Program-made: the position numbers and the translations under genes
The notes under the pieces: generated by a model
Databases searched by the model: none
What the model saw: only the letters and a program-made list of their open reading frames with translations
Told to the model about the DNA's origin: nothing
Origin: Gammaproteobacteria bacterium
GTDB taxonomy: Bacteria; Pseudomonadota; Gammaproteobacteria; Xanthomonadales; Wenzhouxiangellaceae
Reading direction: 5' to 3'
NCBI GenBank assembly: GCA_003560975.1
Contig: PWJA01000017.1
Coordinates: forward strand, 1 to 58,324
DNA length: 58,324 bases
Shown: positions 1 through 58,324 of the stretch, one piece after another
How the letters are laid out: each line of letters begins with the position of its first letter
How positions within the stretch are numbered: position 1 is the stretch's first letter

Positions 1-1166
1 ACCAGCGCCAGGTCCCGGAACGCCACGGCTTTCTGGAACAGGGCGTGCGTACCCACGGCGATCACGGCGTCGCCGGCCAGCTGCTCCAGGGCCTCGGCCC
101 GGGCTCGTCCCTGGACCTTCCCGGCCAGCCAGACCGGTTCCAGGCCCAGCGGGCGCAGGTGCTCGCTCAGGGTCCGGTAGTGCTGCTCGGCCAGGATCTC
201 GGTCGGGGCCACGATCGCCGCCTGGCGACCGGCCGCGGCCGCCGTGGCCAGGGCGGCCGCGGCGACCACGGTTTTGCCCGACCCGACATCGCCCTGCAGC
301 AGTCTGCGCATGGGCGATTCGCGCGCCAGGTCGGCCCGGATCTCGTCGATCACCCGGTTCTGCGCGGCGGTCGGGCGAAACGGCAGCGCGTCGAGCAGGC
401 GTTGGCCAAGGCCGAGCGTATCTTCCAGTCCAGGGGCGCGCTGGCGAGATCGCGCCCGGTTCATTCGGGCCAGGGCGAGGTGATGGGCCAGCAGCTCTTC
501 CAGCGCCAGGCGCTGGACGGCCGGATGGGTCCCGTCGACGAGGGCCTGAAGGTCCTCGTCGGGCGCGGGCGCGTGGATGGTGATCAAGGCCTGTTTCAGG
601 CCGATGTTGCCGGGTCGGCCGGGCAGCAGATCGGCCAATTCCAGCTCACCGCGCTGGAGCCGGTCCAGCGCCTTGCCGATGAGGCGGGCGATGGTGGCCT
701 GGCCGACCCCTTGCGTGGTCGGGTAGACCGGGGTGAGCGAAGTGGGCAGCGGGGGCGATTCGTTTTCGGCCAGGGCCTGACACTGCGGATGGGCCATTTC
801 CAGGCCGCCGGGACCGGCGCGAACGTCACCGTAGCAGCGCAGTCGGCGGCCCTCGGCCAGCAGCTTCAGCTGCGAGGGGTAGAAGCGAAACAGGCGCAGG
901 GCGAGCTGGCCGGTTTCGTCGGCCAGCGTGGCCAGCAGCATGCGCGTGCGGCCGTATCGAATGGCCTGATGAACGATGCGGCCCTCGACCTGGGCGGTGC
1001 TGCCGGGGCGAATCCGGTTGAGCGGGGTGATCCGGGTCCGGTCCTCGAAACGCAGCGGCAGGTGAAAAAGCAGGTCGCTTTCGCGCTCCAGGCCGAGCGC
1101 GGCCAGGCGCGCGGCGACCCGTTCGCCGATGCCGGGCAGGTCGCCGAGCGCGCGGTCAGGCCCCAT
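1..1166 (-). CDS. recG: ATP-dependent DNA helicase RecG, 5' part (runs off the left edge)
   Basis: Absent from the ORF track because it has no stop in the window. Manual translation from ATG 1166 gives MGPDRALGDLPGIGERVAARLAALGLERESDLLFHLPLRFEDRTR..., later RLLQGDVGSGKTVVA and VGTHALFQ (RecG motifs). It lies downstream of ridA. Confidence 0.95.
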   Translation of the reverse strand, partial: MGPDRALGDLPGIGERVAARLAALGLERESDLLFHLPLRFEDRTRITPLNRIRPGSTAQVEGRIVHQAIRYGRTRMLLATLADETGQLALRLFRFYPSQLKLLAEGRRLRCYGDVRAGPGGLEMAHPQCQALAENESPPLPTSLTPVYPTTQGVGQATIARLIGKALDRLQRGELELADLLPGRPGNIGLKQALITIHAPAPDEDLQALVDGTHPAVQRLALEELLAHHLALARMNRARSRQRAPGLEDTLGLGQRLLDALPFRPTAAQNRVIDEIRADLARESPMRRLLQGDVGSGKTVVAAAALATAAAAGRQAAIVAPTEILAEQHYRTLSEHLRPLGLEPVWLAGKVQGRARAEALEQLAGDAVIAVGTHALFQKAVAFRDLAL

Positions 1167-1181
1167 CTGTGGGCGGGCCGC

Positions 1182-1574
1182 TCAGCCGGAGGCCGGCAAC
1201 ACCATGACCCCGTCCATTTCCACCGGAACGCCCTTGGGCAGGGCAGCGACCTGGACCGCGGCCCGGGCCGGGTAGGGTTCGGACAAGTACTCTGCCATGA
1301 CCCGGTTGACGGTCTGAAAATGGCCCAGATCGGTCAGGAAGATGTTGAGCTTGACCAGGTCATCGAGGTTCCCGCCGGCGGCTTCGGCCACGGCCAGCAG
1401 ATTGTCGAAGACCCGCCGGACCCGGGTTTCGAAATCCCCGTCCACGACCTCACCGCTGACCGGATCGAGCGGAATCTGGCCGGACAGGTAGACCGTATCC
1501 CCGGCCTGGACGGCCTGGGAATACGGGCCGATCGCGGCCGGCGCGCGATCGGTGCGGATGATGCGTCGGCTCAT
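1182..1574 (-). CDS. ridA: RidA family reactive intermediate/imine deaminase
   Basis: [42 protein letters not shown] motifs. Confidence 0.95.
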
Positions 1575-1583
1575 CAGTGATGC

Positions 1584-2021
1584 TCAATCGCAGTCGCCGA
1601 TACGGCGGCCGGACATCTCGATGGTGCTCTTCATCGGTCCCATCGGAGTTTCGGCGTCGGTGATGATCAGGCCTTCGCTGCGATCGCCCATGAAGGTCAT
1701 TTCCATGTTCATTTCGATGGACATCCCCTGCTCGACGCAGGTCATTTCATAGTTGGCTCCGTCGGCCCGCACTTCTTCGCGGGTGACCTCGCATTCGTCC
1801 ATGTCCATGTCGCCCATGAAGGCATCGGCCTCGGCGATGTCCTCGGCGGTCATGCACTCGGTGGTCGTGTCGTTCTGTTCCGGGAAGGGGAAATCACCCT
1901 CGACCGTCATGCGGGTGCTGTACTCCCACAGACCGGGCTCGATGTTGGGCGTTTCGGCGTTGGCCAGCGCGACCAGGCCAAAGGCCAGGCAGGCGATCAG
2001 GGTTCGGGTCTTGATGTTCAA
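1584..2021 (-). CDS. Exported DUF3617-like protein
   Basis: Signal peptide, PGLWE motif, paired Cys, C-terminal GRRIGDC; RBS-like GGAG upstream. Confidence 0.8.
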   Translation of the reverse strand: MNIKTRTLIACLAFGLVALANAETPNIEPGLWEYSTRMTVEGDFPFPEQNDTTTECMTAEDIAEADAFMGDMDMDECEVTREEVRADGANYEMTCVEQGMSIEMNMEMTFMGDRSEGLIITDAETPMGPMKSTIEMSGRRIGDCD

Positions 2022-2206
2022 TGGCTTGCTCCGTCGGTGAATGAATGCGGGCGCAGAGCTCTGATGTTGCAGACGCCGATCGGTTCGGATCTTCGGAAGG
2101 TTCTGCGCTCCATTCCGTGCATTGTACCGCTGCCAATGCGCTCAGCCCAAGGGCGCGGCATTCTGACCCCGATATTGCTCTACCGGGAGGCTGAACTTGC
2201 GCCCGT

Positions 2207-2229
2207 GGAATGATATGTTGTTACGGATG
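2207..2229 (+). promoter_or_regulatory. Possible Zur box
   Basis: GGAATGATATGTTGTTACGGATG is a degenerate match to the GAAATGTTATA-N-TATAACATTTC type consensus. It is an AT-rich patch about 60 bp upstream of a ZnuD-like receptor. Confidence 0.45.
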
Positions 2230-2285
2230 TTGCCCGCGCTTGGGCGGGCTCTTGTTTTTCGCCTTTCACCGGAGATAGATCAGAT

Positions 2286-4514
2286 ATGTACAAACCTGCC
2301 CCATTGCCGCTGGCAGCTGCCATTTCCTGCGCCCTGGCTTTTCCCGTATCCGCGTCCGCCCAGGTGGACGACGCTGCGCCCGAAACAGCTGATCGAATCC
2401 TGGTCCTGGCCGACCCGCTCGGCGATCGCGGGCCCGATGAACTGGTCCGTCCGGTCACCGTCGTGCTCGGTGATGAACTCGAGCGCCGCCGGGCCGCGAC
2501 CCTGGGTGAAGTGCTCGACGGCCTGCCCGGCGTGGCCAATTCCGATTTCGGCCCGGGCGTGGGCCGGCCGGTGGTTCGCGGACTGCAGGGTTCGCGGGTG
2601 CAGGTGCTCGAAGACGGCATGGGCACGTCCGATGTTTCGCGCGAGGGCGCCGATCACGCCATCGGCATCGACCCCGGCCGCGCCGAGCAGGTCGAGGTCT
2701 TTCGCGGCCCGGCCACGCTGCTGTACGGGAGTGGCGCCGCCGGTGGGGTGGTCAACGTGGTCAGCCGCCGCTTCGCGCCGGAATTCGCCGATGCCCTGCG
2801 CGTCGACGGCCGTTTTTCCTATGGGTTCAACGGCAATGACAAGCAGGGCCGGCTGGCGCTGGACGCGCCGCTGAGCACGGATTTCGTTCTTCGGGCCGAC
2901 TACAACATCCGGCGCACCGACGATTTCGACATCAACGGGTTCCAGCAGGTCGGCCAGACCGCCGGCAACGAAGACACGCTGCGCATCAGCAGCATTGATA
3001 CCGACTCGGCTTCGTTGACCGGCCTGGTCCGCGGCGACTGGGGCTTTTTCGGCCTCGGCGTGAGCTACTGGGATACCGATTACGGGATTCCGGAAAACTT
3101 CGACGCTCGACCGCGCGAACTGGGCGGTCAGAGCGATGATTTCGAGCGCGTGGTTGCCGACTCTCTGCGTTTCGATCTGCGCGGCGAATGGTACCAGCCG
3201 CTGCCGGGCTTCAGCGCGGCCCGCCTGAAGATGTCCTACACCGATTTCGAGCAGGAAGAGGCGGAGTTCGAGTTCGACCGCAGCCCCGCCGGCGGTTTTC
3301 TCGACGAGCGCGTGGTCGAGGCACAGTTCGAAAACCAGGAGTGGGACACGCGCCTGGAGCTGGTCCATGACCCGATCGCCAACTGGCGCGGCGTGGTCGG
3401 CCTGCAGTACACCGACCGGGACTTCGAGGCCGATGACCCCAGGGGCGTGGAGCGCGGCTTTTACGTGCGCCCGAACGTGACCCGCACCCTGGCCGGTTTT
3501 GTTCTGGAAGAGCTGCCGACCGATTTCGGCAGGATCGAACTGGGTGCCCGCGTCGAGCGTGTCCGCTCCAATCCGGAAGACGTGATCGGCTCGCGCGTCC
3601 AGGGCATTACCCAGGCTGACGGCAGCTTCCTGCCCTTGCCGGAACGGCTGGATACGCAGAGCTTCACGCCGTTCAGCCTGTCGGCCGGAGCGGTGGTGGA
3701 CCTGGGCACGGACTACCATCTGCGCGCGGTCGTGACTCACGCCGAGCGGGCGCCGTCGCCGGAGCAGCTGTTCGCCTTTGGTCGGCACGCCGCCGCCGGT
3801 ACCTTCGAGGTCGGCGATCCGAACCTGGACAAGGAGGGATACACCAACTTCGAGCTGGGCTTTGACCGTCACCTGGGATCGTTTCGCTTCGATGCCACGG
3901 CCTTTTACAACCGGGTCAACGACTTCATTTTCCTGGCCTCCGAAGACGACGGCACCGGCAGCCCGGTTGGCGTCAACGACATCGGCAATCGTGCCGGCGA
4001 GGGTGCGGCGGCCGGTTGCGCCCCGGGTGATGGCGGTCTGTGCCGTCTGCGCAACCAGCTGGTGGTCAACCAGCAGGCCAACGCCGAGTTCTACGGCGTG
4101 GAGTTCAACGCCGTCTCGCAGGTGGCCACCGGCCGCATTCCGCTGGATTTCCGGGTCAGCGGCGACTACGTTCGCGGCAAGCTGCGCAGCGGCGGGAATC
4201 TGCCCCGCATCACCCCGATGCGCCTGGGGTTTGGCTTCGATACCCGCTTTACGGACTGGGATCTGTCGATCGATTTCCAGCGCGTGTTCCGCCAGACCAG
4301 CACCGCCGAGGCCGAAAGCGAGACCGGCAGCTACAATCTGATCGGCTTCGATCTGTTCTGGCAGCCGGTGCTGTTCGGCAACGCCCAGCTGTTCCTGCAG
4401 GGCCGCAACCTGCTCGACGAGGACGGCCGCCGCCACCAGAGCTTCTTCAAGGAAGACGCCCCGATCATCGGCCGTTCGTTTACCACCGGACTGCGTTTCC
4501 AGTACGGCGGATAG
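2286..4514 (+). CDS. TonB-dependent receptor, ZnuD-like (probable zinc uptake)
   Basis: Signal peptide; plug TLGEVLDGLPGV..GRPVVRGL; DVSREGADHA and GRHAAAGTFEVG His motifs; C-terminal GRSFTTGLRFQY; GGAGA RBS. Confidence 0.85.
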   Translation: MYKPAPLPLAAAISCALAFPVSASAQVDDAAPETADRILVLADPLGDRGPDELVRPVTVVLGDELERRRAATLGEVLDGLPGVANSDFGPGVGRPVVRGLQGSRVQVLEDGMGTSDVSREGADHAIGIDPGRAEQVEVFRGPATLLYGSGAAGGVVNVVSRRFAPEFADALRVDGRFSYGFNGNDKQGRLALDAPLSTDFVLRADYNIRRTDDFDINGFQQVGQTAGNEDTLRISSIDTDSASLTGLVRGDWGFFGLGVSYWDTDYGIPENFDARPRELGGQSDDFERVVADSLRFDLRGEWYQPLPGFSAARLKMSYTDFEQEEAEFEFDRSPAGGFLDERVVEAQFENQEWDTRLELVHDPIANWRGVVGLQYTDRDFEADDPRGVERGFYVRPNVTRTLAGFVLEELPTDFGRIELGARVERVRSNPEDVIGSRVQGITQADGSFLPLPERLDTQSFTPFSLSAGAVVDLGTDYHLRAVVTHAERAPSPEQLFAFGRHAAAGTFEVGDPNLDKEGYTNFELGFDRHLGSFRFDATAFYNRVNDFIFLASEDDGTGSPVGVNDIGNRAGEGAAAGCAPGDGGLCRLRNQLVVNQQANAEFYGVEFNAVSQVATGRIPLDFRVSGDYVRGKLRSGGNLPRITPMRLGFGFDTRFTDWDLSIDFQRVFRQTSTAEAESETGSYNLIGFDLFWQPVLFGNAQLFLQGRNLLDEDGRRHQSFFKEDAPIIGRSFTTGLRFQYGG

Positions 4515-4589
4515 CGCCTTCGCCGACGCGACCGCCTGCCCCCGACGTTGCCGGGGGTTTGGCTTTCGTGGCCCATTGGCGCCCATCCG

Positions 4590-6143
4590 TCAGCCGCCGA
4601 AATCCTCGTGCAGCCAGTTTCGCAGCCGGTCCATGGGCGCGGCGGTGGCGGGCTCGCCCGGAACGAGTCCGTCGACGAATCCGCGCTTTCTGAACGGCTC
4701 GATCAGATCCGGGTTGGCGGCGATCACGTGCACCGGCACCGCGGCGCTGGCTTCGTGGCCGGTGATCAGGGCGGCCGGCTGGTGATCGCCGAGCAGGATC
4801 AACACAGTGTCCTCGGTCAGGAAGCGCGCGGCGTAGTCGAGGCTCACCTCCAGCGAATACGCGACGCTCAATGCATAGTGCTCGCGCACGCGCTCGATGT
4901 CCTGCCACAACAGCTGCGGCGGATCGCCTGCGTTGCGCCACGGTTCGAAGACCGAGCCGTCCCCGATCGTTTCCCAATCAGGCACCGGATCGATCACCGG
5001 CGTCCACGGTGCATGGCTGCTGATCAGGGCAATCTTGGCAAACAGCGGACGGGTCGCGCCCGGCCGCAGTACGGTCTGGAAATGGTGCAGCGTGTACTGA
5101 TCGGGCATGGTGACCCAGTTCAGAGGCGGTCCGGCATAGCCGAGATCGCGGGCCGCGGCGATCCGCTCATATCCCAGCTGAGTGCCCTCCGGCCAGGCCA
5201 TGGTGATGGCCGGGACCACCGCCAGGGTGGCATGACCGGTGGCGTGGAAGTCATCGATCAGCGTATTGCGGTGCGAGTCCAGCAACAGCCGGTACCAGAG
5301 CTGGTTGTCGATCCAGCGCCCGCTCAGCGCGGTGGCATGGGCCAGCCAGGACTGACCGCCCCGGATCGGGGCCTCGAGGAGGCCTGTGACCACATTCAAG
5401 CCGGCCTGCTCGAGTCGCGGCGCCATTCGCTCCAGGGCCGGATCCACGATTTCGCGATAGCGCTGCTGGTCGAATACCGAGATCCCGTAGGACTCGATGA
5501 ATACCAGCAGGACGTCCTTGTCGGCCAGCCCGGGCAGCGGCGTGGCCGGCCGCTCTTCGGCTGGTGACGCGGCCTCGAACTCGGCCCGGGCCCGATGCGT
5601 TGCGCCGACCTGGGCAAGCTGGAACGTCAGCGTGTCCCAGACGGGGGTGCGCGCCACCGCAAGTGGACGCTGGCCGAAAATTTCGAGCGTCGCCATGGCC
5701 AGGGAGCCGACGGCCAGCAGCGCGGCGAGCGCGAGGGCAGGCCCGGTCCGTGCGCGTGCCGGGTGCAGCGCCAGGGCGAGCAGCATGCTCAGCCCGATCA
5801 GCAGGGCGATCACCGTGGCCGTGACCGCCAGCGCGCCGGCGCGGCCAATGTTGCCGTCGAGCAGGTTGAACCCGGCGCCGATCAGAATGACGTCGAGATA
5901 GGCGTTGAGTGGCCGACTGAGGACCTGATGGGTAGCGCCGTCCCCAAAACCCAGCACCAGGGCCGTCAGCAGCACCCCGACCAGCAGCCAGCGCACAAAT
6001 CGCAGCACCGGCCGGTCGGGAGCCAGCGCGAAAGCGCCGACCAGGAACCAGGCCTCCCAGGCCAGCCAGCGACCCTCTCCGATCCCGAATCGCAGCCACA
6101 GCGGAGCGATGAGCAGGAAATTGACCACCAGGCCCCAACTCAA
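4590..6143 (-). CDS. Membrane-anchored sulfatase/alkaline-phosphatase-superfamily protein (LTA synthase/OpgB/EptA-like architecture)
   Basis: Several N-terminal TM segments, then FIESYG, GGQSWLAH, SSHAPW and LGDHQP metal/nucleophile motifs. The start is uncertain (TTG; see finding on the upstream TAA). Confidence 0.75.
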   Translation of the reverse strand: MSWGLVVNFLLIAPLWLRFGIGEGRWLAWEAWFLVGAFALAPDRPVLRFVRWLLVGVLLTALVLGFGDGATHQVLSRPLNAYLDVILIGAGFNLLDGNIGRAGALAVTATVIALLIGLSMLLALALHPARARTGPALALAALLAVGSLAMATLEIFGQRPLAVARTPVWDTLTFQLAQVGATHRARAEFEAASPAEERPATPLPGLADKDVLLVFIESYGISVFDQQRYREIVDPALERMAPRLEQAGLNVVTGLLEAPIRGGQSWLAHATALSGRWIDNQLWYRLLLDSHRNTLIDDFHATGHATLAVVPAITMAWPEGTQLGYERIAAARDLGYAGPPLNWVTMPDQYTLHHFQTVLRPGATRPLFAKIALISSHAPWTPVIDPVPDWETIGDGSVFEPWRNAGDPPQLLWQDIERVREHYALSVAYSLEVSLDYAARFLTEDTVLILLGDHQPAALITGHEASAAVPVHVIAANPDLIEPFRKRGFVDGLVPGEPATAAPMDRLRNWLHEDFGG

Positions 6144-6233
6144 CAGTTATGCGATACCGGGCCAGCGCACGGTGACGGGAGACTTCACGACGGTAAACGA
6201 TCATTTGCGGTAATGACCCATCGTTACACGAAC

Positions 6234-7793
6234 ATGCTCAGCAAGCGCGTGAATGCCGGCCGGGAGCTGAAGATCGTTCTGGCCCTGGCCTGGCTGGCCG
6301 GAGGTTCGAACCCGGCGTGGGCCGAACCCATGGCCCAGGTGATCGAGCGCGCCCAGGACCTGGCGGCCAGCGAATGGCGGGCGCCAGTCCCGGTCCATCC
6401 GGAGCTTGCGGCGCTGGATTACGATGCCTATCGAGCCATCCGCTATGACCCGGATCAGGCCCTGTGGAGTGATTCCGGGCCTTTTCACATCCAGTTCTTT
6501 CACCCGGGCTTTCTGTACAACGAGGTGGTGCTCATTCATGAGGTGGACGGGAAGGTCGTCCGCCGAGTGCCGTTCGATCCGGCCCGGTTTTCCTTTGACC
6601 CGCCCCTGGATGGTCCGCCCCTGCAATCCGATGCCGCCGGAGGCCATGCCGGTTTTCGCGTTCACTACCCCATCAACCGAGCCGACCGGCGTGACGAGTT
6701 CCTGGTTTTTCTGGGCGCGTCCTACTTTCGCCTGATCGGCCGCGATCAGGTCTACGGTCTGTCGGCGCGCGGCCTGGCTCTGGACAGCGGCGGTCCGGGG
6801 GCCGAGGAGTTTCCGGTCTTTCGCGAATTCTGGATGATCCGACCAGACCACGATGCCGATGCCCTGGTTGTGCTGGCGCTGCTCGACAGCCCCTCGGTCA
6901 CCGGCGCCTATCGCTTTGAAGTCCGGCCCGGCGATCCCTCGTCGATCGACGTCGATGCGCACCTGTTCGCCCGCGAGGACCTGGTTCGACCGGGCATCGC
7001 GCCGCTGACCAGCATGTACACCCACGGCGACATGGGTCCGTTTCTGGCCGATGATTTCCGGCCGCGGGTGCATGACTCCGACGGGCTGATGGTGATCAGC
7101 AGCCGCGGCGAGACCCAGTGGCGGCCGCTTTCGAATCGGGCCAGGGTCCGGATCGCCACGTTTGTCGACGATGCTCCGCCGCGCGGGTTCGGCCTGCTTC
7201 AGCGCCGCCGCGACTGGGTCGACTTTCAGGACCTGGAGGCGCGCTACGAGCGCCGCCCGGGGCTGTGGGTGGAGCCGCTGGCCGGCGACTGGCGCGGCGG
7301 TCGCGTGGAGCTGGTGGAGATTCCGACCGCCGATGAAACACACGACAACATCGTCGTGTTCTGGGTGCCCGATGAGCCGGTGGAAGCCGGCCAGTCGCGC
7401 CATTTCGCGTATCGCCTGACGACCGTGGGGAAGAAGGATCCTTCGGACGAGCCCGCGCGGGTCCATGCAACCCGCACGGGCCGGGCCGGCCTGCCCGGAC
7501 AGGAGCGCTGGCGGCAGCGCGCGCAGCGCCGATTCGTGATCGATTTCCAGGGACGCGCGCTGCCCGGGGATGGGTCCATCGAGCTGTCCGCCACGGCCAG
7601 TGCCGGCGAAATTCTCGAGGCTCGGCTGGAACGGCTGCCCGAGGAACACTCGCTGCGCGCGGTCATCGCCCTGGACCCGGATCCCGACGGCATGCCGTCG
7701 GATCTGCGCGTCTTCCTGCACCGCGACGGTGCGCCGCTATCGGAGGTCTGGACGTATGTCTGGTACCCGGATGAACTCGACCATCACCTTTGA
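6234..7793 (+). CDS. mdoG: Periplasmic glucan biosynthesis protein, OpgG/OpgD family
   Basis: LDYDAYRAIRY, FLGASYFR, QVYGLSARGLALD, EEFPVFREFW, RPRVHDSDGL, DETHDNIV, SEVWTY. Start trimmed from ORF 5595 to the ATG before a Sec-type signal (alternative ATG 6213). Confidence 0.92.
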   Translation: MLSKRVNAGRELKIVLALAWLAGGSNPAWAEPMAQVIERAQDLAASEWRAPVPVHPELAALDYDAYRAIRYDPDQALWSDSGPFHIQFFHPGFLYNEVVLIHEVDGKVVRRVPFDPARFSFDPPLDGPPLQSDAAGGHAGFRVHYPINRADRRDEFLVFLGASYFRLIGRDQVYGLSARGLALDSGGPGAEEFPVFREFWMIRPDHDADALVVLALLDSPSVTGAYRFEVRPGDPSSIDVDAHLFAREDLVRPGIAPLTSMYTHGDMGPFLADDFRPRVHDSDGLMVISSRGETQWRPLSNRARVRIATFVDDAPPRGFGLLQRRRDWVDFQDLEARYERRPGLWVEPLAGDWRGGRVELVEIPTADETHDNIVVFWVPDEPVEAGQSRHFAYRLTTVGKKDPSDEPARVHATRTGRAGLPGQERWRQRAQRRFVIDFQGRALPGDGSIELSATASAGEILEARLERLPEEHSLRAVIALDPDPDGMPSDLRVFLHRDGAPLSEVWTYVWYPDELDHHL

Positions 7794-9627
7794 CCGACGC
7801 CGCCGGCTGTTTCTGGCACTGGTCGGCGGAACCGGCCTGGCCGGGCTGATCGGTCTGTTTCTGGCCCTGGCCGAAGCGGGCGTGAGTCTGATCGCTCGGG
7901 TTCCGCTGGCCCTGTTGTTCGCGCTGACGTTCACCTGGATTGCGGTTTCCTTCTGGCACGCGGTGATCGGATTTTTCCTCGAGCTGTTGCAGCCCAACCG
8001 GTCCGGTCGGGACCGGTCGGTCGACGCCCCTGCGCGATTGCGCCCGCATCGTACAGCCCTGGTCATGCCCATTCACAATGAGGATCCGGACCGCGTCGTG
8101 GCCGGTTTGAGGGCCATGGCCGAGTCCCTCCGGCGCTCCCGGGCGGGCGAGGGCTTCGAATTCTTTGTCCTCAGCGATACACGCGATGCACTGATCCTGC
8201 AGGCCGAGCGTTCAGCCATCGCGGCGCTGCAAAGCGAGCTGGAGGGGCAGGTGCCGCTTCACTATCGTCATCGCCCCGACAACTCCGGGCGCAAGGCGGG
8301 CAACCTGGCCGATTTCTGCCGGCGCTGGGGGCGACGCTATCAGTTCATGCTCGTGCTCGACGCCGACAGCGTCATGGATGCATCCTGCATGCTGCGGCTG
8401 GTTCGTGCCATGCAGCGCGACGCCGCTGTCGGCCTGATCCAGACCGTACCCATCCCGGTCGGTCAGACCAGCCTGTTTGCCCGCCTGATGCAGTTTGCCG
8501 CGGCCGTGTATTCGCCCATGCTGGCGCGCGGGCAGGCCTTCTGGCAAGGGCACATCGGCAACTACTGGGGCCACAACGCGCTGGTCAGAATGACCGCGTT
8601 CATGGACGCCTGCGGTTTGCCGGAGTTGCCGGGCAGACCGCCGCTGGGCGGCGAAATTCTCAGCCACGACTTCGTTGAGGGCGCGCTGCTGTGCCGTGCC
8701 GGCTGGAAGGTCGAACTGGACACCGCGAGCCTGGTCAGCCATGAGGAAGTTCCGGCCAACCTGATCGATTTTGCCGCCCGCGATCGGCGCTGGATGCAGG
8801 GCAACCTGCAGCACCTGAAGTTGCTGCGCATGCCGGGACTGCATCCGAGCAGCCGCCTCCATTTTCTGTTCGGCGCGGTCGCCTATCTGTCGTCGCTGGC
8901 CTGGCTGGGGCTGCTGCTGCTCGGTGCGATGACCATGGTGCTGCATGCGCCCGGCGCTGCCGCGGAGCCGTCGCCAGGGCCGGGGCTGTTCGCGATGACC
9001 ATGCTTCTGACCACGCTGGCGCTCCTGTTCGGACCGCGCCTGCTGGGTCTGAGCCTCGCGCTGCTGCGCCGGCCCGGCGCTTTTGGCGGTCGTCTGCGGC
9101 TGGCAGGCAGCGGCCTGCTGGAAGCGCTGGCCGGGATTCTGCTCGCTCCGGTGATGATGCTGTTTCATGCCCGCTTCGCGCTGGAAATCCTGTCCGGGTC
9201 CAGCGTCGGCTGGTCTTCCCCGCCGCGTGGTGACCGGCCGGTCTCGGCCGCCCTGGCGTTGGCCCGAACCTGGGGGATGGCGGCTGTCGGCCTGGCATGG
9301 CTTGTTTTGGCCGCGACCCTGACCCCGCACTATCTGTGGTGGATGAGCCCGGTCTGGCTGGGGCTGCTGCTGGCTCCGCTGGCGGCCTGGGCCTCCGGCA
9401 GCCGGGCGCTGGGTCTGGCCTTGCGCCGGCCGGGGCTGCTGCTGACGCCCAGCGAAACGGGCCCGCCGGAAGTCGTGCGTGCCGCCTTCCAGCGCAGGCC
9501 TCAGATCACCGGGAGATTGGCTCCGCAGCGGCCGCCGCGCGAACGACCCGGTCCGATGCCCATCCAGCGCGTTCTGCCGGCTCGAGACCTGGTCCGGGCA
9601 GCGGGGTACGATCGGGTTCGTGTCTGA
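7771..9627 (+). CDS. mdoH: Glucans biosynthesis glucosyltransferase OpgH (short form)
   Basis: MPIHNEDP, RKAGNLADFCRRWG, VLDADSVM, GNYWGHNAL, LSHDFVE, RDRRWMQGNLQH. ATG 7771 overlaps the end of mdoG. Confidence 0.93.
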   Translation: MNSTITFDRRRRLFLALVGGTGLAGLIGLFLALAEAGVSLIARVPLALLFALTFTWIAVSFWHAVIGFFLELLQPNRSGRDRSVDAPARLRPHRTALVMPIHNEDPDRVVAGLRAMAESLRRSRAGEGFEFFVLSDTRDALILQAERSAIAALQSELEGQVPLHYRHRPDNSGRKAGNLADFCRRWGRRYQFMLVLDADSVMDASCMLRLVRAMQRDAAVGLIQTVPIPVGQTSLFARLMQFAAAVYSPMLARGQAFWQGHIGNYWGHNALVRMTAFMDACGLPELPGRPPLGGEILSHDFVEGALLCRAGWKVELDTASLVSHEEVPANLIDFAARDRRWMQGNLQHLKLLRMPGLHPSSRLHFLFGAVAYLSSLAWLGLLLLGAMTMVLHAPGAAAEPSPGPGLFAMTMLLTTLALLFGPRLLGLSLALLRRPGAFGGRLRLAGSGLLEALAGILLAPVMMLFHARFALEILSGSSVGWSSPPRGDRPVSAALALARTWGMAAVGLAWLVLAATLTPHYLWWMSPVWLGLLLAPLAAWASGSRALGLALRRPGLLLTPSETGPPEVVRAAFQRRPQITGRLAPQRPPRERPGPMPIQRVLPARDLVRAAGYDRVRV

Positions 9628-10399
9628 GTCCTTGAAAAGTCGCTACGGGCTGCTGCGCTCGCTGCTGATCTACCGGCGTCCGGGACGCCAGCGATCCCTG
9701 CGGCGCTTGTACCGCCCCTTTGTTCAGGCCGGCGACCTGGTCTTCGACGTCGGCGCCCACCTGGGCGACCGGGCCAGCGCCTTTGCCGGTCTGGGTGCAC
9801 AGGTTGTGGCTCTGGAACCACAGCCGCGCCTGCATGCCTGGCTCGAGCGCCTGACCCGGGGTTCCGGGCGCGTGACCTGTCTGCCGCTGGCGCTGGGCGC
9901 TGCACCCGGCCGGATGAGTCTGACCAGCAGCCGGGTCAACCCGACCGTGGCCAGTCTGTCGACCTCGTGGCGCGCCCAGGTCAGCCAGGCCGGGGCCGGC
10001 TTCGACAGGGTCGACTGGGACGAGTCCGTCTCCGTCGAAGTCACGACCCTGGATGCATTGATCGCCCGTTTCGGCGAACCGGCATTCTGCAAGATCGATG
10101 TGGAAGGGTTCGAGGCCGAAGTCCTGGCCGGGCTGTCGCGCCCGCTGGCGGCGCTGTCGCTGGAGTTCGTCCAGGGCGCCCTGGATCGGACACTGGCGTG
10201 CGTCGATCGACTGCAGAGCCTGGCGCCCTACCGGTATCAGGTGGTCGCCGGTGAAGATCGCCGATTCACGCTCGACGGCTGGGTCGATGCCCGATCCATT
10301 CGCCGCTGGCTGGTCGCGGGTGCCGACGGTCTGGCCTCGGGGGATCTGTATGCGCGCCGGGCAGCGCAAGCCGAGTCTGCAGCCGATCGGGTAAGCTGA
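9620..10399 (+). CDS. FkbM family SAM-dependent methyltransferase
   Basis: VFDVGAHLG, ALEPQP, KIDVEGFE. GTG 9620 overlaps the mdoH stop. Confidence 0.9.
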   Translation: MSESLKSRYGLLRSLLIYRRPGRQRSLRRLYRPFVQAGDLVFDVGAHLGDRASAFAGLGAQVVALEPQPRLHAWLERLTRGSGRVTCLPLALGAAPGRMSLTSSRVNPTVASLSTSWRAQVSQAGAGFDRVDWDESVSVEVTTLDALIARFGEPAFCKIDVEGFEAEVLAGLSRPLAALSLEFVQGALDRTLACVDRLQSLAPYRYQVVAGEDRRFTLDGWVDARSIRRWLVAGADGLASGDLYARRAAQAESAADRVS

Positions 10400-10428
10400 A
10401 CCCGATCAGCCCCACGGCCCGCTCGCCC

Positions 10429-11229
10429 ATGATTGACGACTGGCAACATCTCACCTCTCCGGAACTGGCCGAACGGACCGGGCCGGACGTGCTGGCGGTG
10501 ATGGCGTTGGGGGCCATCGAACAACACGGTCCGCATTTGCCGCTGTCGACCGATCTGGACATCGCCATGGGCCTGCAGGCGGCCGCCTTGGCGCGGCTGG
10601 ATACCGACCTGAAGGTTCTCGTGTTGCCGCCCATGGCGCTGGGGGCCAGCCAGGAACACGCCGGCTTTGCCGGTACGCTTTCGCTGACCTCCGAGCAGAT
10701 GAGCGCGCAATTGCGCGCGCTCGGCGCCAGCCTGGCCGCGGCCGGGATGCGACGCCTGGTCCTGATCAACGCCCACGGCGGCAACATCGGCTGGCTGGGC
10801 CCGGCCGCGCTGGATCTTCGGGTTCGCTACGGAATGCTGGTGGTCAAGGCCAACTACATGTTGCTGCGCCCGCCGGCCCATGTGCTGGCGGCCGAGGAGT
10901 TGCGCCACGGCCTGCACGGCGGGCAGGCCGAGACGGCAATGATGCTGCATCTGCACCCGGAACGGGTCCGGAGCGGGCGGCTGGATCACTTTCGTTCCTG
11001 CGCCGAGGAGCTTCCGGACACCGCCTTGCTGGGCCCCGAGGGAGAGGCCGCCTGGGCCTGGCGGGCCGAAGACCTCAACCCGCAAGGAGTCGTTGGCGAT
11101 GCCCGCGGGGCGAGTGCGGAAATGGGGCGTGATCTGGTGGACTACTACGCCGACCGGCTGGCCCGGATCATGCGCGAGGCCGCTGGAATGAACCTGGACG
11201 GATTCGCGGCCGAGTCGACTATTTTCTGA
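10429..11229 (+). CDS. Creatininase family amidohydrolase
   Basis: GAIEQHGPHLPLSTD, NAHGGN, HGGQAETA motifs. Confidence 0.92.
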   Translation: MIDDWQHLTSPELAERTGPDVLAVMALGAIEQHGPHLPLSTDLDIAMGLQAAALARLDTDLKVLVLPPMALGASQEHAGFAGTLSLTSEQMSAQLRALGASLAAAGMRRLVLINAHGGNIGWLGPAALDLRVRYGMLVVKANYMLLRPPAHVLAAEELRHGLHGGQAETAMMLHLHPERVRSGRLDHFRSCAEELPDTALLGPEGEAAWAWRAEDLNPQGVVGDARGASAEMGRDLVDYYADRLARIMREAAGMNLDGFAAESTIF

Positions 11230-12352
11230 CCAGCGCCTCGTCCAGCCAGTGACCGGAGCGCGCCGCCTTGGCGGTCAGGTAGCGGCGGTTCTCGTCGGTC
11301 ACCCGGCCAAACAGCTTCTCGCGACCGGCGATCTCGATGCCGCCATCGGCAAGCGCCCGGATCTTGTCCGGGTTGTTGGTCAGCAGACGCACCCGCCGGA
11401 TCTTCAGGGCGGCGAGCATGTCCACGGCCACGCGGTAGCGGCGTTCGTCCTCTCCGAACCCAAGAATCTGGTCGGCTTCGACCGTGTCGTGACCCTGATC
11501 CTGCAGGGTGTAGGCGCGCAGCTTGTTGGCCAGGCCGATGCCGCGTCCTTCCTGGGCGAGGTAGAGGAGCACGCCGCCACCCATTTCGTCGATCGTGCGC
11601 ACGCCCGAGCGCAGCTGTTCGCCGCAGTCGCAGCGCAGGCTGCCGAACAGGTCGCCGGTAAGGCAGGCCGAGTGCAGTCGGACCGGCACATCCTCGGGCC
11701 AGCGATCGGGTGCACCGATCAAAACGGCGACATGTTCGCGCAGGCCGTCGGGTTCTCGAAACAGCACGAAGTGGGCCTCGCTGACTTCGGCCAGGGGGAC
11801 GCGCGCATCGCTGATCCTCTTCAGCAGCCCGGCGCCAAGATCGAAGCAGTGCTCGGCCTCGCGCGCGGGCACGGCCAGCAGTTCGGCGCGATCCACCTGG
11901 GTCTGGAACGCCCGCCGCTGGCGCTCGTCCAGGGTGATGGTCAGGGCTGCGGGCAGGAGCAACGCCCGCCGCATCAGCGCCAGCGCCGCGCGCTCGGGTG
12001 TGGTCGCCGGGCGGGCATCGCCGAACAGGTTCGCAGCCGGCGCGCCGTTTCCGCAGGCGGCTTCGACCACATCGCTGGCTCTGAGCTGGCCGCGTCCGCT
12101 CTGGAACGGCAGGCAGGCGGCCTCGGCGCGAACGGTCACGCCCAGGCGGGCAAGGCGATGACGGCTGACCACCAGGCCGCACGCCGGGGTCGATGCCGAG
12201 CCGTTCGGCAGATCGGAATCGTTCAGGCCTTCGATCGGCTGCACGAGAACGCTGGTGCCCTTTTCGTCATCAACGATCACCGCGACCCCGCGGCGCAGGT
12301 CGAATATTGCCCTCTCGATCTGTTGCATGTGCTGTGCCCGTAAAACAAACAC
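11219..12352 (-). CDS. ribA: GTP cyclohydrolase II with degenerate N-terminal RibB-like region
   Basis: RLHSACLTGDLFGSLRCDCG, QEGRGIGLANKLRAY, LLTNNPDK, KAARSGH; alternative start ATG 12328. Confidence 0.92.
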   Translation of the reverse strand: MFVLRAQHMQQIERAIFDLRRGVAVIVDDEKGTSVLVQPIEGLNDSDLPNGSASTPACGLVVSRHRLARLGVTVRAEAACLPFQSGRGQLRASDVVEAACGNGAPAANLFGDARPATTPERAALALMRRALLLPAALTITLDERQRRAFQTQVDRAELLAVPAREAEHCFDLGAGLLKRISDARVPLAEVSEAHFVLFREPDGLREHVAVLIGAPDRWPEDVPVRLHSACLTGDLFGSLRCDCGEQLRSGVRTIDEMGGGVLLYLAQEGRGIGLANKLRAYTLQDQGHDTVEADQILGFGEDERRYRVAVDMLAALKIRRVRLLTNNPDKIRALADGGIEIAGREKLFGRVTDENRRYLTAKAARSGHWLDEALVRK

Positions 12353-12423
12353 CTGTTACGGTAATGTGACCGCAGGCGTCGGGGTGTGAATGTCGCAGTG
12401 ACCAAGCGCAGGAGTCCAAGCGT

Positions 12424-13257
12424 ATGCCAGTCAGCCAACCCGTCTGGGACCTGATCCTCGCCGTTCACGCGTTCGACTGGTCCGACCGTGTCGAACAGGT
12501 GTTCCGGCTCGCTGATTCGGGAATCACGGTACGGCGGGGCGGCAGCTGGGTGGCCGACGCCGCGCTCTGCGAGGCGGACCGGGATCTGCTCGATGCCCTC
12601 CTGCCCCTGGCCGCCTGTCGCGGCCGGCTCGCCATCGCCCAGCTTGGTCAGAGTCTGGACGGCAGGATTGCAACGGAGACCGGCGATTCCTGGTACATCA
12701 ATGGCCAGGAGGCGCGCACCCATCTGCATCGCCTGCGAGCGCTCGTCGACGCCGTGCTCGTCGGTGCCGGCACGGCCGCGCAGGACCGACCCAGGCTGAC
12801 CGTGCGCCACGCGACCGGATCCGATCCGGTGCCGGTCATCCTCGACCCGCGCGGTCGCGTCGAACCGGGCGGGCCGCTGTTTGAAGGCCGCCGCCACGCG
12901 CCCCCAACCCTGCACCTGGTCGGCGAGGGCGTGCGCCTGCCCAGGCCGCCGTCCGGCGTGGAGCGGATCTTCGTTTCGTCCAGCGGCGGGGAGGTGGCGC
13001 CGCAGGAGGTTCTGGACCGGCTGGCCGAGCGGGGGCTGGAGCGCGTTCTCGTCGAGGGCGGCGGAGTGACCGTGTCTCGCTTCGTCGCCGCCGACAGCCT
13101 CGACCGACTGCACCTGCTCATTGCTCCCCTGCTCATCGGCTCGGGGCGACCCGGCCTGACGCTGCCGCCGATCGAGCGCTTGAGCGACGCCCGCCGTCCG
13201 CCGATCCGGAGTTTTCGGCTTGCCGATGAGCTACTGGTTGACGTGTGCTTTCGCTGA
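12424..13257 (+). CDS. RibD C-terminal (reductase-only) family protein
   Basis: QLGQSLDGRIA, HRLRALVDAVLVGAGT, DRPRLTVR, LVEGGG; no HAE..PC..C deaminase motif. Confidence 0.9.
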   Translation: MPVSQPVWDLILAVHAFDWSDRVEQVFRLADSGITVRRGGSWVADAALCEADRDLLDALLPLAACRGRLAIAQLGQSLDGRIATETGDSWYINGQEARTHLHRLRALVDAVLVGAGTAAQDRPRLTVRHATGSDPVPVILDPRGRVEPGGPLFEGRRHAPPTLHLVGEGVRLPRPPSGVERIFVSSSGGEVAPQEVLDRLAERGLERVLVEGGGVTVSRFVAADSLDRLHLLIAPLLIGSGRPGLTLPPIERLSDARRPPIRSFRLADELLVDVCFR

Positions 13258-14148
13258 CCAACCGAAGGCCAGCACCGCTGCCCCGGGCAGGCTGGCCAGC
13301 AGGACGGTTACGCCATAGGCCAGGGATGCGGCCACGCCCTGTTCAGGCGCCAGCCCGCCGGCCAGCCAGACCGCCGCCGCCGCCCCTTCGCGGAATCCCC
13401 AGCCGGCGACGGTCAGCGGAACCAGCATGGCCAGCAGCACCGGAAGCGCCATCAGCATCAGTGCGACAAGCGGCAGTTCGACACCGATTGCGCGCGCGCA
13501 GGCGGCAAAAACCAGCAGGTAGCTGAACACGATCAGAAGCGAGCTGCCCAGCTGCCGCGGCCAGGCGTCCCGGGCCAGCAGGGCGCGGGCGACGTCGCGC
13601 CGGAGGATGGCCAGCAGCGGCTGCCAGCGCGCCCGCAGGATGACGATCATGGCAGCGAGCACCGCCAGCCCCAGCCCCAGCGGCCAGGGCGCTCCGCCGT
13701 GCGGGGCGGCCAGCAAGGTTTCACGCCATGGTCGGTAGGTCACCAGGGCCAGGCCGGCCAGGCCGAGCACGACCAGCTGACCGGAGGCCCGCTCCAGAAT
13801 CACCGCACGCCAGGCCGGGCCGCTGTGGCCGCTGGCGCGGGCATGACGCTGCGCACGCCAGGCATCGCCGAGCACCCCGCCCGGCACGACCTGGTTGATG
13901 AACCCGGCCAGGTAATAGTCGGCCAGCGCGGTTCGCGTTTCCAGGCTCAGCCCGAGGCGGCCGGCAGTGAAGCGCCAGCGCCATGCCGATAGCGCGGTCT
14001 GGGCGGTGGCGACAAGCAGCGCCAGGCCCAGCCAGCCGGGTTCGAAGCGCGTGATCTCGGCCGCGATACGCTCCGGTTCCAGCCAGGTCAGCAGCGCAGT
14101 CAGCACCGTCAGGCTGATGACCCAGCGCAGCCATGGGCGCGCCCTCAT
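13231..14148 (-). CDS. Lysylphosphatidylglycerol-synthase TM (flippase-like, YbhN/UPF0104) membrane protein
   Basis: SAWRWR, FINQVVPGGVLGDAWRA, VILER, PLTVAGWGFREG; multi-TM. Confidence 0.88.
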   Translation of the reverse strand: MRARPWLRWVISLTVLTALLTWLEPERIAAEITRFEPGWLGLALLVATAQTALSAWRWRFTAGRLGLSLETRTALADYYLAGFINQVVPGGVLGDAWRAQRHARASGHSGPAWRAVILERASGQLVVLGLAGLALVTYRPWRETLLAAPHGGAPWPLGLGLAVLAAMIVILRARWQPLLAILRRDVARALLARDAWPRQLGSSLLIVFSYLLVFAACARAIGVELPLVALMLMALPVLLAMLVPLTVAGWGFREGAAAAVWLAGGLAPEQGVAASLAYGVTVLLASLPGAAVLAFGWSAKAHVNQ

Positions 14149-14993
14149 GCGACCGGCAGCGCCAGTACGTCGACGTGTCCGACCTCCAGCCCCAGCTGCC
14201 CGAGGTCCAGCCTGGCGCGGCGCCGCTCGTGCCAGTGCCGGATGCGGTCGCTCTGGTCCGGTCTCTGCTCGTCGGCGGCCTGGCGCCAGCCGTCCAGCAG
14301 CATGCCGCCCAGGGCTCGGGTCGATGCCGATCCGGCGGGCAGAACCCAGTCGCTGGTCCGGGTCGTGACGGAAAAACCGTGCGCGGTCAGGATGCGCGGC
14401 AGTGCCTCTGCGGCCTGCGCCCCCAGGGCCGCACCGAGGCCCTTGTCGCGGCGCTGGTGAGCGTTGAAGCTGCTGCGGACGAACGCGTCGTCGCTGTCCT
14501 GGTCGCGGTCACCGCGCGCGTCGACAAATCGCCAGCGCCCGTCCACGCTCAGGGCGAACAGGCCGGCAATTCGGGCTGCGGCGCAGGCCTCGGCCAGGTG
14601 TTCGATCCAGTCGGCCGAGACCAGGTCGAACCAGGCCGAGGCGGTCACCAGCGCGGCGTCCATTAGCCAGGGGAAATCCGACCGGGCGAGGTCGGCCTCG
14701 ATGGTTTCGATCTCGAGGATCCGGGCCGGCGGGTCACGGCGGGCGTGCTCGCGAGCCGCGCGCAGCAGGCGCGGGTCGCGGTCAATCAAGCGCCAGTGTT
14801 GGGGCCGCTGCAGGCGTGGGGCGAGCCAGCGCAGGTTGCTGCCGTGACCGGCGCCCAGGTCGATGACGTTCAGCGGGTTGGAAGCGGGCAGCGCTGCGAT
14901 CAGCGGTTCCAGCAGCGCTTCCGAGCGAGCCGCGTGATCGGCCGGCTCGCGCCGGCTGAGCCAGTCGCTGCTGAATTCATGATCGGGACTCAT
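14145..14993 (-). CDS. Class I SAM-dependent methyltransferase-like protein
   Basis: FSSDWLSRREPADHAARS, IDLGAGHGSNLR, LVTASAWFDLVS, FNAHQRRDKG. ATG 14993 overlaps the GT4 stop (trimmed from ORF 15686). Confidence 0.85.
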   Translation of the reverse strand: MSPDHEFSSDWLSRREPADHAARSEALLEPLIAALPASNPLNVIDLGAGHGSNLRWLAPRLQRPQHWRLIDRDPRLLRAAREHARRDPPARILEIETIEADLARSDFPWLMDAALVTASAWFDLVSADWIEHLAEACAAARIAGLFALSVDGRWRFVDARGDRDQDSDDAFVRSSFNAHQRRDKGLGAALGAQAAEALPRILTAHGFSVTTRTSDWVLPAGSASTRALGGMLLDGWRQAADEQRPDQSDRIRHWHERRRARLDLGQLGLEVGHVDVLALPVA

Positions 14994-16060
14994 CGCTGCT
15001 CCAGTACTTGCGCAAAGCGCCGGGCGCTGTCGGTCCACGAGGGCAAGCGCCCGCGCCAGGTCGCCGCGCCCTCGGTCAGCGCCCGTCTGAGCTGCGGCTC
15101 GTCCAGCCACCGGCTCAGGGCCCGGCGTAGGGCTTTGTGGTCGTTCGGCGGGATCTTCAGACCGGCCCCGTCGGGCAGGGTATCGGCGAGTGCACCGCCG
15201 GTGGTGGAGATCACCGGCAGCCCGCGCGCCAGCGCTTCGGTGATGACCATCCCGTAGCCCTCGTAGCGCGAGGGCAGAACACAGACCGTGGCCCAGGCGT
15301 AATCGGCTTCCAGCGCGGCCGGTTCGCGCTCGCCGGGCAGCTCGACCCGCGGTTCCAGTTCCAGGCAGCGGCGCTGTTGTTCGATCCGCCGGGCAAAGGC
15401 CGGATCGCGCCGGGTCGAGCCGCTCAAGCGGGCGCACCAGCCCGTCGATTCCAGCCCGGCCAGGGCGGCGAGCAGGAGGTCCTGGCCCTTGCGCGGGGTC
15501 AGGCTGGCCACGCACAGCAGATGTTCCCGTGCGGGCTCCGGGTGGCCGTCCAGGCGCGCCTTTACCGCCGGCGCCAATTCGGCCGGCGCGACTCCGGGTT
15601 CGACGACGAAGGCTTTGCGCCGGCTCAAACCCAGGACCTGGAGACGGCGCGCGGTGAAGGGGCTGGTGACGATGATGCGTCGGCACAGCGCGAGCGCCCG
15701 TCGTTCCGAATCCAGCAGCCGCTGCCGTGCGTGCTCGTCCAGGCCGGTCTCGTCGGCCAGGGGATGATGGACGAGCGCGCTCAGGTCCAGCCGTCGGGCG
15801 TGGGGCAGCACCGCCGCGGGCACCGCGCCCAGGGCCAGGCCGTCGATGACGACGGCGTCGCCGTCGTCGAGCCCCTCCAGAGCAGCCGCCATCGCTCCGG
15901 CGGCAACGTCATCGGCCAGCGGAAACTCGCCGGCAAGACCGACCACCCGCACCTGCCAGCCGCGGGCGCGCAGTTCCTGCGTGATGCGGCGGTCGTACAG
16001 GTAGCCGCCGGTGCGCTGCTCCGGATCGCCGGGAACGATCAGGGTGAGCGTCTGGCTCAA
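14990..16060 (-). CDS. Glycosyltransferase family 4
   Basis: [37 protein letters not shown] (EX7E motif). Confidence 0.92.
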
Positions 16061-16455
16061 AGCGCGCCTTCGAAGCTGGCCCAGGCGAGGTGAGATTCCT
16101 TGAGCGACACCTTCAACCCGCTCAGGCCCGTGGCCGCCGGCCCCAGCCGACCGTCGTGCACGGCCTGGGCGAGGCGGTCGAAAATCACTCTGGCCATGAA
16201 CTCGGTGGTGGTGTTGCGGCCGCGGAAGGCTTCGATTTCGTCGAGGTTGCGGTAGTTGTAGTCGGCCAGGATTTCGGCCAGAACCTGGCCGGCCAGGCCG
16301 ATATCGACGATCAGGTCGTCCTCGTCCAGGGCCTCGCGCCGGAAGCTGGCGTCGACCACGTAGGTCGCGCCGTGCAGCTTCTGCGCCGGGCCGAAGATCT
16401 CGCCGCGGAAGCTGTGGGCAATCATGAAGTGGTCGCGAACGGTCAGTTCATACAT
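16057..16455 (-). CDS. 6-pyruvoyl-tetrahydropterin synthase/QueD-like T-fold protein (PTPS-IV type)
   Basis: [36 protein letters not shown]; lacks the catalytic Cys of QueD; GAGGA RBS before ATG 16455. Confidence 0.88.
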
Positions 16456-16491
16456 GGGCAATTCCTCAAGCCAGGAAACAGGCGGGTTGGT

Positions 16492-17463
16492 TCAGTACAC
16501 GATCCGATGGCAGAGCACGTCGCCGCCGGACGCGGCCAGCTGCGGCATCCGGGCGGGCAACTCCTCGAAGCGGCTTTCGCCGCTGATGAGGCAGTCCAGG
16601 CAGGGTTCGGCCAGCAGTTCCAGGGCCAGCGCAAGTCGCCGACGGTGGGTCCAGCGCGCGCGCCGCTCGGCCGGCAGCTGCCCGACCTGGCTGGAGCGCA
16701 GGTCGAGTCGGCGGGCGTGGAAGGCTTCCCCCAGCGGTACCGCCGGCGAGCGATCCCCGAACCAGCTGGCCTCGATCACGCGGGCTTCCATGCCGGCACA
16801 GGCCAGGGCCGTGGCCAGGCCGCCCGCGCTGGCGCTGGTGTGGACCACCACGTCCTGATCGGCCGGGGCAGCGTCCGGCTCGGCGAAAGCCACGCCCAGC
16901 GCCTCGGCGGTGGCCGCGCGCACCGGCTGCAGATCGACCAGGGTGACCCGCGTGCCGGGGATGCGCCCGGCCAGCCAGGCGACCAGGCAGCCGACCACCC
17001 CGGCGCCGATCACGCAGACCCGATCGCCCGGCGCGATGCCGGCATCCCAGACCACGTTCAGCGCCGTTTCGGCGTTGGCCGCCAGAACCGCGCGTTCGGG
17101 TGGCAAGGGTTCGGGCAGGGGCAGCACGGCCGAGGCCGGCACCACGTAGCGATCCTGGTGCGGATACAGGCAGAACACCGTTTGGCCGCACAGTTCGGCC
17201 GGACCCTGCTCGACCTCGCCCACGCTGGCATAGCCGTACTTGACCGGGCCGGGAAACTCGCCGGCCTGAAACGGGGCGCGCATGGTCTGGTACTGGCTGG
17301 GCGGTACGCCGCCGCGAAAGACCAGCGCCTCGGTGCCCCGGCTGATGCCGCTGAAGCGGGTCCGGATCCGGGCCTGGTCTGCGGCCGGATCGGCCAGAGT
17401 TTCGGTGCGCAGCTGGCCGCGTCCGGGCTCCATGACCCAGAAAGCCTGTGCCTGGAACGTCAT
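16492..17463 (-). CDS. Medium-chain dehydrogenase/reductase (Zn-ADH-like fold)
   Basis: SGISRGTE, GYASVG, VIGAGVVG Rossmann motif, FHARRL..SSQVG. Confidence 0.88.
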   Translation of the reverse strand: MTFQAQAFWVMEPGRGQLRTETLADPAADQARIRTRFSGISRGTEALVFRGGVPPSQYQTMRAPFQAGEFPGPVKYGYASVGEVEQGPAELCGQTVFCLYPHQDRYVVPASAVLPLPEPLPPERAVLAANAETALNVVWDAGIAPGDRVCVIGAGVVGCLVAWLAGRIPGTRVTLVDLQPVRAATAEALGVAFAEPDAAPADQDVVVHTSASAGGLATALACAGMEARVIEASWFGDRSPAVPLGEAFHARRLDLRSSQVGQLPAERRARWTHRRRLALALELLAEPCLDCLISGESRFEELPARMPQLAASGGDVLCHRIVY

Positions 17464-17564
17464 GCGGATTGCCCCGCAGGTTGGCAAGTCGAACCTCTCA
17501 TCGCCATAGGATTGTTGATGGACGGTGAGGTCGGCGTTGACGCCAATTTACAAGCTCTGCTGGC

Positions 17565-18338
17565 ATGGTAGCGGGTATGAGTCGGGAATCTGCCTTTCAT
17601 TCTGCGATAGTGCCACGACCGGTGTCCAAACCGATCGCCGCCTGGCTGTGGCCGGCAGCGGTTGTGCTGGCGGTCGCCTCGGGGCTGTTGCTGTTTGACG
17701 CGGAGTGGAAGATCCTGGCCGCTGCGTTGGCGGCGCATACCCTGTTGAGTGTCTGGGTGGCCGGTCTGCGGCGCCGACATGCGGCGCCGTTCGGGCCGGC
17801 AAGCCAGGTCACGCTGGTCCGCGCCGGGCTGGTTGCCGTCCTTGCCGTCGCCCTGATGCAGCCCGAGTGGTTCCGCGCCCACGCCTGGCTGATGGCAGCG
17901 CTGGCCTTATCCGTCCTGATTCTGGACGGCGTGGACGGCTGGCTGGCGCGTCGGCGGGCTGAGACCAGCACGTTCGGCGCCCGCTTCGACATGGAAGTCG
18001 ATGCGGCGCTGATTGCCGTGTTGTGCCTTGCCCTGGCGATCACCGGCAAGGCTGGGTTCTGGGTGCTGGCCATCGGCCTGATGCGCTATGCGTTCGTCGG
18101 CGCGGCCTGGATCTGGTCGTGGCTCGACGCACCCCTGCCGCCAAGTTTCCGGCGCAAGCTGGTCTGCGTCTGGCAGGTAGCGGCGCTGCTGGTCTGCCTG
18201 ACCCCGCTGGTCGGGGCTGCGACGACGACTCCCATTCTGGGGTCGGCGCTGGTCTTGCTGGCGGCCTCGTTCGCGATCGATGTCGCCTGGTTGCAGCGGC
18301 GGGCGGCTGATTCCCAATCACAAAAGGAGACGTCATGA
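17565..18338 (+). CDS. CDP-alcohol phosphatidyltransferase family protein
   Basis: LDGVDGWLARRR...FGARFDMEVD signature; multi-TM; start uncertain (17565, 17577 or later). Confidence 0.92.
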   Translation: MVAGMSRESAFHSAIVPRPVSKPIAAWLWPAAVVLAVASGLLLFDAEWKILAAALAAHTLLSVWVAGLRRRHAAPFGPASQVTLVRAGLVAVLAVALMQPEWFRAHAWLMAALALSVLILDGVDGWLARRRAETSTFGARFDMEVDAALIAVLCLALAITGKAGFWVLAIGLMRYAFVGAAWIWSWLDAPLPPSFRRKLVCVWQVAALLVCLTPLVGAATTTPILGSALVLLAASFAIDVAWLQRRAADSQSQKETS

Positions 18339-18919
18339 AACCCCTTGTCTGTGCAATCGTTACCGCGGGAATGTTCGCCGCGGGCCTGGCTCAGGCCGAG
18401 CCGCGCGAATTCAAGATCGACGAGGAACACTTTTCCGTCGGTTTCCTGGTCGACCACGTCGGCTTTGCCGATCAACTGGGCATGTTTCTGGAAGCCAGCG
18501 GCGAGTTCGTCTGGGACGAGGAAGCAAACGAGCTTCACGGCGGCCATGTCGTGGTCCAGGCCGACAGCGTGTTCACCAACCATGACCGCCGCGACCGCCA
18601 CGTGCGCAGCGGCGATTTTCTCAACGCACGGCGTCATTCGGACATCCGGTTCGAGGCCGGCGCCTGGGAACCGACCGATGATCATCGCGGAACCCTGCAC
18701 GGTGATCTGACGCTGCTCGGCCAGACCCATCCGGTGGCGCTGGACGTCACCATCAACCGCCGGGCCGATTATCCCTTCGGCCACGAGCGCTACACCGTGG
18801 GCATGTCGGTACGGACCACCATCGAGCGCAGCCAGTGGGGCATGACCTACGCCCTGGAAGACGGCCTGGTTGGCGACGAGGTCGAGCTGATCCTGGAGTT
18901 CGAGGCGCTCGCGCAGTAA
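18335..18919 (+). CDS. YceI family periplasmic lipid/polyisoprenoid-binding protein
   Basis: Signal peptide, IDEEHFSVGF, RDRHVRSGDFLN, GDLTLLGQTHPV, RSQWGM; AGGAG RBS; ATGA overlap with the upstream gene. Confidence 0.9.
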   Translation: MKPLVCAIVTAGMFAAGLAQAEPREFKIDEEHFSVGFLVDHVGFADQLGMFLEASGEFVWDEEANELHGGHVVVQADSVFTNHDRRDRHVRSGDFLNARRHSDIRFEAGAWEPTDDHRGTLHGDLTLLGQTHPVALDVTINRRADYPFGHERYTVGMSVRTTIERSQWGMTYALEDGLVGDEVELILEFEALAQ

Positions 18920-18923
18920 GCGA

Positions 18924-21380
18924 TCAGCGGCGCTTGACGCCGTCGCGCGCCGGCGCGGTCAACGGGTCTTCCGGCCACGGGTGCTTCGGGTAGCGTCCGC
19001 GCATGTCCTTGCGCACGTCCGGATAGGCGTTGCGCCAGAAGCTGGCCAGATCGGCGGTCACCGCCAGCGGCCGACCCGCCGGCGAGAGCAGGTGCAGGAC
19101 GACCGGCAACCGGCCTTCGGCCACCTTCGGCGTGGCCGTCCAGCCGAATACGCTTTGCAGCTTGGTCGCCAGTACGGGGCCGCCCTCGGCCCGGTAGTCG
19201 AGCGCAACCCTGCGACCGGTCGGAATCGTCAGCGCCGAGGGCGCCAGCTGCTCGAGCAGCGACCAGCGCACGGGCTCGATCCGGGTCTTGAGTACCCCGA
19301 GCAGGTCCAGACGGGCGACGTCGTGCCAGCTGCGCGCGCCGGCCAGGAACGGGCCCAGCCAGTCTTCCAGCGAACACAGCAGGCTGGCGTCGTCGACGGC
19401 CGGCCAATCGTCGGGCCACAAGTGCTGCAGGCAGGCGACCCGCGCCTGCCACTGCCGCGCGGTGTCGGTCCAGGGCAGGGCATCCAGGCCCTTGCTGCGA
19501 ACCGCGGCCAGCAGTCCGGCCTCGAGCACGGCCGGGCCGGGCTCGGCCAGCTCGGTTTCTTCCAGCACCAACTCACCGAGCCGGCGCTGCCGACGAGCGA
19601 CGACGCGCCCGCGCCGCTCGTCCCAGTCGGCCCGATTCTCGACCCGGATGCGCGCGCCCAGGGTCCGTTCGATCCCGGCCGGATCGATGGTCGCGGCCAG
19701 GAAGATTCGCGCCTCGCGCGCCTGACCGTCCAGCTCGGCGGCGACCAGCCAGTGCGCGCCGGCGAGCGGGTCGTCCTCGGGCAAAAACGCTCCGCGGCCG
19801 TTGCTCAGGACGAAGCGCCCGCGCCCACCCCGGGCCTGGGCCACGCGGTCGGGAAAGGCCAGGGCCAGCAGCTCGCCAATCGAACAGCCGTTGCCGCCGC
19901 GATCCTCCCCGCTTCGCTGCAGTGCGGCGGCCAGTTGGCGGGCCGTCTTCAGCCGCCCCGGAGAGATCCGCGCATGACCGTTTTCCAGCGCTTCCACGCG
20001 CAGCGCCAGGTCACTGCCTGCTCCGCGCGGCAGCAGGTCGCGGTCGCTGAGCAGGGCAGCCAGGGCGGCGGCCAGGCGCCCGGATCCGCGTTCGCGCCCG
20101 CGCACCAGCAGGTGGGCCAGGCGCGGATGCAGCCCGGGCGCGAGCAGGGCGCGGCCGTGGGCGGTGATGCGGCGCTCATCGTCGAGGGCTTCGAGCAGGC
20201 CCAGAAGATCCACCGCCTGGGCCCAGTGCGAAGCCGGCGGCGGATCCAGCCAGGTCAGTTCGTTCGGATCGCCCGTTCCCCAGCAGGCCAGTTCCAGGAC
20301 CACGGGCGCCAGGTCGGCCTGCTGGATCTCCGGCGGGGTGTGCGGCTGCAGCCGGGCCTGCTCGGCCTCGCTCCACAGGCGGTAACACACCCCGTCTTCG
20401 AGCCGGCCCGCGCGTCCGGCGCGTTGTTCGGCCGAAGCGCGCGACACGCGTTCGGTGATCAGCCGACTCATGCCCGAATTCGGGTCGAAGCAGGCCCGAC
20501 GCTGCTGGCCGGCATCGACCACAACGCGAATGCCCTCGATGGTCAGGCTGGACTCGGCGATGGCCGTGGCCAGCACGACCTTGCGCGTGCCGGCCGCTGC
20601 CGGTGCGATGGCCGCGTCCTGGGCCTCGGGTCGCATCTGGCCGTACAGCGGGCACAGCCGCACGTCCTCCGGCAGCTGTGTTTCCAGGGCGTTCGCCGCG
20701 CGCCGGATTTCGCCGGCCCCGGGCAGGAACGCCAGGACCGAGCCGGTCTCGTCTGCCAGCGCCTGCAGGACGATCGAAACCACATGGTCCGGCAGCGCCC
20801 GGCCGCGCGCCGGCGGCCGGTAGCGCAGTTCGACCGGGAAGCTGCGGCCATGGGCTTCCAGCAGCGGCGGATTCTCGAGTTTCCGGCGCAGCGCGTCGAC
20901 CGCCAGCGTGGCCGACATCACCAGGATGCGCAGGTCGGGTCGGAGCGCCTGCTGCACTTCGCGGGCCAGGGCCAGACCGAGATCGGCCTGCAGCGAGCGT
21001 TCGTGGAACTCGTCGAAGATCACGCAGCCGGTGCCGTCCAGGCCCGGGTCGGACTGGATCATCCGGGTGAGGATGCCCTCGGTGACGACCTCGATCCGGG
21101 TGGCTCCCGACACGCGCGTGTCCAGCCGGGTGCGGTAGCCGACGGTCCGGCCGACCGGCTCGCCGAGCTCTTTTGCCATGAAGCGGGCGGCCGAGCGTGC
21201 CGCCAGGCGGCGTGGTTCCAGCATCAGCACCTTGTTCGTGCCGAGCCAGTTCGATTCCAGCAGGGTCGGCGGCACGCGCGTGGTCTTGCCGGCCCCGGGT
21301 GGCGCGCTCAGCAGGACGGTCGGGTCCCGGTTCAGCGTCGCCAGCAGCTCCGGCAGGAGCGGATCGATCGGGAAGCCCAT
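18924..21380 (-). CDS. hrpB: ATP-dependent RNA helicase HrpB
   Basis: APPGAGKTT, DEFHERS, MSAT, QRAGRAGR, C-terminal RGRYPKHPWPEDP. Confidence 0.96.
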   Translation of the reverse strand: MGFPIDPLLPELLATLNRDPTVLLSAPPGAGKTTRVPPTLLESNWLGTNKVLMLEPRRLAARSAARFMAKELGEPVGRTVGYRTRLDTRVSGATRIEVVTEGILTRMIQSDPGLDGTGCVIFDEFHERSLQADLGLALAREVQQALRPDLRILVMSATLAVDALRRKLENPPLLEAHGRSFPVELRYRPPARGRALPDHVVSIVLQALADETGSVLAFLPGAGEIRRAANALETQLPEDVRLCPLYGQMRPEAQDAAIAPAAAGTRKVVLATAIAESSLTIEGIRVVVDAGQQRRACFDPNSGMSRLITERVSRASAEQRAGRAGRLEDGVCYRLWSEAEQARLQPHTPPEIQQADLAPVVLELACWGTGDPNELTWLDPPPASHWAQAVDLLGLLEALDDERRITAHGRALLAPGLHPRLAHLLVRGRERGSGRLAAALAALLSDRDLLPRGAGSDLALRVEALENGHARISPGRLKTARQLAAALQRSGEDRGGNGCSIGELLALAFPDRVAQARGGRGRFVLSNGRGAFLPEDDPLAGAHWLVAAELDGQAREARIFLAATIDPAGIERTLGARIRVENRADWDERRGRVVARRQRRLGELVLEETELAEPGPAVLEAGLLAAVRSKGLDALPWTDTARQWQARVACLQHLWPDDWPAVDDASLLCSLEDWLGPFLAGARSWHDVARLDLLGVLKTRIEPVRWSLLEQLAPSALTIPTGRRVALDYRAEGGPVLATKLQSVFGWTATPKVAEGRLPVVLHLLSPAGRPLAVTADLASFWRNAYPDVRKDMRGRYPKHPWPEDPLTAPARDGVKRR

Positions 21381-21431
21381 GGCCGAAGGCGCGTCAGCGC
21401 CGATGCGGCGGCAGGTCGCGGCGTGCGCGGA

Positions 21432-21992
21432 TCAGGCGCCCTTCCACTTGATGTTGCAGCCGATCGATGGTCGCTGGTCCGCGCCGACCGGCTCGCCGGA
21501 GAGCAGGGCGTCGAGAGCGGCGCGGATGTCGCGACCGCTGACCGGGATGCCGTTGCCGGGGCGGGAGTCGTCGAGCTGGCCGCGATAGACCAGGCGCCGG
21601 TCGCCGTCGAAGACGTAGAAGTCCGGCGTGCAGGCCGCGCCGAAGGCGCGCGCGGTGTTCTGCGACTCGTCGTACAGGTAGGGAAAGGCAAACGCCATCC
21701 GCTCGGCCAGTTCGCGCATGCGTTCGGGCCGGTCCTGCGGAAAACCGGTCACGTCATTGCTGCTGATGGCGACCATGCCCACGTCGGGTCCGGCGTAGTC
21801 GCGGCCGAGGCGGGCCAGTTCGTCGAGCAGGTGCTTGACGAAGGGACAGTGGTTGCAGATGAACATCACCAGCGTGGCCCGGGTGCCGGCCACGTCGTGA
21901 TAGGTCATGGTCTGCCCGCTGACCGTGTCCGGCAGCGTGAAATCCGGGGCCGGGGTGCCCAGCGGCAGCATGGTGGAGGCGGTCTTGGCCAT
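21432..21992 (-). CDS. Thioredoxin/AhpC-TSA family protein
   Basis: FICNHCPFV, ACTPDFYVFD, YRGQLDDSRP, SIGCNIKWK. Confidence 0.92.
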   Translation of the reverse strand: MAKTASTMLPLGTPAPDFTLPDTVSGQTMTYHDVAGTRATLVMFICNHCPFVKHLLDELARLGRDYAGPDVGMVAISSNDVTGFPQDRPERMRELAERMAFAFPYLYDESQNTARAFGAACTPDFYVFDGDRRLVYRGQLDDSRPGNGIPVSGRDIRAALDALLSGEPVGADQRPSIGCNIKWKGA

Positions 21993-22051
21993 GGTGTCCT
22001 GCGATGCCTGTTGATTCCTGCGCCATTATGGCAAAGCATCCGTCGATGCGC

Positions 22052-22109
22052 GCAGGCCGCGGTCTCAGTCCTTCGGCTCGACCGGGGCTTTCCCGGCGGC
22101 CCGGACCAG
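22052..22109 (+). repeat. 58-bp direct repeat, left copy (duplicated 3' end of the MscS gene)
   Basis: gcaggccgcggtctcagtccttcggctcgaccggggctttcccggcggcccggaccag is identical to 23698-23755. Confidence 0.97.
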
Positions 22110-22476
22110 AATCTGGCCCGTTTCCATAGCGCAGGCGAGAGCGCCCGCACGGGCGCGGGTTCATCCAAGGGCTTCTTGCCTCTGGCAAACCGCCCCAGGA
22201 CGATCCAAATCGGCGCCAGACTATACCTTGGCGCGGCCGTGGATACTGCTTGAGATCGGGGAATGGGGCGCTAAAACTTCCGGCTCTTCGCGGTTTTGTG
22301 TGGTCGACCGCTTCAGGCCTTGCATCGTGCATTCCCCAAAACCGCCATTTCCACAGGCATTCGCGCCAGCCGATCAAGTCAATTTGTCCGCCCCGGCTCG
22401 ATTGTCAAGCCGCGAGACGCCGGTCCCCGATCAATGAAACGACCAAACGACGAACCGACGAACCGACTTCTCATGC

Positions 22477-22505
22477 TTGCATAAACAATGCATTTGCATT
22501 ACCAT
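22477..22505 (+). promoter_or_regulatory. Sigma70 promoter of prlF-yhaV with overlapping palindromic operator
   Basis: TTGCAT (22477-82), 17-bp spacer, TACCAT (22500-05); palindrome AATGCA-TT-TGCATT at 22487-22500. Confidence 0.7.
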
Positions 22506-22538
22506 TGCAGCCGTGCCCGAGGAACTCCCGAGACAACC

Positions 22539-22862
22539 ATGACATCCGTACTCGAAGCCGAATCCCGCCTGACCGACCGTTACCAGACCACCGTGCCCGC
22601 GTCGGTGCGCAAGGCGCTTTCGCTGAAAAAGCGCGACAGGCTGCGTTTTGTCGTGCAGCCGGACGGACAGGTCGTGCTGACGCGCGTGGTCGAGGGCGAT
22701 TCGGACGACCCCGTGCTCGGCCGATTCCTTGACTTTCTGGCCGCCGACTTGGCGAAGCATCCGGAGCGGCTGCAAGCCCTTGATGCGGAGCTCGCGGAGC
22801 GCATGGATGAGCTGGTGGGCGATATGGACGTCGATCTGGATGCCTCGCTGGCCGACGAATGA
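22539..22862 (+). CDS. prlF: Type II TA antitoxin, PrlF (SohA) family
   Basis: ESRLTDRYQTTVPASVRKAL (AbrB fold), DPVLGRFLDFLAADL, VDLDASL; ATGA overlap with the toxin. Confidence 0.93.
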   Translation: MTSVLEAESRLTDRYQTTVPASVRKALSLKKRDRLRFVVQPDGQVVLTRVVEGDSDDPVLGRFLDFLAADLAKHPERLQALDAELAERMDELVGDMDVDLDASLADE

Positions 22863-23350
22863 GTCCGGACGCCTCGGCGCCGCTGGTCGTCAACGGCTGG
22901 ACGCTGTTCGCGCACCCGCTCTTCCTCGACCAGCTCGATGCGCTGGTTCGCAAGGTCGAATCACTACGCCGCAAGGCCCCAGCCACATACAGGCAGAACA
23001 ATGCGACCAAACGCCTGGCGGCGATCCGGAAATTGATCTTCGAGGCGATTCCGCAAGACCCGTCACGCGCTGAATTCCGACAGGGAAAGACGCTGGGCGA
23101 ACAACACAAGCACTGGTTCCGGGCAAAGTTCTTTCAGCAGTACCGATTGTTTTTCCGGTACCACGCATCCAGCAAGGTCATCGTCTATGTGTGGGTCAAT
23201 GACACAAAAACGTTGCGGGCCTACGAGAGCAAGCGCGATGCTTACCGGGTTTTCCGTCAAATGCTCGACAGCGGCAATCCGCCGGATGACTGGGAGACGC
23301 TGCTTGCCGAGGCCAAGCGAACGAAAAAGCGTTTTCGGCGCGGCTCCTGA
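22859..23350 (+). CDS. yhaV: Type II TA toxin, YhaV family endoribonuclease
   Basis: VNGWTLFAHPLFLDQ, FRQGKTLG..HKHWFRAKFFQQYRLFFRY, WVND..TLRAY..DAY.VF..ML..G.PPDDW. Confidence 0.95.
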   Translation: MSPDASAPLVVNGWTLFAHPLFLDQLDALVRKVESLRRKAPATYRQNNATKRLAAIRKLIFEAIPQDPSRAEFRQGKTLGEQHKHWFRAKFFQQYRLFFRYHASSKVIVYVWVNDTKTLRAYESKRDAYRVFRQMLDSGNPPDDWETLLAEAKRTKKRFRRGS

Positions 23351-23388
23351 AAGGCTGCAAGCACCAGCGGTAGCGTACAAGCCAGGAC

Positions 23389-23674
23389 ATATATGGACGC
23401 CTCCCCCCAGTCAAGCGGTTTTTGACGGTTTTTACTTTCATCAGTCCGATTGCTCCTGTCCCTCCAAAAAAGGGCTTTCGTCGTTGGCTTGTTGCGATGA
23501 ATCAGGGGTCTGCTGACATACATTCGGGCTCTTGATGGGGGCTTTGGCTTTCCTTTAGCCCCGGCCCACCATGAGTTTCTAGATGACCCCGAGACCTAAA
23601 CAGGCAATCGGCTTTTCACCATGTCCCGGACCAGGTTCGCTCGGGGTCGGTTCAACCTGTTGTTTCATCGACTT
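23389..23674 (-). mobile_element. Remnant of an IS1111-type (IS110 family) element: right non-coding end only, no recombinase gene
   Basis: Minus strand ends CTTGACTGGGGGGAGGCGTCCATATAT (outward -35 plus sub-terminal IR ATGGACGCCTCC at 23393-23404). Upstream GATGAAACAACAGGTTGAACCG...GAACCTG...GGGCC...GCCCGAATGTATG resembles IS1111 3' non-coding regions as I recall them. The segment is AT-richer than its flanks. Confidence 0.72.
23505..23670 (-). ncRNA. Putative bridge RNA/seekRNA
   Basis: Two consecutive stem/internal-loop/hairpin units (9-bp stem 23585-93 with 23640-48; GGGGCT/AGCCCC stem). Loop sequences match the element's flank and its end. Transcript boundaries are approximate. Confidence 0.6.
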
Positions 23675-23707
23675 TCGAAGACGTAGAGGTCCGGCGTGCA
23701 GGCCGCG
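23675..23707 (+). repeat. 33-bp copy of an internal segment of the thioredoxin-family gene
   Basis: tcgaagacgtagaggtccggcgtgcaggccgcg matches 21607-21639 at 32/33 positions. Confidence 0.93.
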
Positions 23708-23755
23708 GTCTCAGTCCTTCGGCTCGACCGGGGCTTTCCCGGCGGCCCGGACCAG
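23698..23755 (+). repeat. 58-bp direct repeat, right copy (includes the MscS stop codon)
   Basis: Identical to 22052-22109. Confidence 0.97.
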
Positions 23756-24568
23756 TTCCACCGGCATGGGCTTGGTGACTTCACCGGTGTAGATCGTGCG
23801 ATGCGGGAAGGGGATCTCGATGCCGGCCTCGTCGAACGCCTGCTTGATTTCCGACGAGATCGAGTTGCGCAGGGTCAGGAAATTCTCCCTGCGCGCCCAG
23901 ACCGAGAACTGGATGTCCAGGGACGAGTCCCCGAAGCCGGTGAAAATGAACAGCGGTGCCGGTTCGTCGAGGCAGTGCACGTTGGCCTCGGCGACCGTCA
24001 TCAGGACCTCGCGCACCCGATCGAGGTTTTCCTTGTAGGCGACCCCGAGCATCAGGTCGAAGCGCCGGATCGGGAAGCGGCTCAGGGTGGTCACTTCGCT
24101 CTTGATCAGGGTCTCGTTGGGGATGCGGACGTAGAGGTTGTCCATGGTCCTCAGTTTCACCGACAGGGCGTCGATCGACAGCACCTCGCCGGTGGTGGCT
24201 CCGACCTTGATGATGTCGCCGATCTCGAAGCTGCGCTCGCTGATCAGAAACAGGCCGCTGATCAGGTTGGAGGCGGTGGTCTGGGAAGCAAAGCCGATGG
24301 CCACGGTCAGCACCCCGGCGGCCCCCATCAGGACCGCCAGACTGAAGCCCAGTTCGCGCATGGCCGAGGCCGCGAACAGGGCGAGGATGCCGTAGAACAC
24401 GGCGCGGCGGATCAGCTGCAGCACTTGCGGCGTGAGCCGCTGGCGCAGGGCGCGCTGGCTCAGCCGACTGGCCAGAGAGGCCAGGAACAGGCCGAGCACG
24501 ATCAGGATGGCGGCCCGCACCAGCGGCAGCGCCGCGCCCCAGGAGATCTGTTCCAGCCACTGGCCCAT
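23711..24568 (-). CDS. Small-conductance mechanosensitive channel, MscS family
   Basis: AIGFASQTTASNLISG, FEIGDIIKVG, IPNETL, GIEIPFPHR. ATG 24568 overlaps the upstream stop. Confidence 0.93.
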   Translation of the reverse strand: MGQWLEQISWGAALPLVRAAILIVLGLFLASLASRLSQRALRQRLTPQVLQLIRRAVFYGILALFAASAMRELGFSLAVLMGAAGVLTVAIGFASQTTASNLISGLFLISERSFEIGDIIKVGATTGEVLSIDALSVKLRTMDNLYVRIPNETLIKSEVTTLSRFPIRRFDLMLGVAYKENLDRVREVLMTVAEANVHCLDEPAPLFIFTGFGDSSLDIQFSVWARRENFLTLRNSISSEIKQAFDEAGIEIPFPHRTIYTGEVTKPMPVELVRAAGKAPVEPKD

Positions 24569-25377
24569 CAGGCGCTCCCGAACAGCAGGCTGAAGGCCCG
24601 CACCAGCCCCGAGCGGCCGGGGTTCTGGCGCGGCTTGCTCAGCAGGCTCAGTTTCCGGTTCGGCTCGGGCGGGTTGGGGTCGATGCGCACCGCCGCCAGG
24701 TCCGACTGATCCTCCCGGGTCAGGGTCACGCGCTGTGTCCACAGCATGCCGTCTTCGCTCCCGTACAGCGCCAGCATGGGAACCGGCAGGCTGATCTTTT
24801 CCAGCGGCAGTGGGGTGGCGGCCTTGTTGTGGATGTGCAGCGGCGTGATCGCCCGATGCGGTCGGTGTGGAATCTCATCGGGGTGGTGACGGGCGTGGGT
24901 CCGCCCGGCGTAGCAGATTTCGCCTTCACGGGTCGACGGCCCGAACCAGGTATCGGACAGGCGGGTAACCGGGATCTCGCGCAGCAGCGTGGCCGGTTCG
25001 CCCACGTCGATTCGGAGCCAGATCGGGGTCGACAGGTACAGGGTGACGGCCTGGCCGCTGAGCAGAAATACCGGCTGGCGCGGGCGGATGACCACGTTGC
25101 GATCGGCCAGCAGGGGCGTCAGCGTCAGGTGCCCGGACGTCCCGTTGAGAACGTGGCGTTCCTCGAACTCCGCCGGCAGGCTGCGCCGGGCCCGGATCCT
25201 CGCATTTTTGGCAACGGCCTCTTCGGCGATGGGTTCGGCGTGGATCCGCCACTCGTCCGGGCCATGGCCAAGGCGCAGGCGCAATGTGCCCAGCGTCACG
25301 TCCAGTCCGTGGCCGACGGGGACCCGGCGCGGGGTCCACCAGGGTTCGGCCTGGCGCTTGGAGGATGCGGCGGTCAT
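24568..25377 (-). CDS. Conserved hypothetical protein coupled to MscS (DUF432-like)
   Basis: 269 aa with plausible composition (LSDTWFGPSTREGEICYA). It is translationally coupled between LysR and MscS. The family call is tentative. Confidence 0.65.
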   Translation of the reverse strand: MTAASSKRQAEPWWTPRRVPVGHGLDVTLGTLRLRLGHGPDEWRIHAEPIAEEAVAKNARIRARRSLPAEFEERHVLNGTSGHLTLTPLLADRNVVIRPRQPVFLLSGQAVTLYLSTPIWLRIDVGEPATLLREIPVTRLSDTWFGPSTREGEICYAGRTHARHHPDEIPHRPHRAITPLHIHNKAATPLPLEKISLPVPMLALYGSEDGMLWTQRVTLTREDQSDLAAVRIDPNPPEPNRKLSLLSKPRQNPGRSGLVRAFSLLFGSA

Positions 25378-25386
25378 TGGCGTAGT

Positions 25387-26274
25387 TTACGCGCTGGCGG
25401 TGGCCTGGCGCAGCCGCTCGGCGAGGCTGCGCGCACCCGGTCCGGCGCTATCGGGGTCGGCGAACACCAGGTACAGGGTGGCCCAGCGCTCGGCGCCGTG
25501 CGCCAGGGGCAGGGGCTTGAGCGCGCCACCCTCGAGCTCGGAGCGGATGATGTCGGCGGCATACCAGGCAAACCCGTAGCCGCGGCACGCCGCGGCAATC
25601 GAGGTGGCCTTGGCGGTCACGGTCCAGCGCTGTTCGCTGACCCGGGGCGCTTCGGAGTCGGCTGGCTGGGTGCCGCTGTCGCGCACGACCAGGTGGCGAT
25701 GACGGCGCAGGTCGTGCCGGGTCAGCGGGCGGTTGAGCCCATGCAGGGGGTGGTCTGGAGCGGCGGCGGCAATGAAGCGTACGCGCATCAAGGGATCGCC
25801 GATGAACCCGGCCGGTATGCTGGACGCGATGGCCAGGTCGACCCGGCCGGAGGTGAGCAACTCGGCGGTGCCCCCGAGCACGGATTCGTAAAGCTGAACC
25901 CGCATCTCCGGCTGCTGGTCGGCCACCTGGGCAAGGCAATCCAGCAGCAGCCAGGTCGGAAAGATGATTTCGGCGGCAACCCGAAGTTCGGGCTCCCAGC
26001 CACCTGCGGCAACGGCTGCGGCGCGTTCGAGTCGTTCGGCCTCCTCGATCAGGGCGCGGGCGCGACGGACCAGCCCGTGGCCGGTATCGGTCAGCTCGGC
26101 CCGGCGTCCCCGGCGCTGGAAGGTCCGGATCTCCAGCAGCTGCTCGATGCGCTGGACCGCATAGCTGAGCGTGGACTGGGACTTGTTCAGCGCCGTGGCG
26201 GCCGCGGCATAGCCGCCGTGCTCTGCGACGGCAACCAGCGCGCGCCACTGTTCCAGGGTGATTTTCGGCGGCAT
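25387..26274 (-). CDS. LysR family transcriptional regulator
   Basis: ITLEQWRALVAVAEHGGYAAAATALNKSQSTLSYAVQRIE HTH; divergent from azoR-pirin. Confidence 0.95.
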   Translation of the reverse strand: MPPKITLEQWRALVAVAEHGGYAAAATALNKSQSTLSYAVQRIEQLLEIRTFQRRGRRAELTDTGHGLVRRARALIEEAERLERAAAVAAGGWEPELRVAAEIIFPTWLLLDCLAQVADQQPEMRVQLYESVLGGTAELLTSGRVDLAIASSIPAGFIGDPLMRVRFIAAAAPDHPLHGLNRPLTRHDLRRHRHLVVRDSGTQPADSEAPRVSEQRWTVTAKATSIAAACRGYGFAWYAADIIRSELEGGALKPLPLAHGAERWATLYLVFADPDSAGPGARSLAERLRQATASA

Positions 26275-26276
26275 GG

Positions 26277-26291
26277 ATCGAAAAATTCGAT
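26277..26291. promoter_or_regulatory. LysR-type operator (T-N11-A palindrome)
   Basis: ATCGAA-AAA-TTCGAT perfect inverted repeat in the AT-rich divergent spacer. Confidence 0.7.
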
Positions 26292-26375
26292 GAATATACG
26301 CCATATATTCCGCTTTTCTTTCGATAAAGGCAAAGTTATCCTGCGAGCCTTGCGTACATTGACAAGGAGAACCCC

Positions 26376-26984
26376 ATGAAAACGTTGCTCATGATCAAGT
26401 CCAGCTTGTTTGGCGGCGAAGGCCAGTCGAGCCGGCTCACCGATGCCTTCAGCGAGCGCTGGCGTGCGGCCCATCCGCACGGACAGGTACTGTGTCGTGA
26501 CCTGGCGGCCGACCCGTTGCCGCACCTGACCGAAGAAGCGTTTGCCGGGTTCCAGGTCGAGGCGGTCGAGCGCACGCCGACCCAGCAGTCGGCGGTGGCG
26601 ATGTCGGACGCCCTGATCGCCGAACTCAGGCAGGCCGATGCCGTGGTGCTTGGCCTGCCGATGTACAACTTCACCGTTCCGTCGACGTTCAAGGCCTGGA
26701 TGGACCACGTGGCCAGGGCCGGGGTGACTTTCCGTTACACCGAGTCCGGACCACAGGGCCTGCTCGATCCCAAGCCGCTGTATGTGTTCTGCGCGCGCGG
26801 CGGTCAGTACAGCGGCACCGACAACGACACCCAGAGCCGCCTGATCGAGATGTTTTTCGGCATGCTCGGCTTTACCGACATCCGATTCACCTACGCCGAG
26901 GGCCTGGCCCTGGGCGAAGAGTCCGCCACGGTCGCGCTGCAGCAGGCCCGGGAACGGCTCGACCAACTGCCGATGGCGGCCTGA
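26376..26984 (+). CDS. azoR: FMN-dependent NADH-azoreductase
   Basis: RDLAADPLPHL, PMYNFTVPSTFKAWMDHVARAGVTFRYTESGPQGL, ARGG.Y; AGGAG RBS. Confidence 0.93.
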   Translation: MKTLLMIKSSLFGGEGQSSRLTDAFSERWRAAHPHGQVLCRDLAADPLPHLTEEAFAGFQVEAVERTPTQQSAVAMSDALIAELRQADAVVLGLPMYNFTVPSTFKAWMDHVARAGVTFRYTESGPQGLLDPKPLYVFCARGGQYSGTDNDTQSRLIEMFFGMLGFTDIRFTYAEGLALGEESATVALQQARERLDQLPMAA

Positions 26985-26985
26985 G

Positions 26986-27864
26986 GTGTCGACGATGATG
27001 GAACAGCCGCGTGACCTGGTCCGGGTGATCGAATCGCAGGCCACCTCGGACGGGGCCGGAGTGAAGCTCCGGCGCAGCCTGGGCTCCAGCGCCTTTGCCC
27101 GGCTGGACCCGTTCCTGATGCTCGACGAGTTCTTTTCCGATGATCCCGACGACTACCTGGCCGGGTTCCCGGACCATCCCCATCGCGGGTTCGAGACCGT
27201 GACCTACATGCTCGATGGACGCATGCAGCACCGTGACCACATGGGAAATACCGGTGACCTGGGGCCCGGATCGGTCCAGTGGATGACCGCCGGGCGCGGG
27301 GTGATCCATTCGGAAATGCCGCAGCAAAGCGAAGGCCGCATGCGCGGTTTTCAGCTCTGGATCAACCTGCCCGCCGCCGAAAAGATGCGGCCGGCCGAGT
27401 ATCGCGACATCCCCGCCGAGGCAGTCCCGGAGTTGACCTTCGATGGCGGCCTGGCGCGGGTCATTGCGGGTCGTCTCCGGATCGGAGAATCGATCTGCGA
27501 CGGGGCGGTGAACAAACGTCCCGGCGCCATGGCGACCGATCCGCTGTTCGTCGACCTGCGGCTTGAGGCCGGACGTTCCGTCGAGATTCCCATCGGGCCC
27601 GGATACAACGGCTTGCTGTATGTCTACGAAGGCGAGACGCAGGTCGCCGGCCGGACCGTGCCGCGGCGGACAGCCGCCGTCCTGGGTGATGGCGACGGGG
27701 TGAAATTGACCGCCGGGGAAGCCGGCACCCGCGTCCTGTTGCTGGCCGGCAAGCCACTGAACGAACCGGTGGTTCAGTACGGGCCCTTCGTGATGAATAC
27801 GAGAGCCGAAATCGAACAAGCCGTGGCCGACTACCGCTCCGGCCGTCTCGCCGAGCCGGCATGA
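26986..27864 (+). CDS. Pirin family protein
   Basis: DGAGV, LDPFLMLDEF, GFPDHPHRGFETVTY, WMTAGRGVIHSEMP, YGPFVMNT. Confidence 0.95.
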   Translation: MSTMMEQPRDLVRVIESQATSDGAGVKLRRSLGSSAFARLDPFLMLDEFFSDDPDDYLAGFPDHPHRGFETVTYMLDGRMQHRDHMGNTGDLGPGSVQWMTAGRGVIHSEMPQQSEGRMRGFQLWINLPAAEKMRPAEYRDIPAEAVPELTFDGGLARVIAGRLRIGESICDGAVNKRPGAMATDPLFVDLRLEAGRSVEIPIGPGYNGLLYVYEGETQVAGRTVPRRTAAVLGDGDGVKLTAGEAGTRVLLLAGKPLNEPVVQYGPFVMNTRAEIEQAVADYRSGRLAEPA

Positions 27865-27873
27865 GGGCGGAGG

Positions 27874-28092
27874 TCAGTCCGGCGGGTCTGCCGGATCATC
27901 GACCTCCTCCTCGACCAGATCTTCGGCTTTGCCCTCGAGATCGTCCAGGGCATCGCCGGCTTCATCGACCAGTTCCTCGGCCTCCTCCGCCGTCTCATCG
28001 ATGATCTCGCCGTTTTCTGCGCAGGCCGCCAGCCCCAGCGCGGCGACCAGGCAGAGCGGAAACCGGAATCGGCGCGAGCGGAAAACGTTCAT
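27874..28092 (-). CDS. Small acidic lipoprotein (~72 aa)
   Basis: MNVFRSRRFRFPLCLVAALGLAAC lipobox followed by a very D/E-rich tail; trimmed from ORF 28200. Confidence 0.7.
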   Translation of the reverse strand: MNVFRSRRFRFPLCLVAALGLAACAENGEIIDETAEEAEELVDEAGDALDDLEGKAEDLVEEEVDDPADPPD

Positions 28093-28115
28093 CGGCGGTT
28101 GCAGCGCAGGGATTG

Positions 28116-28679
28116 TCAGGACTGAGTCTTCAGCCAGGCCCTGATGGTTCCCGACGGGAGCGGAAAATATCCATTCACGACGCGGGGTGCGGTCGCGCAC
28201 GGGTCGGCGAGCAGGTGCACGTGCAGTGCGGCCGCGGACCGGATTTCGAGTACATCATCGACTTCGTACAGATCGTCTTTGTGGATGCTGTCGTGGCCGG
28301 GCAGCAGGGTCTGTCGGGCGCGCGTCTTTGCCTCGGCCTTGTTCGCTGCCGCGAGCAGGGCATAGGCGTGCTGTTCGGCAAACTCGTTGGGCCGATAGCC
28401 GCCGATGTTGATGAAATACAGCCGCTTTTCGGGCCGCTGCGGGGGTCGTGAGTCCAGAACGACGCGATAGCCTTCGACCTGGTCGACCACGGCGTAGGCA
28501 TCCACGTGCAGGCCCTCCGGCTCGCCGAACCACTGCGCAAGCAGCTGCGGATGGGTCTCTTCCAGCGTCCCACCGACGGCAAAGGCGACATCGTGCAGCT
28601 CCACCCGGCAGCCGCGTGCGCGGCCGCCGAGGAGAACGGCATACAGTTGGCCCGTGGGAGAGGCTGCGGAGTGATTCAT
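28116..28679 (-). CDS. DUF1543 family protein
   Basis: Two repeats, LYAVLLGG..VELHDV..WFG..GLHVD and LYFINIGGY..EQH..HKDD. Confidence 0.85.
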   Translation of the reverse strand: MNHSAASPTGQLYAVLLGGRARGCRVELHDVAFAVGGTLEETHPQLLAQWFGEPEGLHVDAYAVVDQVEGYRVVLDSRPPQRPEKRLYFINIGGYRPNEFAEQHAYALLAAANKAEAKTRARQTLLPGHDSIHKDDLYEVDDVLEIRSAAALHVHLLADPCATAPRVVNGYFPLPSGTIRAWLKTQS

Positions 28680-28749
28680 CGGTCGAGGTCTTCTCTCGTT
28701 TCGGCAGTTGATCGTAGGCATGCTACTGCAGATGGTTTAGGCTCGGAGG

Positions 28750-30621
28750 ATGGAAGTCGAACAACTGGAAATCCGCGAGCACCTGCGGCGCCATCCCCCG
28801 TTCAGTTTCTTGAGCGAGGAAGACCTGAACCGGGTATCGATGGCGGTGGAGATCTCCTACTTTCGTGCCGACAGCCACATTCTCTGTCTTGGCCAGGAGA
28901 TTGCCGATCTGCACTACATCCGCCAGGGCTCGGTCGAAGTATTCCGCAGCAACGGAGAATTCTACAACCGCCTCGGGGAGGGTGAGATTTTCGGTCAGAT
29001 CAGCCTGATCGCCCGTCGCTCGGTGCGGTATCCCGTGCGCGCCCACGAAGACACGCTGATCTACTTCATTCCTGATTCGGTGTTTTCAGACCTGTGCCGG
29101 CGCAACGAGGCGTTTGCCGATTTCGTCGAAGTCGAGGACCGGACCCGCATGCGCCACGCCGGCTTGCAGAGCCGGGCCGGGACCGAAATGATGACCACCA
29201 GGGTCGAGCGGCTCGTGCAGCGCGAGGCGGTGATGCTGCCGGGCTCTGCCAGCGTGACCGAAGCGGCTCGACGCATGACCGACGACGGCGTGTCCGCGAT
29301 GCTCGTCTGCGCCGACGACCCCCCGTCCGGGCAACCACAGCTGCTCGGGATCGTGACCGACAGCGACCTTCGCCGACGCGTGCTGGCCGAGGATTTGCCC
29401 GGCGCTACGCCGCTGGCCGAGGTGATGTCGGAATCGCTGGTCAGCGTGGAGGCGGATGATTATCTGTTCGCGGCGCTTCTGGCCATGCTCAAGCACAACG
29501 TTCATCATCTGCCGGTCATGCGGCGGTTGAAGCCGGTGGGAGTGATTGACCTGGCCGATCTGGTCGGCCACGAGACCCGCAACAGCCTGTTCGTGGTTCG
29601 AAACATCCACGAGCAGGAGGATCTGGACGGCCTGGTCCAGCTCCTGCCGGACGTGCGCGGGAGCTTTGTTCGCATGGTCAACGAGGGCGCAACCGCGAAC
29701 ATGGTCGGCAGCGCGGTGGCGACCATCGGTCGAGCGCTCAAGCAGCGTTTGCTGGAGATGGCCGAGGCCCGGCTGGGACCGCCGCCGGTGCCGTACTGTT
29801 TTGTCGCTCACGGGTCCATGGCTCGCGACGAGCAGTCCCTGGTCACCGACCAGGACAACGCCCTGATCCTGGACGACACCTTCGACCGTGCCGAGCACGA
29901 TGGCTATTTTCGCGCCCTGGCCGAATCGGTCTGCGATGGTCTGGCCGAGCTTCGCTACCCGTATTGCAAGGGCAAGATCATGGCCACCAACCCCGACCTG
30001 CGCCAGCCCCTGGCGGTCTGGAAACAGCGTTTTGCCGAGTGGATCGGAAAACCGGATCGGCCGAATTTGCTCAAGAGCTCGATCTTTTTCGACCTGGACG
30101 GCGTTCATGGCCAGACGCAGTACGCCGACAGCCTGAAGCAGTGGATCGCGGATCGGGCCAGCCGCTCGCCGGCTTTCCTGGGCTGCCTGGCGCACAACGC
30201 CCAGACGCGCACGCCGCCGCTGGGATTTTTCCGCGATTTCGTGCTGGAAAAAAGTGGTCGTCACCAGGATTTCCTGGATCTGAAGCGGCGCGGCATGGCG
30301 CCCATGGTTGACGTCATCCGCGTTCATGCGCTGGCCAGCGCGTCGGTGGCGCAGAACTCGTTCCGACGGCTGGACGACATCCAGGCGGCCGGCTTTCTGA
30401 CCGGCAGCATGATCGCCGATCTGCGCGACTCCATGGAGTTCATCGCCGGCACGCAATACCGGCATCAGGCCGAAAATCTCGAGCGCGGAATCGAGCCGGA
30501 CAATCGCGTCAACCCGGTAACGCTGAACACCTTCGACCGACGCAATCTCAAGGACGCGTTCCGGGTACTGGCCAACGCGCAGCGCTTTCTCCGCTTGCGC
30601 TACCGGGTCGTCAAGGTGTAA
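28750..30621 (+). CDS. cNMP-binding/CBS/DUF294 nucleotidyltransferase-like protein
   Basis: HPPFS cNMP domain, GIVTDSDLR CBS pair, GSMARDEQ..TDQDNAL, CKGKIMATNP, IFFD, PPLGFFR; GGAGG RBS. Confidence 0.93.
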   Translation: MEVEQLEIREHLRRHPPFSFLSEEDLNRVSMAVEISYFRADSHILCLGQEIADLHYIRQGSVEVFRSNGEFYNRLGEGEIFGQISLIARRSVRYPVRAHEDTLIYFIPDSVFSDLCRRNEAFADFVEVEDRTRMRHAGLQSRAGTEMMTTRVERLVQREAVMLPGSASVTEAARRMTDDGVSAMLVCADDPPSGQPQLLGIVTDSDLRRRVLAEDLPGATPLAEVMSESLVSVEADDYLFAALLAMLKHNVHHLPVMRRLKPVGVIDLADLVGHETRNSLFVVRNIHEQEDLDGLVQLLPDVRGSFVRMVNEGATANMVGSAVATIGRALKQRLLEMAEARLGPPPVPYCFVAHGSMARDEQSLVTDQDNALILDDTFDRAEHDGYFRALAESVCDGLAELRYPYCKGKIMATNPDLRQPLAVWKQRFAEWIGKPDRPNLLKSSIFFDLDGVHGQTQYADSLKQWIADRASRSPAFLGCLAHNAQTRTPPLGFFRDFVLEKSGRHQDFLDLKRRGMAPMVDVIRVHALASASVAQNSFRRLDDIQAAGFLTGSMIADLRDSMEFIAGTQYRHQAENLERGIEPDNRVNPVTLNTFDRRNLKDAFRVLANAQRFLRLRYRVVKV

Positions 30622-30623
30622 CG

Positions 30624-31358
30624 ATGACGGGCAGCAAGCGTGCCGGCAAGCCGAAGCGCGTCGACTGGCCGGCCCGATTTTCCGAGCTGGCCGCATCGGC
30701 GTCCATCCCCTGGATGGAACGCTTTTACCAGGCCGGCACGGTCGCGGCCGGCACGGCCCTGGCGGATGTGCCCATGGTGGCGCTGGACCTGGAAACCACC
30801 GGCCTGGAGCCGCACAACAACGCGATCGTCAGCATTGGTCTGGTTCCGTTCAGCCTGGATCGGATTCGCGTATCCGGCGCGCGCTACTGGGTGGTCCAGC
30901 CGCGTCGCCGGCTCGATCCGGAATCGGTTCTGATTCATCGCATCACCCACGAGGAGCTGGAATCGGCGCCGCGCTTCTCGGCGGTCTTGCCGGAGCTTCT
31001 GGAGGCGCTGGCCGGCCGGGTGGTGGTGGTCCATTACCGCCACATCGAGCGGCCGTTCCTGGATCAGGTCTGTCGCCGCTGGACCGGGGCAGGGTTGGAG
31101 TTTCCGTTGATTGACACCATGCTGCTGGAAGGGTGGGCCTTGCGTCGCAATCGCAGCCTGGCGCGGCGCCTGGGCGAACGGATCGGGTTCCGGAAACGCA
31201 AGTCGTTGCGTCTCGCCGCCTGTCGCCAGCGCTACCATCTGCCGACCTACACCGCCCACCATGCCATGACCGATGCGCTGGCGACCGCCGAGCTGTTTCA
31301 GGCCCAGGTGGCCTATCACTTTCGCCGCGGACTGGGCGTGGATCGGATATGGATGTGA
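30624..31358 (+). CDS. DnaQ-like 3'-5' exonuclease domain protein
   Basis: ALDLETTGL, IHRIT, IDT, AHHAMTDALATAELF (DEDDh). Confidence 0.92.
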   Translation: MTGSKRAGKPKRVDWPARFSELAASASIPWMERFYQAGTVAAGTALADVPMVALDLETTGLEPHNNAIVSIGLVPFSLDRIRVSGARYWVVQPRRRLDPESVLIHRITHEELESAPRFSAVLPELLEALAGRVVVVHYRHIERPFLDQVCRRWTGAGLEFPLIDTMLLEGWALRRNRSLARRLGERIGFRKRKSLRLAACRQRYHLPTYTAHHAMTDALATAELFQAQVAYHFRRGLGVDRIWM

Positions 31359-33922
31359 CCGCTGGAAGGACGCGTCCAGGTCGGCTGACCGCCTGGCGCC
31401 GACGAGTGCTTGACCGGATGTTTGCAGAACTGACCGAGCTGACACCGGCGGCCCGTTCCCTTCGCCTGGAACAGCTGCGGGGCAGCCATCCGCGCGTTGC
31501 CGCCTGGCTGGAACGCCTGCTGGTCGCCCTGGGCGAGGACGATGATTCGCTCCACCAACCACTGGGCAGGCTGGCCGAGGATCTGGCCGATCAGCACCCG
31601 ATGGCGCAAGCCGAGCTGGTCGCGGGCACGCGTCTGGGCCCCTGGGAGGTGGTGGAACCGGTCGGCGCCGGCGGCATGGGCGTGGTCTACCGGGTCGCTC
31701 GAGCGGATGGCGCTTTCGAGATGATCGCTGCGGCCAAGTTGATCCGGATGCGCCTCAATGAGCGCCTGGAAATGCGTCTGGCCCTGGAACGCCAACTGCT
31801 GGCGCGCCTGGACCATCCCAACATTGCCCGAATTCTCGACGGCGGAACCGCCGATGATGGTCAACCGTACCTGATCATGGAATGGGTTCCGGGCGAAGAC
31901 CTGGCTCAGCGCGCCCGCTCGCTGAGCCCGGCACACCGCCTGGCCTTGTTCCAGGAGATTGCTGCAGCCGTCTCCCATGCCCACCAGCGCAGCGTGGTCC
32001 ATGGCGACATCAAACCTTCCAACGTACGCCTAGGTGCCGATGGCCGCATTCGCCTGCTGGACTTCGGCGTGGCCCGCCTGGTTCAGGACGACGGCGGGGA
32101 CGAAGCAGGGCCGGGAATGGCCATGACCCCTGCGTTCGCGGCGCCGGAGCAACTCCAGGGCCAGGCGCCCTCAACCCAGTCCGACGTCTGGGCGCTGGGC
32201 GCGCTTCTGGCCTGGCTTCTGGCCGGCGAGCAGTTCAGCCGCGAGCGCCTGGCCTGCCCGGACGCGCTGCGCCGCGTGCTCTCGAAGCGGCTTACCCGCG
32301 CCGGCGATGTGGCCGCGATCATCGCCAGGGCGTGCGCCGCGGCGCCGGATCGGCGCTATGCCGGCGTTTCCGAAATGGCCGAAGACCTCGAGCGCCATCG
32401 TCGTCTGCAGCCGGTGACGGCCCGGCCCGCGACCCGTCGCTACGTGCTCGGTCGATTCGTCCTGCGCAATCCGCTCGGTGTGGGTCTGGGCTTGCTGTCC
32501 GGCGTATTGCTGGTGGGCGGACTGGTCGGGGTGGCGTGGCAGGCCCACGTTGCCGGCCTGGAGCGAGACCGGGCCGAGCGCCAGCGCGACCGGGCCGCGC
32601 TCGAGGCGGCCACGACCGAGCGGGTGAGCGAGTTTCTGGTCGGATTGTTCGAGCAGGCCGATCCCTACCTTCGTTCGGGGTCGGAGCTGACCGCGCGTGA
32701 TCTGCTCGAACAGGGCCGGCAACGAATTGCCACGCTCGACGAGGCGCCGGCTGTCCAGGCCGCGATGCACCAGGTGCTGGCCCGGGTGCATCGCTCGCTG
32801 GCCGAGCATGCCATCGCCCATGAGCTCTCGGCCCGGGCTCTTGCGATCCTGGACCAGCAAGCCGATGTGGATCCGGCCCGACTGGCGGCGGCCTGGACGC
32901 TGCATGCCGGAACGCTTGCGTCGCTGGGGCAGTACCGCGAAGCCGAGCAGGCGCATCGGCGCGCGCTGGAATTGACCGATCCGGACGACGCCCTTGCCCT
33001 CGCCTCGCGCCTGAACAACCTGGGGTTGGCGGCCTATTCTCTCGGCCGCCTGGGTGAGGCCGAAAGTCTGCTGGAAACGGCGCTGGGTTTGCGCCTGAGC
33101 CGCATCCCCGACAGCGCGGAAACCGCCGCGTCGTTCAACAACCTGGCCCTGGTGCTCGCGGCCCAGGGGAGACCCGAGGAAGCCGAACCGCGCTACCGGC
33201 GCGCCCTGCAGATTCGCCGCAGCGTTCTTGGGGCGGACCACCCGACCACCACCTACTCGATGACCAACCTCGCGACCCTGCTCAGCCAGCTCGGACGTTG
33301 GCAGGAAGCCGAGGGGGCCTATCGGGAAGCCCTTGCGCAGCGGCGCCAGATCTTCGGTCACGAGCATCCGGCGGTCGCCAGTGTCCTGTACCAGATCGGC
33401 TGGCTGCTGTCACAGCAAGCCGAGTATCTTCCGGCGCGCGAGTCGCTGGGCGAGGCGCTGGCGATCCGCGAAGCGTCCCTGGGGCTCGATCACCCCTCGA
33501 CCGCCGTGGTTCTCAATGCGTTGGCCGAAGTCGGCCGCGAGCTGGGCGAGCTGGAGCAGTCGGAAACCTGGCTGCGCCGGGCGCTGGAAATCTACCGCGA
33601 AAGCTACGGCGAATCGCACCATGACATTGCCCTGGTGCTGGCCAACCTCGGCCGGACCCTGGCTGCGCGCGGCGAACTTGTCGAGGCCGAGCGTCTGCTT
33701 GGCGAGGCGCTCGAGATGAACCGCCGTGAACTCGGTCCGACCCACCGTCACGTGGCCAACGATCTGCTCGGCCTGGCCCAGGTTTCCCGGCAGCGCGGAC
33801 ATCCCGATCAGGCCACTCGTTACGCTCGCGATGCTCGCCAGGTTCTGCTCGCCCTGGGCATGGAAGCGGACCATCCGGCACTGGCCGAGATGGACGAAAT
33901 GCTCGAAAGCGTGGCCCACTAG
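31349..33922 (+). CDS. Membrane Ser/Thr protein kinase with C-terminal TPR repeats
   Basis: GAGGMGVVY, LDHPNIA, VHGDIKPSN, LLDFGVA, FAAPEQ, SDVWALG; TM helix; repeated HP.TA..(L/M).NLA TPR units; start 31349 or GTG 31355. Confidence 0.93.
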   Translation: MDVTAGRTRPGRLTAWRRRVLDRMFAELTELTPAARSLRLEQLRGSHPRVAAWLERLLVALGEDDDSLHQPLGRLAEDLADQHPMAQAELVAGTRLGPWEVVEPVGAGGMGVVYRVARADGAFEMIAAAKLIRMRLNERLEMRLALERQLLARLDHPNIARILDGGTADDGQPYLIMEWVPGEDLAQRARSLSPAHRLALFQEIAAAVSHAHQRSVVHGDIKPSNVRLGADGRIRLLDFGVARLVQDDGGDEAGPGMAMTPAFAAPEQLQGQAPSTQSDVWALGALLAWLLAGEQFSRERLACPDALRRVLSKRLTRAGDVAAIIARACAAAPDRRYAGVSEMAEDLERHRRLQPVTARPATRRYVLGRFVLRNPLGVGLGLLSGVLLVGGLVGVAWQAHVAGLERDRAERQRDRAALEAATTERVSEFLVGLFEQADPYLRSGSELTARDLLEQGRQRIATLDEAPAVQAAMHQVLARVHRSLAEHAIAHELSARALAILDQQADVDPARLAAAWTLHAGTLASLGQYREAEQAHRRALELTDPDDALALASRLNNLGLAAYSLGRLGEAESLLETALGLRLSRIPDSAETAASFNNLALVLAAQGRPEEAEPRYRRALQIRRSVLGADHPTTTYSMTNLATLLSQLGRWQEAEGAYREALAQRRQIFGHEHPAVASVLYQIGWLLSQQAEYLPARESLGEALAIREASLGLDHPSTAVVLNALAEVGRELGELEQSETWLRRALEIYRESYGESHHDIALVLANLGRTLAARGELVEAERLLGEALEMNRRELGPTHRHVANDLLGLAQVSRQRGHPDQATRYARDARQVLLALGMEADHPALAEMDEMLESVAH

Positions 33923-33994
33923 GGTAGCGGGGCTTTGAACCCATCCAGCCGGCGGTCCCCCGCCCCGCTCGGCGAGCGAAGCGGGAAACGCCGG

Positions 33995-35791
33995 TCAGAA
34001 GGCGTCGTCGTGAAAATCCATCAGGGGAGCTGCACCGGCCCGGATCTTGGCGGCCAGGGAGCGGGTCTCGGGCAGCATCCGGGTCATGAAAAAACGGGCG
34101 GTATCGAGTTTGGCCTGGTAGAAGCCCTTGTTCGCAGCACCCTGATCGAGTTGGCCGGCGGCAAGTACCGCCATTTTTGCCCACATGAAGGCCATGGCCG
34201 TCAGGGCAAACAGGCGCAGGTAGTCGGTGCCGGCCGCACCCGCTTCCAGCGGGTTGCGGCTCATCTGCTGGTATACCCAGGCCGTGGTGTCCTGGAGTAG
34301 CTGAGCATTGTCCCGCAGCGGGTCGATGAACTCGGCCAGCTCGTCCTGGCCTTCGTGTTCGGCGATGAAGGCCATCACCGGCGTGAAGAATGCCTTGAGG
34401 TTTTCGCCGTTGTTGGCCACGAGTTTGCGACCGACGAGGTCGAGGGCCTGGACGCCGTTGGTGCCCTCGTAGATCTGGGTGATGCGGACATCGCGCGCGA
34501 ACTGCTCGACCCCGGTGTCGCGAACGTAGCCGGCACCGCCGTGCACCTGCATGCCGAGGTTGGCAACCTCCGATCCAAGATCGGTGAAATAGGCCTTGAT
34601 GATGGGAGTCATCAGGGCTACCCAGTAGCCGGCCTGGCGCCGGACGGGCTCGTCCGGATGGTGCATTTCCAGCTCCAGCTGGACCCCGGTGTACAGGCCC
34701 AGGGCGCGCGCGCCTTCGATGCTGGCTCTGGAAATCAGCAGCATCTTGCGCACGTCCGGATGCACCAGGATGGGATCGGCCGCCTGGTCCGGAAATTTCG
34801 GCCCGTCCAGGCTGCGCCCCTGGAGGCGTTCGCGGGCGAAGGCCACCGCGGCCTGGTAGGCGGCAGACGCCATCCCCAGACCCTGTATGCCGGTGACCAG
34901 GCGGGCGGCGTTCATCATCGTGAACATGTGTCCCAGGCCGCGGTTTTCCTCGCCGATCAGGAACCCCACCGCGCCGCTGTATTCCATTTCGCAGGTGGCC
35001 GAGGCCTTGATGCCCATTTTCTTTTCCAGGCCCACGCACTTCACCCCGTTGCGCGCCCCGAGCGAGCCGTCGGCCTCGACCAGGAACTTGGGCACCAGAA
35101 ACAGGCTGATGCCGCGCGTGCCGGCCGGTGCGTCCGGGGTGCGTGCCAGGACCAGGTGGATGATGTTGTCGACCATGTCGTGCTCGCCGGCCGAGATCCA
35201 GATTTTCTTGCCGGTGATCCGGTAACTGCCGTCTTCGGCGCGTTCGGCCCGGGTACGCAGCAGTCCGAGATCGGTACCGCAATGGGGCTCGGTCAGGTTC
35301 ATGGTCCCAGCCCATTCCCCGCTGATCATCCTGGGCAGATAGGTGGCTTTCTGCTCTTCGCTGCCGTGGTGATGGATGACTTCGTAGGCGCCCAGGGTCA
35401 GTCCCGGGTAGGCGGCAAACGAGGCGTTGGCCGCATTGATCATCTCCGACACGGCCAGACCGACGAAGCTCGGCAAGCCTTGTCCGCCGTATTCGGGATC
35501 TGCCACCAGGCCGGTCCAGCCGCCTTCACGATAGGCCCGGTAGGCCTCGCCGAACCCCTCGGGCATGCGGACCTCGGCACTGGCTTCGTCGAGGCGGCAG
35601 CCGATTTCGTCGCCCACCGCATTGATCGGTTGCAGGACGGTTTCCGCGACCTTTGCCGCCTCGTCGAGCACGGCCTCGACCACATCGGGCGAGGCATCCG
35701 CCATGGTCGGGAGCTCGGCACAGGCAGAAAGGTCAAGAAACTCGTTGTACAGGAAATCGAAATCGTCCAGGGGGGCCTTGTAGGCGGGCAT
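33995..35791 (-). CDS. Acyl-CoA dehydrogenase
   Basis: GTMNLTEPHCGTDL, ITGKKIWIS, EKKMGIKASATC, QVHGGAGY, IYEGTNGVQALDL. Confidence 0.96.
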   Translation of the reverse strand: MPAYKAPLDDFDFLYNEFLDLSACAELPTMADASPDVVEAVLDEAAKVAETVLQPINAVGDEIGCRLDEASAEVRMPEGFGEAYRAYREGGWTGLVADPEYGGQGLPSFVGLAVSEMINAANASFAAYPGLTLGAYEVIHHHGSEEQKATYLPRMISGEWAGTMNLTEPHCGTDLGLLRTRAERAEDGSYRITGKKIWISAGEHDMVDNIIHLVLARTPDAPAGTRGISLFLVPKFLVEADGSLGARNGVKCVGLEKKMGIKASATCEMEYSGAVGFLIGEENRGLGHMFTMMNAARLVTGIQGLGMASAAYQAAVAFARERLQGRSLDGPKFPDQAADPILVHPDVRKMLLISRASIEGARALGLYTGVQLELEMHHPDEPVRRQAGYWVALMTPIIKAYFTDLGSEVANLGMQVHGGAGYVRDTGVEQFARDVRITQIYEGTNGVQALDLVGRKLVANNGENLKAFFTPVMAFIAEHEGQDELAEFIDPLRDNAQLLQDTTAWVYQQMSRNPLEAGAAGTDYLRLFALTAMAFMWAKMAVLAAGQLDQGAANKGFYQAKLDTARFFMTRMLPETRSLAAKIRAGAAPLMDFHDDAF

Positions 35792-35863
35792 GATTCAGTC
35801 CGAATGGTTGGGCGGACTGAAGATTACCATACGCCACCGTATGCCGCGTGCAGGCCTCGGGTT

Positions 35864-37960
35864 TCAGAGCATGGTTGCGTTGGTCAGCGTCCAGTGCTCC
35901 GCGGCGACAGGATGTGCGAACAGGAACCCCTGGTAGGCATCGCAGCCGAATCGGCGCAGCAGATCCAGCTCGTCTGGCATCTCCACGCCCTCGGCGGTCA
36001 CCTTCAGATCCAGCGCATGACCCATGGCGATGGTGGCGCGCACGATGGCCGCGCTGCTGTTGTCCGAGGTCATGTTCGAGACGAACGATCGATCGATCTT
36101 GAGTATGTCGAAGGGCAGATGCTGCAGGTAGGAAAGGGAAGAAAACCCGGTCCCGAAATCGTCCAGCGCCAGGCGGACGCCGAGACCGCGGATGGCCTGC
36201 ATCCGCTCTTCGGCCTCCAGCAGATTCTTCAGAACCACCGATTCGGTCAACTCGAGGACAAGATGATCCGCCTCGACCTCGAACGCCTCGAGTTTCTGGA
36301 CCAGCGTGTCGACAAAACTCGGCTGGTGAAACTGACGCGCGCTGATGTTGACGGAAATGCACAGGTCGCTGGTTTCGGGATTTGCCGACCAGTCCCGCAG
36401 CTGCCGGCAGGCTTCCTCCAGCACCCATTCACCGATCGGCAGGATCAGGCCGGTTTCCTCGGCCAGCGGAATGAAGCGGTCGGGGGCCACGATTTCGCCA
36501 TCGGGACGAAACCAGCGCAGCAGTGCTTCGGCACCGGTCAGCTTGCCATCGGCGTCGAAATGGGACTGGTAAAACAGTTTGAACTCGCGGTTTTCCAGGG
36601 CCTGATGCAGTCCCGCCTCTAGGTGCGAACGCTGCTCGACCAGAGCCTGCATTTCGGGATTGAAGAACTGCCAGGTGTTGCGCGAGTCGTCGCGGGCGCG
36701 CTGAAGCGCGATTTCGGCCTTGTTGAGCAGCCGGTCGGGTTTTTCACGTTCGCGGGTGATCAGGTACAAGCCCATGGTCGTGGCATGGCGAACCGAGCCT
36801 TCGACGCCGTCGATGAAATGCGGCTCCCCAAGTTGTTCGTGCAGGCGTTCGGCCAGGTCGTGGGCTTGCGCCGCCGCACGATCGTGTTGTCGCGACAAAT
36901 CCTCGACCACGACCGCGAACCGGTTGGCGCCGATGCGACCAATGGTGGAATGCTCGGGCAGGGTGTGGATCAGGCGTGCGGCGATCGAATCCAGAACGCC
37001 GTTGCCGGCCTGGTAGCCGTGCATGTCGTTGATGAACTTGAAGCCGTCGACGTCGAGAACCAGGATCATGCCGTGACGGCCGGTGCGATGGACGGTCAGG
37101 CCAGCCTGTTTCAGTCGATCCAGCAGCAGGGCGCGATTGGGCAACCCGGTCAGATCGTCGAAGTTGACCAGGCGGTGAATCCGGGCTTCGGAATCTCTCA
37201 GCTCCGTGATGTCGGTTTTGACGGCCACGTAATGGGTGATCCGGCCGTCCGGCTGGCGGATCGGTGCGATCGTGGCCATCTCCAGATAGGTCGAGCCGTC
37301 CTTGCGGGCGTTTCTGAATTCACCTTTCCAGACCAGTCCCTGCGCGATCGTCGCCCATAGTTCGGCATAGGTTTCCTGGGGAGTCTGACCTCGATTGAGA
37401 ATCGAGGGATTGCGTCCCAGCACTTCCTCGCGCGTGTACCCGGTGGTGTCGACGAAGGCTTGATTGACGTATTCGATGGCCGGGGTGGTGTCGGTGATGA
37501 TGATGCTCGTCGGACTCTGCTCGACGACCATGGCCAGCTTGCGCAGCTGTTCCTCGGCGGCTTTCCTGCGGGTCCGTTCGCTGGCGTTTTCAACGGCTCG
37601 TCGGATGACGCCGGGAAGGCGGAGCAGGCTGTCTTTCAAGACGAAATCATTGAGCCCGTGGCTGAGCAGGGTGATCGCCATTTCCTCGCTGACCGTTCCC
37701 GAGACCAGGATGATCGGCAGTTCCGGTCGCTTGGCCCGCAGCAGTTCGATCGTGTCACCAAAATGCATGCCGGGCAGAGTGTAGTCGTAGAGCACGGCAT
37801 CCCAGGCATCCTCCTCGAGCGCTTCTGCCACCGACTCCATTCGATCCGCGCGCTGTATGCGCGCGTTCATCCCGGCCTGCTCGAGCTGGCGCCGAATCAG
37901 CAAGGCATCGGCTTCGGTATCCTCGATCAGAAGGAGCTGAAGTGGCGTTTCATGGCTCAT
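35864..37960 (-). CDS. REC-PAS-GGDEF(degenerate)-EAL c-di-GMP phosphodiesterase
   Basis: LLLIED receiver; PAS (VNQAF..TGY..EEVLGRNP); GGDEF site reads GANRF; intact EALLRW and DDFGTGFSS; trimmed from ORF 38335. Confidence 0.92.
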   Translation of the reverse strand: MSHETPLQLLLIEDTEADALLIRRQLEQAGMNARIQRADRMESVAEALEEDAWDAVLYDYTLPGMHFGDTIELLRAKRPELPIILVSGTVSEEMAITLLSHGLNDFVLKDSLLRLPGVIRRAVENASERTRRKAAEEQLRKLAMVVEQSPTSIIITDTTPAIEYVNQAFVDTTGYTREEVLGRNPSILNRGQTPQETYAELWATIAQGLVWKGEFRNARKDGSTYLEMATIAPIRQPDGRITHYVAVKTDITELRDSEARIHRLVNFDDLTGLPNRALLLDRLKQAGLTVHRTGRHGMILVLDVDGFKFINDMHGYQAGNGVLDSIAARLIHTLPEHSTIGRIGANRFAVVVEDLSRQHDRAAAQAHDLAERLHEQLGEPHFIDGVEGSVRHATTMGLYLITREREKPDRLLNKAEIALQRARDDSRNTWQFFNPEMQALVEQRSHLEAGLHQALENREFKLFYQSHFDADGKLTGAEALLRWFRPDGEIVAPDRFIPLAEETGLILPIGEWVLEEACRQLRDWSANPETSDLCISVNISARQFHQPSFVDTLVQKLEAFEVEADHLVLELTESVVLKNLLEAEERMQAIRGLGVRLALDDFGTGFSSLSYLQHLPFDILKIDRSFVSNMTSDNSSAAIVRATIAMGHALDLKVTAEGVEMPDELDLLRRFGCDAYQGFLFAHPVAAEHWTLTNATML

Positions 37961-37977
37961 CACAGGAGTAGAGTGCT

Positions 37978-38418
37978 TCACTGTCCTGCACAGGGTTCGT
38001 TCGTGGCCAGCCAGTAGACGCCCAGCCGGGCGACCGTCCTGGCGAATTCGGCAAACTGTACGGGTTTGCGCACGAAACTGTTGGCTCCGTTCTGGTAGGA
38101 GCGAACCAGGTCGGTTGGCTCGTCGGACGAAGTCAGAATGACCACCGGCACGTGGCGCGTGCTGGCCTCTTCGCGCAGACGAGACAGGACATCCAGGCCC
38201 GAGATTTTCGGCAGGCCGATGTCGAGCAGGACGACTGCCGGCAGGGCCGAGCCCGATCGGCTGGAAAAGTCGCCCCGGCAGAACAGATAGTCGAGTGCCT
38301 GCTGACCGTCGCGAACCACGTCGATGCGGTTGCATACCCCGGCGCGTTTGAGGGCTCGCAGGGTGAAGAATTCATCCTGCGGATCGTCCTCGACCAGGAG
38401 TAGGGTTCTGTCGGACAT
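37978..38418 (-). CDS. Single-domain response regulator (Rcp1-like)
   Basis: LLVEDD, LLDIGLPKISG, VILTSS, GANSFVRKPV. Confidence 0.93.
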   Translation of the reverse strand: MSDRTLLLVEDDPQDEFFTLRALKRAGVCNRIDVVRDGQQALDYLFCRGDFSSRSGSALPAVVLLDIGLPKISGLDVLSRLREEASTRHVPVVILTSSDEPTDLVRSYQNGANSFVRKPVQFAEFARTVARLGVYWLATNEPCAGQ

Positions 38419-38461
38419 CGGACTGTCAGGGCCTTTTTCTGGAGAAGTTTATCAGCGACCT

Positions 38462-39463
38462 TCATCCGAGAGTGAACCAGAAACGGGCACCCTCGCCCGG
38501 CCGGGCTTCGGCGCGGATCTGCCCCCCGTGGCGGTGAATGATGCGCTGCACCGTCGCCAGGCCGATACCCAGTCCGGGGAATTCATCCTGACGATGCAGG
38601 CGCTGGAACGGTTTGAACAGACCTTCGATGTGACGCATATCGAAGCCCGCACCGTTGTCGCTGATGCAGAAGGCCGGCTCGCCGTCCAGGCTGGCGGCGT
38701 GAAAACGAATGACGCTCGGCACGGCGCCGGCGCTGTATTTCCAGGCGTTGTCGACCAGATTGCCCAGCACCGCGGCAACCATGCGTGGATCCGCCTCGGC
38801 CGTCAGGTCCGGCTCGATCTCGACTTCGACCGGCCGAGCCGGTTCCCGCTCCTGCAGCGCCCTCAAGGATTGCGTGACGATCTCGGAGAGATTGACGTGG
38901 CTTCGATCCAGCTCTCCGCGGGTGACCCGCGACAGCACCAGCAGGCCGTCGATCAGCCCCTGCATGCGCGAGCTGGCGATCCGGATCTGGTCGAGATGAT
39001 CCTGGGCGGGTTCGCTGAGTTCGTCATGGTGGTCTTCGAGCAAGGCCTCGGAGAAGCCGTTCATCGCCCGCAACGGCGCGCGCAGGTCGTGCGAGACGGC
39101 ATAGGCGAAGCTGTCCAGTTCCTCATTGGCCGCCCGCAGTTCGGCCGTGCGCTGCGCGACCGTTGCCTCCAGTTCGGACTGTTGGCGGTCGTACAGCTCC
39201 TGGCGCTGCAGGATGAGCTGGTTGATCTGGTGGACCAGGCGGCTGATCAGTGCATACAGCAGGACACCGGTAATCAGAACGAACAGCCAGCCCTTGACCA
39301 GATTCGCCTTGACCAGATGGGCCGGGTCGCTGAACAGCGCATCGACGGCCAGGTCGGACAGAGTGATCCAGGCAATGGCGACGACGACGTAGATGGCAAC
39401 GGTGCGGAATGCCGCAGTCGAAGTCCGAAGCTGACGCGGGGTTTCGCTGCGCGGCCAGTTCAT
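38462..39463 (-). CDS. Sensor histidine kinase (2 TM, coiled coil, HisKA/HATPase)
   Basis: FAYAVSHDLRAPLR, NLVDNAWKY, DNGAGFD, FQRLH, GIGLA. Confidence 0.94.
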   Translation of the reverse strand: MNWPRSETPRQLRTSTAAFRTVAIYVVVAIAWITLSDLAVDALFSDPAHLVKANLVKGWLFVLITGVLLYALISRLVHQINQLILQRQELYDRQQSELEATVAQRTAELRAANEELDSFAYAVSHDLRAPLRAMNGFSEALLEDHHDELSEPAQDHLDQIRIASSRMQGLIDGLLVLSRVTRGELDRSHVNLSEIVTQSLRALQEREPARPVEVEIEPDLTAEADPRMVAAVLGNLVDNAWKYSAGAVPSVIRFHAASLDGEPAFCISDNGAGFDMRHIEGLFKPFQRLHRQDEFPGLGIGLATVQRIIHRHGGQIRAEARPGEGARFWFTLG

Positions 39464-39473
39464 GATCCGGCGC

Positions 39474-40829
39474 TCAATCGCTCCGCACGGCCGGGTTGTT
39501 GAGCTGGGGGAAGAACGCGACGTCCTCGGTCAGCATGTGTTGCTTGACCAGGTCGTTGGCCAGAAAGCGAACCACTTGTCCGGTGGAGATGGTGCCGCTG
39601 CGGGCCCGCTCGCCCAGCTGGCGGGCCCGTTCGATCAGACCGTTGTGGGCGCGGTGGTGGCGATCCAGGTGTTCGTAGTCCAGTTCGGCCATGATTTGTT
39701 CCTCGTCACGGAAATGTTGTGCTGCGTGTTCGATCAGGCCGTCGATCAGGGCCACGAACTCATCCGTCGAGGTGGCTCCATCCAGGCTGGCGGCGATCAG
39801 CCGGTTGCCCAGCCGGAACAGTTCCTGGTGTTGCTGATCAATCAGCGGATGGCCGCTCTCGTAGCTGGATTTCCAGGCCAGAAGGAACGGACTCTCGTCG
39901 CTGACACGGCCGATCAGGCGATCCGGATCGGAGTCCGCGCAGACCACGCGATCTCGACCCTGTTCCTTGGCCGCATACAGGGCCTGATCGGTGCGCTCGA
40001 ACCACTGTTGCGGAGTTTCCTCCTGTTCGAGCTCCGCGACGCCGATGCTGATCGCGAGCTTGCCGACCGGCTCGAAGCGAGACCCGGCAACTTCCTTGCG
40101 CAGGCGTTCGGCGACGAAATGCGCGGCCGCCAGAGAGGTGTTGGGCAGGAGGACGGCAAACTCTTCTCCGCCCCAGCGGAACAGGCTGTCGACGAGTCGA
40201 ATCTTCTCCTGGACCAGCGTGCACAGCTGTTGAAGAATCTGGTCGCCGGCAGCGTGGCCCAGATCGTCGTTGACCTTCTTGAAGTGATCGATGTCGATCA
40301 GCAGCAGGCAGATCGGCTGGCTGTAGCGCTTCGCGCGCGGCACCTCGATCCGGATCAGTTCGTTGAACTGATGGCGGTTCCAGGCGCCGGTCAGGGGGTC
40401 GGTGATGCTGAGTTTGAGGGCCTCGTCCAGACGCTGCCGAAGCCGGGAGACCCGAGGGTCCTCGTCTTGCTCGACGAGCGTGATCAGCTGATAGTTGCCG
40501 AACGGGATCCGGAGCAGACGCCTGAGCGAGCCGCCTTCGATCTGCTGCAGCCTCAACAGACGAGGCGAGCCCGCTTCTGCCAGCGCGGCGATGGCTTGCT
40601 CGACCAGCTCGTCGCCGGCGATGAGTTCCCGCATGACGTCATTGATGAACAAGACCGCGCCTTGCTGATCGGATACCGCCAGTGGGTCGGGAGATGACTG
40701 ACTCACCTCTCGCAACAGCTCGAGATCGGTCGTAGGAAGCTTGTTGTCCAATTCGGATGGCCAGGTCGTTGCCGAGATCGCAGTTTCCTGCAGTTCCTCG
40801 AAAATTACAAACCTGGCACGGCCGCTCAT
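39474..40829 (-). CDS. Diguanylate cyclase with C-terminal bacteriohemerythrin domain
   Basis: DIDHFKKVND, RWGGEEF; IDQQHQEL, HFRDEE, HHRAH, HMLTED di-iron ligands; start uncertain. Confidence 0.92.
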   Translation of the reverse strand: MSGRARFVIFEELQETAISATTWPSELDNKLPTTDLELLREVSQSSPDPLAVSDQQGAVLFINDVMRELIAGDELVEQAIAALAEAGSPRLLRLQQIEGGSLRRLLRIPFGNYQLITLVEQDEDPRVSRLRQRLDEALKLSITDPLTGAWNRHQFNELIRIEVPRAKRYSQPICLLLIDIDHFKKVNDDLGHAAGDQILQQLCTLVQEKIRLVDSLFRWGGEEFAVLLPNTSLAAAHFVAERLRKEVAGSRFEPVGKLAISIGVAELEQEETPQQWFERTDQALYAAKEQGRDRVVCADSDPDRLIGRVSDESPFLLAWKSSYESGHPLIDQQHQELFRLGNRLIAASLDGATSTDEFVALIDGLIEHAAQHFRDEEQIMAELDYEHLDRHHRAHNGLIERARQLGERARSGTISTGQVVRFLANDLVKQHMLTEDVAFFPQLNNPAVRSD

Positions 40830-40916
40830 GCGATCAGGCGCACGGATTCGGAAAACCCGTCCTCTTCGCCTACTATAGAGCCGAGTCGTTTTCAGCCAAC
40901 AACGAGGAGATCAAGC

Positions 40917-41120
40917 ATGGACGAAGAAAAACTGAACCTGAGCATTCGCAAGTTTCTCAAGCAGGTCGGCGTGACCTCGCAGCGCGAGATCGAGATCGCC
41001 GTGCGCGAGGCCGCCGAATCCGGCCGGCTTCCGGCCGGTCCGATGAGCGTCAAGGTCACCCTGGAGTGCCCTGAACTGAGTGTCGAACATACCGTCGAGG
41101 GCAAGCTGGAAGCCGGCTGA
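40917..41120 (+). CDS. Small conserved protein, DUF6494-like
   Basis: MDEEKLNLSIRKFLKQVGVTSQREIE; GAGGAG RBS; family recalled as linked to FDH/Moco loci. Confidence 0.8.
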   Translation: MDEEKLNLSIRKFLKQVGVTSQREIEIAVREAAESGRLPAGPMSVKVTLECPELSVEHTVEGKLEAG

Positions 41121-41132
41121 TCCCGTCGCTGA

Positions 41133-42392
41133 TCAGGCGCCGTTCCAGATCGGCTGAGCGAATGGCTCGACGAGGACGGATTGCCCGGCCGCGACATCGC
41201 CGAGCTCGGGTGGGAGGTTGATCAGGCAGTCCGCTTCGCTCATCGAGCGCAGCACGCCGGAACCCTGGTGACCGAACGGTGCAACGGCCGGCCCGCTCTC
41301 GCCGGTTACCAGGCGACCGCGCTGGAATTCGCGGCGGCCCGGCCGCTTGCGGATGTCGGCGGTGACCGGGAGGGACACCTGAAGCGGCAGGGCCGGGGTT
41401 GAGCCGGCCAGTTTGACCAGGGCCGGGCGAACCAGCTGCAAGAACGTCACCATGGCCGAGACCGGGTTGCCGGGCAGGCCGAAGAACCAGGCCTGGTTGA
41501 TGCGCCCGAAGGCCAGCGGTCGGCCGGGCTTCATCGCCACCTGCCAGAACCCGACGTTGCCCAGTTTTTCCAGCGCTTCGACCACGTAATCGGCATCGCC
41601 GACCGAAGCCCCGCCGGTGCTCAGAACGGCATCGCACCGCGACGCCTTCTGCAAGGCCTGATCCAGCGCATCGCGCTGATCGGGAACAATGCCCAGGTCT
41701 TCGATTTCGACACCGAGTTCGGTCAGCAGGCCAAACAAGGTGTAGCGGTTGGAGTCGTGGATCTGGCCGGGTTCGAGTGGTTGCCCGACCGGCTTGAGCT
41801 CATCGCCGGTGGAGAAAAACGCCACTCGCGGTCGACGCCGAACCCGAACCTCGGGCACGCCGACCGACGCCAGAACGCCCAGGTCGGCCGCCGTCAGCCA
41901 GCGTCCGGGGGCCAGGGCCGTGTCGCCGCGCTTCAGGTCCTCGCCGGCGGGCCGGACGTTTGCGCCCGGCTTGGCGGCCTTGGCAAAGCGCACCCGCTCA
42001 CCGTCGCGCTCGGCCTGTTCCTGCATGATCACGGTGTCCGCGCCGTCCGGCACGACCGCGCCGGTCATGATGCGGATGCATTGGCCGGGGCCCAGCGAGC
42101 CGGCAAACGGCCGGCCGGCGAAGCTCTCGCCGATCAGGGTCAGTTCCGCATCCGCCGTGACCGCGTCTTCGCCGCGCAGGGCGTACCCGTCCATGGCCGA
42201 ATTGGTGTGCGCGGGGACGTCGATGGCGGCGCTGACCGGTTCGGCCAGCACCCGGTGCAGGGCCTGGTGCAGTCCGACGGATTCGTCGTCGGTCAGCGCC
42301 GTGACTGCGTCGAGTATGCGTTTGCGCGCCTCTTCCAGAGGAAGGGCCGGGGTGTCGTGCCCGCCGGCGGCCTTTTGTGCCTTGATGCTCAT
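41133..42392 (-). CDS. moeA: Molybdopterin molybdotransferase MoeA
   Basis: NSAMDGYA, RIMTGA, FSTGDEL, STGGASVGDAD, MKPGRP, GLPGNPVS; trimmed from ORF 42521. Confidence 0.95.
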   Translation of the reverse strand: MSIKAQKAAGGHDTPALPLEEARKRILDAVTALTDDESVGLHQALHRVLAEPVSAAIDVPAHTNSAMDGYALRGEDAVTADAELTLIGESFAGRPFAGSLGPGQCIRIMTGAVVPDGADTVIMQEQAERDGERVRFAKAAKPGANVRPAGEDLKRGDTALAPGRWLTAADLGVLASVGVPEVRVRRRPRVAFFSTGDELKPVGQPLEPGQIHDSNRYTLFGLLTELGVEIEDLGIVPDQRDALDQALQKASRCDAVLSTGGASVGDADYVVEALEKLGNVGFWQVAMKPGRPLAFGRINQAWFFGLPGNPVSAMVTFLQLVRPALVKLAGSTPALPLQVSLPVTADIRKRPGRREFQRGRLVTGESGPAVAPFGHQGSGVLRSMSEADCLINLPPELGDVAAGQSVLVEPFAQPIWNGA

Positions 42393-43009
42393 GGGCTTGA
42401 TTCGTTGGTTGAGTGCAGTTGCGCGGCCAGCGCTTCGCGCTGTTCCGGGGTATTGATGTTGTCGAAGGCCGAAGCGACGTCGTTGAAATCGACCCGCGAC
42501 CAGCGGCGCGTAGCGTACCACGCGTCCGGTTTGCGTTCGCCGCGGGTCAGCGCCCGTTCCAGATCTTCGAGCAGATCGCGCCGGAACAGCGCGTGCAGGG
42601 TATGGACGCGACCGCCGGCTTCGGCCGTGGCCAGCTCGCTGCCGTCGCGCTCCATGGCCGTGGCCAGCCGGGTGATCAGATCGGCCGGCAGGCGCGGGGT
42701 ATCGCAGGGAACGACGGCGACGAACGGCGTCGTTGCCGCCGAAAGCACCGCGTGCAGTCCGGCCAGCGGTCCCTGGAAGCCACCGTGACGATCCTCGATC
42801 ACGGGCAGACCGAAGGCCGCGTAGTCAGAAAGGGATCGGTTGGCGTTGATCATCAGCCGATCGGCCTGGGGACGAAGCGCGTCGAGGGTCCAGGCAATCA
42901 TCGGTTTGCCCGCGATCTCGACCAGGCCCTTGTCCATGCCGCCCATGCGTCGGCCCATGCCCCCGGCCAGGACAGCCGCGGTGATCTGATTCCGGTTCAG
43001 TTCAACCAT
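42389..43009 (-). CDS. mobA: Molybdenum cofactor guanylyltransferase MobA
   Basis: VLAGGMGRRMGGMDKGL, QGPLAG, VPCDTP, FDNINTPE. Confidence 0.94.
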   Translation of the reverse strand: MVELNRNQITAAVLAGGMGRRMGGMDKGLVEIAGKPMIAWTLDALRPQADRLMINANRSLSDYAAFGLPVIEDRHGGFQGPLAGLHAVLSAATTPFVAVVPCDTPRLPADLITRLATAMERDGSELATAEAGGRVHTLHALFRRDLLEDLERALTRGERKPDAWYATRRWSRVDFNDVASAFDNINTPEQREALAAQLHSTNESSP

Positions 43010-44192
43010 TCGATGGGGTTTCCTCCAGGGATTCGGTGGCGGGGGCGGCCGAACAGAGCTGAACGTAGTCGGCGTAGCCCGGGAATTCACTGCCCGACGA
43101 ACAGTAGCGGCAGGTCGGATCGGCGCTCAGGCGCACTTCGCGCAGTCGGGTTGACAGCCCATCGAACAGCAGCAGCCGACCGATCAGCGGCTCTCCGATT
43201 CCGGTCACCAGCTTGATCACCTCCAGGGCCTGGAGCAGTCCGATGATGCCCGGAACCACGCCAAGAACGCCGGCCTCGTTGCAGTTGGGCGCGTGTTCCG
43301 GAGCCGGCGGTTCGGCAAACAGGCAGCGATAGCAGGGCTGGCCGCCGGCGCCAAAGACCGAGACCTGGCCTTCAAAGCCCTGGACTGCGCCGTACACGTT
43401 GGGCAGGCCGAGTTTGATGCAGGCGTCGTTGACCAGGTAGCGGGTCGGAAAATTATCCGACCCGTCGACGACCACCTCGTAGCCGCCGAGCACGTCTTCG
43501 ACGCAGGATGCATCCAGGCGCAGCTCATGCGTTTGAACGCGGATGCTGGGGTTGAGCGCTTCGAGCGTCCGGCGCGCCGATTCGGTCTTGGCCATGCCGA
43601 CCCGGTCGTCCCGATGCAGGACCTGACGATGCAGGTTGCTGCGATCGACCTTGTCGTGATCGACCAGCCCGAGCGTGCCGACCCCGGCCGCGGCCAGGTA
43701 CAGCGCGGCCGGCGAGCCCAGGCCACCGGCGCCGACCAGCAACACCCGGGCCCTGGCCAGGCGGGTCTGCCCGGCCTGGCCCAGTTCGGGCAGAACCACC
43801 TGGCGGGCATAGCGCTGCAGCGCGTCCCGATCCGGGGTTTCCGGCAGGACGTAGGGCAGGCCTTCGTCCTTCCAGCGATTGAAGCCGCCGGCCACGACCG
43901 CGACCCGGCGATAGCCCATTTGGCGAAGATCGTCTGCGGCCAGCATCGAACGGGTGGTGGCCGCGCACATCAGCAAGATGGGCTGGTCGCGATCCGTCGC
44001 CAGCGCCTCGATGCGCATTTCCAGGTAGCCGCGGCCAATCGTCCGGGCCGTTTCCGGTGTGCCCTGGGCAATTTCCTCGGCCTCGCGTACGTCCAGCAAC
44101 AGCGCCCCGGCGGCGGCTTGCCGCAGCGCCTCGGCCGGAGCGATGAGCGGAATCTGTTCGCGCAGCTGCTGCAGACGATTGGCCAGGGACAT
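43002..44192 (-). CDS. moeB: Rhodanese-MoeB/ThiF fusion (sulfur-carrier adenylyltransferase)
   Basis: N-terminal rhodanese (LLDVRE, MCAATTRS, GGFNRW), then RYARQ, VGAGGLGSP, SNLHRQ, CYRC, C..C. Confidence 0.93.
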   Translation of the reverse strand: MSLANRLQQLREQIPLIAPAEALRQAAAGALLLDVREAEEIAQGTPETARTIGRGYLEMRIEALATDRDQPILLMCAATTRSMLAADDLRQMGYRRVAVVAGGFNRWKDEGLPYVLPETPDRDALQRYARQVVLPELGQAGQTRLARARVLLVGAGGLGSPAALYLAAAGVGTLGLVDHDKVDRSNLHRQVLHRDDRVGMAKTESARRTLEALNPSIRVQTHELRLDASCVEDVLGGYEVVVDGSDNFPTRYLVNDACIKLGLPNVYGAVQGFEGQVSVFGAGGQPCYRCLFAEPPAPEHAPNCNEAGVLGVVPGIIGLLQALEVIKLVTGIGEPLIGRLLLFDGLSTRLREVRLSADPTCRYCSSGSEFPGYADYVQLCSAAPATESLEETPSNG

Positions 44193-44202
44193 GACGATGA
44201 TC

Positions 44203-44505
44203 CTACCCGCCGGCGACCGAGGGCACCACCACCAGCACGTCCCCTGAATCGAGTTCGGTGTCCAGACCCTGGCGGTGACGGATGTCGGCTTCGTTGACGA
44301 ACAGGTTGACGTGCGGTCGCAGCTGTCCGCCCCGGGTCAGGATGCGGCGCAGCAGGTGCGGATGGCGCTGGCCGAGGTCGGCCAGCGCCTGGCCGACGGT
44401 CCGCCCGCGCGCTTCGACCGTCGCCCGGCCTTCGGCCAGCGCGCGCAGCGCGGCCGGCAGTTCCACCCGGATCGGAGTCATGGCGTTGTCCTTGGTTTCC
44501 ATCAT
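44203..44505 (-). CDS. MoaD/ThiS family ubiquitin-like sulfur carrier (long CysO/SAMP-like type)
   Basis: VNLFVNEADIR..GLDT, C-terminal PSVAGG; alternative start 44481. Confidence 0.92.
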   Translation of the reverse strand: MMETKDNAMTPIRVELPAALRALAEGRATVEARGRTVGQALADLGQRHPHLLRRILTRGGQLRPHVNLFVNEADIRHRQGLDTELDSGDVLVVVPSVAGG

Positions 44506-44523
44506 TTCCTTCCGCAGGCTGGA

Positions 44524-45285
44524 TCAGCGGGTGATTCGGGCCACCACCGGCGATGTCGCCGGCGCATTCCGGTGCAGGCAGGTCAGGATAACCCGGTCGA
44601 ATCGATCGGACCGGGCCAGCGCGGCGCGCGCGGCCTGTTCGGCGAGCTGGCGTCGTTCGACGTCGTCGACCTGGTTGATCACCGGGACCACCGTCAGCCC
44701 CTCGGTGCCCGACAGGAGGCCATCCGGATGGGTCAGGATGGTGGCCAGGTGGCCCGGTTCGATGAGGGTGCCCGGATCGGCTTCCAGGACCGCGCCGACC
44801 CGCTCGGGGCGATGAACGACCTCGGCGTTGAGGGGCTGGCCGATGACCCGCGCGGACAGGACCACGAGAACCATGGAAGCCTGCTCCGGCAGTACCGGCT
44901 CGCCGGGGCGTGGGCACTTGAGCCCGCGCATGCGCGCGCCGTCGGCCTTGACCAGCGTCAGATCGAAGCGACCCTGGGTGTGCAGGCGGCTGACCGTCGC
45001 CGGCTGCAGTCCGGCATAGCGGCCGGGCTTGTCGCTGGGTCGGAGAAAGGCGTGCCGCCCGGGCCCGTGCTGCTCCCGGGCCCGGGCCAGCAATTCCTCT
45101 TCCTCGCCGACGTGTACCGCAACCCCGGTCCAGCGCGGCGGGCGGGCGGTAAACACCGTTCCCGTCCACGCCAGCCTTCCGGCGGTTTCCACGGCGATTG
45201 CGTTGAGCAGGCTCTTCTTGCCGCCGGCGCCGATGGCCGCAACGATGCCTGTGCTGATCCCCAGCGCCTCGCGCAGAGCGCTCAT
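44524..45285 (-). CDS. yqeC: YqeC-like protein (selenium-dependent molybdenum hydroxylase accessory family)
   Basis: IGAGGKKSL P-loop-like motif, LVKADGARMRGLKCP..GEPVLP, VHRPE, INQVD. Confidence 0.8.
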   Translation of the reverse strand: MSALREALGISTGIVAAIGAGGKKSLLNAIAVETAGRLAWTGTVFTARPPRWTGVAVHVGEEEELLARAREQHGPGRHAFLRPSDKPGRYAGLQPATVSRLHTQGRFDLTLVKADGARMRGLKCPRPGEPVLPEQASMVLVVLSARVIGQPLNAEVVHRPERVGAVLEADPGTLIEPGHLATILTHPDGLLSGTEGLTVVPVINQVDDVERRQLAEQAARAALARSDRFDRVILTCLHRNAPATSPVVARITR

Positions 45286-46373
45286 CGCACGGTCCCCGCC
45301 TGCACGCTCAGAATCGGCGGGAGGATGGCCGGCAGCAGGTGCCAGTCGTCGCCCCGGTTGCGGCTGAACCAGACCTGGCCGCTGGAGGTGCCGAAATACA
45401 CGCCCAGCGGGTCGAGGCCGTCGCTATCCAGACCATCGCGCAGGATGGTGACGTAGCAGTGGCTCTGGGGCAGGCCCTGGGTCAGCGCCTCCCAGTCGGC
45501 GCCGGCGTTCTCGGTCCGGTACACGCGCAGGCGCCCGTCGACCGTGGCCCGAAACTGGCTGGAATCTTCCGGGATCGTGAACAGCACGTCCGGATCGCGT
45601 GGATCCAGGCCCAGGGCATAGCCGAAGTCGCTGGGCAGGCCGGCGGTGATTTCCACCCAGCTGGCGCCGCCGTCATCGGAGCGCCAGGTGCCGGTGTGGC
45701 TTTGCCGGTAGAGCCGGTCCGGATCGGCGGGATGCGTGCGCAGGCCATGATCGTTGTGGCCGGCGACCGGGTCGTGACCGGGCAGGTAGGGTGCCCGCAC
45801 CCCCTTGTTGCAGGGCGTCCAGTTCGTCCCGCCGTCATCGGAACGGTAGGTGCCGCCGGCGGCCAGCGCGGCGTGGATTCTGGGACCGGCAACGTGCAGC
45901 GAATGGACGGCGCAGCCGCCCTTGGCCGGATGCCACAGACCGGCCGTGGGGTGTTCATGAAAGCCGGGCAGGACCTGCCAGCTGCGGCCGCCGTCGCGCG
46001 AGACGAACAGGCCGGGCGGCTCGATCCCGGCGTACACGGTGTCGGGTTCCTCGGCCGCGCCCGGCGCCAGGCTCCAGATGGTCTTGAGGTGCGCGGGGTC
46101 GTCGTCCGGGCCGTGGCTGGGTACGTCGCCCAGGGGTTCCCAGGTCCGGCCGCCGTCCTCGGTCCGATAGACGTGGATCCCCCAGATCGGATGGTGAGCG
46201 GCGGCAAAGCCGACCCGTCCATGATGGCGGGCATCGAGGAAGGCACGCTGGATTTCGTAGCCGGCCAGGTGGGGCCCTTCGAGCGAAAACCGGGCGCGTC
46301 CGGCGTCGCTGCGCGCGATGAACAGACCTTTGCGCGTTCCGATAAGGACGGCAACCTCCGGCAGTGTTGACAT
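45282..46373 (-). CDS. BNR/Asp-box beta-propeller protein (WD40/YVTN/sialidase-like), cytoplasmic
   Basis: LIGTRKGLF start; repeated S/T-x-D-G-G-x-T/S-W Asp boxes; RLYRQSH; GLPSDFG; no signal peptide; trimmed from ORF 47942. Confidence 0.88.
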   Translation of the reverse strand: MSTLPEVAVLIGTRKGLFIARSDAGRARFSLEGPHLAGYEIQRAFLDARHHGRVGFAAAHHPIWGIHVYRTEDGGRTWEPLGDVPSHGPDDDPAHLKTIWSLAPGAAEEPDTVYAGIEPPGLFVSRDGGRSWQVLPGFHEHPTAGLWHPAKGGCAVHSLHVAGPRIHAALAAGGTYRSDDGGTNWTPCNKGVRAPYLPGHDPVAGHNDHGLRTHPADPDRLYRQSHTGTWRSDDGGASWVEITAGLPSDFGYALGLDPRDPDVLFTIPEDSSQFRATVDGRLRVYRTENAGADWEALTQGLPQSHCYVTILRDGLDSDGLDPLGVYFGTSSGQVWFSRNRGDDWHLLPAILPPILSVQAGTVR

Positions 46374-46427
46374 GGGATCGATGAACAGAGGACTATGAAG
46401 GGCTAACCAGTATATCGAAGGCATCAA

Positions 46428-47516
46428 ATGGAGGAGAACCTGAACCAGCGCATCGCCGCGCTGGCGAGCGATTGTCAGCTGGAGGCGCTGGGCCCGGACC
46501 TGGCCGCGGCCGTTGTCGAGCCCGTCGTCGAACGATCCGGATCGCAGGCGGTGATTCGTCTGGAGGTGGCGTACCCGGCCAAGCGGTTCGGTCGCGCGCT
46601 CGGCAAGAAGATCCGGGCTGCCGTCGAACAGCTTCCGGGCGTGGACTCGGCCACCGTCGAGGTGACCACCAGGATCACCCCGCACCAGGTTCAGCCCAGC
46701 GTGCAGCGCCTGCAGGTGATCAAGAACATCATCGCGGTGTCCTCGGCCAAGGGCGGGGTCGGCAAGTCCACGGTATCGGCCAACCTTGCCCTGGCGCTGG
46801 CCGCCGAAGGCGCCCGGGTCGGCATGCTCGATGCCGATATCTACGGCCCCAGCCAGCCGCGGATGCTGGGCGTCAAGGGGCGCCCGGACTCCGAAGACGG
46901 CACCAGCTTCGAGCCGATGATGAGTTATTCCATTCAGTCGATCTCGGTGGGTTACCTGATCGACGAGGAAGAGCCCATGATCTGGCGCGGACCCATGGTC
47001 ACCAAGGCCCTGCAGCAGCTGCTCGGCAATACCCGCTGGAAGGACCTCGACTACCTGATCATCGACATGCCGCCGGGGACCGGCGATATCCAGCTGACGT
47101 TGTCTCAGCAAGTCCCCGTGGCCGGTGCCGTGATCGTGACCACGCCTCAGGACATCGCCACGCTTGATGCGCGCAAGGGCCTGCAGATGTTCCGCAAGGT
47201 GAACGTGCCCGTGCTCGGGATTGTCGAGAACATGAGCATGTACACTTGCTCCAACTGCGGCCATCAGGAACACATCTTCGGCAGCGGTGGCGGCGAGCGA
47301 ATTTCCAGGGATTATGGTGTCCCCATGCTCGGTTCGCTGCCGCTGGATCTGCGGATTCGCGAACACGCCGACAACGGCCGGCCGACCGTGGTTGCCGATC
47401 CCGACGGCGACGTGGCCGGGCTGTACCGGCAGATCGCGGTGCGCATGGCCGCGAAACTGTCGATGCAGGCCACCGACTTCACCCACAAGATGCCGAAAAT
47501 CGTCATCAAGCCCTGA
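46428..47516 (+). CDS. apbC: Iron-sulfur cluster carrier ApbC/Mrp
   Basis: SAKGGVGKST, DADIYGPS, WRGPM, DMPPGTGD, ENMS..CSNC. Confidence 0.95.
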   Translation: MEENLNQRIAALASDCQLEALGPDLAAAVVEPVVERSGSQAVIRLEVAYPAKRFGRALGKKIRAAVEQLPGVDSATVEVTTRITPHQVQPSVQRLQVIKNIIAVSSAKGGVGKSTVSANLALALAAEGARVGMLDADIYGPSQPRMLGVKGRPDSEDGTSFEPMMSYSIQSISVGYLIDEEEPMIWRGPMVTKALQQLLGNTRWKDLDYLIIDMPPGTGDIQLTLSQQVPVAGAVIVTTPQDIATLDARKGLQMFRKVNVPVLGIVENMSMYTCSNCGHQEHIFGSGGGERISRDYGVPMLGSLPLDLRIREHADNGRPTVVADPDGDVAGLYRQIAVRMAAKLSMQATDFTHKMPKIVIKP

Positions 47517-47519
47517 CCC

Positions 47520-48026
47520 ATGACAGAACCCAGCAGCGAACCCAAAATACCGCGCTACGCCCATCGGCCGATGACCGTCATGATGGAGCACAACCCCTCG
47601 GGTTGGCAGGTGATCGGCATCCTGCCGTCGGTGCAAAGCCTTGCCGGCGGTCCGCGACGAGAGCTCGTCCGCGACGGCGGCGAGAGCAGGATCTACCGCT
47701 GGGAGGGGCTGGAGCTGACCCTGACGCCGGATGCCTGCGACGACTACTGGTTCAACCTGACCAGCTCGCAGCCGCGCCTGTACGTGATTTGCCAGCCGGG
47801 CGCGGAAGGCGAGCCGCTGCCGCTCCGACTCACCGCCGACCAGGATGATTCGGTCGCCGCCGAAGAGGTCGAGGAGTGGTTTTTCCAGGCCGCCATGCCG
47901 GCGCCGATCGTGTTCTGGATTCGCGATTACGTGGCGACGCACTATCGGCCCGGCCCGCGCAAGCAGAAGATCAAGGGCAAGCGCGGCGACAAGTACGACA
48001 ATCCGTTCGACGCGAGAAAATCATGA
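47520..48026 (+). CDS. DUF3305 family protein
   Basis: YWFNLTSSQPRLYV, MPAPIVFWI, basic C-terminus; position before a DUF3306-like gene in an FDH locus. Confidence 0.75.
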   Translation: MTEPSSEPKIPRYAHRPMTVMMEHNPSGWQVIGILPSVQSLAGGPRRELVRDGGESRIYRWEGLELTLTPDACDDYWFNLTSSQPRLYVICQPGAEGEPLPLRLTADQDDSVAAEEVEEWFFQAAMPAPIVFWIRDYVATHYRPGPRKQKIKGKRGDKYDNPFDARKS

Positions 48027-48670
48027 GCGAAGACGAAGGCTTTCTGCAGCGCTGGTCGCGGCGCAAGCAGGGCATTGACCGCGACGACGAGGAGCCCAAC
48101 GCGGCGGATCATGAGCAAGCCGCACCGTCCGCCGAGGATCCGGCGGATGGTCCGGACGAAGCGCTTGCGGCCGATTCCGAAGCCGAGCCGGAGCCGGAGC
48201 CTCCGGGCGACGAGGACATGCCGCCGCTGGAAAGCATCGATGAGGGTGGAAGCGTGGCCGCCTTTTTTTCGCCCCGGGTCAGCGAAGGACTGCGCCAGGC
48301 GGCGCTGCGGCGACTGTTTCGCCAGCCCAAGTACAACGTTGTCGACATCCTCGACGACTATGCCGAGGATTACAGCAAGCCGGTGGCCATGGGCAACATC
48401 CTGACGGCCGACATGCGCTACCAGGCCGAGCAGGCGCGCAAGCGGCTGGAGGCCAGGCTCAAGGAAGGCCTGGCCGAGAAAGAAGACGGAGCCGAAGAGC
48501 CGGCGGACGAGCCGCAGACCGTGGCATCGACAGCCGATTCGGAAACGACAGCACACGACGAGGACGTGGCCGATACCGGCGAATCCTTGGCCCAGGCAGA
48601 GGATTCGGACGAGGCTGTGCGTGATGCAAGCGAAGACGAGGATTCGGAATCGAATTCTCGCCAGGTCTGA
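48023..48670 (+). CDS. DUF3306 family protein
   Basis: FLQRWSRRK, LRQAALRRLF, DILDDYAEDY, acidic low-complexity tails. Confidence 0.85.
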   Translation: MSEDEGFLQRWSRRKQGIDRDDEEPNAADHEQAAPSAEDPADGPDEALAADSEAEPEPEPPGDEDMPPLESIDEGGSVAAFFSPRVSEGLRQAALRRLFRQPKYNVVDILDDYAEDYSKPVAMGNILTADMRYQAEQARKRLEARLKEGLAEKEDGAEEPADEPQTVASTADSETTAHDEDVADTGESLAQAEDSDEAVRDASEDEDSESNSRQV

Positions 48671-48687
48671 TGGAGACGAGGTAACGC

Positions 48688-50403
48688 GTGCAAGAAGACG
48701 AGCAAGCAGAGATGCTGGACATGGAACAACTGAGCGCCACCGGTCCATCCGGCAAGGCCCGGGCTCTGGCCCTGAAGGAGTTTGATCCGCCGCCGGAGCC
48801 CATGGAATGGGTCGAGTACCGATCCGAGGGTCGGCTGCTCATCATCGGCCCGGCCGACGAGGCCTGGGCCATCGCCGAGCGGCTCAAGGGGGATCTGAAG
48901 TGCACCATGCTGGCCACCGAGCCCCCCTCGGAGCCGCCGGATCGGGCTCCGCCGGGGCGTTATCTGGACGGGCGGCCGCGCGAGTTGTCCGGCTACCTCG
49001 GCACGTTCACGCTCAAGGTGGAAGTCGACCGCGGACGGGTCCTTGACGCCGGGGCGGCCTTTGGCATCGATCCGGGCACCTTCGACCTGGTTCTGGATCT
49101 CGATGGGTCGGCCGATACGGGGGTCGACGAGCCGCCCGTGGGGTACTACCGCGTCCGCAGCGAAGCCGATCGGGAACGCGCGCTGGCCGAGCTGCCGGAG
49201 ATGAAGGGCGACTTTCAGAAGCCGCGCTTTTTTGCCTATGACCCGGACATCTGCGCGCACGGTTCGCGCGGCCTCAACGGCTGCCGCAAGTGCGTGGACG
49301 CCTGCGCCACGGGCGCGGCCTACAGCATCGGTGAAACGATCGAAATCGACCCGTACTTGTGCCAGGGCTGCGGCAGCTGCGTTACGGTCTGCCCGTCGGG
49401 GGCGATGCGCTACGCCGCGCCGTCTTCCGAAGACCTGCTGGACTCGATCCGCCGCTTGCTGACCGATTTTCGCGACCATGCCGGCGCGCATGGCCAAACC
49501 CCCGATGTGCTCCTGTACAGCGCCGAGAGCGCGCTGCCGGCGCTGACCATGCTGGCCAGCGAACTGCCGGAGCACGTGCTTCCGGTCGCGGTGGAGGACG
49601 TCGGTTCGGTGGGCGCCGACACCTGGCTTTCGGTGCTCGCCTACGGGGCCGGCCGCGTGGTCTTGCTGACCGGGCCGTCTCCGGCGCCGACGCTGCTCGA
49701 CGCCACGCGCCGCCAGATCGATATCTACCGGGTCATCCTGGAGGGTCTTGACGATCCCAATGCCGCAGAGCGCCTTGTCCTGCAGCCCGGCGAACTCGAC
49801 TCTTCCGTCATCGCCGAGCCCTTGCCCGCGCTGGTCGATCAGCCGGCCACGCACGGCGCGATCGGCACCAAGCGCGAGATCATGCGCCTGGCGCTGGCCC
49901 ACCTCCACGACCACGCGCGCGGCGAAGTCGGCGACACCATTGCCTTGCCGGCGACCGCGCCGTATGGCGAAATCATCGTCGACAAGAACGCCTGCACCCT
50001 GTGCATGGCGTGCGTTTCGGTCTGCCCGGTATCGGCGATCCAGGGCGGGGGAGATCTGCCTCAGCTTCACTTTCGCGAAGATCAGTGTGTCCAGTGCGGG
50101 ATGTGCGAGACCGCCTGCCCCGAAGATGCCATCGGCCTCCATGCGCGGCTGCATTTCCCGGCCCATCTCCAGCCCGGACAGCGCCTGCTCAACGAAGAGG
50201 AGATGCATCACTGCGACGGCTGCGGCAAGCCGTTCGCCACGCGCAAGATGATGGACAGCATGACCCGCCGCCTGAAAGACCACTGGATGTTTCAGGGCGA
50301 GGAGGCGCTGGCGCGCATTCGTTTGTGCGAGGATTGCAGAGTCCAGCGCATGTACGAAGACGAGGGCGGCGTGGTCACGCACCCGCCGGATCGCCGCAAC
50401 TAA
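48688..50403 (+). CDS. Multi-[4Fe-4S] ferredoxin-type protein (FDH-associated)
   Basis: CAH..GCRKCVDAC, CQGCGSCVTVCP, CTLCMACVSVCP, CVQCGMCETACP, C..CGKPF..C.DC. Confidence 0.93.
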   Translation: MQEDEQAEMLDMEQLSATGPSGKARALALKEFDPPPEPMEWVEYRSEGRLLIIGPADEAWAIAERLKGDLKCTMLATEPPSEPPDRAPPGRYLDGRPRELSGYLGTFTLKVEVDRGRVLDAGAAFGIDPGTFDLVLDLDGSADTGVDEPPVGYYRVRSEADRERALAELPEMKGDFQKPRFFAYDPDICAHGSRGLNGCRKCVDACATGAAYSIGETIEIDPYLCQGCGSCVTVCPSGAMRYAAPSSEDLLDSIRRLLTDFRDHAGAHGQTPDVLLYSAESALPALTMLASELPEHVLPVAVEDVGSVGADTWLSVLAYGAGRVVLLTGPSPAPTLLDATRRQIDIYRVILEGLDDPNAAERLVLQPGELDSSVIAEPLPALVDQPATHGAIGTKREIMRLALAHLHDHARGEVGDTIALPATAPYGEIIVDKNACTLCMACVSVCPVSAIQGGGDLPQLHFREDQCVQCGMCETACPEDAIGLHARLHFPAHLQPGQRLLNEEEMHHCDGCGKPFATRKMMDSMTRRLKDHWMFQGEEALARIRLCEDCRVQRMYEDEGGVVTHPPDRRN

Positions 50404-50451
50404 GACCTTGGTCTAGTTTGCTTGACTCGTTCAGGCTGGAAGCGCTAGAGT
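50403..50451 (+). promoter_or_regulatory. Putative sigma70 promoter of the torD-fdh operon with upstream palindrome
   Basis: TTGACT (50422-27), 18-bp spacer, TAGAGT (50446-51); AGACC-TT-GGTCT at 50403-50414. Confidence 0.55.
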
Positions 50452-50477
50452 GAGCGTCCGGGGTAAATGTAAATAGA

Positions 50478-51125
50478 ATGCAACAATTAGCTGACCAAAA
50501 AACCGGAGGGAGTTTGCGTTCGGTACCAACCAGCCAGGCTGAGGGGGCGAAAGCCCGTCTCGAAGCCTACGCCCTGCTGGCGGGTCTCCTGCGCAATCCA
50601 CCCACATCGACGGTGCTGGAGAGTCTCCAGGTTTCCGGCGAGGGAGCCGAGGCATCGCGCCGCTCGACCGATCTGCAGGCGGCCTGGAACGCCCTTTCCG
50701 AAGCCGCCGCGACGGCCGACGTGGACGCCGTCGATTCAGAATTCAATCGTCTCTTCATCGGCCTCGGCCGCGGCGAGCTGTTGCCGTACGGCAGCTATTA
50801 CCTGTCCGGCTTTCTGATGGACAAACCGTTGGCGGATCTGCGCACCGAGCTGGCCCGGCTGGGCATACAGCGGGCCGACGGAGTGTCCGAACCCGAAGAT
50901 CATGCCGCGGCGCTGTGCGAAACCATGGTGCTGCTCGTCGACCCGCAGCACGGCATCCCGCTGCCGGGTCAGAAGGAGTTTTTCGGCACCTACGTTGGTG
51001 CCTGGATGCCCAGATTTTTCGAAGATTTGCAGGGCGCAAAGAACGCGGATTTTTACGTCTCGGTCGGTCGACTGGGCGAAGCGTTCATGGAGTTTGAACG
51101 AGTCTGGCTGAGCTTGCCAGAATGA
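50478..51125 (+). CDS. TorD/DmsD family molybdoenzyme chaperone
   Basis: LFIGLGRGELLPYGSYYLSGFL, EPEDHAAALCE. Confidence 0.93.
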   Translation: MQQLADQKTGGSLRSVPTSQAEGAKARLEAYALLAGLLRNPPTSTVLESLQVSGEGAEASRRSTDLQAAWNALSEAAATADVDAVDSEFNRLFIGLGRGELLPYGSYYLSGFLMDKPLADLRTELARLGIQRADGVSEPEDHAAALCETMVLLVDPQHGIPLPGQKEFFGTYVGAWMPRFFEDLQGAKNADFYVSVGRLGEAFMEFERVWLSLPE

Positions 51126-51141
51126 CCATTTGGAGAGTGAC

Positions 51142-51360
51142 ATGAAACGATCGAACAACACCTCACCCAAGCAAGCCATCGACCTGTCGCGACGTCGACT
51201 GATGACCGGTGCCGTGGGCGTCGGCGCAGCCGCCGGACTCGGACTGGTCTCGATCAACGGCCAGGCGGCCGAGCCGGAAGCCGCCAAGCCGGAGGCCAAG
51301 AAAACCTGCTACCGCGAAACCGAGCACGTTCGGCGCTACTACGACCGCGCCCGCTTCTAA
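51142..51360 (+). CDS. Small Tat-signal protein preceding the FDH alpha subunit
   Basis: SRRRLM twin-arginine motif plus hydrophobic segment; C-terminal YRETEHVRRYY; GGAGAG RBS. Confidence 0.85.
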   Translation: MKRSNNTSPKQAIDLSRRRLMTGAVGVGAAAGLGLVSINGQAAEPEAAKPEAKKTCYRETEHVRRYYDRARF

Positions 51361-51402
51361 AAGGCAGCCCCTGGCGCCGAATCCAGTCTGGAGGAGATTG
51401 AT

Positions 51403-54375
51403 ATGAAACTGATACGCAAGCACGCTGCCAGCGAGGCCGTCAAGTTCTCGAACGGCAAGGCGTTTGATCGCCGGACCTTCCTGAAGCGGTCCGGTCTCAC
51501 CGCGGGCGGAACCGCGCTCGCCGCGGCCATGCCGCTGAGCATGATGCGCCGGGTCGACGCCCAGACGCCGCCGGAACGAAACGGCGGCCCGGTCGAGACC
51601 AAGCGGACCGTGTGCACCCACTGCTCGGTCGGCTGCGGCGCCGTCGCCAAGGTTCAGAACGGTGTCTGGATCGGGCAGGAACCGGATTTCGATTCGCCGT
51701 TCAACATGGGCGGCCATTGTGCCAAGGGCGCGGCGCTTCGCTCTCACGGCCATAGCGACAAGCGGGTCAAGTACCCGATGAAGCTGGAAAACGGTCAGTG
51801 GCGTCGCCTGAGCTGGGACCAGGCGGTCCAGGAGATCGGCGACAAGATGCTGCAGATTCGCGAAGAATCCGGTCCGGACTCGGTCTGGATGTGCGGTTCC
51901 TCCAAGGCCAGCAACGAGGGCGCCTACCTGCAGCGCAAGTTTGCCGCCTTCTGGGGTTCGAACAACATCGACCACCAGGCCCGAATCTGTCACTCGACCA
52001 CGGTCGCCGGTGTTGCCAACACCTGGGGCTACGGCGCGATGACCAACTCCTACAACGACATGCACAACTGCAAGGCGATGATCTTCATCGGCTCGAACGC
52101 CGCCGAAGCCCATCCGGTGGCCATGCAGCACATTCTGCGCGGCAAGGAGAACGGGTCCAAGCTCATCGTGGTCGATCCGCGCCTGACCCGCACGGCGGCC
52201 CACGCCGATCAGCACATTCGCATTCGTCCGGGCACCGACATCCCGTTTGTCTGGGGCCTGCTGTGGCACATCTTCGAAAACGGCTGGGAAGACCAGGAGT
52301 ACATCCGCCAGCGCGTCTATGCCATGGATGACGTCCGGGCCGAGGTTGCCAACTGGACCCCGGACAAGGTCCAGGATGTCACCGGCTGCACCGAGGAAGA
52401 AATGTACCAGGCCGCCAAGACCCTGGCGGACAACCGCCCGGGCACCATCGTCTGGTGCATGGGCGGCACCCAGCACCATGTCGGCAATGCCAATACCCGG
52501 TCGTACTGCATTCTGCAGCTGGCCCTGGGCAACATCGGCAAGGTCGGTGGCGGCGCCAACATTTTCCGCGGTCACGACAACGTCCAGGGCGCGACCGATG
52601 TCGGACCCAACTGTCAGACCCTGCCGGGCTACTACGGGCTGGCCGACGCGGCCTGGCAACACTGGGCGCGGGTCTGGGACGTGGATTACGAATGGCTGCG
52701 CAACCGCTTCGATGACGGCCGCTATGCCGACAACTCCGGCGAGCCGTCCCATCCGATGAACCTGCCCGGCGTGCCGGTCTCGCGCTGGATCGACGGCATC
52801 ATTGAAGACCCGGACCATTTCTCGCAGCGCGACAACATCCGCGCCGTGTTCTTCCAGGGTCATGCGGTCAACAGCCAGGTCCGCGGACCGGAGATGAAGG
52901 AGGCCGTCGAAAAACTGGACATGGTCGTGATCTCGGATCCGTACCCGACCCATCTGGCGGTCATGTCCGAGCGGACCGACGGGGTGTACCTGTTGCCCAC
53001 GGCAACCCAGTTCGAACAGGCCGGCTCCTGCACCGCCTCCAATCGCTCCCTGCAGTGGCGTGAAAAGGTGGTCGATCCGCTGTACGAGTCCAAGACCGAT
53101 GCCCAGATTCTGTACCTGTTTGCGCAGAAGTTCGGTTTCGCCGATCAGATGTTCAAGCACATCTCGGTCGACTCCGACGGCCATCCCAGCCCGGAGGACA
53201 CCCTGCGTGAAATCAACCGGGGCGCCTGGACCATCGGCTATACCGGTCAGAGTCCGGAACGTCTGAAGCTGCACCTGGAAAACAAGCACACCTTCAACAC
53301 GACCACGCTCAAGGCCGAGGGTGGCCCGTGCGACGGCGATACCTACGGCATGCCGTGGCCGTGCTGGGGTACGGCCGAGGTCAAGCATCCCGGCTCGCAC
53401 GTTCTCTACAATCCGGAACTGCCGGTATCCAAGGGTGGGCTGCCGTTCCGCGCCCGCTTCGGAACCGAGCACAACGGCAACAACATTCTGGCCGAGGGTT
53501 CCTGGAGCAAGGATTCAGAGATCCAGGACGGCCATCCGGCGGTCAGCTACGGCATGCTGCGCACCATGGGTTGGCATACCGATCTGACTCCGAATGAAAT
53601 GGCGACCATCGCCTGGGTAGCCGGCCTGGCCGAAAGGCCCAACGGCAGCGTCAGTGAGGCCGACATCGCCGAGTTCCGCGACATGGAATCCGATGCCCTC
53701 GATGGGGTGGCCTGGCATACGGACGTTTCCGGCGGTATCCAGCGCATTTGTCTTAAGCACGAAGTCGCCCCCTTCGGCAACGCCAAGGCGCGCTGCATCG
53801 TATGGACCTTCCCGGATCCGGTGCCGGTCCACCGCGAACCTTTGTACACGTCGCGTTACGACCTGGTGTCCGAATATCCGACCCACGAGGACATGCAAAC
53901 GCGTTGGCGACTGCCGACCCGGTATGCCTCCATCCAGGCCAACGACTATTCGGGTGATTTCCCGCTGGTCTTTACCAGTGGCCGCCTGGTCGAGTACGAA
54001 GGCGGCGGGGAGGAAACCCGCTCCATGGCCTGGCTGGCCGAGCTGCAGCAGGAGATGTTCGTCGAGATCAATCCGGCCGACGCCAACGACCGCGGTCTGC
54101 GCGACAACGACTGGGTCTGGTTGGAAGGCCCCGAAGGTGGCCGCATCAAGATTCGAGCCATGATCACGCCACGCGTTGGTCGTGGGGTTGTCTGGACGCC
54201 GTTCCACTTCGGTGGCTGGTTCCAGGGCAAGGATCTGATCGACCGATATCCGGACGGCACCGCGCCCTACGTGCGCGGCGAGGCCTGCAACACCGCCAAG
54301 ACCTACGGGTACGATCCCATCACCCTGATGCAGGAGACCAAGTCGACCCTGTGCCAGATCCAGAAGGCCGCCTGA
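51403..54375 (+). CDS. fdhA: Periplasmic formate dehydrogenase alpha subunit (Mo/W-bis-MGD, Cys ligand)
   Basis: DRRTFLK Tat signal, CTHCSVGC..CAKG, DHQARICHSTT (Cys, no in-frame TGA), RGHDNVQG, SGRLVEY. Confidence 0.95.
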   Translation: MKLIRKHAASEAVKFSNGKAFDRRTFLKRSGLTAGGTALAAAMPLSMMRRVDAQTPPERNGGPVETKRTVCTHCSVGCGAVAKVQNGVWIGQEPDFDSPFNMGGHCAKGAALRSHGHSDKRVKYPMKLENGQWRRLSWDQAVQEIGDKMLQIREESGPDSVWMCGSSKASNEGAYLQRKFAAFWGSNNIDHQARICHSTTVAGVANTWGYGAMTNSYNDMHNCKAMIFIGSNAAEAHPVAMQHILRGKENGSKLIVVDPRLTRTAAHADQHIRIRPGTDIPFVWGLLWHIFENGWEDQEYIRQRVYAMDDVRAEVANWTPDKVQDVTGCTEEEMYQAAKTLADNRPGTIVWCMGGTQHHVGNANTRSYCILQLALGNIGKVGGGANIFRGHDNVQGATDVGPNCQTLPGYYGLADAAWQHWARVWDVDYEWLRNRFDDGRYADNSGEPSHPMNLPGVPVSRWIDGIIEDPDHFSQRDNIRAVFFQGHAVNSQVRGPEMKEAVEKLDMVVISDPYPTHLAVMSERTDGVYLLPTATQFEQAGSCTASNRSLQWREKVVDPLYESKTDAQILYLFAQKFGFADQMFKHISVDSDGHPSPEDTLREINRGAWTIGYTGQSPERLKLHLENKHTFNTTTLKAEGGPCDGDTYGMPWPCWGTAEVKHPGSHVLYNPELPVSKGGLPFRARFGTEHNGNNILAEGSWSKDSEIQDGHPAVSYGMLRTMGWHTDLTPNEMATIAWVAGLAERPNGSVSEADIAEFRDMESDALDGVAWHTDVSGGIQRICLKHEVAPFGNAKARCIVWTFPDPVPVHREPLYTSRYDLVSEYPTHEDMQTRWRLPTRYASIQANDYSGDFPLVFTSGRLVEYEGGGEETRSMAWLAELQQEMFVEINPADANDRGLRDNDWVWLEGPEGGRIKIRAMITPRVGRGVVWTPFHFGGWFQGKDLIDRYPDGTAPYVRGEACNTAKTYGYDPITLMQETKSTLCQIQKAA

Positions 54376-54399
54376 GGCTAGGAAGGAGGAGACAAGACA

Positions 54400-54990
54400 A
54401 TGGCTCGAATGAAGTTTCTTTGTGATGCCGATCGCTGCATCGAATGCAATGGTTGCGTAACGGCCTGCAAGAACGCCAACGATGTACCGTGGGGCGTGAA
54501 CCGTCGACGGGTGATTACCCTGAACGACGGCCTGCCCGGCGAAAAATCCATCTCGGTGGCCTGCATGCACTGCACCGACGCGCCCTGCGCGGCGGTGTGC
54601 CCGACCGACTGCTTCTACACCACCACCGACGGCATCGTCCTGCACGACAAGGACCTGTGCATCGGCTGCGGCTACTGCTTCTACGCCTGCCCGTTCGGCG
54701 CCCCGCAGTTCCCGACCACCCAGGCATTCGGTGTTCGCGGCAAGATGGACAAGTGCACCTTCTGTGCCGGTGGTCCGGATGAGCCCGGCTCGGCCTCGGA
54801 GTACCAGAAGTACGGCGCCAACCGGATCGCCGACGGAAAGCTGCCGGCCTGCGCCGAAATGTGCGCCACCAAGGCCTTGCTGGCGGGTGACGGCGATCTC
54901 GTCGCAGACATCTACCGCAACCGGATGATGAGCCGTGACGGCCGTCCGCAGACCTGGGGCTGGGCCAAGGCGTACGGTGCGGGAGCATGA
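54400..54990 (+). CDS. fdh3B: Formate dehydrogenase iron-sulfur (beta) subunit, FDH3 type
   Basis: CIECNGCVTAC, CMHCTDAPC, CIGCGYCFYACP, KMDKCTFC; AGGAGG RBS. Confidence 0.94.
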   Translation: MARMKFLCDADRCIECNGCVTACKNANDVPWGVNRRRVITLNDGLPGEKSISVACMHCTDAPCAAVCPTDCFYTTTDGIVLHDKDLCIGCGYCFYACPFGAPQFPTTQAFGVRGKMDKCTFCAGGPDEPGSASEYQKYGANRIADGKLPACAEMCATKALLAGDGDLVADIYRNRMMSRDGRPQTWGWAKAYGAGA

Positions 54991-55187
54991 AGTTCCGTAG
55001 CGCACTCCTTGCCGTCGGCGCGCTCGCGCTGACGGTCGGCCTGTCTGGCTGTTACGAGTCTTCCGACGTCACCCGCTTCGAGCCCGGCGAGTACAAGGGC
55101 GCCGACGATCCGCTCCTGGCCAAGCTGGAAGATCCCGAGTTCCGGGCCGAGCTGGACAGCCGGTTCGACGGCCAGAGAGATCGATAG
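54987..55187 (+). CDS. Small lipoprotein within the fdh operon
   Basis: LSGC lipobox; ATGA overlap with the beta subunit gene. Confidence 0.8.
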   Translation: MKFRSALLAVGALALTVGLSGCYESSDVTRFEPGEYKGADDPLLAKLEDPEFRAELDSRFDGQRDR

Positions 55188-55394
55188 ATGCGCCGTTTGA
55201 TCACACCCGCCGGATGGTCGCTCCCGGGCCTGGTGTTCGTCACCGTGCTGCTCGTTGGATGCAGTGCCGAACACCATGACGAGCCCTGGATCAACCCGGG
55301 CCAGGCGGAGCGAATCGGCGAACGCGATCAACGCGACGAGCAGACACAACAGCAGCTGCGTGACCGGGCGAGATCTGGCCAGGCGCAGCGCTAG
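55188..55394 (+). CDS. Second small lipoprotein within the fdh operon
   Basis: LVGC lipobox; starts immediately after the previous stop. Confidence 0.72.
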   Translation: MRRLITPAGWSLPGLVFVTVLLVGCSAEHHDEPWINPGQAERIGERDQRDEQTQQQLRDRARSGQAQR

Positions 55395-55408
55395 TTCGGA
55401 GAAACAGC

Positions 55409-56485
55409 ATGGAGAAGCAAAGCAAGCAAACGACCCGGTCCCGCAAGACATTGCGGCGCATCGCGGTCATGACCCTTTTCGTGGCCGTCGCCGCGATGGT
55501 CGTTCCCTTGAGCGGCTACGTGTACGTGGCCGTGGCCCAGGAGACCGAACAGGCCCAGACCCAGCCCTGGGCGGAGACCAATCCGCGATCCGACGTCTGG
55601 CGGCAGGCGCGTCAGTCCACCGAGGGCCGCAGCGTCATCCAGGGCCCGGGCGCCAACGTGGTGATGACCAGCAGCGGCGAAACGTTCCGCCAGATTCGCA
55701 TGGGGCCGCTGTCGACTTACGCACCGTGGTATCTGGCCCTGATGATTGGGGCGGTGGCCTTGTTCTTCATCATTTCCGGCGGTGGCGAGAAACTGGCAGC
55801 CGAGTCCGGCAAACGGGTTCCACGCTGGTCGAAGTTTGATATCGCCTTGCACTGGTTCGTGGCCATCCTCTTTCTGGTCCTGGCCATTACCGGCTTGAGC
55901 CTGCTGTTCGGGCGCGCGGTGCTGATCCCGCTGCTGGGGCCGGAGGGCTTTGCCGCCTGGGCGCTTGCCTCGAAGAACATCCATAACTACGGTGGTGCGT
56001 TCTTCGTGGTCGGGGTGGTGCTGATGATCGTGGCCTGGACCCGCTACAACATCCCCAACGGCACCGACGTCAAGTGGTTGCTCAAGGGCGGGGCGTTTGG
56101 CAAGCACTTGCCGGCCGGGCGCATGAACGGTGGTGAAAAGGCCTGGTTCTGGGTCAACGTCGGCGCCGGCATCATCGTCAGTGTCACGGGCATCATGATG
56201 ATCAACCCGCAGGTCTTCGAGTCCAGAGAGCTGTTTCAGCTCAACCTGATCGTCCATGCCATCGTTGCCATCCTGTGGCTGGGTGCGAGCTTCGGGCACA
56301 TGTACATGGCGACCCTGGGTGCGCCGGGTTCCATGGACGCCATGACCAAGGGCCACGTGAGCAGCGAATGGGCGAAAGTCCACCATGATCTCTGGTACGA
56401 CGAGGTCAAGGACCAGGAGTTTCGCGCCGAGGACGAAACCCGCTCGGGCGATGCGGGGCGTCAGCCTTCGACCGGACCGGCCTGA
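55409..56485 (+). CDS. fdhC: Formate dehydrogenase cytochrome b (gamma) subunit with N-terminal extension
   Basis: LHWFVA, KNIHNY, AGRMNGGEKAWFW, IVHAIVA, GHMYM, WAKVHHDLWY. Confidence 0.93.
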   Translation: MEKQSKQTTRSRKTLRRIAVMTLFVAVAAMVVPLSGYVYVAVAQETEQAQTQPWAETNPRSDVWRQARQSTEGRSVIQGPGANVVMTSSGETFRQIRMGPLSTYAPWYLALMIGAVALFFIISGGGEKLAAESGKRVPRWSKFDIALHWFVAILFLVLAITGLSLLFGRAVLIPLLGPEGFAAWALASKNIHNYGGAFFVVGVVLMIVAWTRYNIPNGTDVKWLLKGGAFGKHLPAGRMNGGEKAWFWVNVGAGIIVSVTGIMMINPQVFESRELFQLNLIVHAIVAILWLGASFGHMYMATLGAPGSMDAMTKGHVSSEWAKVHHDLWYDEVKDQEFRAEDETRSGDAGRQPSTGPA

Positions 56486-56514
56486 TCTCGCGGCTGTTTC
56501 GATCGCAACCCCGT

Positions 56515-56548
56515 GCAGAAAGCCGGCGTTCGCCGGCTTTCTGCTTTT
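56515..56548. terminator. Intrinsic (probably bidirectional) terminator
   Basis: GCAGAAAGCCGGCG-TT-CGCCGGCTTTCTGC perfect inverted repeat followed by TTTT, between convergent genes. Confidence 0.9.
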
Positions 56549-57305
56549 ACAGGCCGAAAAATTCGTTCAGGGTGACGGTGCGAACCTGGTCCTGGCCGGT
56601 TTCCACCTGCAAGGCCCCGGTCTCGTCCAGTCCGATCAGAGGGCCGGCGATCACTTCTTCCGTGTCCAGTCGGACCATCATCGCCGTGCCGGGCTGGGCA
56701 TGGCGGTTGCGGAATTGGCCCAGTATCGGGTCCATGCCTTCCTCGGCCCAGCGGTTCAACCAGTGCAGGAAGTGGCGGGCATAGTTCTCCAGCAATGAGG
56801 TCGGCGTGATGTCCGGGTTTCCGCCTTCGACCTGCACGCAACCGGCGTCGATCACCGTCTCCGGCGCCCGGCCGACGTTGACCGCCACGCTGAGCACAAG
56901 CCAGTCGTTGTGCTCGTCCGCATCCAGCCACAGGCCGGCCACCTTGACCCCGCTGAGCAGAATGTCGTTGGGCCAGCGATAGGCCAGGTCGGTCATCGGG
57001 ACCACCTGCTCGGCAAAGGCCAAGCCCATGGAGACCACCCCGACCAGGGCAATCTGGCCGAAGTCCGCGCGCGCGAATTCCGGTTCAAGAATCAGGCTGA
57101 CATACAGGCCCTCGTCGGGCGAATGCCAATCCTTTCCCGGCCGGCCCCGTCCCTCGGATTGTCGGGTCGCCCAGACCAGGGTCCCTTCCTCGGCGCCTTC
57201 CCGGGCCATCCGGACCGCGTGACTGCGCACGCCGTCCCCGTTGTCCAGGGCGACGGGTTCATAGGCCAGGGGCAGTTGCGGGCGCGAGGGGTCGGTTTGG
57301 CTCAT
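56547..57305 (-). CDS. Biotin/lipoate protein ligase family protein (BirA-like, no HTH)
   Basis: ATRQSEGRGR..WHSP, RWPNDILLSGVKVAGL, GLDETGAL. Confidence 0.88.
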   Translation of the reverse strand: MSQTDPSRPQLPLAYEPVALDNGDGVRSHAVRMAREGAEEGTLVWATRQSEGRGRPGKDWHSPDEGLYVSLILEPEFARADFGQIALVGVVSMGLAFAEQVVPMTDLAYRWPNDILLSGVKVAGLWLDADEHNDWLVLSVAVNVGRAPETVIDAGCVQVEGGNPDITPTSLLENYARHFLHWLNRWAEEGMDPILGQFRNRHAQPGTAMMVRLDTEEVIAGPLIGLDETGALQVETGQDQVRTVTLNEFFGL

Positions 57306-58324
57306 CAGTGCAGCTTTTGGGGGCGTTGATCCAGGGATTCGAGCAAGCGGCGCAACTTCTGGGCCGGCGCGGTCAGCAGGCCCAGTTGCCCGGATTGTGC
57401 CGCCAGCGCCGCTTCCAGCAAACTCCGGGCCTCGTCACGCCGGCCGGCGTCGCGCAGCAGCGCACCCAGCAGGCCCGCGGCTTCCATGTACAGCGCGTCG
57501 GTTGGGCCCACCACTTCCTGCGCGGTTTCGGTGACGTGCCGCAACAACGGCTCGGCCAGTTCCGGCTTGCCTCCTTCAACGTACAGGCGGGCCAGACCGA
57601 GCAGCGCCGACAAGGTGTGCGGGTGCTGTGGTCCGACCAGCTGGCGCCAGATCTCGATGTCGGATCGATAGAGTGCCTCGGCATCGGCCCAGGCGCCCCG
57701 ATCGCGCAGCAGGTCGGCCAGCCCCAGCAGGGTGGTTGCAAACGCCGCGCTTTCCGGGCCGCTGATCTTGTCCCAGGCATCCAGGGCGCGACGGAACAGC
57801 TGTTCGGCTTCGTCGGTCTTTCCGGACGCTTCGAGTGCAGTGGCCAGATTGTGCAGGCTGCTGGCCGTATCGGAATGATGTTCGCCGTGCAGGGACAATC
57901 GCATCTGCAGGGCGCGCCGGTAGAGCTTTTCGGCCTGAGCGTACTGCTGGCGAGCGTCCAGAACGGTGGCCAGGTTGTTCAGGCCCGCGGCGGTGGCGGC
58001 GTGCTCGGGTCCGAATGCCGCTTCGGTGATCTCGAGGGCCTCGGTGTAGAGGTCCTGGGCGGTTTCATACTGGCCGGCCATGTACTGCACGCCGGCCAGC
58101 TGGTCGCAGCAGCTCGCCGTGGTCGGGTGGCCTTGTCCCAGCTCCTCGCGGGCCAGCTTGAGGGCGCGTCGGAGCAATTCATCGGCTTCTTTCAGTTCTC
58201 CCCGTGCCTTGTGCACCCCGGCCAGGTTGCTCAGCCAGGGAATCAGGCGCGAGTCGTTCTTCGGCTCACTGTCTTCCAGGCTGACGATGCCGGCCCGGTA
58301 GACCGCGCTGGCCGCGTCCAGATC
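57305..58324 (-). CDS. Tetratricopeptide repeat protein (5' end beyond the window)
   Basis: Repeated HP/H..TA..L.NLA TPR units. The frame stays open to the right edge and is coupled to the ligase gene. Confidence 0.88.
   Translation of the reverse strand, partial: DLDAASAVYRAGIVSLEDSEPKNDSRLIPWLSNLAGVHKARGELKEADELLRRALKLAREELGQGHPTTASCCDQLAGVQYMAGQYETAQDLYTEALEITEAAFGPEHAATAAGLNNLATVLDARQQYAQAEKLYRRALQMRLSLHGEHHSDTASSLHNLATALEASGKTDEAEQLFRRALDAWDKISGPESAAFATTLLGLADLLRDRGAWADAEALYRSDIEIWRQLVGPQHPHTLSALLGLARLYVEGGKPELAEPLLRHVTETAQEVVGPTDALYMEAAGLLGALLRDAGRRDEARSLLEAALAAQSGQLGLLTAPAQKLRRLLESLDQRPQKLH

Follow-up and report, generated by a model that had tools for sequence, protein, structure and literature searches.

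The locus described here raises the question of why genes that would process GTP lie among genes for a periplasmic glucan, and whether one product joins them. It lies within a stretch of 58,324 nucleotides (the window) from a 99%-complete assembly (G000). In the original prediction, it was read as a pathway loading a GTP-derived unit on a phosphatidyl carrier, to be flipped and transferred onto osmoregulated periplasmic glucans (OPGs).

Gene content and layout

All 14 open frames within positions 4590..18919 are present and intact (Table 1). Named families in Pfam or NCBIfam were matched by 13 of the 14 proteins, the dehydrogenase matching only below the cut-off. As originally described, the genes are contiguous and often overlap: by 23 bases for mdoG/mdoH, by 8 for mdoH/fkbM, and by 4 along the flippase-like/methyltransferase/GT4/PTPS run and in the CDP-AP/YceI pair, with a gap of 29 bases between fkbM and the creatininase gene. 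Strand alternation splits them into six units and not a single operon. Promoter and terminator scans gave no excess over shuffles (1 versus 0.9 and 6 versus 6.9), and an Rfam search of the window returned no match, including no FMN riboswitch. The composition of mdoGH is like that of its neighbours (GC 0.67-0.68, GC3 0.80-0.81) and the gene order is identical in another family; a recent foreign insertion of mdoGH was thus rejected, and the shared order speaks for an arrangement that is older and has since been lost in places.

Table 1. Genes of the locus, in forward-strand numbering of contig PWJA01000017.1
Gene product	Coordinates	Strand	Basis or remark
LtaS/EptA/OpgB-like membrane phosphoform transferase ("sulfatase")	4590..6143	-	fold model and invariant residues
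MdoG/OpgG-OpgD family periplasmic beta-1,2-glucan enzyme	6234..7793	+	alternative start 6213
MdoH/OpgH GT2 glucan synthase, cluster/fusion branch	7771..9627	+	motifs LSD, DADS, SHDF, RDRRW
FkbM-family methyltransferase	9620..10399	+	Pfam/NCBIfam
Creatininase-family amidohydrolase, likely deformylase	10429..11229	+	metal motifs intact
GTP cyclohydrolase II (RibA), degenerate N-terminal RibB-like domain, PRK08815-like	11219..12328	-	
Reductase-only RibD-C	12424..13257	+	Pfam, PDB match
Flippase-like membrane protein, PF03706	13231..14148	-	Pfam/NCBIfam
Class I SAM-dependent methyltransferase (upstream module)	14145..14993	-	
GT4 glycosyltransferase	14990..16060	-	Pfam
PTPS-IV T-fold protein, SCO6650 orthologue	16057..16455	-	
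MDR-family dehydrogenase, BchC-like	16492..17463	-	
CDP-alcohol phosphatidyltransferase (CDP-AP), cluster subfamily	17577..18338	+	Pfam
YceI periplasmic lipid-binding protein, accessory	18335..18919	+	Pfam

The GTP-processing module

In RibA, the residues matching C54/C65/C67, Y105 and R128 of E. coli are all intact (alignment to 2BZ0, motifs). We take the sites of a GTP cyclohydrolase II to be three zinc cysteines, Arg128 and Tyr105 (E. coli numbering), and the protein is predicted to open GTP, giving off formate and yielding a diamino-pyrimidinone. The best PDB match of RibD-C is 6P8C, a 2,5-diamino-6-ribosylamino-pyrimidinone 5'-phosphate reductase, and the dehydrogenase (BchC-like, E 6e-13) has a first motif without the usual zinc cysteine.

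The core of the locus is the orphan SCO6650/PTPS-IV cluster, already known and without an assigned product. Its kinship with S. coelicolor, named in the original prediction, holds: the PTPS-like protein is orthologous to SCO6650 (E 2e-53 against 3D7J across all 132 residues), and Streptomyces and Amycolatopsis loci match. The motif F21-G-P-A-Q25 does not vary among the 18 proteins aligned, FGPAQ being given as the signature of the PTPS-IV subfamily (COG0720) in the available part of PMC5445326, and the GTP cyclohydrolase II neighbour (PF00925) of this subfamily is present as the RibA of the cluster. Assignment to PTPS-I/II (QueD, tetrahydrobiopterin PTPS) was rejected, as the Cx3-5HGH motif is broken (HGA for HGH, Cys absent); the third His and the catalytic Cys are missing, and the pterin-face Glu (TTE) is retained. 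By estimate, about 8,700 sequence stretches from 185,579 species genomes match the PTPS-IV motifs; in the literature outside subscription papers, PTPS-IV and the SCO numbers are mentioned only in passing. Among 80 PTPS-IV loci, GT4 is found in all and CDP-AP in 73; FkbM accompanies the transferase or MdoH across loci, and cytochrome b561 takes the place of YceI in many other loci.

Within the cluster there is no deaminase, RibB activity, ribE or ribH. The original prediction had noted the lack of the last two and had pointed to a possible canonical operon elsewhere, and such an operon (nrdR-ribD-ribE-ribBX-ribH-nusB-thiL) is indeed found on another contig, C134, with the deaminase, RibB, RibH and RibE. 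Since the RibB-RibA fusion of that operon has no zinc cysteines, no intact GTP cyclohydrolase II other than the window RibA was found in G000, and this RibA may feed riboflavin as a side role. The prediction was also to fall if the locus held the genome's only riboflavin ribA and ribD. That is the case for RibA but not for RibD, which is duplicated (a C134 copy and the reductase-only copy of the window). Two near-complete members of the genus (G023, G024) keep the rib operon and have no intact RibA. CofG, CofD and CofE gave no matches in G000, with positive search controls, and a role in F420 synthesis was rejected for this genome.

Association with periplasmic glucan genes

The window MdoH reaches 693 bits against NF003958 (cut-off 419) with its D, DxD, D and RxxRW motifs present, and MdoG keeps an Asp at the position of OpgG D361 (alignment to 1TXK and 8IP2). 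On these sequence grounds, the pair is predicted to be an OpgGH-type system with an osmoregulated beta-1,2-glucan as product. The link between mdoGH and PTPS-IV is beyond chance. In a single draw of 400 Pseudomonadota genomes, in which related genomes are not independent, MdoH was present in 25 of the 26 PTPS-IV carriers versus 82 of the 374 others, and mdoH lay inside the 20-kb PTPS-IV locus of 13 carriers, with 0.16 expected. Moreover, among the best 120 longer relatives of the window RibA, 99 are fusions of MdoH to RibA, essentially unimpaired at the two active sites; these may stem from a single event. Two further fusions join RibA to CDP-AP. In the MdoH tree, which derives from a quick search only, the window copy belongs to a branch of 24 rows (SH-aLRT 98), of which 12 are cluster copies, 12 are fused and none stands alone. 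In eleven genomes, MdoH occurs in the cluster by itself (L042 is an example), and the cluster-type CDP-AP and transferase are absent genome-wide. The MdoH of these genomes groups on a branch apart, with 11 of 12 rows linked to a cluster; thus, the lipid route is not the sole link to MdoH.

The adjacency, which the original prediction proposed to survey, is not unique to this genome, as several families, from two phyla, have mdoG or mdoH inside a PTPS-IV cluster or next to one. Carriers of the full type include Wenzhouxiangella and Vreelandella/Halomonas. The order transferase-mdoG-mdoH-fkbM-creatininase-ribA is repeated in another family (L028, L126), and transferase-mdoG-mdoH in Gemmatimonadota (L064, L128, L129). 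Among 14 PTPS-IV-positive relatives in the genus, mdoG occurs in four, always at the identical place, and ten have none of these glucan genes; actinobacterial loci have none either (0/30), with the transferase missing from 29. The glucan genes are therefore an optional terminal module of the cluster. Literature searches outside subscription papers for a link between OPG, OpgH or MdoH and RibA or GTP cyclohydrolase found no paper.

The membrane transferase

The original prediction took the sulfatase-fold protein for an OpgB/LtaS-type enzyme, and its predicted structure agrees. N-terminal membrane helices precede an alkaline-phosphatase-fold domain, and the top fold matches of the model (pLDDT 86.5) are MCR-1 (E 3e-8), LtaP and LtaS, with EptA also matched. 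Residues E217, S265, H377, D453 and H454, invariant in 14 of 14, are by motif presumably the Ser/Thr nucleophile and the Glu, His and Asp-His metal ligands. Sequence searches gave no Pfam or NCBIfam family and no significant PDB match, and an OpgB or OpgE orthologue by sequence was rejected, as no named family was matched. We infer that the enzyme transfers a phospholipid head group to glucan, with the acceptor taken from co-occurrence and a fold that fits lipid A or other acceptors equally. Of the 18 genomes with the transferase in the 400-genome draw, 17 have MdoH and the last a cyclic glucan synthase. Within the genus, a Cgs-like synthase is found in 5 of 7 transferase-positive genomes that lack mdoGH, versus 0 of 5 transferase-negative ones. 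Four transferase-positive genomes have neither synthase (G005, 89% complete; G011, 93%; G442; G448). The decoration of glucans, as first proposed, is partly supported, by the genomic link, the separate rib operon and the transferase fold, and is limited by the optional nature of the glucan genes and by the lone intact RibA.

A variant with an importer

In five of the 400 genomes, all from one family, a ThiY/NMT1-type importer replaces RibA, RibD-C, PTPS-IV, the dehydrogenase and the methyltransferase. It is placed inside the CDP-AP-transferase-flippase-GT4 unit, precisely where the upstream genes are missing. In locus L173, its NMT1-type binding protein is encoded at 7992-8978. Among 23 long metagenome loci around the importer, 19 have transferase, CDP-AP and GT4 together, none has any upstream gene, and glucan genes are rare (mdoG in 3, mdoH in 0). 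This replacement suggests that the precursor is diffusible and pyrimidine-like; the pyrimidine-binder matches in a fold search of the importer, at only 18-20% identity, do not assign the ligand.

Proposed pathway and alternatives

The recurrence in distant bacteria and the fusion into a single gene make it likely that a GTP-derived group is attached to glucans via a membrane lipid. The full reading, which we hold to be probable on balance, is that GTP is converted to a heterocycle X that receives a sugar, is attached to a phospholipid and flipped, and is finally passed to periplasmic beta-1,2-glucan. RibA, given its residues, would open GTP to a ribosylamino-pyrimidinone phosphate, the creatininase would strip leftover formyl groups, and RibD-C, PTPS-IV, the dehydrogenase and the class I methyltransferase would yield X, diffusible if the importer variant is a guide. 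GT4 would glycosylate X, CDP-AP would join the product to CDP-diacylglycerol, and the PF03706 protein would carry the lipid across the inner membrane. With OpgB (phosphoglycerol) and OpgE (phosphoethanolamine) as models, the LtaS-like enzyme, from its fold and residues, would move the head group through Ser265 to the glucan, an acceptor suggested by co-occurrence. MdoH would synthesize this glucan and MdoG would shape it, and FkbM likely O-methylates the sugar or the glucan. For Actinobacteria, the pathway would stop at the lipid.

The eleven genomes with MdoH alone, the separate branch of such copies and the fusion of RibA to MdoH itself would also fit a route in which GT4 makes X-glucose as a primer, which MdoH extends and exports as an X-capped beta-1,2-glucan (or glycolipid), with CDP-AP, flippase and transferase as an alternative or additional route. 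We consider this unlikely, as the window and its MdoH branch have MdoG and a complete lipid route, genus members still have the transferase where a Cgs-like synthase stands in for MdoH, and MdoH is missing from 30 of 30 actinobacterial loci. Somewhat more doubtful still is that two chemically separate envelope-stress functions are co-regulated, with the GTP module and GT4 making a soluble pterin/lumazine-type glycoside (antioxidant or UV screen) and CDP-AP, flippase, transferase and MdoGH placing an ordinary head group on glucans. The recurrence of cytochrome b561 or YceI, the cluster split into two blocks in G064 and G437, the pterin glycosides of cyanobacteria (PMC13259868, available part) and the late-phase listing of SCO6652 and SCO6655 (tables of PMC3610822 and PMC2853524) agree with it; the fusions of RibA to MdoH or CDP-AP, the position of the importer and the 73 of 80 loci with CDP-AP do not.

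Supply of a known cofactor by the GTP genes, either riboflavin, for which the rib operon is short of RibA, or F420, seems improbable. The window RibA is the sole intact copy of G000, and unpublished work that assigns PTPS-IV to F420 synthesis is cited in section 7 of PMC5041015; but CofD, CofE and CofG were not found in this genome, full RibD, RibE and RibH are encoded elsewhere, the window has no FMN riboswitch, G023 and G024 manage a rib operon with no intact RibA, and GT4, CDP-AP, flippase and fusions would be left unexplained. That mdoGH is a chance neighbour in G000, as its occurrence in only 4 of 14 genus relatives might suggest, is largely refuted and very improbable given the identical place in those four, the gene orders recurring in another family and in Gemmatimonadota, the fusions, the MdoH tree and the observed adjacency.

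For PTPS-IV, which had a structure (3D7J) and no product, the pathway through lipid to glucan offers three things to test: beta-1,2-glucan as acceptor, a dedicated phospholipid as carrier, and a point of division at a diffusible precursor that has an importer to itself. If true, a heterocycle derived from GTP, whether carried by glucans or serving as a lipid head group, would be new to envelope chemistry, and salvage through an importer would mean that species feed one another. More tentatively, and in our view rather less probably than not, thousands of bacterial species would make, or salvage by a dedicated ThiY-like importer, a so far undescribed GTP-derived heterocycle displayed in the envelope as a novel phospholipid head group and, in Gram-negatives, as a nucleobase-like, possibly redox-active beta-1,2-glucan substituent kept reduced by cytochrome b561, so that the function of PTPS-IV would be a cross-fed envelope "cofactor".

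Comparison with known systems

Among the closest known systems is the S. coelicolor cluster of SCO6650 with SCO6654-SCO6655. Streptomyces and Amycolatopsis loci share CDP-AP, dehydrogenase, PTPS-IV, GT4, methyltransferase, flippase-like protein, creatininase and RibA with the window; by contrast, mdoG, mdoH and YceI occur in 0 of 30 actinobacterial loci, RibD-C in 4, and the transferase and FkbM in 1 each. According to Spoonamore and Bandarian, the SCO6655-type formylamino-producing cyclohydrolase reportedly has Met replacing Tyr105. Actinobacterial RibA has this Met in 25 of 29 copies, and a creatininase adjoins all 27 non-Tyr copies, whereas Tyr is found in the window and in 40 of 44 non-actinobacterial proteins (4 not read by the pattern). 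The window RibA was thus rejected as an enzyme of the SCO6655 type.

In E. coli, as the accessible portion of PMC3818809 describes, OpgGH make the OPG backbone and OpgB and OpgE are phospholipid head-group transferases; the OPG substituents named there are phosphoglycerol, phosphoethanolamine and succinate. Like this system, the window encodes MdoH, an orthologue of MdoG and a periplasmic "sulfatase-like" transferase that is anchored in the membrane and has matching architecture. It differs in that its MdoH is on a separate branch with RibA fusions, and in that the transferase matches no named family and has a CDP-AP, a flippase-like protein and a GTP module to itself, so that a dedicated donor lipid is implied. 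With LtaS, EptA, MCR-1 and GacH, the transferase shares metal and nucleophile residues and a TM-score of about 0.5 over the whole chain (MCR-1, EptA), although identity is 11-14% and the nucleophile is Ser.

The archaeal/fungal-type early riboflavin route, with ArfB/BrbF formamidases, is outlined in the available part of PMC9478397. As outlined there, it has GTP cyclohydrolase II, a reductase-only RibD-C and a creatininase-family protein in common with the window, whose cluster differs by having no deaminase, RibB activity, RibH or RibE, with a full rib operon elsewhere. Pterin glycosides and pteridine glycosyltransferases are also known from Chlorobium. Pterin glycosides occur in cyanobacteria as well (PMC13259868, in part), and so far as these accounts go, such routes share with the window a start from GTP, a PTPS-fold protein, an oxidoreductase, a glycosyltransferase and a methyltransferase. 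They rely, however, on GTP cyclohydrolase I and a PTPS with Cys and three His, whereas the window has cyclohydrolase II, a PTPS without that site and, unlike the routes so described, membrane enzymes that follow.

Gene content and core of the cluster

All 14 predicted open reading frames were present and uninterrupted, in six units on alternating strands that include the contiguous mdoG-mdoH-fkbM-creatininase run of the original prediction; the flanking genes resemble the cluster in GC and GC3. Family matches bore out 13 of the 14 gene names. The remaining gene, encoding the sulfatase-fold membrane transferase, could not be identified by sequence, as Pfam, NCBIfam and PDB sequence searches returned no named family. 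Its structure model (pLDDT 86.5, 14 sequences) matches MCR-1, LtaP, LtaS and EptA, and E217, S265, H377, D453 and H454 are invariant. The neighbouring TonB-dependent receptor also adjoins the cluster in genomes G005 and G010, and a 31% homologue does so in G009, G012 and G022.

Features of the cluster, its surroundings and related genes of the same genome (G000)
Feature	Location	Strand	Remarks
TonB-dependent receptor	2286-4514	+	top match ZnuD-like, under cut-off
Whole cluster	4590-18919		
Unit 1: transferase	4590-6143	-	
Unit 2: mdoG-mdoH-fkbM-creatininase		+	overlaps of 23 and 8 bases, then a 29-base gap
Unit 3: ribA		-	
Unit 4: ribD-C		+	
Unit 5: dehydrogenase-PTPS-GT4-methyltransferase-flippase-like		-	
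Unit 6: CDP-alcohol phosphatidyltransferase (CDP-AP)-yceI		+	
Toxin-antitoxin pair PrlF-YhaV	22488-23350	+	stretch of reduced GC (0.60)
EAL/GGDEF/PAS regulator, GGDEF-hemerythrin, MoeA, ThiF-rhodanese, YqeC, nitrate-reductase-delta genes	35864-51125		several long (-) frames without Pfam match, may be shadows
rib operon RibB-RibA fusion	G000:C134:8882-10009		zinc cysteines absent
Second creatininase-family gene	G000:C187:1-686	-	29% identity to the window's; candidate BrbF-like riboflavin formamidase

The core of the cluster is a recognised orphan. The window PTPS protein is orthologous to SCO6650 of S. coelicolor (E 2e-53). It bears FGPAQ, the PTPS-IV signature (PMC5445326), and retains the pterin-face Glu, but two residues of true PTPS, the third His and the catalytic Cys, are missing. 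A scan estimated ~8,700 motif-matching stretches in the collection. The best 80 loci, viewed with 10-kb flanks in which genes at the cluster's far end are under-represented, contained dehydrogenase and GT4 (80 each), methyltransferase (75), CDP-AP (73), flippase-like protein (55), RibA and creatininase (48 each), RibD-C (42), transferase (20), FkbM (16), mdoG (10) and mdoH (6). The closest locus among the matches listed, a Wenzhouxiangella record, has an identical gene order and 81% PTPS identity, which makes Wenzhouxiangella the probable genus of the window. Cytochrome b561 recurs in clusters of other-class Pseudomonadota and Gemmatimonadota (L032-L045, L064, L069, L100, L118, L169-L173; 13 loci in one count), and gammaproteobacterial loci have YceI at that place.

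Of 29 RibA copies in actinobacterial loci, 25 have Met instead of Tyr105; creatininase adjoins all 27 non-Tyr105 copies and neither of the two Tyr copies. Together with the biochemistry of SCO6655, this pairing fits a deformylase role of the kind known from ArfB/BrbF (PMC9478397). Two longer relatives of the window RibA (P0100, P0103) are fused to GTP cyclohydrolase I (FolE), P0100 spanning 98% of the window RibA, a hint that this RibA type touches on pterin synthesis in certain lineages.

Linkage to glucan genes

The link between the PTPS-IV cluster and glucan genes is real. PTPS-IV occurs in 14 of 24 genus relatives and mdoG in four, each time within the cluster at the identical place. In a single draw of 400 Pseudomonadota genomes (at least 90% complete), 26 had a strong PTPS-IV match; MdoH was present in 25 of these versus 82 of the remaining 374 (Fisher p 1e-14, overstated because kin are not independent). 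The neighbourhood survey called for by the original prediction placed mdoH within the 20-kb PTPS-IV locus in 13 of the 26 carriers against 0.16 expected, with unrelated genes separating the blocks in two of the 13. Moreover, 99 of the best 120 of 362 longer relatives of the window RibA are MdoH-RibA fusions, always MdoH first, covering 98-100% of the window RibA at 40-50% identity and keeping the zinc Cys (99), Tyr (99), Arg (98), DxD (97) and RDxRW (99); all eight with a named taxon are from Gemmatimonadota. In two other proteins, the partner fused to RibA is CDP-AP. A quick tree was built from 56 MdoH domains, 44 taken from loci and 12 from the 99 fusions. It places the window MdoH in a 24-row branch (SH-aLRT 98) with zero standalone copies; a second branch (support 100) consists of 11 cluster-linked MdoH that have no accompanying MdoG, plus one standalone copy. 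Five clusters (L023, L026, L056, L058, L059) keep mdoG between transferase and fkbM and lack mdoH, which is encoded elsewhere in all three such genomes checked. No paper connecting genes for osmoregulated periplasmic glucans with RibA was found in the main texts of the open-access literature.

The transferase itself mostly co-occurs with one or the other glucan synthase. Among the 400 genomes, 18 encode it; MdoH is present in 17 of these, and the last has a 2,841-residue frame resembling cyclic beta-1,2-glucan synthase (Cgs). Within the genus, a Cgs-like synthase was found in five of seven genomes with transferase but without mdoGH, and neither synthase in the five transferase-less genomes. 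As exceptions, G005, G011, G442 and G448 have the transferase, and the search found neither MdoH nor a Cgs-like synthase. G000 carries a Cgs-like synthase as two contig fragments (C64, C165) and may make both glucan types. In five genus loci without mdoGH (L011-L015), a weak GT2-like gene and a 258-residue gene directly follow the transferase, possibly another acceptor pathway.

A probable split pathway with an importer

Five complete genomes of one family and four genera (L169-L173, in G335, G325, G291, G311 and G367) have the downstream block of CDP-AP, transferase, flippase-like protein and GT4, in some beside cytochrome b561, FkbM, mdoG or mdoH; a search of them found no PTPS-IV, cluster-type dehydrogenase, methyltransferase or RibD-C. 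Inside the block, an NMT1/THI5-type ABC importer takes the place of the GTP module; its subfamily (at least 71% identity) occurs in exactly these five of the 400 genomes. In G437, another member of this family, the upstream genes accompany the same block, which there lacks the importer. Among 41 metagenome copies (counterparts at L178-L218), 23 loci reach at least 10 kb; 19 contain transferase, CDP-AP and GT4, and none of the 23 contains any upstream gene. We therefore infer that the product of the upstream genes, X, would be a diffusible precursor, with GT4 acting after PTPS-IV. X is probably pyrimidine-like; the structures nearest to the importer, which share only 18-20% identity with it, have thiamine and N-formyl-aminomethyl-pyrimidine as ligands. 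The importer ligand would be a direct handle on X.

Proposed pathway and alternatives

On balance we lean towards a pathway in which GTP would be converted to X, GT4 and CDP-AP would make a phosphatidyl-X-glycoside, the PF03706 flippase-like protein would flip it and the transferase would hand its head group on to beta-1,2-glucan; the actinobacterial pathway would end with the lipid itself. The main rival, X as MdoH primer, seems unlikely. It draws on 11 loci, 10 of the 16 from other classes of Pseudomonadota and one from an uncultured gammaproteobacterium, where mdoH stands alone, facing the dehydrogenase; cluster-type CDP-AP and transferase are each absent from all 11 genomes, so MdoH may also handle X directly. 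Separate but co-regulated functions are quite unlikely, and a chance neighbourhood is barely credible.

Supply of riboflavin or F420 is very improbable. The possibility that the cluster holds the genome's only riboflavin ribA/ribD genes was partly borne out: a separate canonical rib operon is present on contig C134, but its RibB-RibA lacks the zinc cysteines, leaving the window RibA (residues equal to C54/C65/C67, Y105 and R128 intact) as the only intact cyclohydrolase II found in G000, which may also feed riboflavin. Against this, G023 (100% complete) and G024 (99%) carry the same operon with RibA only as the cysteine-less copy, so either the genus is independent of the cluster ribA or these two are auxotrophs. 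One weak PF00925 match is all that was seen in G023, G024 and most of 16 same-order genomes (motif read in three); further rib-operon RibB-RibA copies are at L149, L150 and L159. PTPS-IV has been tied to F420 by unpublished work cited in section 7 of PMC5041015; here, CofD, CofE and CofG were not found in G000, where the controls gave a signal.

The favoured glucan-transfer pathway would work like decoration by OpgB/OpgE, which move phospholipid head groups to glucans (PMC3818809). The modelled window transferase has the architecture described for them, although it is orthologous to neither and its proposed head group would be new.

Follow-up and report, generated by a model that had tools for sequence, protein, structure and literature searches.

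A likely relic of an IS1111-group insertion sequence that keeps its right end and a predicted guide RNA

INTRODUCTION

When a guide RNA of a mobile element lies in a genome without the recombinase that it would serve, it is either a leftover of that element or a part that could act from a distance. This question is raised by a contig of a Wenzhouxiangellaceae bacterium (PWJA01000017.1, assembly GCA_003560975.1; the whole 58,324-nt stretch analyzed is called the window), in which an RNA-bearing piece sits between yhaV (plus strand) and mscS (minus strand). The piece had previously been described from its letters alone (the sequence-only reading) as an IS1111-type right end with a two-loop guide RNA at 23382-23674. 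Here, we compared it with its relatives and ask what it is, which site it would recognize, and how it came to be alone.

RESULTS AND DISCUSSION

Identity of the element

The minus strand of window 23388-23682 is almost certainly the right non-coding end of an insertion sequence of the IS1111 group (IS110 family), judging from sequence comparison. An intact 1,429-bp IS1111-group element (L079/L083) carries a 92%-identical right non-coding end, and the closest relatives (L079, L083, L074, and L075) shared 92% identity over 302 nt, at window 23382-23682. The L079 protein comprises 347 amino acids with DEDD_Tnp_IS110 and Transposase_20 domains. Its stop codon ends at nt 1134 and the window homology begins one base later, at nt 1135, so that the recombinase was lost nearly exactly up to the RNA, as the sequence-only reading had proposed. 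The 295 bases retained are the right-hand part of the parent element. No such gene adjoins the RNA in the window, again in agreement with that reading, and the 92%-identical intact parents bore out its assignment to an IS1111-type right end with a two-loop guide RNA. The locus it had marked was correct, but the boundary at 23674 was not, because the homology extends slightly further, to 23682.

IS1111 elements carry an inverted repeat 3 nt inside the right end. In the window, this subterminal repeat (23393-23404) was present, followed by 3 nt and the TG core. The left end, with its repeat 7 nt inside, was absent upstream in the window, was not found in the genome, and was present in L079, L083, L032, and L040. 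The DEDD_Tnp_IS110 plus Transposase_20 gene was absent from the window and present in the 92%-identical parent L079. By these features, the piece reads as a fragment of an IS1111-group member and not as a complete member.

A metagenome pattern scan yielded 15 loci with relatives of the window RNA. As had been expected of full-length relatives, a gene with both domains lay directly upstream of the RNA; a transposase match stood there in 10 of the 15 scan loci and was missing in 5, which represent three distinct events. The best plasmid matches to this unnamed clade were 45 to 47% identical (ISSba8, 45%), and a search of plasmid DNA gave no match. An exact copy of the right end was also present in a Wenzhouxiangella sp. 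record (L025). The sequencing runs holding window DNA came mainly from soda lakes, salt lakes, and sediment, and 20 of 24 runs, among those listed, contained at least half of the words of 22400-24400. The GC content of the segment was 52%, versus 65% for the genome.

Ends, core, and target site

The right-end features are as follows.

23382-23387, minus strand: right target-site arm, reading TCCTGG in the orientation of the element and belonging to the host DNA beyond its end; 5/6 positions agree with the left target guide, and a similar arm is found at most right ends of the clade
23388-23389, minus strand: core dinucleotide TG (CA on the plus strand); TG follows the right end in 31/33 junctions, and an empty/filled pair exists (L028/L017)
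23390-23404, minus strand: right end, consisting of the subterminal inverted repeat (23393-23404) and a 3-nt extension (23390-23392); identical to L079, with an inverted copy 7 nt inside the left end of the parents
23409-23414, minus strand: outward -35 hexamer TTGACT, computed on L079; TTGACT-17-TATGAT would form only in the circle of the intact parent

In the parents, the inverted repeats lie 7 nt inside the left end and 3 nt inside the right end. The left junction of L079 reads CATGCC-TG-ATGAG-ATGGACGCC and its right junction reads GGCGTCCAT-ATA-TG-TCCCGG; the element occupies a perfect CATGCC-TG-TCCCGG site. The putative TTGACT-17-TATGAT promoter was computed by joining the L079 ends in a predicted circle. 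A scan of the linear window between 23300 and 24000 gave no promoter-like and no terminator-like site.

A single filled site, such as the window flank CCAGGACAT (23382-23390), fits either an AT or a TG core, and thus the empty sites decide for TG. The genome contained 17 TG-core sites and the loci, which overlap, contained 34, versus one and none with an AT core, and the AT core of the sequence-only reading was abandoned. The target predicted with that core had no occurrence in the genome or the loci. L028 contains an empty site, AAAATCGTGGG-TG-TCCTAG, and L017 contains a filled left junction with an identical left flank, in the TG register. The core is accordingly TG (CA at 23388-23389). Of the left end proposed earlier, ATGAG and ATGGACGCC were found in the parents, but the extra T and the start register were wrong, the parents reading TG-ATGAG-ATGGACGCC.

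Because the site counts, the L028/L017 pair, and 31 of 33 right ends set the TG register, the window RNA spells the predicted target TGCC-TG-TCCYGG. In its own genome, this site occurred once with C and once with T (contigs C259 and C26), and matching AT-flanked sites were present in C259, C26, and C46. No genome-wide enrichment of the target site was detected (58 found versus 78.6 expected).

Fold and covariation of the guide RNA

Three features make up the predicted RNA.

23495-23670, minus strand: predicted seek/bridge RNA, with an outer helix (23664-23670 with 23495-23501) and a possible crossing pairing (23677-23682 with 23510-23515); from family covariation
23585-23648, minus strand: target-binding unit, with left target guide 23622-23630 (TCCGGGA-CA) and right target guide 23601-23608 (ATTGCC-TG); from guide-flank covariation
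23517-23578, minus strand: donor-binding unit, with left donor guide 23571-23578 and right donor guide 23517-23524; from the match to the element ends

The motifs picked out earlier were all in place, namely, CCGGGACAT at 23621-23629, AAACTCAT at 23571-23578, AATGTAT at 23518-23524, and the flank CCAGGACAT at 23382-23390. The first unit folded with a z score of -4.0 (0/200 shuffles as good) and the second with -2.6 (4/200), and the folding energy of the whole 319 nt was ordinary (z, -0.68). In the single-sequence minimum-energy fold, the two target guides paired with each other, and open loops appeared only in the family consensus. RNAalifold on 15 aligned relatives gave both units with open loops and 29 pairs, 9 of them with a compensatory change. 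When the outer helix was added (42 pairs), 96.7% of cells paired, a value reached by 0/500 shuffles, in a control that is inflated by the relatedness of the sequences; slid controls reached 33 to 46%. The two-unit fold of stems and internal loops suggested by the sequence-only reading was thus borne out by covariation. Model R1 scored the window RNA at 190 bits, the sequence being part of the model by construction, and Rfam had no family match in the window.

The 8/9 match between loop and flank was reached by 4% of shuffled RNAs. It is weak alone, and therefore the comparative guide-flank test carries the claim. Both target guides tracked their flanks in the relatives. Variants of the right target guide (TGCC, TGTG, TGGG, and TGGA) followed the left flank, with 31/32 positions matched across the 8 elements whose left end is present, against a permutation mean of 22.3 (P = 0.0012). 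When each of the four distinct guides was represented by a single element, the kin not being independent, the same test gave 15/16 versus 11.25 (P = 0.083). Between the left target guide and the right flank, 69/90 positions matched, versus a mean of 59.9 (P = 0.0013); this test used 15 of 18 rows, with L042 and L046 (without a full right end) and L071 (without TG) left out. The right donor guide matched the right end, with one wobble in the window copy, and the left donor guide fit the left ends of the parents at 6/8 positions; in the L030/L040 subfamily, it matched 7 nt including the core. The RNA is predicted from these analyses to work like the seekRNA or bridge RNA of IS1111/IS110 elements.

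Missing recombinase and left end

With the L079 protein as the query, no cognate recombinase was found in the genome beyond a 31% partial match, an IS110-group gene on contig C67. Family searches of the assembly found only two distant IS110-group genes, both on C67. On this 2.8-kb contig, two different intact-looking IS110-group elements stand back to back, each with a long upstream non-coding region. They were rejected as partners because their long non-coding regions lie on the left-hand side and because they share no more than 31% identity with the L079 protein, over part of its length. No left end was found upstream in the window or in the genome, and the contig ends of the assembly gave no match to the element. 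The RNA was matched once in the assembly, and C259 contains no more than a 33-nt stub from the end of another variant. Two further candidates were set aside: a large cargo element whose left end lies far away (allowing 2 mismatches, none was found over the 34.6 kb upstream in the window) and a MITE (one end and one copy only).

The lack of a left end and of a cognate recombinase in the assembly makes a relic likely. The assembly consists of 286 contigs, and a multicopy insertion sequence could be missing from it. In run X4, the depth over the right end was about twofold (169 to 185 versus about 80), and copies may exist in the population or in neighbors.

Break point and local history

The following features describe the surroundings of the piece.

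23675-23682, minus strand: break point, an 8-nt imperfect overlap (6/8) between the first bases after the parent stop and a piece of a peroxiredoxin-like gene; from sequence comparison
23675-23707, no strand: 33-bp copy (32/33) of 21607-21639, inside the AhpC/TSA gene; from sequence comparison
22050-22109, no strand: 60-bp copy (59/60) of the mscS 3' end (23696-23755); from sequence comparison
22539-23350, plus strand: PrlF-YhaV toxin-antitoxin (TA) pair (Pfam PF15937 and PF11663), outside the element and inside the same insert
23711-24742, minus strand: mscS, same strand as the RNA, its stop about 30 nt upstream of the break; a possible source of read-through, with no terminator-like site in 23300-24000

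A 1.6-kb insert with the PrlF-YhaV module lies between mscS and the peroxiredoxin-like gene. The 33-bp and 60-bp copies point to a 503-bp duplication around it: the insert (1,565 bp, 22110-23674) is bracketed by two copies of a 503-bp stretch that runs from the mscS end to inside the AhpC/TSA gene. The upper copy lacks its middle, lost between two identical 10-mers, and the duplicated stretch corresponds to window 21607-22109 and 23675-23755. In the five relatives read, mscS directly adjoins the AhpC/TSA gene and the insert is missing.

Of 12 full copies of the clade, 10 had no direct repeat around them, the available flank on one side being below 200 bp for 4 of the 12; a 24-bp tandem site was present in L164, and L163 had a repeat of 89% similarity derived from the starts of two RAYT-like genes. 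Since full copies lack a long target duplication, the 503-bp duplication is not attributed to the insertion sequence. A TA module bounded by empty sites in relatives was also considered and rejected: of 10 loci with a yhaV match, only 2 had an exact site nearby. In another population (run X12), the contig with the TA genes agrees with the window only up to 23382, and 272 letters unlike it precede 23385 in the right-end contig, so that different DNA lies at this site.

Cut copies in the clade

Copies cut at the 5' side were common, with breaks at many places from -750 to +169 relative to the RNA start and many short stubs in the genus. The complete genome G383 alone had 11 matches, comprising 6 full and 5 cut copies. 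Four of 16 distinct breaks (window, L041, L071, and L133) fell at -2 to +6 of the RNA start (P = 0.003 for that fixed interval and 0.027 for any 9-nt interval); the 16 are those between -300 and +200, without the -750 break and the end stubs, and the searches favor whole RNAs. Other clusters of breaks lay near -255 and +72.

The window copy had 1 broken pair of 36 and 1 private change, and intact copies show 0 to 2. An A-to-G change at 23521, in the right donor guide, was absent from 14 relatives and is compatible with wobble pairing; contigs of runs X4 and X12 lack this change. The X12 contig over the window stretch breaks the stem G at 23595, which is invariant in 15/15 rows. The RNA-start-type copy of G461 had mutated donor guides, stem, and inverted repeat. 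No cognate recombinase match was found in G461 (a 6-contig genome) or G064, and G081 had only 32 to 38% fragments.

Among 17 hand-picked cut copies, 10 start 8 to 27 nt after an empty target-like site (background, 2.4%; the motif was widened after the sequences had been seen). Cuts after an empty site were noted at L043, L058, L073, L159, L160, L161, L165, L172, and L178. It is likely that something at empty target-like sites, either a Y1 nuclease or the recombinase, makes one-sided deletions. A reciprocal remnant, L006 (G011:C264), keeps the 3' part of the transposase and the right end and has lost the RNA (about nt 1124 to 1310). In L166 (G044:C22), a distant relative is represented by a cut RNA and right end inside an 818-bp tandem repeat, and an empty TGCC-TG-TCCC site lies close to the boundary of the tandem unit.

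Origin of the transposase-less copy

We give a probability of about two in three to the reading that the window copy is an immobile relic left by ordinary deletion. Based on published IS1111/IS110 work, the parent recombinase would bind the RNA and circularize the element at the TG cores, and the circle would insert into TGCC-TG-TCCYGG, which at this locus lies some 30 bp beyond the yhaV stop. A later deletion would have removed the left target arm, the left end, and the transposase, probably through the 6/8 microhomology at 23675-23682, either at the time of the local duplication by which the TA insert came to lie behind mscS or afterward. Without a left end, canonical excision is not possible, and without a circle junction the piece has no promoter of its own. 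This account is favored by the element identity, the ends, the TG core, the guide-flank covariation, and the absence of the gene and the left end from the assembly, all of which were established here. It is also favored by the frequency of 5'-cut copies and the scatter of their breaks, by the mutated G461 copy, and by the broken invariant stem base in X12. Against it, the window copy has barely decayed, so it is recent or constrained; the 286-contig assembly may miss a multicopy insertion sequence, the X4 depth is about twofold over the right end, and the covariation weakens to P = 0.083 with a single element for each guide. Against an ordinary deletion in particular, 4/16 breaks within -2 to +6 exceed the random expectation.

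That clustering at the RNA start suggests that the cut could instead have been made by the recombinase of the element itself, in a one-sided (right-donor-only or half-match) reaction near the RNA start, although the piece would still be a nonautonomous leftover. The left donor guide fits the RNA start at 6/8 positions, equal to the true left end, in 4/4 parents, and only 3 to 6 of about 1,420 positions per element score equally high. The 10 of 17 picked copies with an empty target-like site 8 to 27 nt before the break are consistent with such a cut. In addition, the available text of a preprint (10.64898/2026.08.14.744561) describes right-donor-only partial circles, recurrent internal endpoints, and reintegration. 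The guide fit and the published circles make this a rival worth weighing, but an unlikely one for this locus. The window copy has neither an empty site nor a left target arm before its break, and the arm is also missing in 4 other RNA-start copies. Moreover, the four breaks are spread over as much as 8 nt, at distances of 2 to 12 nt from the register of a guided crossover, and microhomology with the host gene explains the window break.

A more doubtful reading is a retained guide that acts in trans, in which mscS read-through RNA would serve a cognate recombinase encoded elsewhere, outside the assembled contigs, and steer insertion or rearrangement at TGCC-TG-TCCYGG in TA-rich islands. The nearly intact fold and guides, the position of mscS on the same strand without an intervening terminator-like site, the AT-flanked matching sites in C259, C26, and C46, and the extra depth over the right end in X4 all fit, and the IS1111 non-coding region acts in trans in the laboratory according to the available text of PMC11187229. 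However, the cognate recombinase was not found in the window's own genome (G000), G461, or G064, with only 32 to 38% fragments in G081, comparable copies decay, and the insert is missing from the locus in the relatives examined. An intact parent would also supply its own RNA, so that an extra guide to the same target should add little. The trans option of the sequence-only reading thus gained no positive support, as no cognate recombinase is in the assembly. Even less probable is a natural split bridge system, in which the clade would repeatedly shed modules of guide RNA and right end, recombinase-cut exactly at the 5' boundary of the RNA, that persist as read-through trans guides on repeated sites linked to RAYT-like Y1 genes and reshape TA islands.

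It is very improbable that the junction is an assembly artifact, a collapsed multicopy insertion sequence end joined to repeated sequence. The assembly is fragmented, two short repeats lie beside the junction, and none of the 32 contig pieces listed, beyond which there are 611 more, bridges 23674/23675 with 31 letters on each side. Yet half or more of the words of 22400-24400 were present in 20 of the 24 listed runs, and contigs of three runs (X2, X12, and X19) break at 21607-21636. The X12 contig with mscS starts at 23678, as predicted by the 33-bp duplicate, and the TA genes and the RNA lie together on one X2 contig (22080-23594). Other genomes also contain independent copies that lack the transposase. 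Overall, the window copy is likely a recent relic and not a new kind of system.

Repeated target beside RAYT-like genes

With its AT-rich flanks, the clade target TG[C/G]N-TG-TCCY recurs around RAYT-like Y1 genes, often in tandem (L026, L043, L160, L163 to L165, L072, and L076). A RAYT-like match occurred in 7/38 clade loci, four of the seven being from one genome (G383), versus 1/30 control IS1111 loci; the controls include two from the unpublished genomes G120 and G222, neither of which is the RAYT-like match. The density of target sites was 3.7 per 10 kb in clade loci versus 1.2 in controls. In the genome of the window, the Y1 family search found one gene (C76), of another type and without the sites. 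The 4-kb contig C259 (L039) of this genome contains a toxin-antitoxin-like gene cluster with target-like sites between the genes and ends in the second, 33-nt IS1111 right-end stub. The genes are presumably HigBA-like, a HipA-like fragment, and AbrB-PIN. Literature searches on the site motif, and on IS110 with REP-associated tyrosine and bridge, returned nothing relevant.

The relic itself matters little, as cut insertion sequence ends are common. Better leads are the parent clade and the target of this clade that recurs next to RAYT-like Y1 genes. The clade is useful as an IS1111 family with a TG core, fully read ends, and guide variants (TGCC, TGTG, TGGG, and TGGA) with matching sites, and the intact copies (L079, L083, L077, and those of G383) form a ready set for testing how programmable bridge RNAs are when the core is not CT. 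A cut made recurrently at the RNA start by the recombinase, together with an RNA serving in trans, would show that natural bridge systems can split the guide from the enzyme.

Comparison with known systems

In the mostly open-access literature covered, no paper on the clade or its target was found, and the available text of a genome-language-model preprint on bridge RNAs (10.64898/2026.10.21.760802) contains neither "orphan" nor "IS1111." As far as the accessible text describes them, IS1111 elements with a seekRNA (ISEc11 and its kin; Siddiquee et al. 2024, PMC11187229) have a 7-nt left extension of the inverted repeat. The clade shares this extension with them, as well as the long non-coding region downstream of the transposase, the subterminal inverted repeats, an outward -35 hexamer for a predicted junction promoter, and guides matching both target arms. 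It differs from them in its target, TG[C/G]N-TG-TCCY, and the window copy differs in lacking the gene and the left end. With the IS621 bridge RNA, as set out in the available part of Durrant et al. 2024 (PMC11208160), the clade RNA has in common a target-binding and a donor-binding unit, in each of which two guides end at a 2-nt core. Unlike in IS621, the RNA lies in the right end, the core is TG rather than CT, and the inverted repeats are long.

MITEPpu9/ssr9 of ISPpu9 (PMC12288879, available text) is likewise an RNA-bearing module without its transposase. However, MITEPpu9 has both ends and eight copies and forms circles, and ssr9 is not needed for transposition, whereas the window piece is a single copy with a single end, and the guide RNA is part of it. 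The partial IS110 circles described in the accessible text of Hu et al. (bioRxiv 10.64898/2026.08.14.744561) also keep the right terminus and have a recurrent internal endpoint, to which the clustered breaks of the clade may correspond (4/16 breaks; P = 0.003 to 0.027). Unlike reintegrated partial circles, the window piece has no left target arm and core before the internal endpoint. Both RNA-only modules and right-end-only partial circles have already been published.
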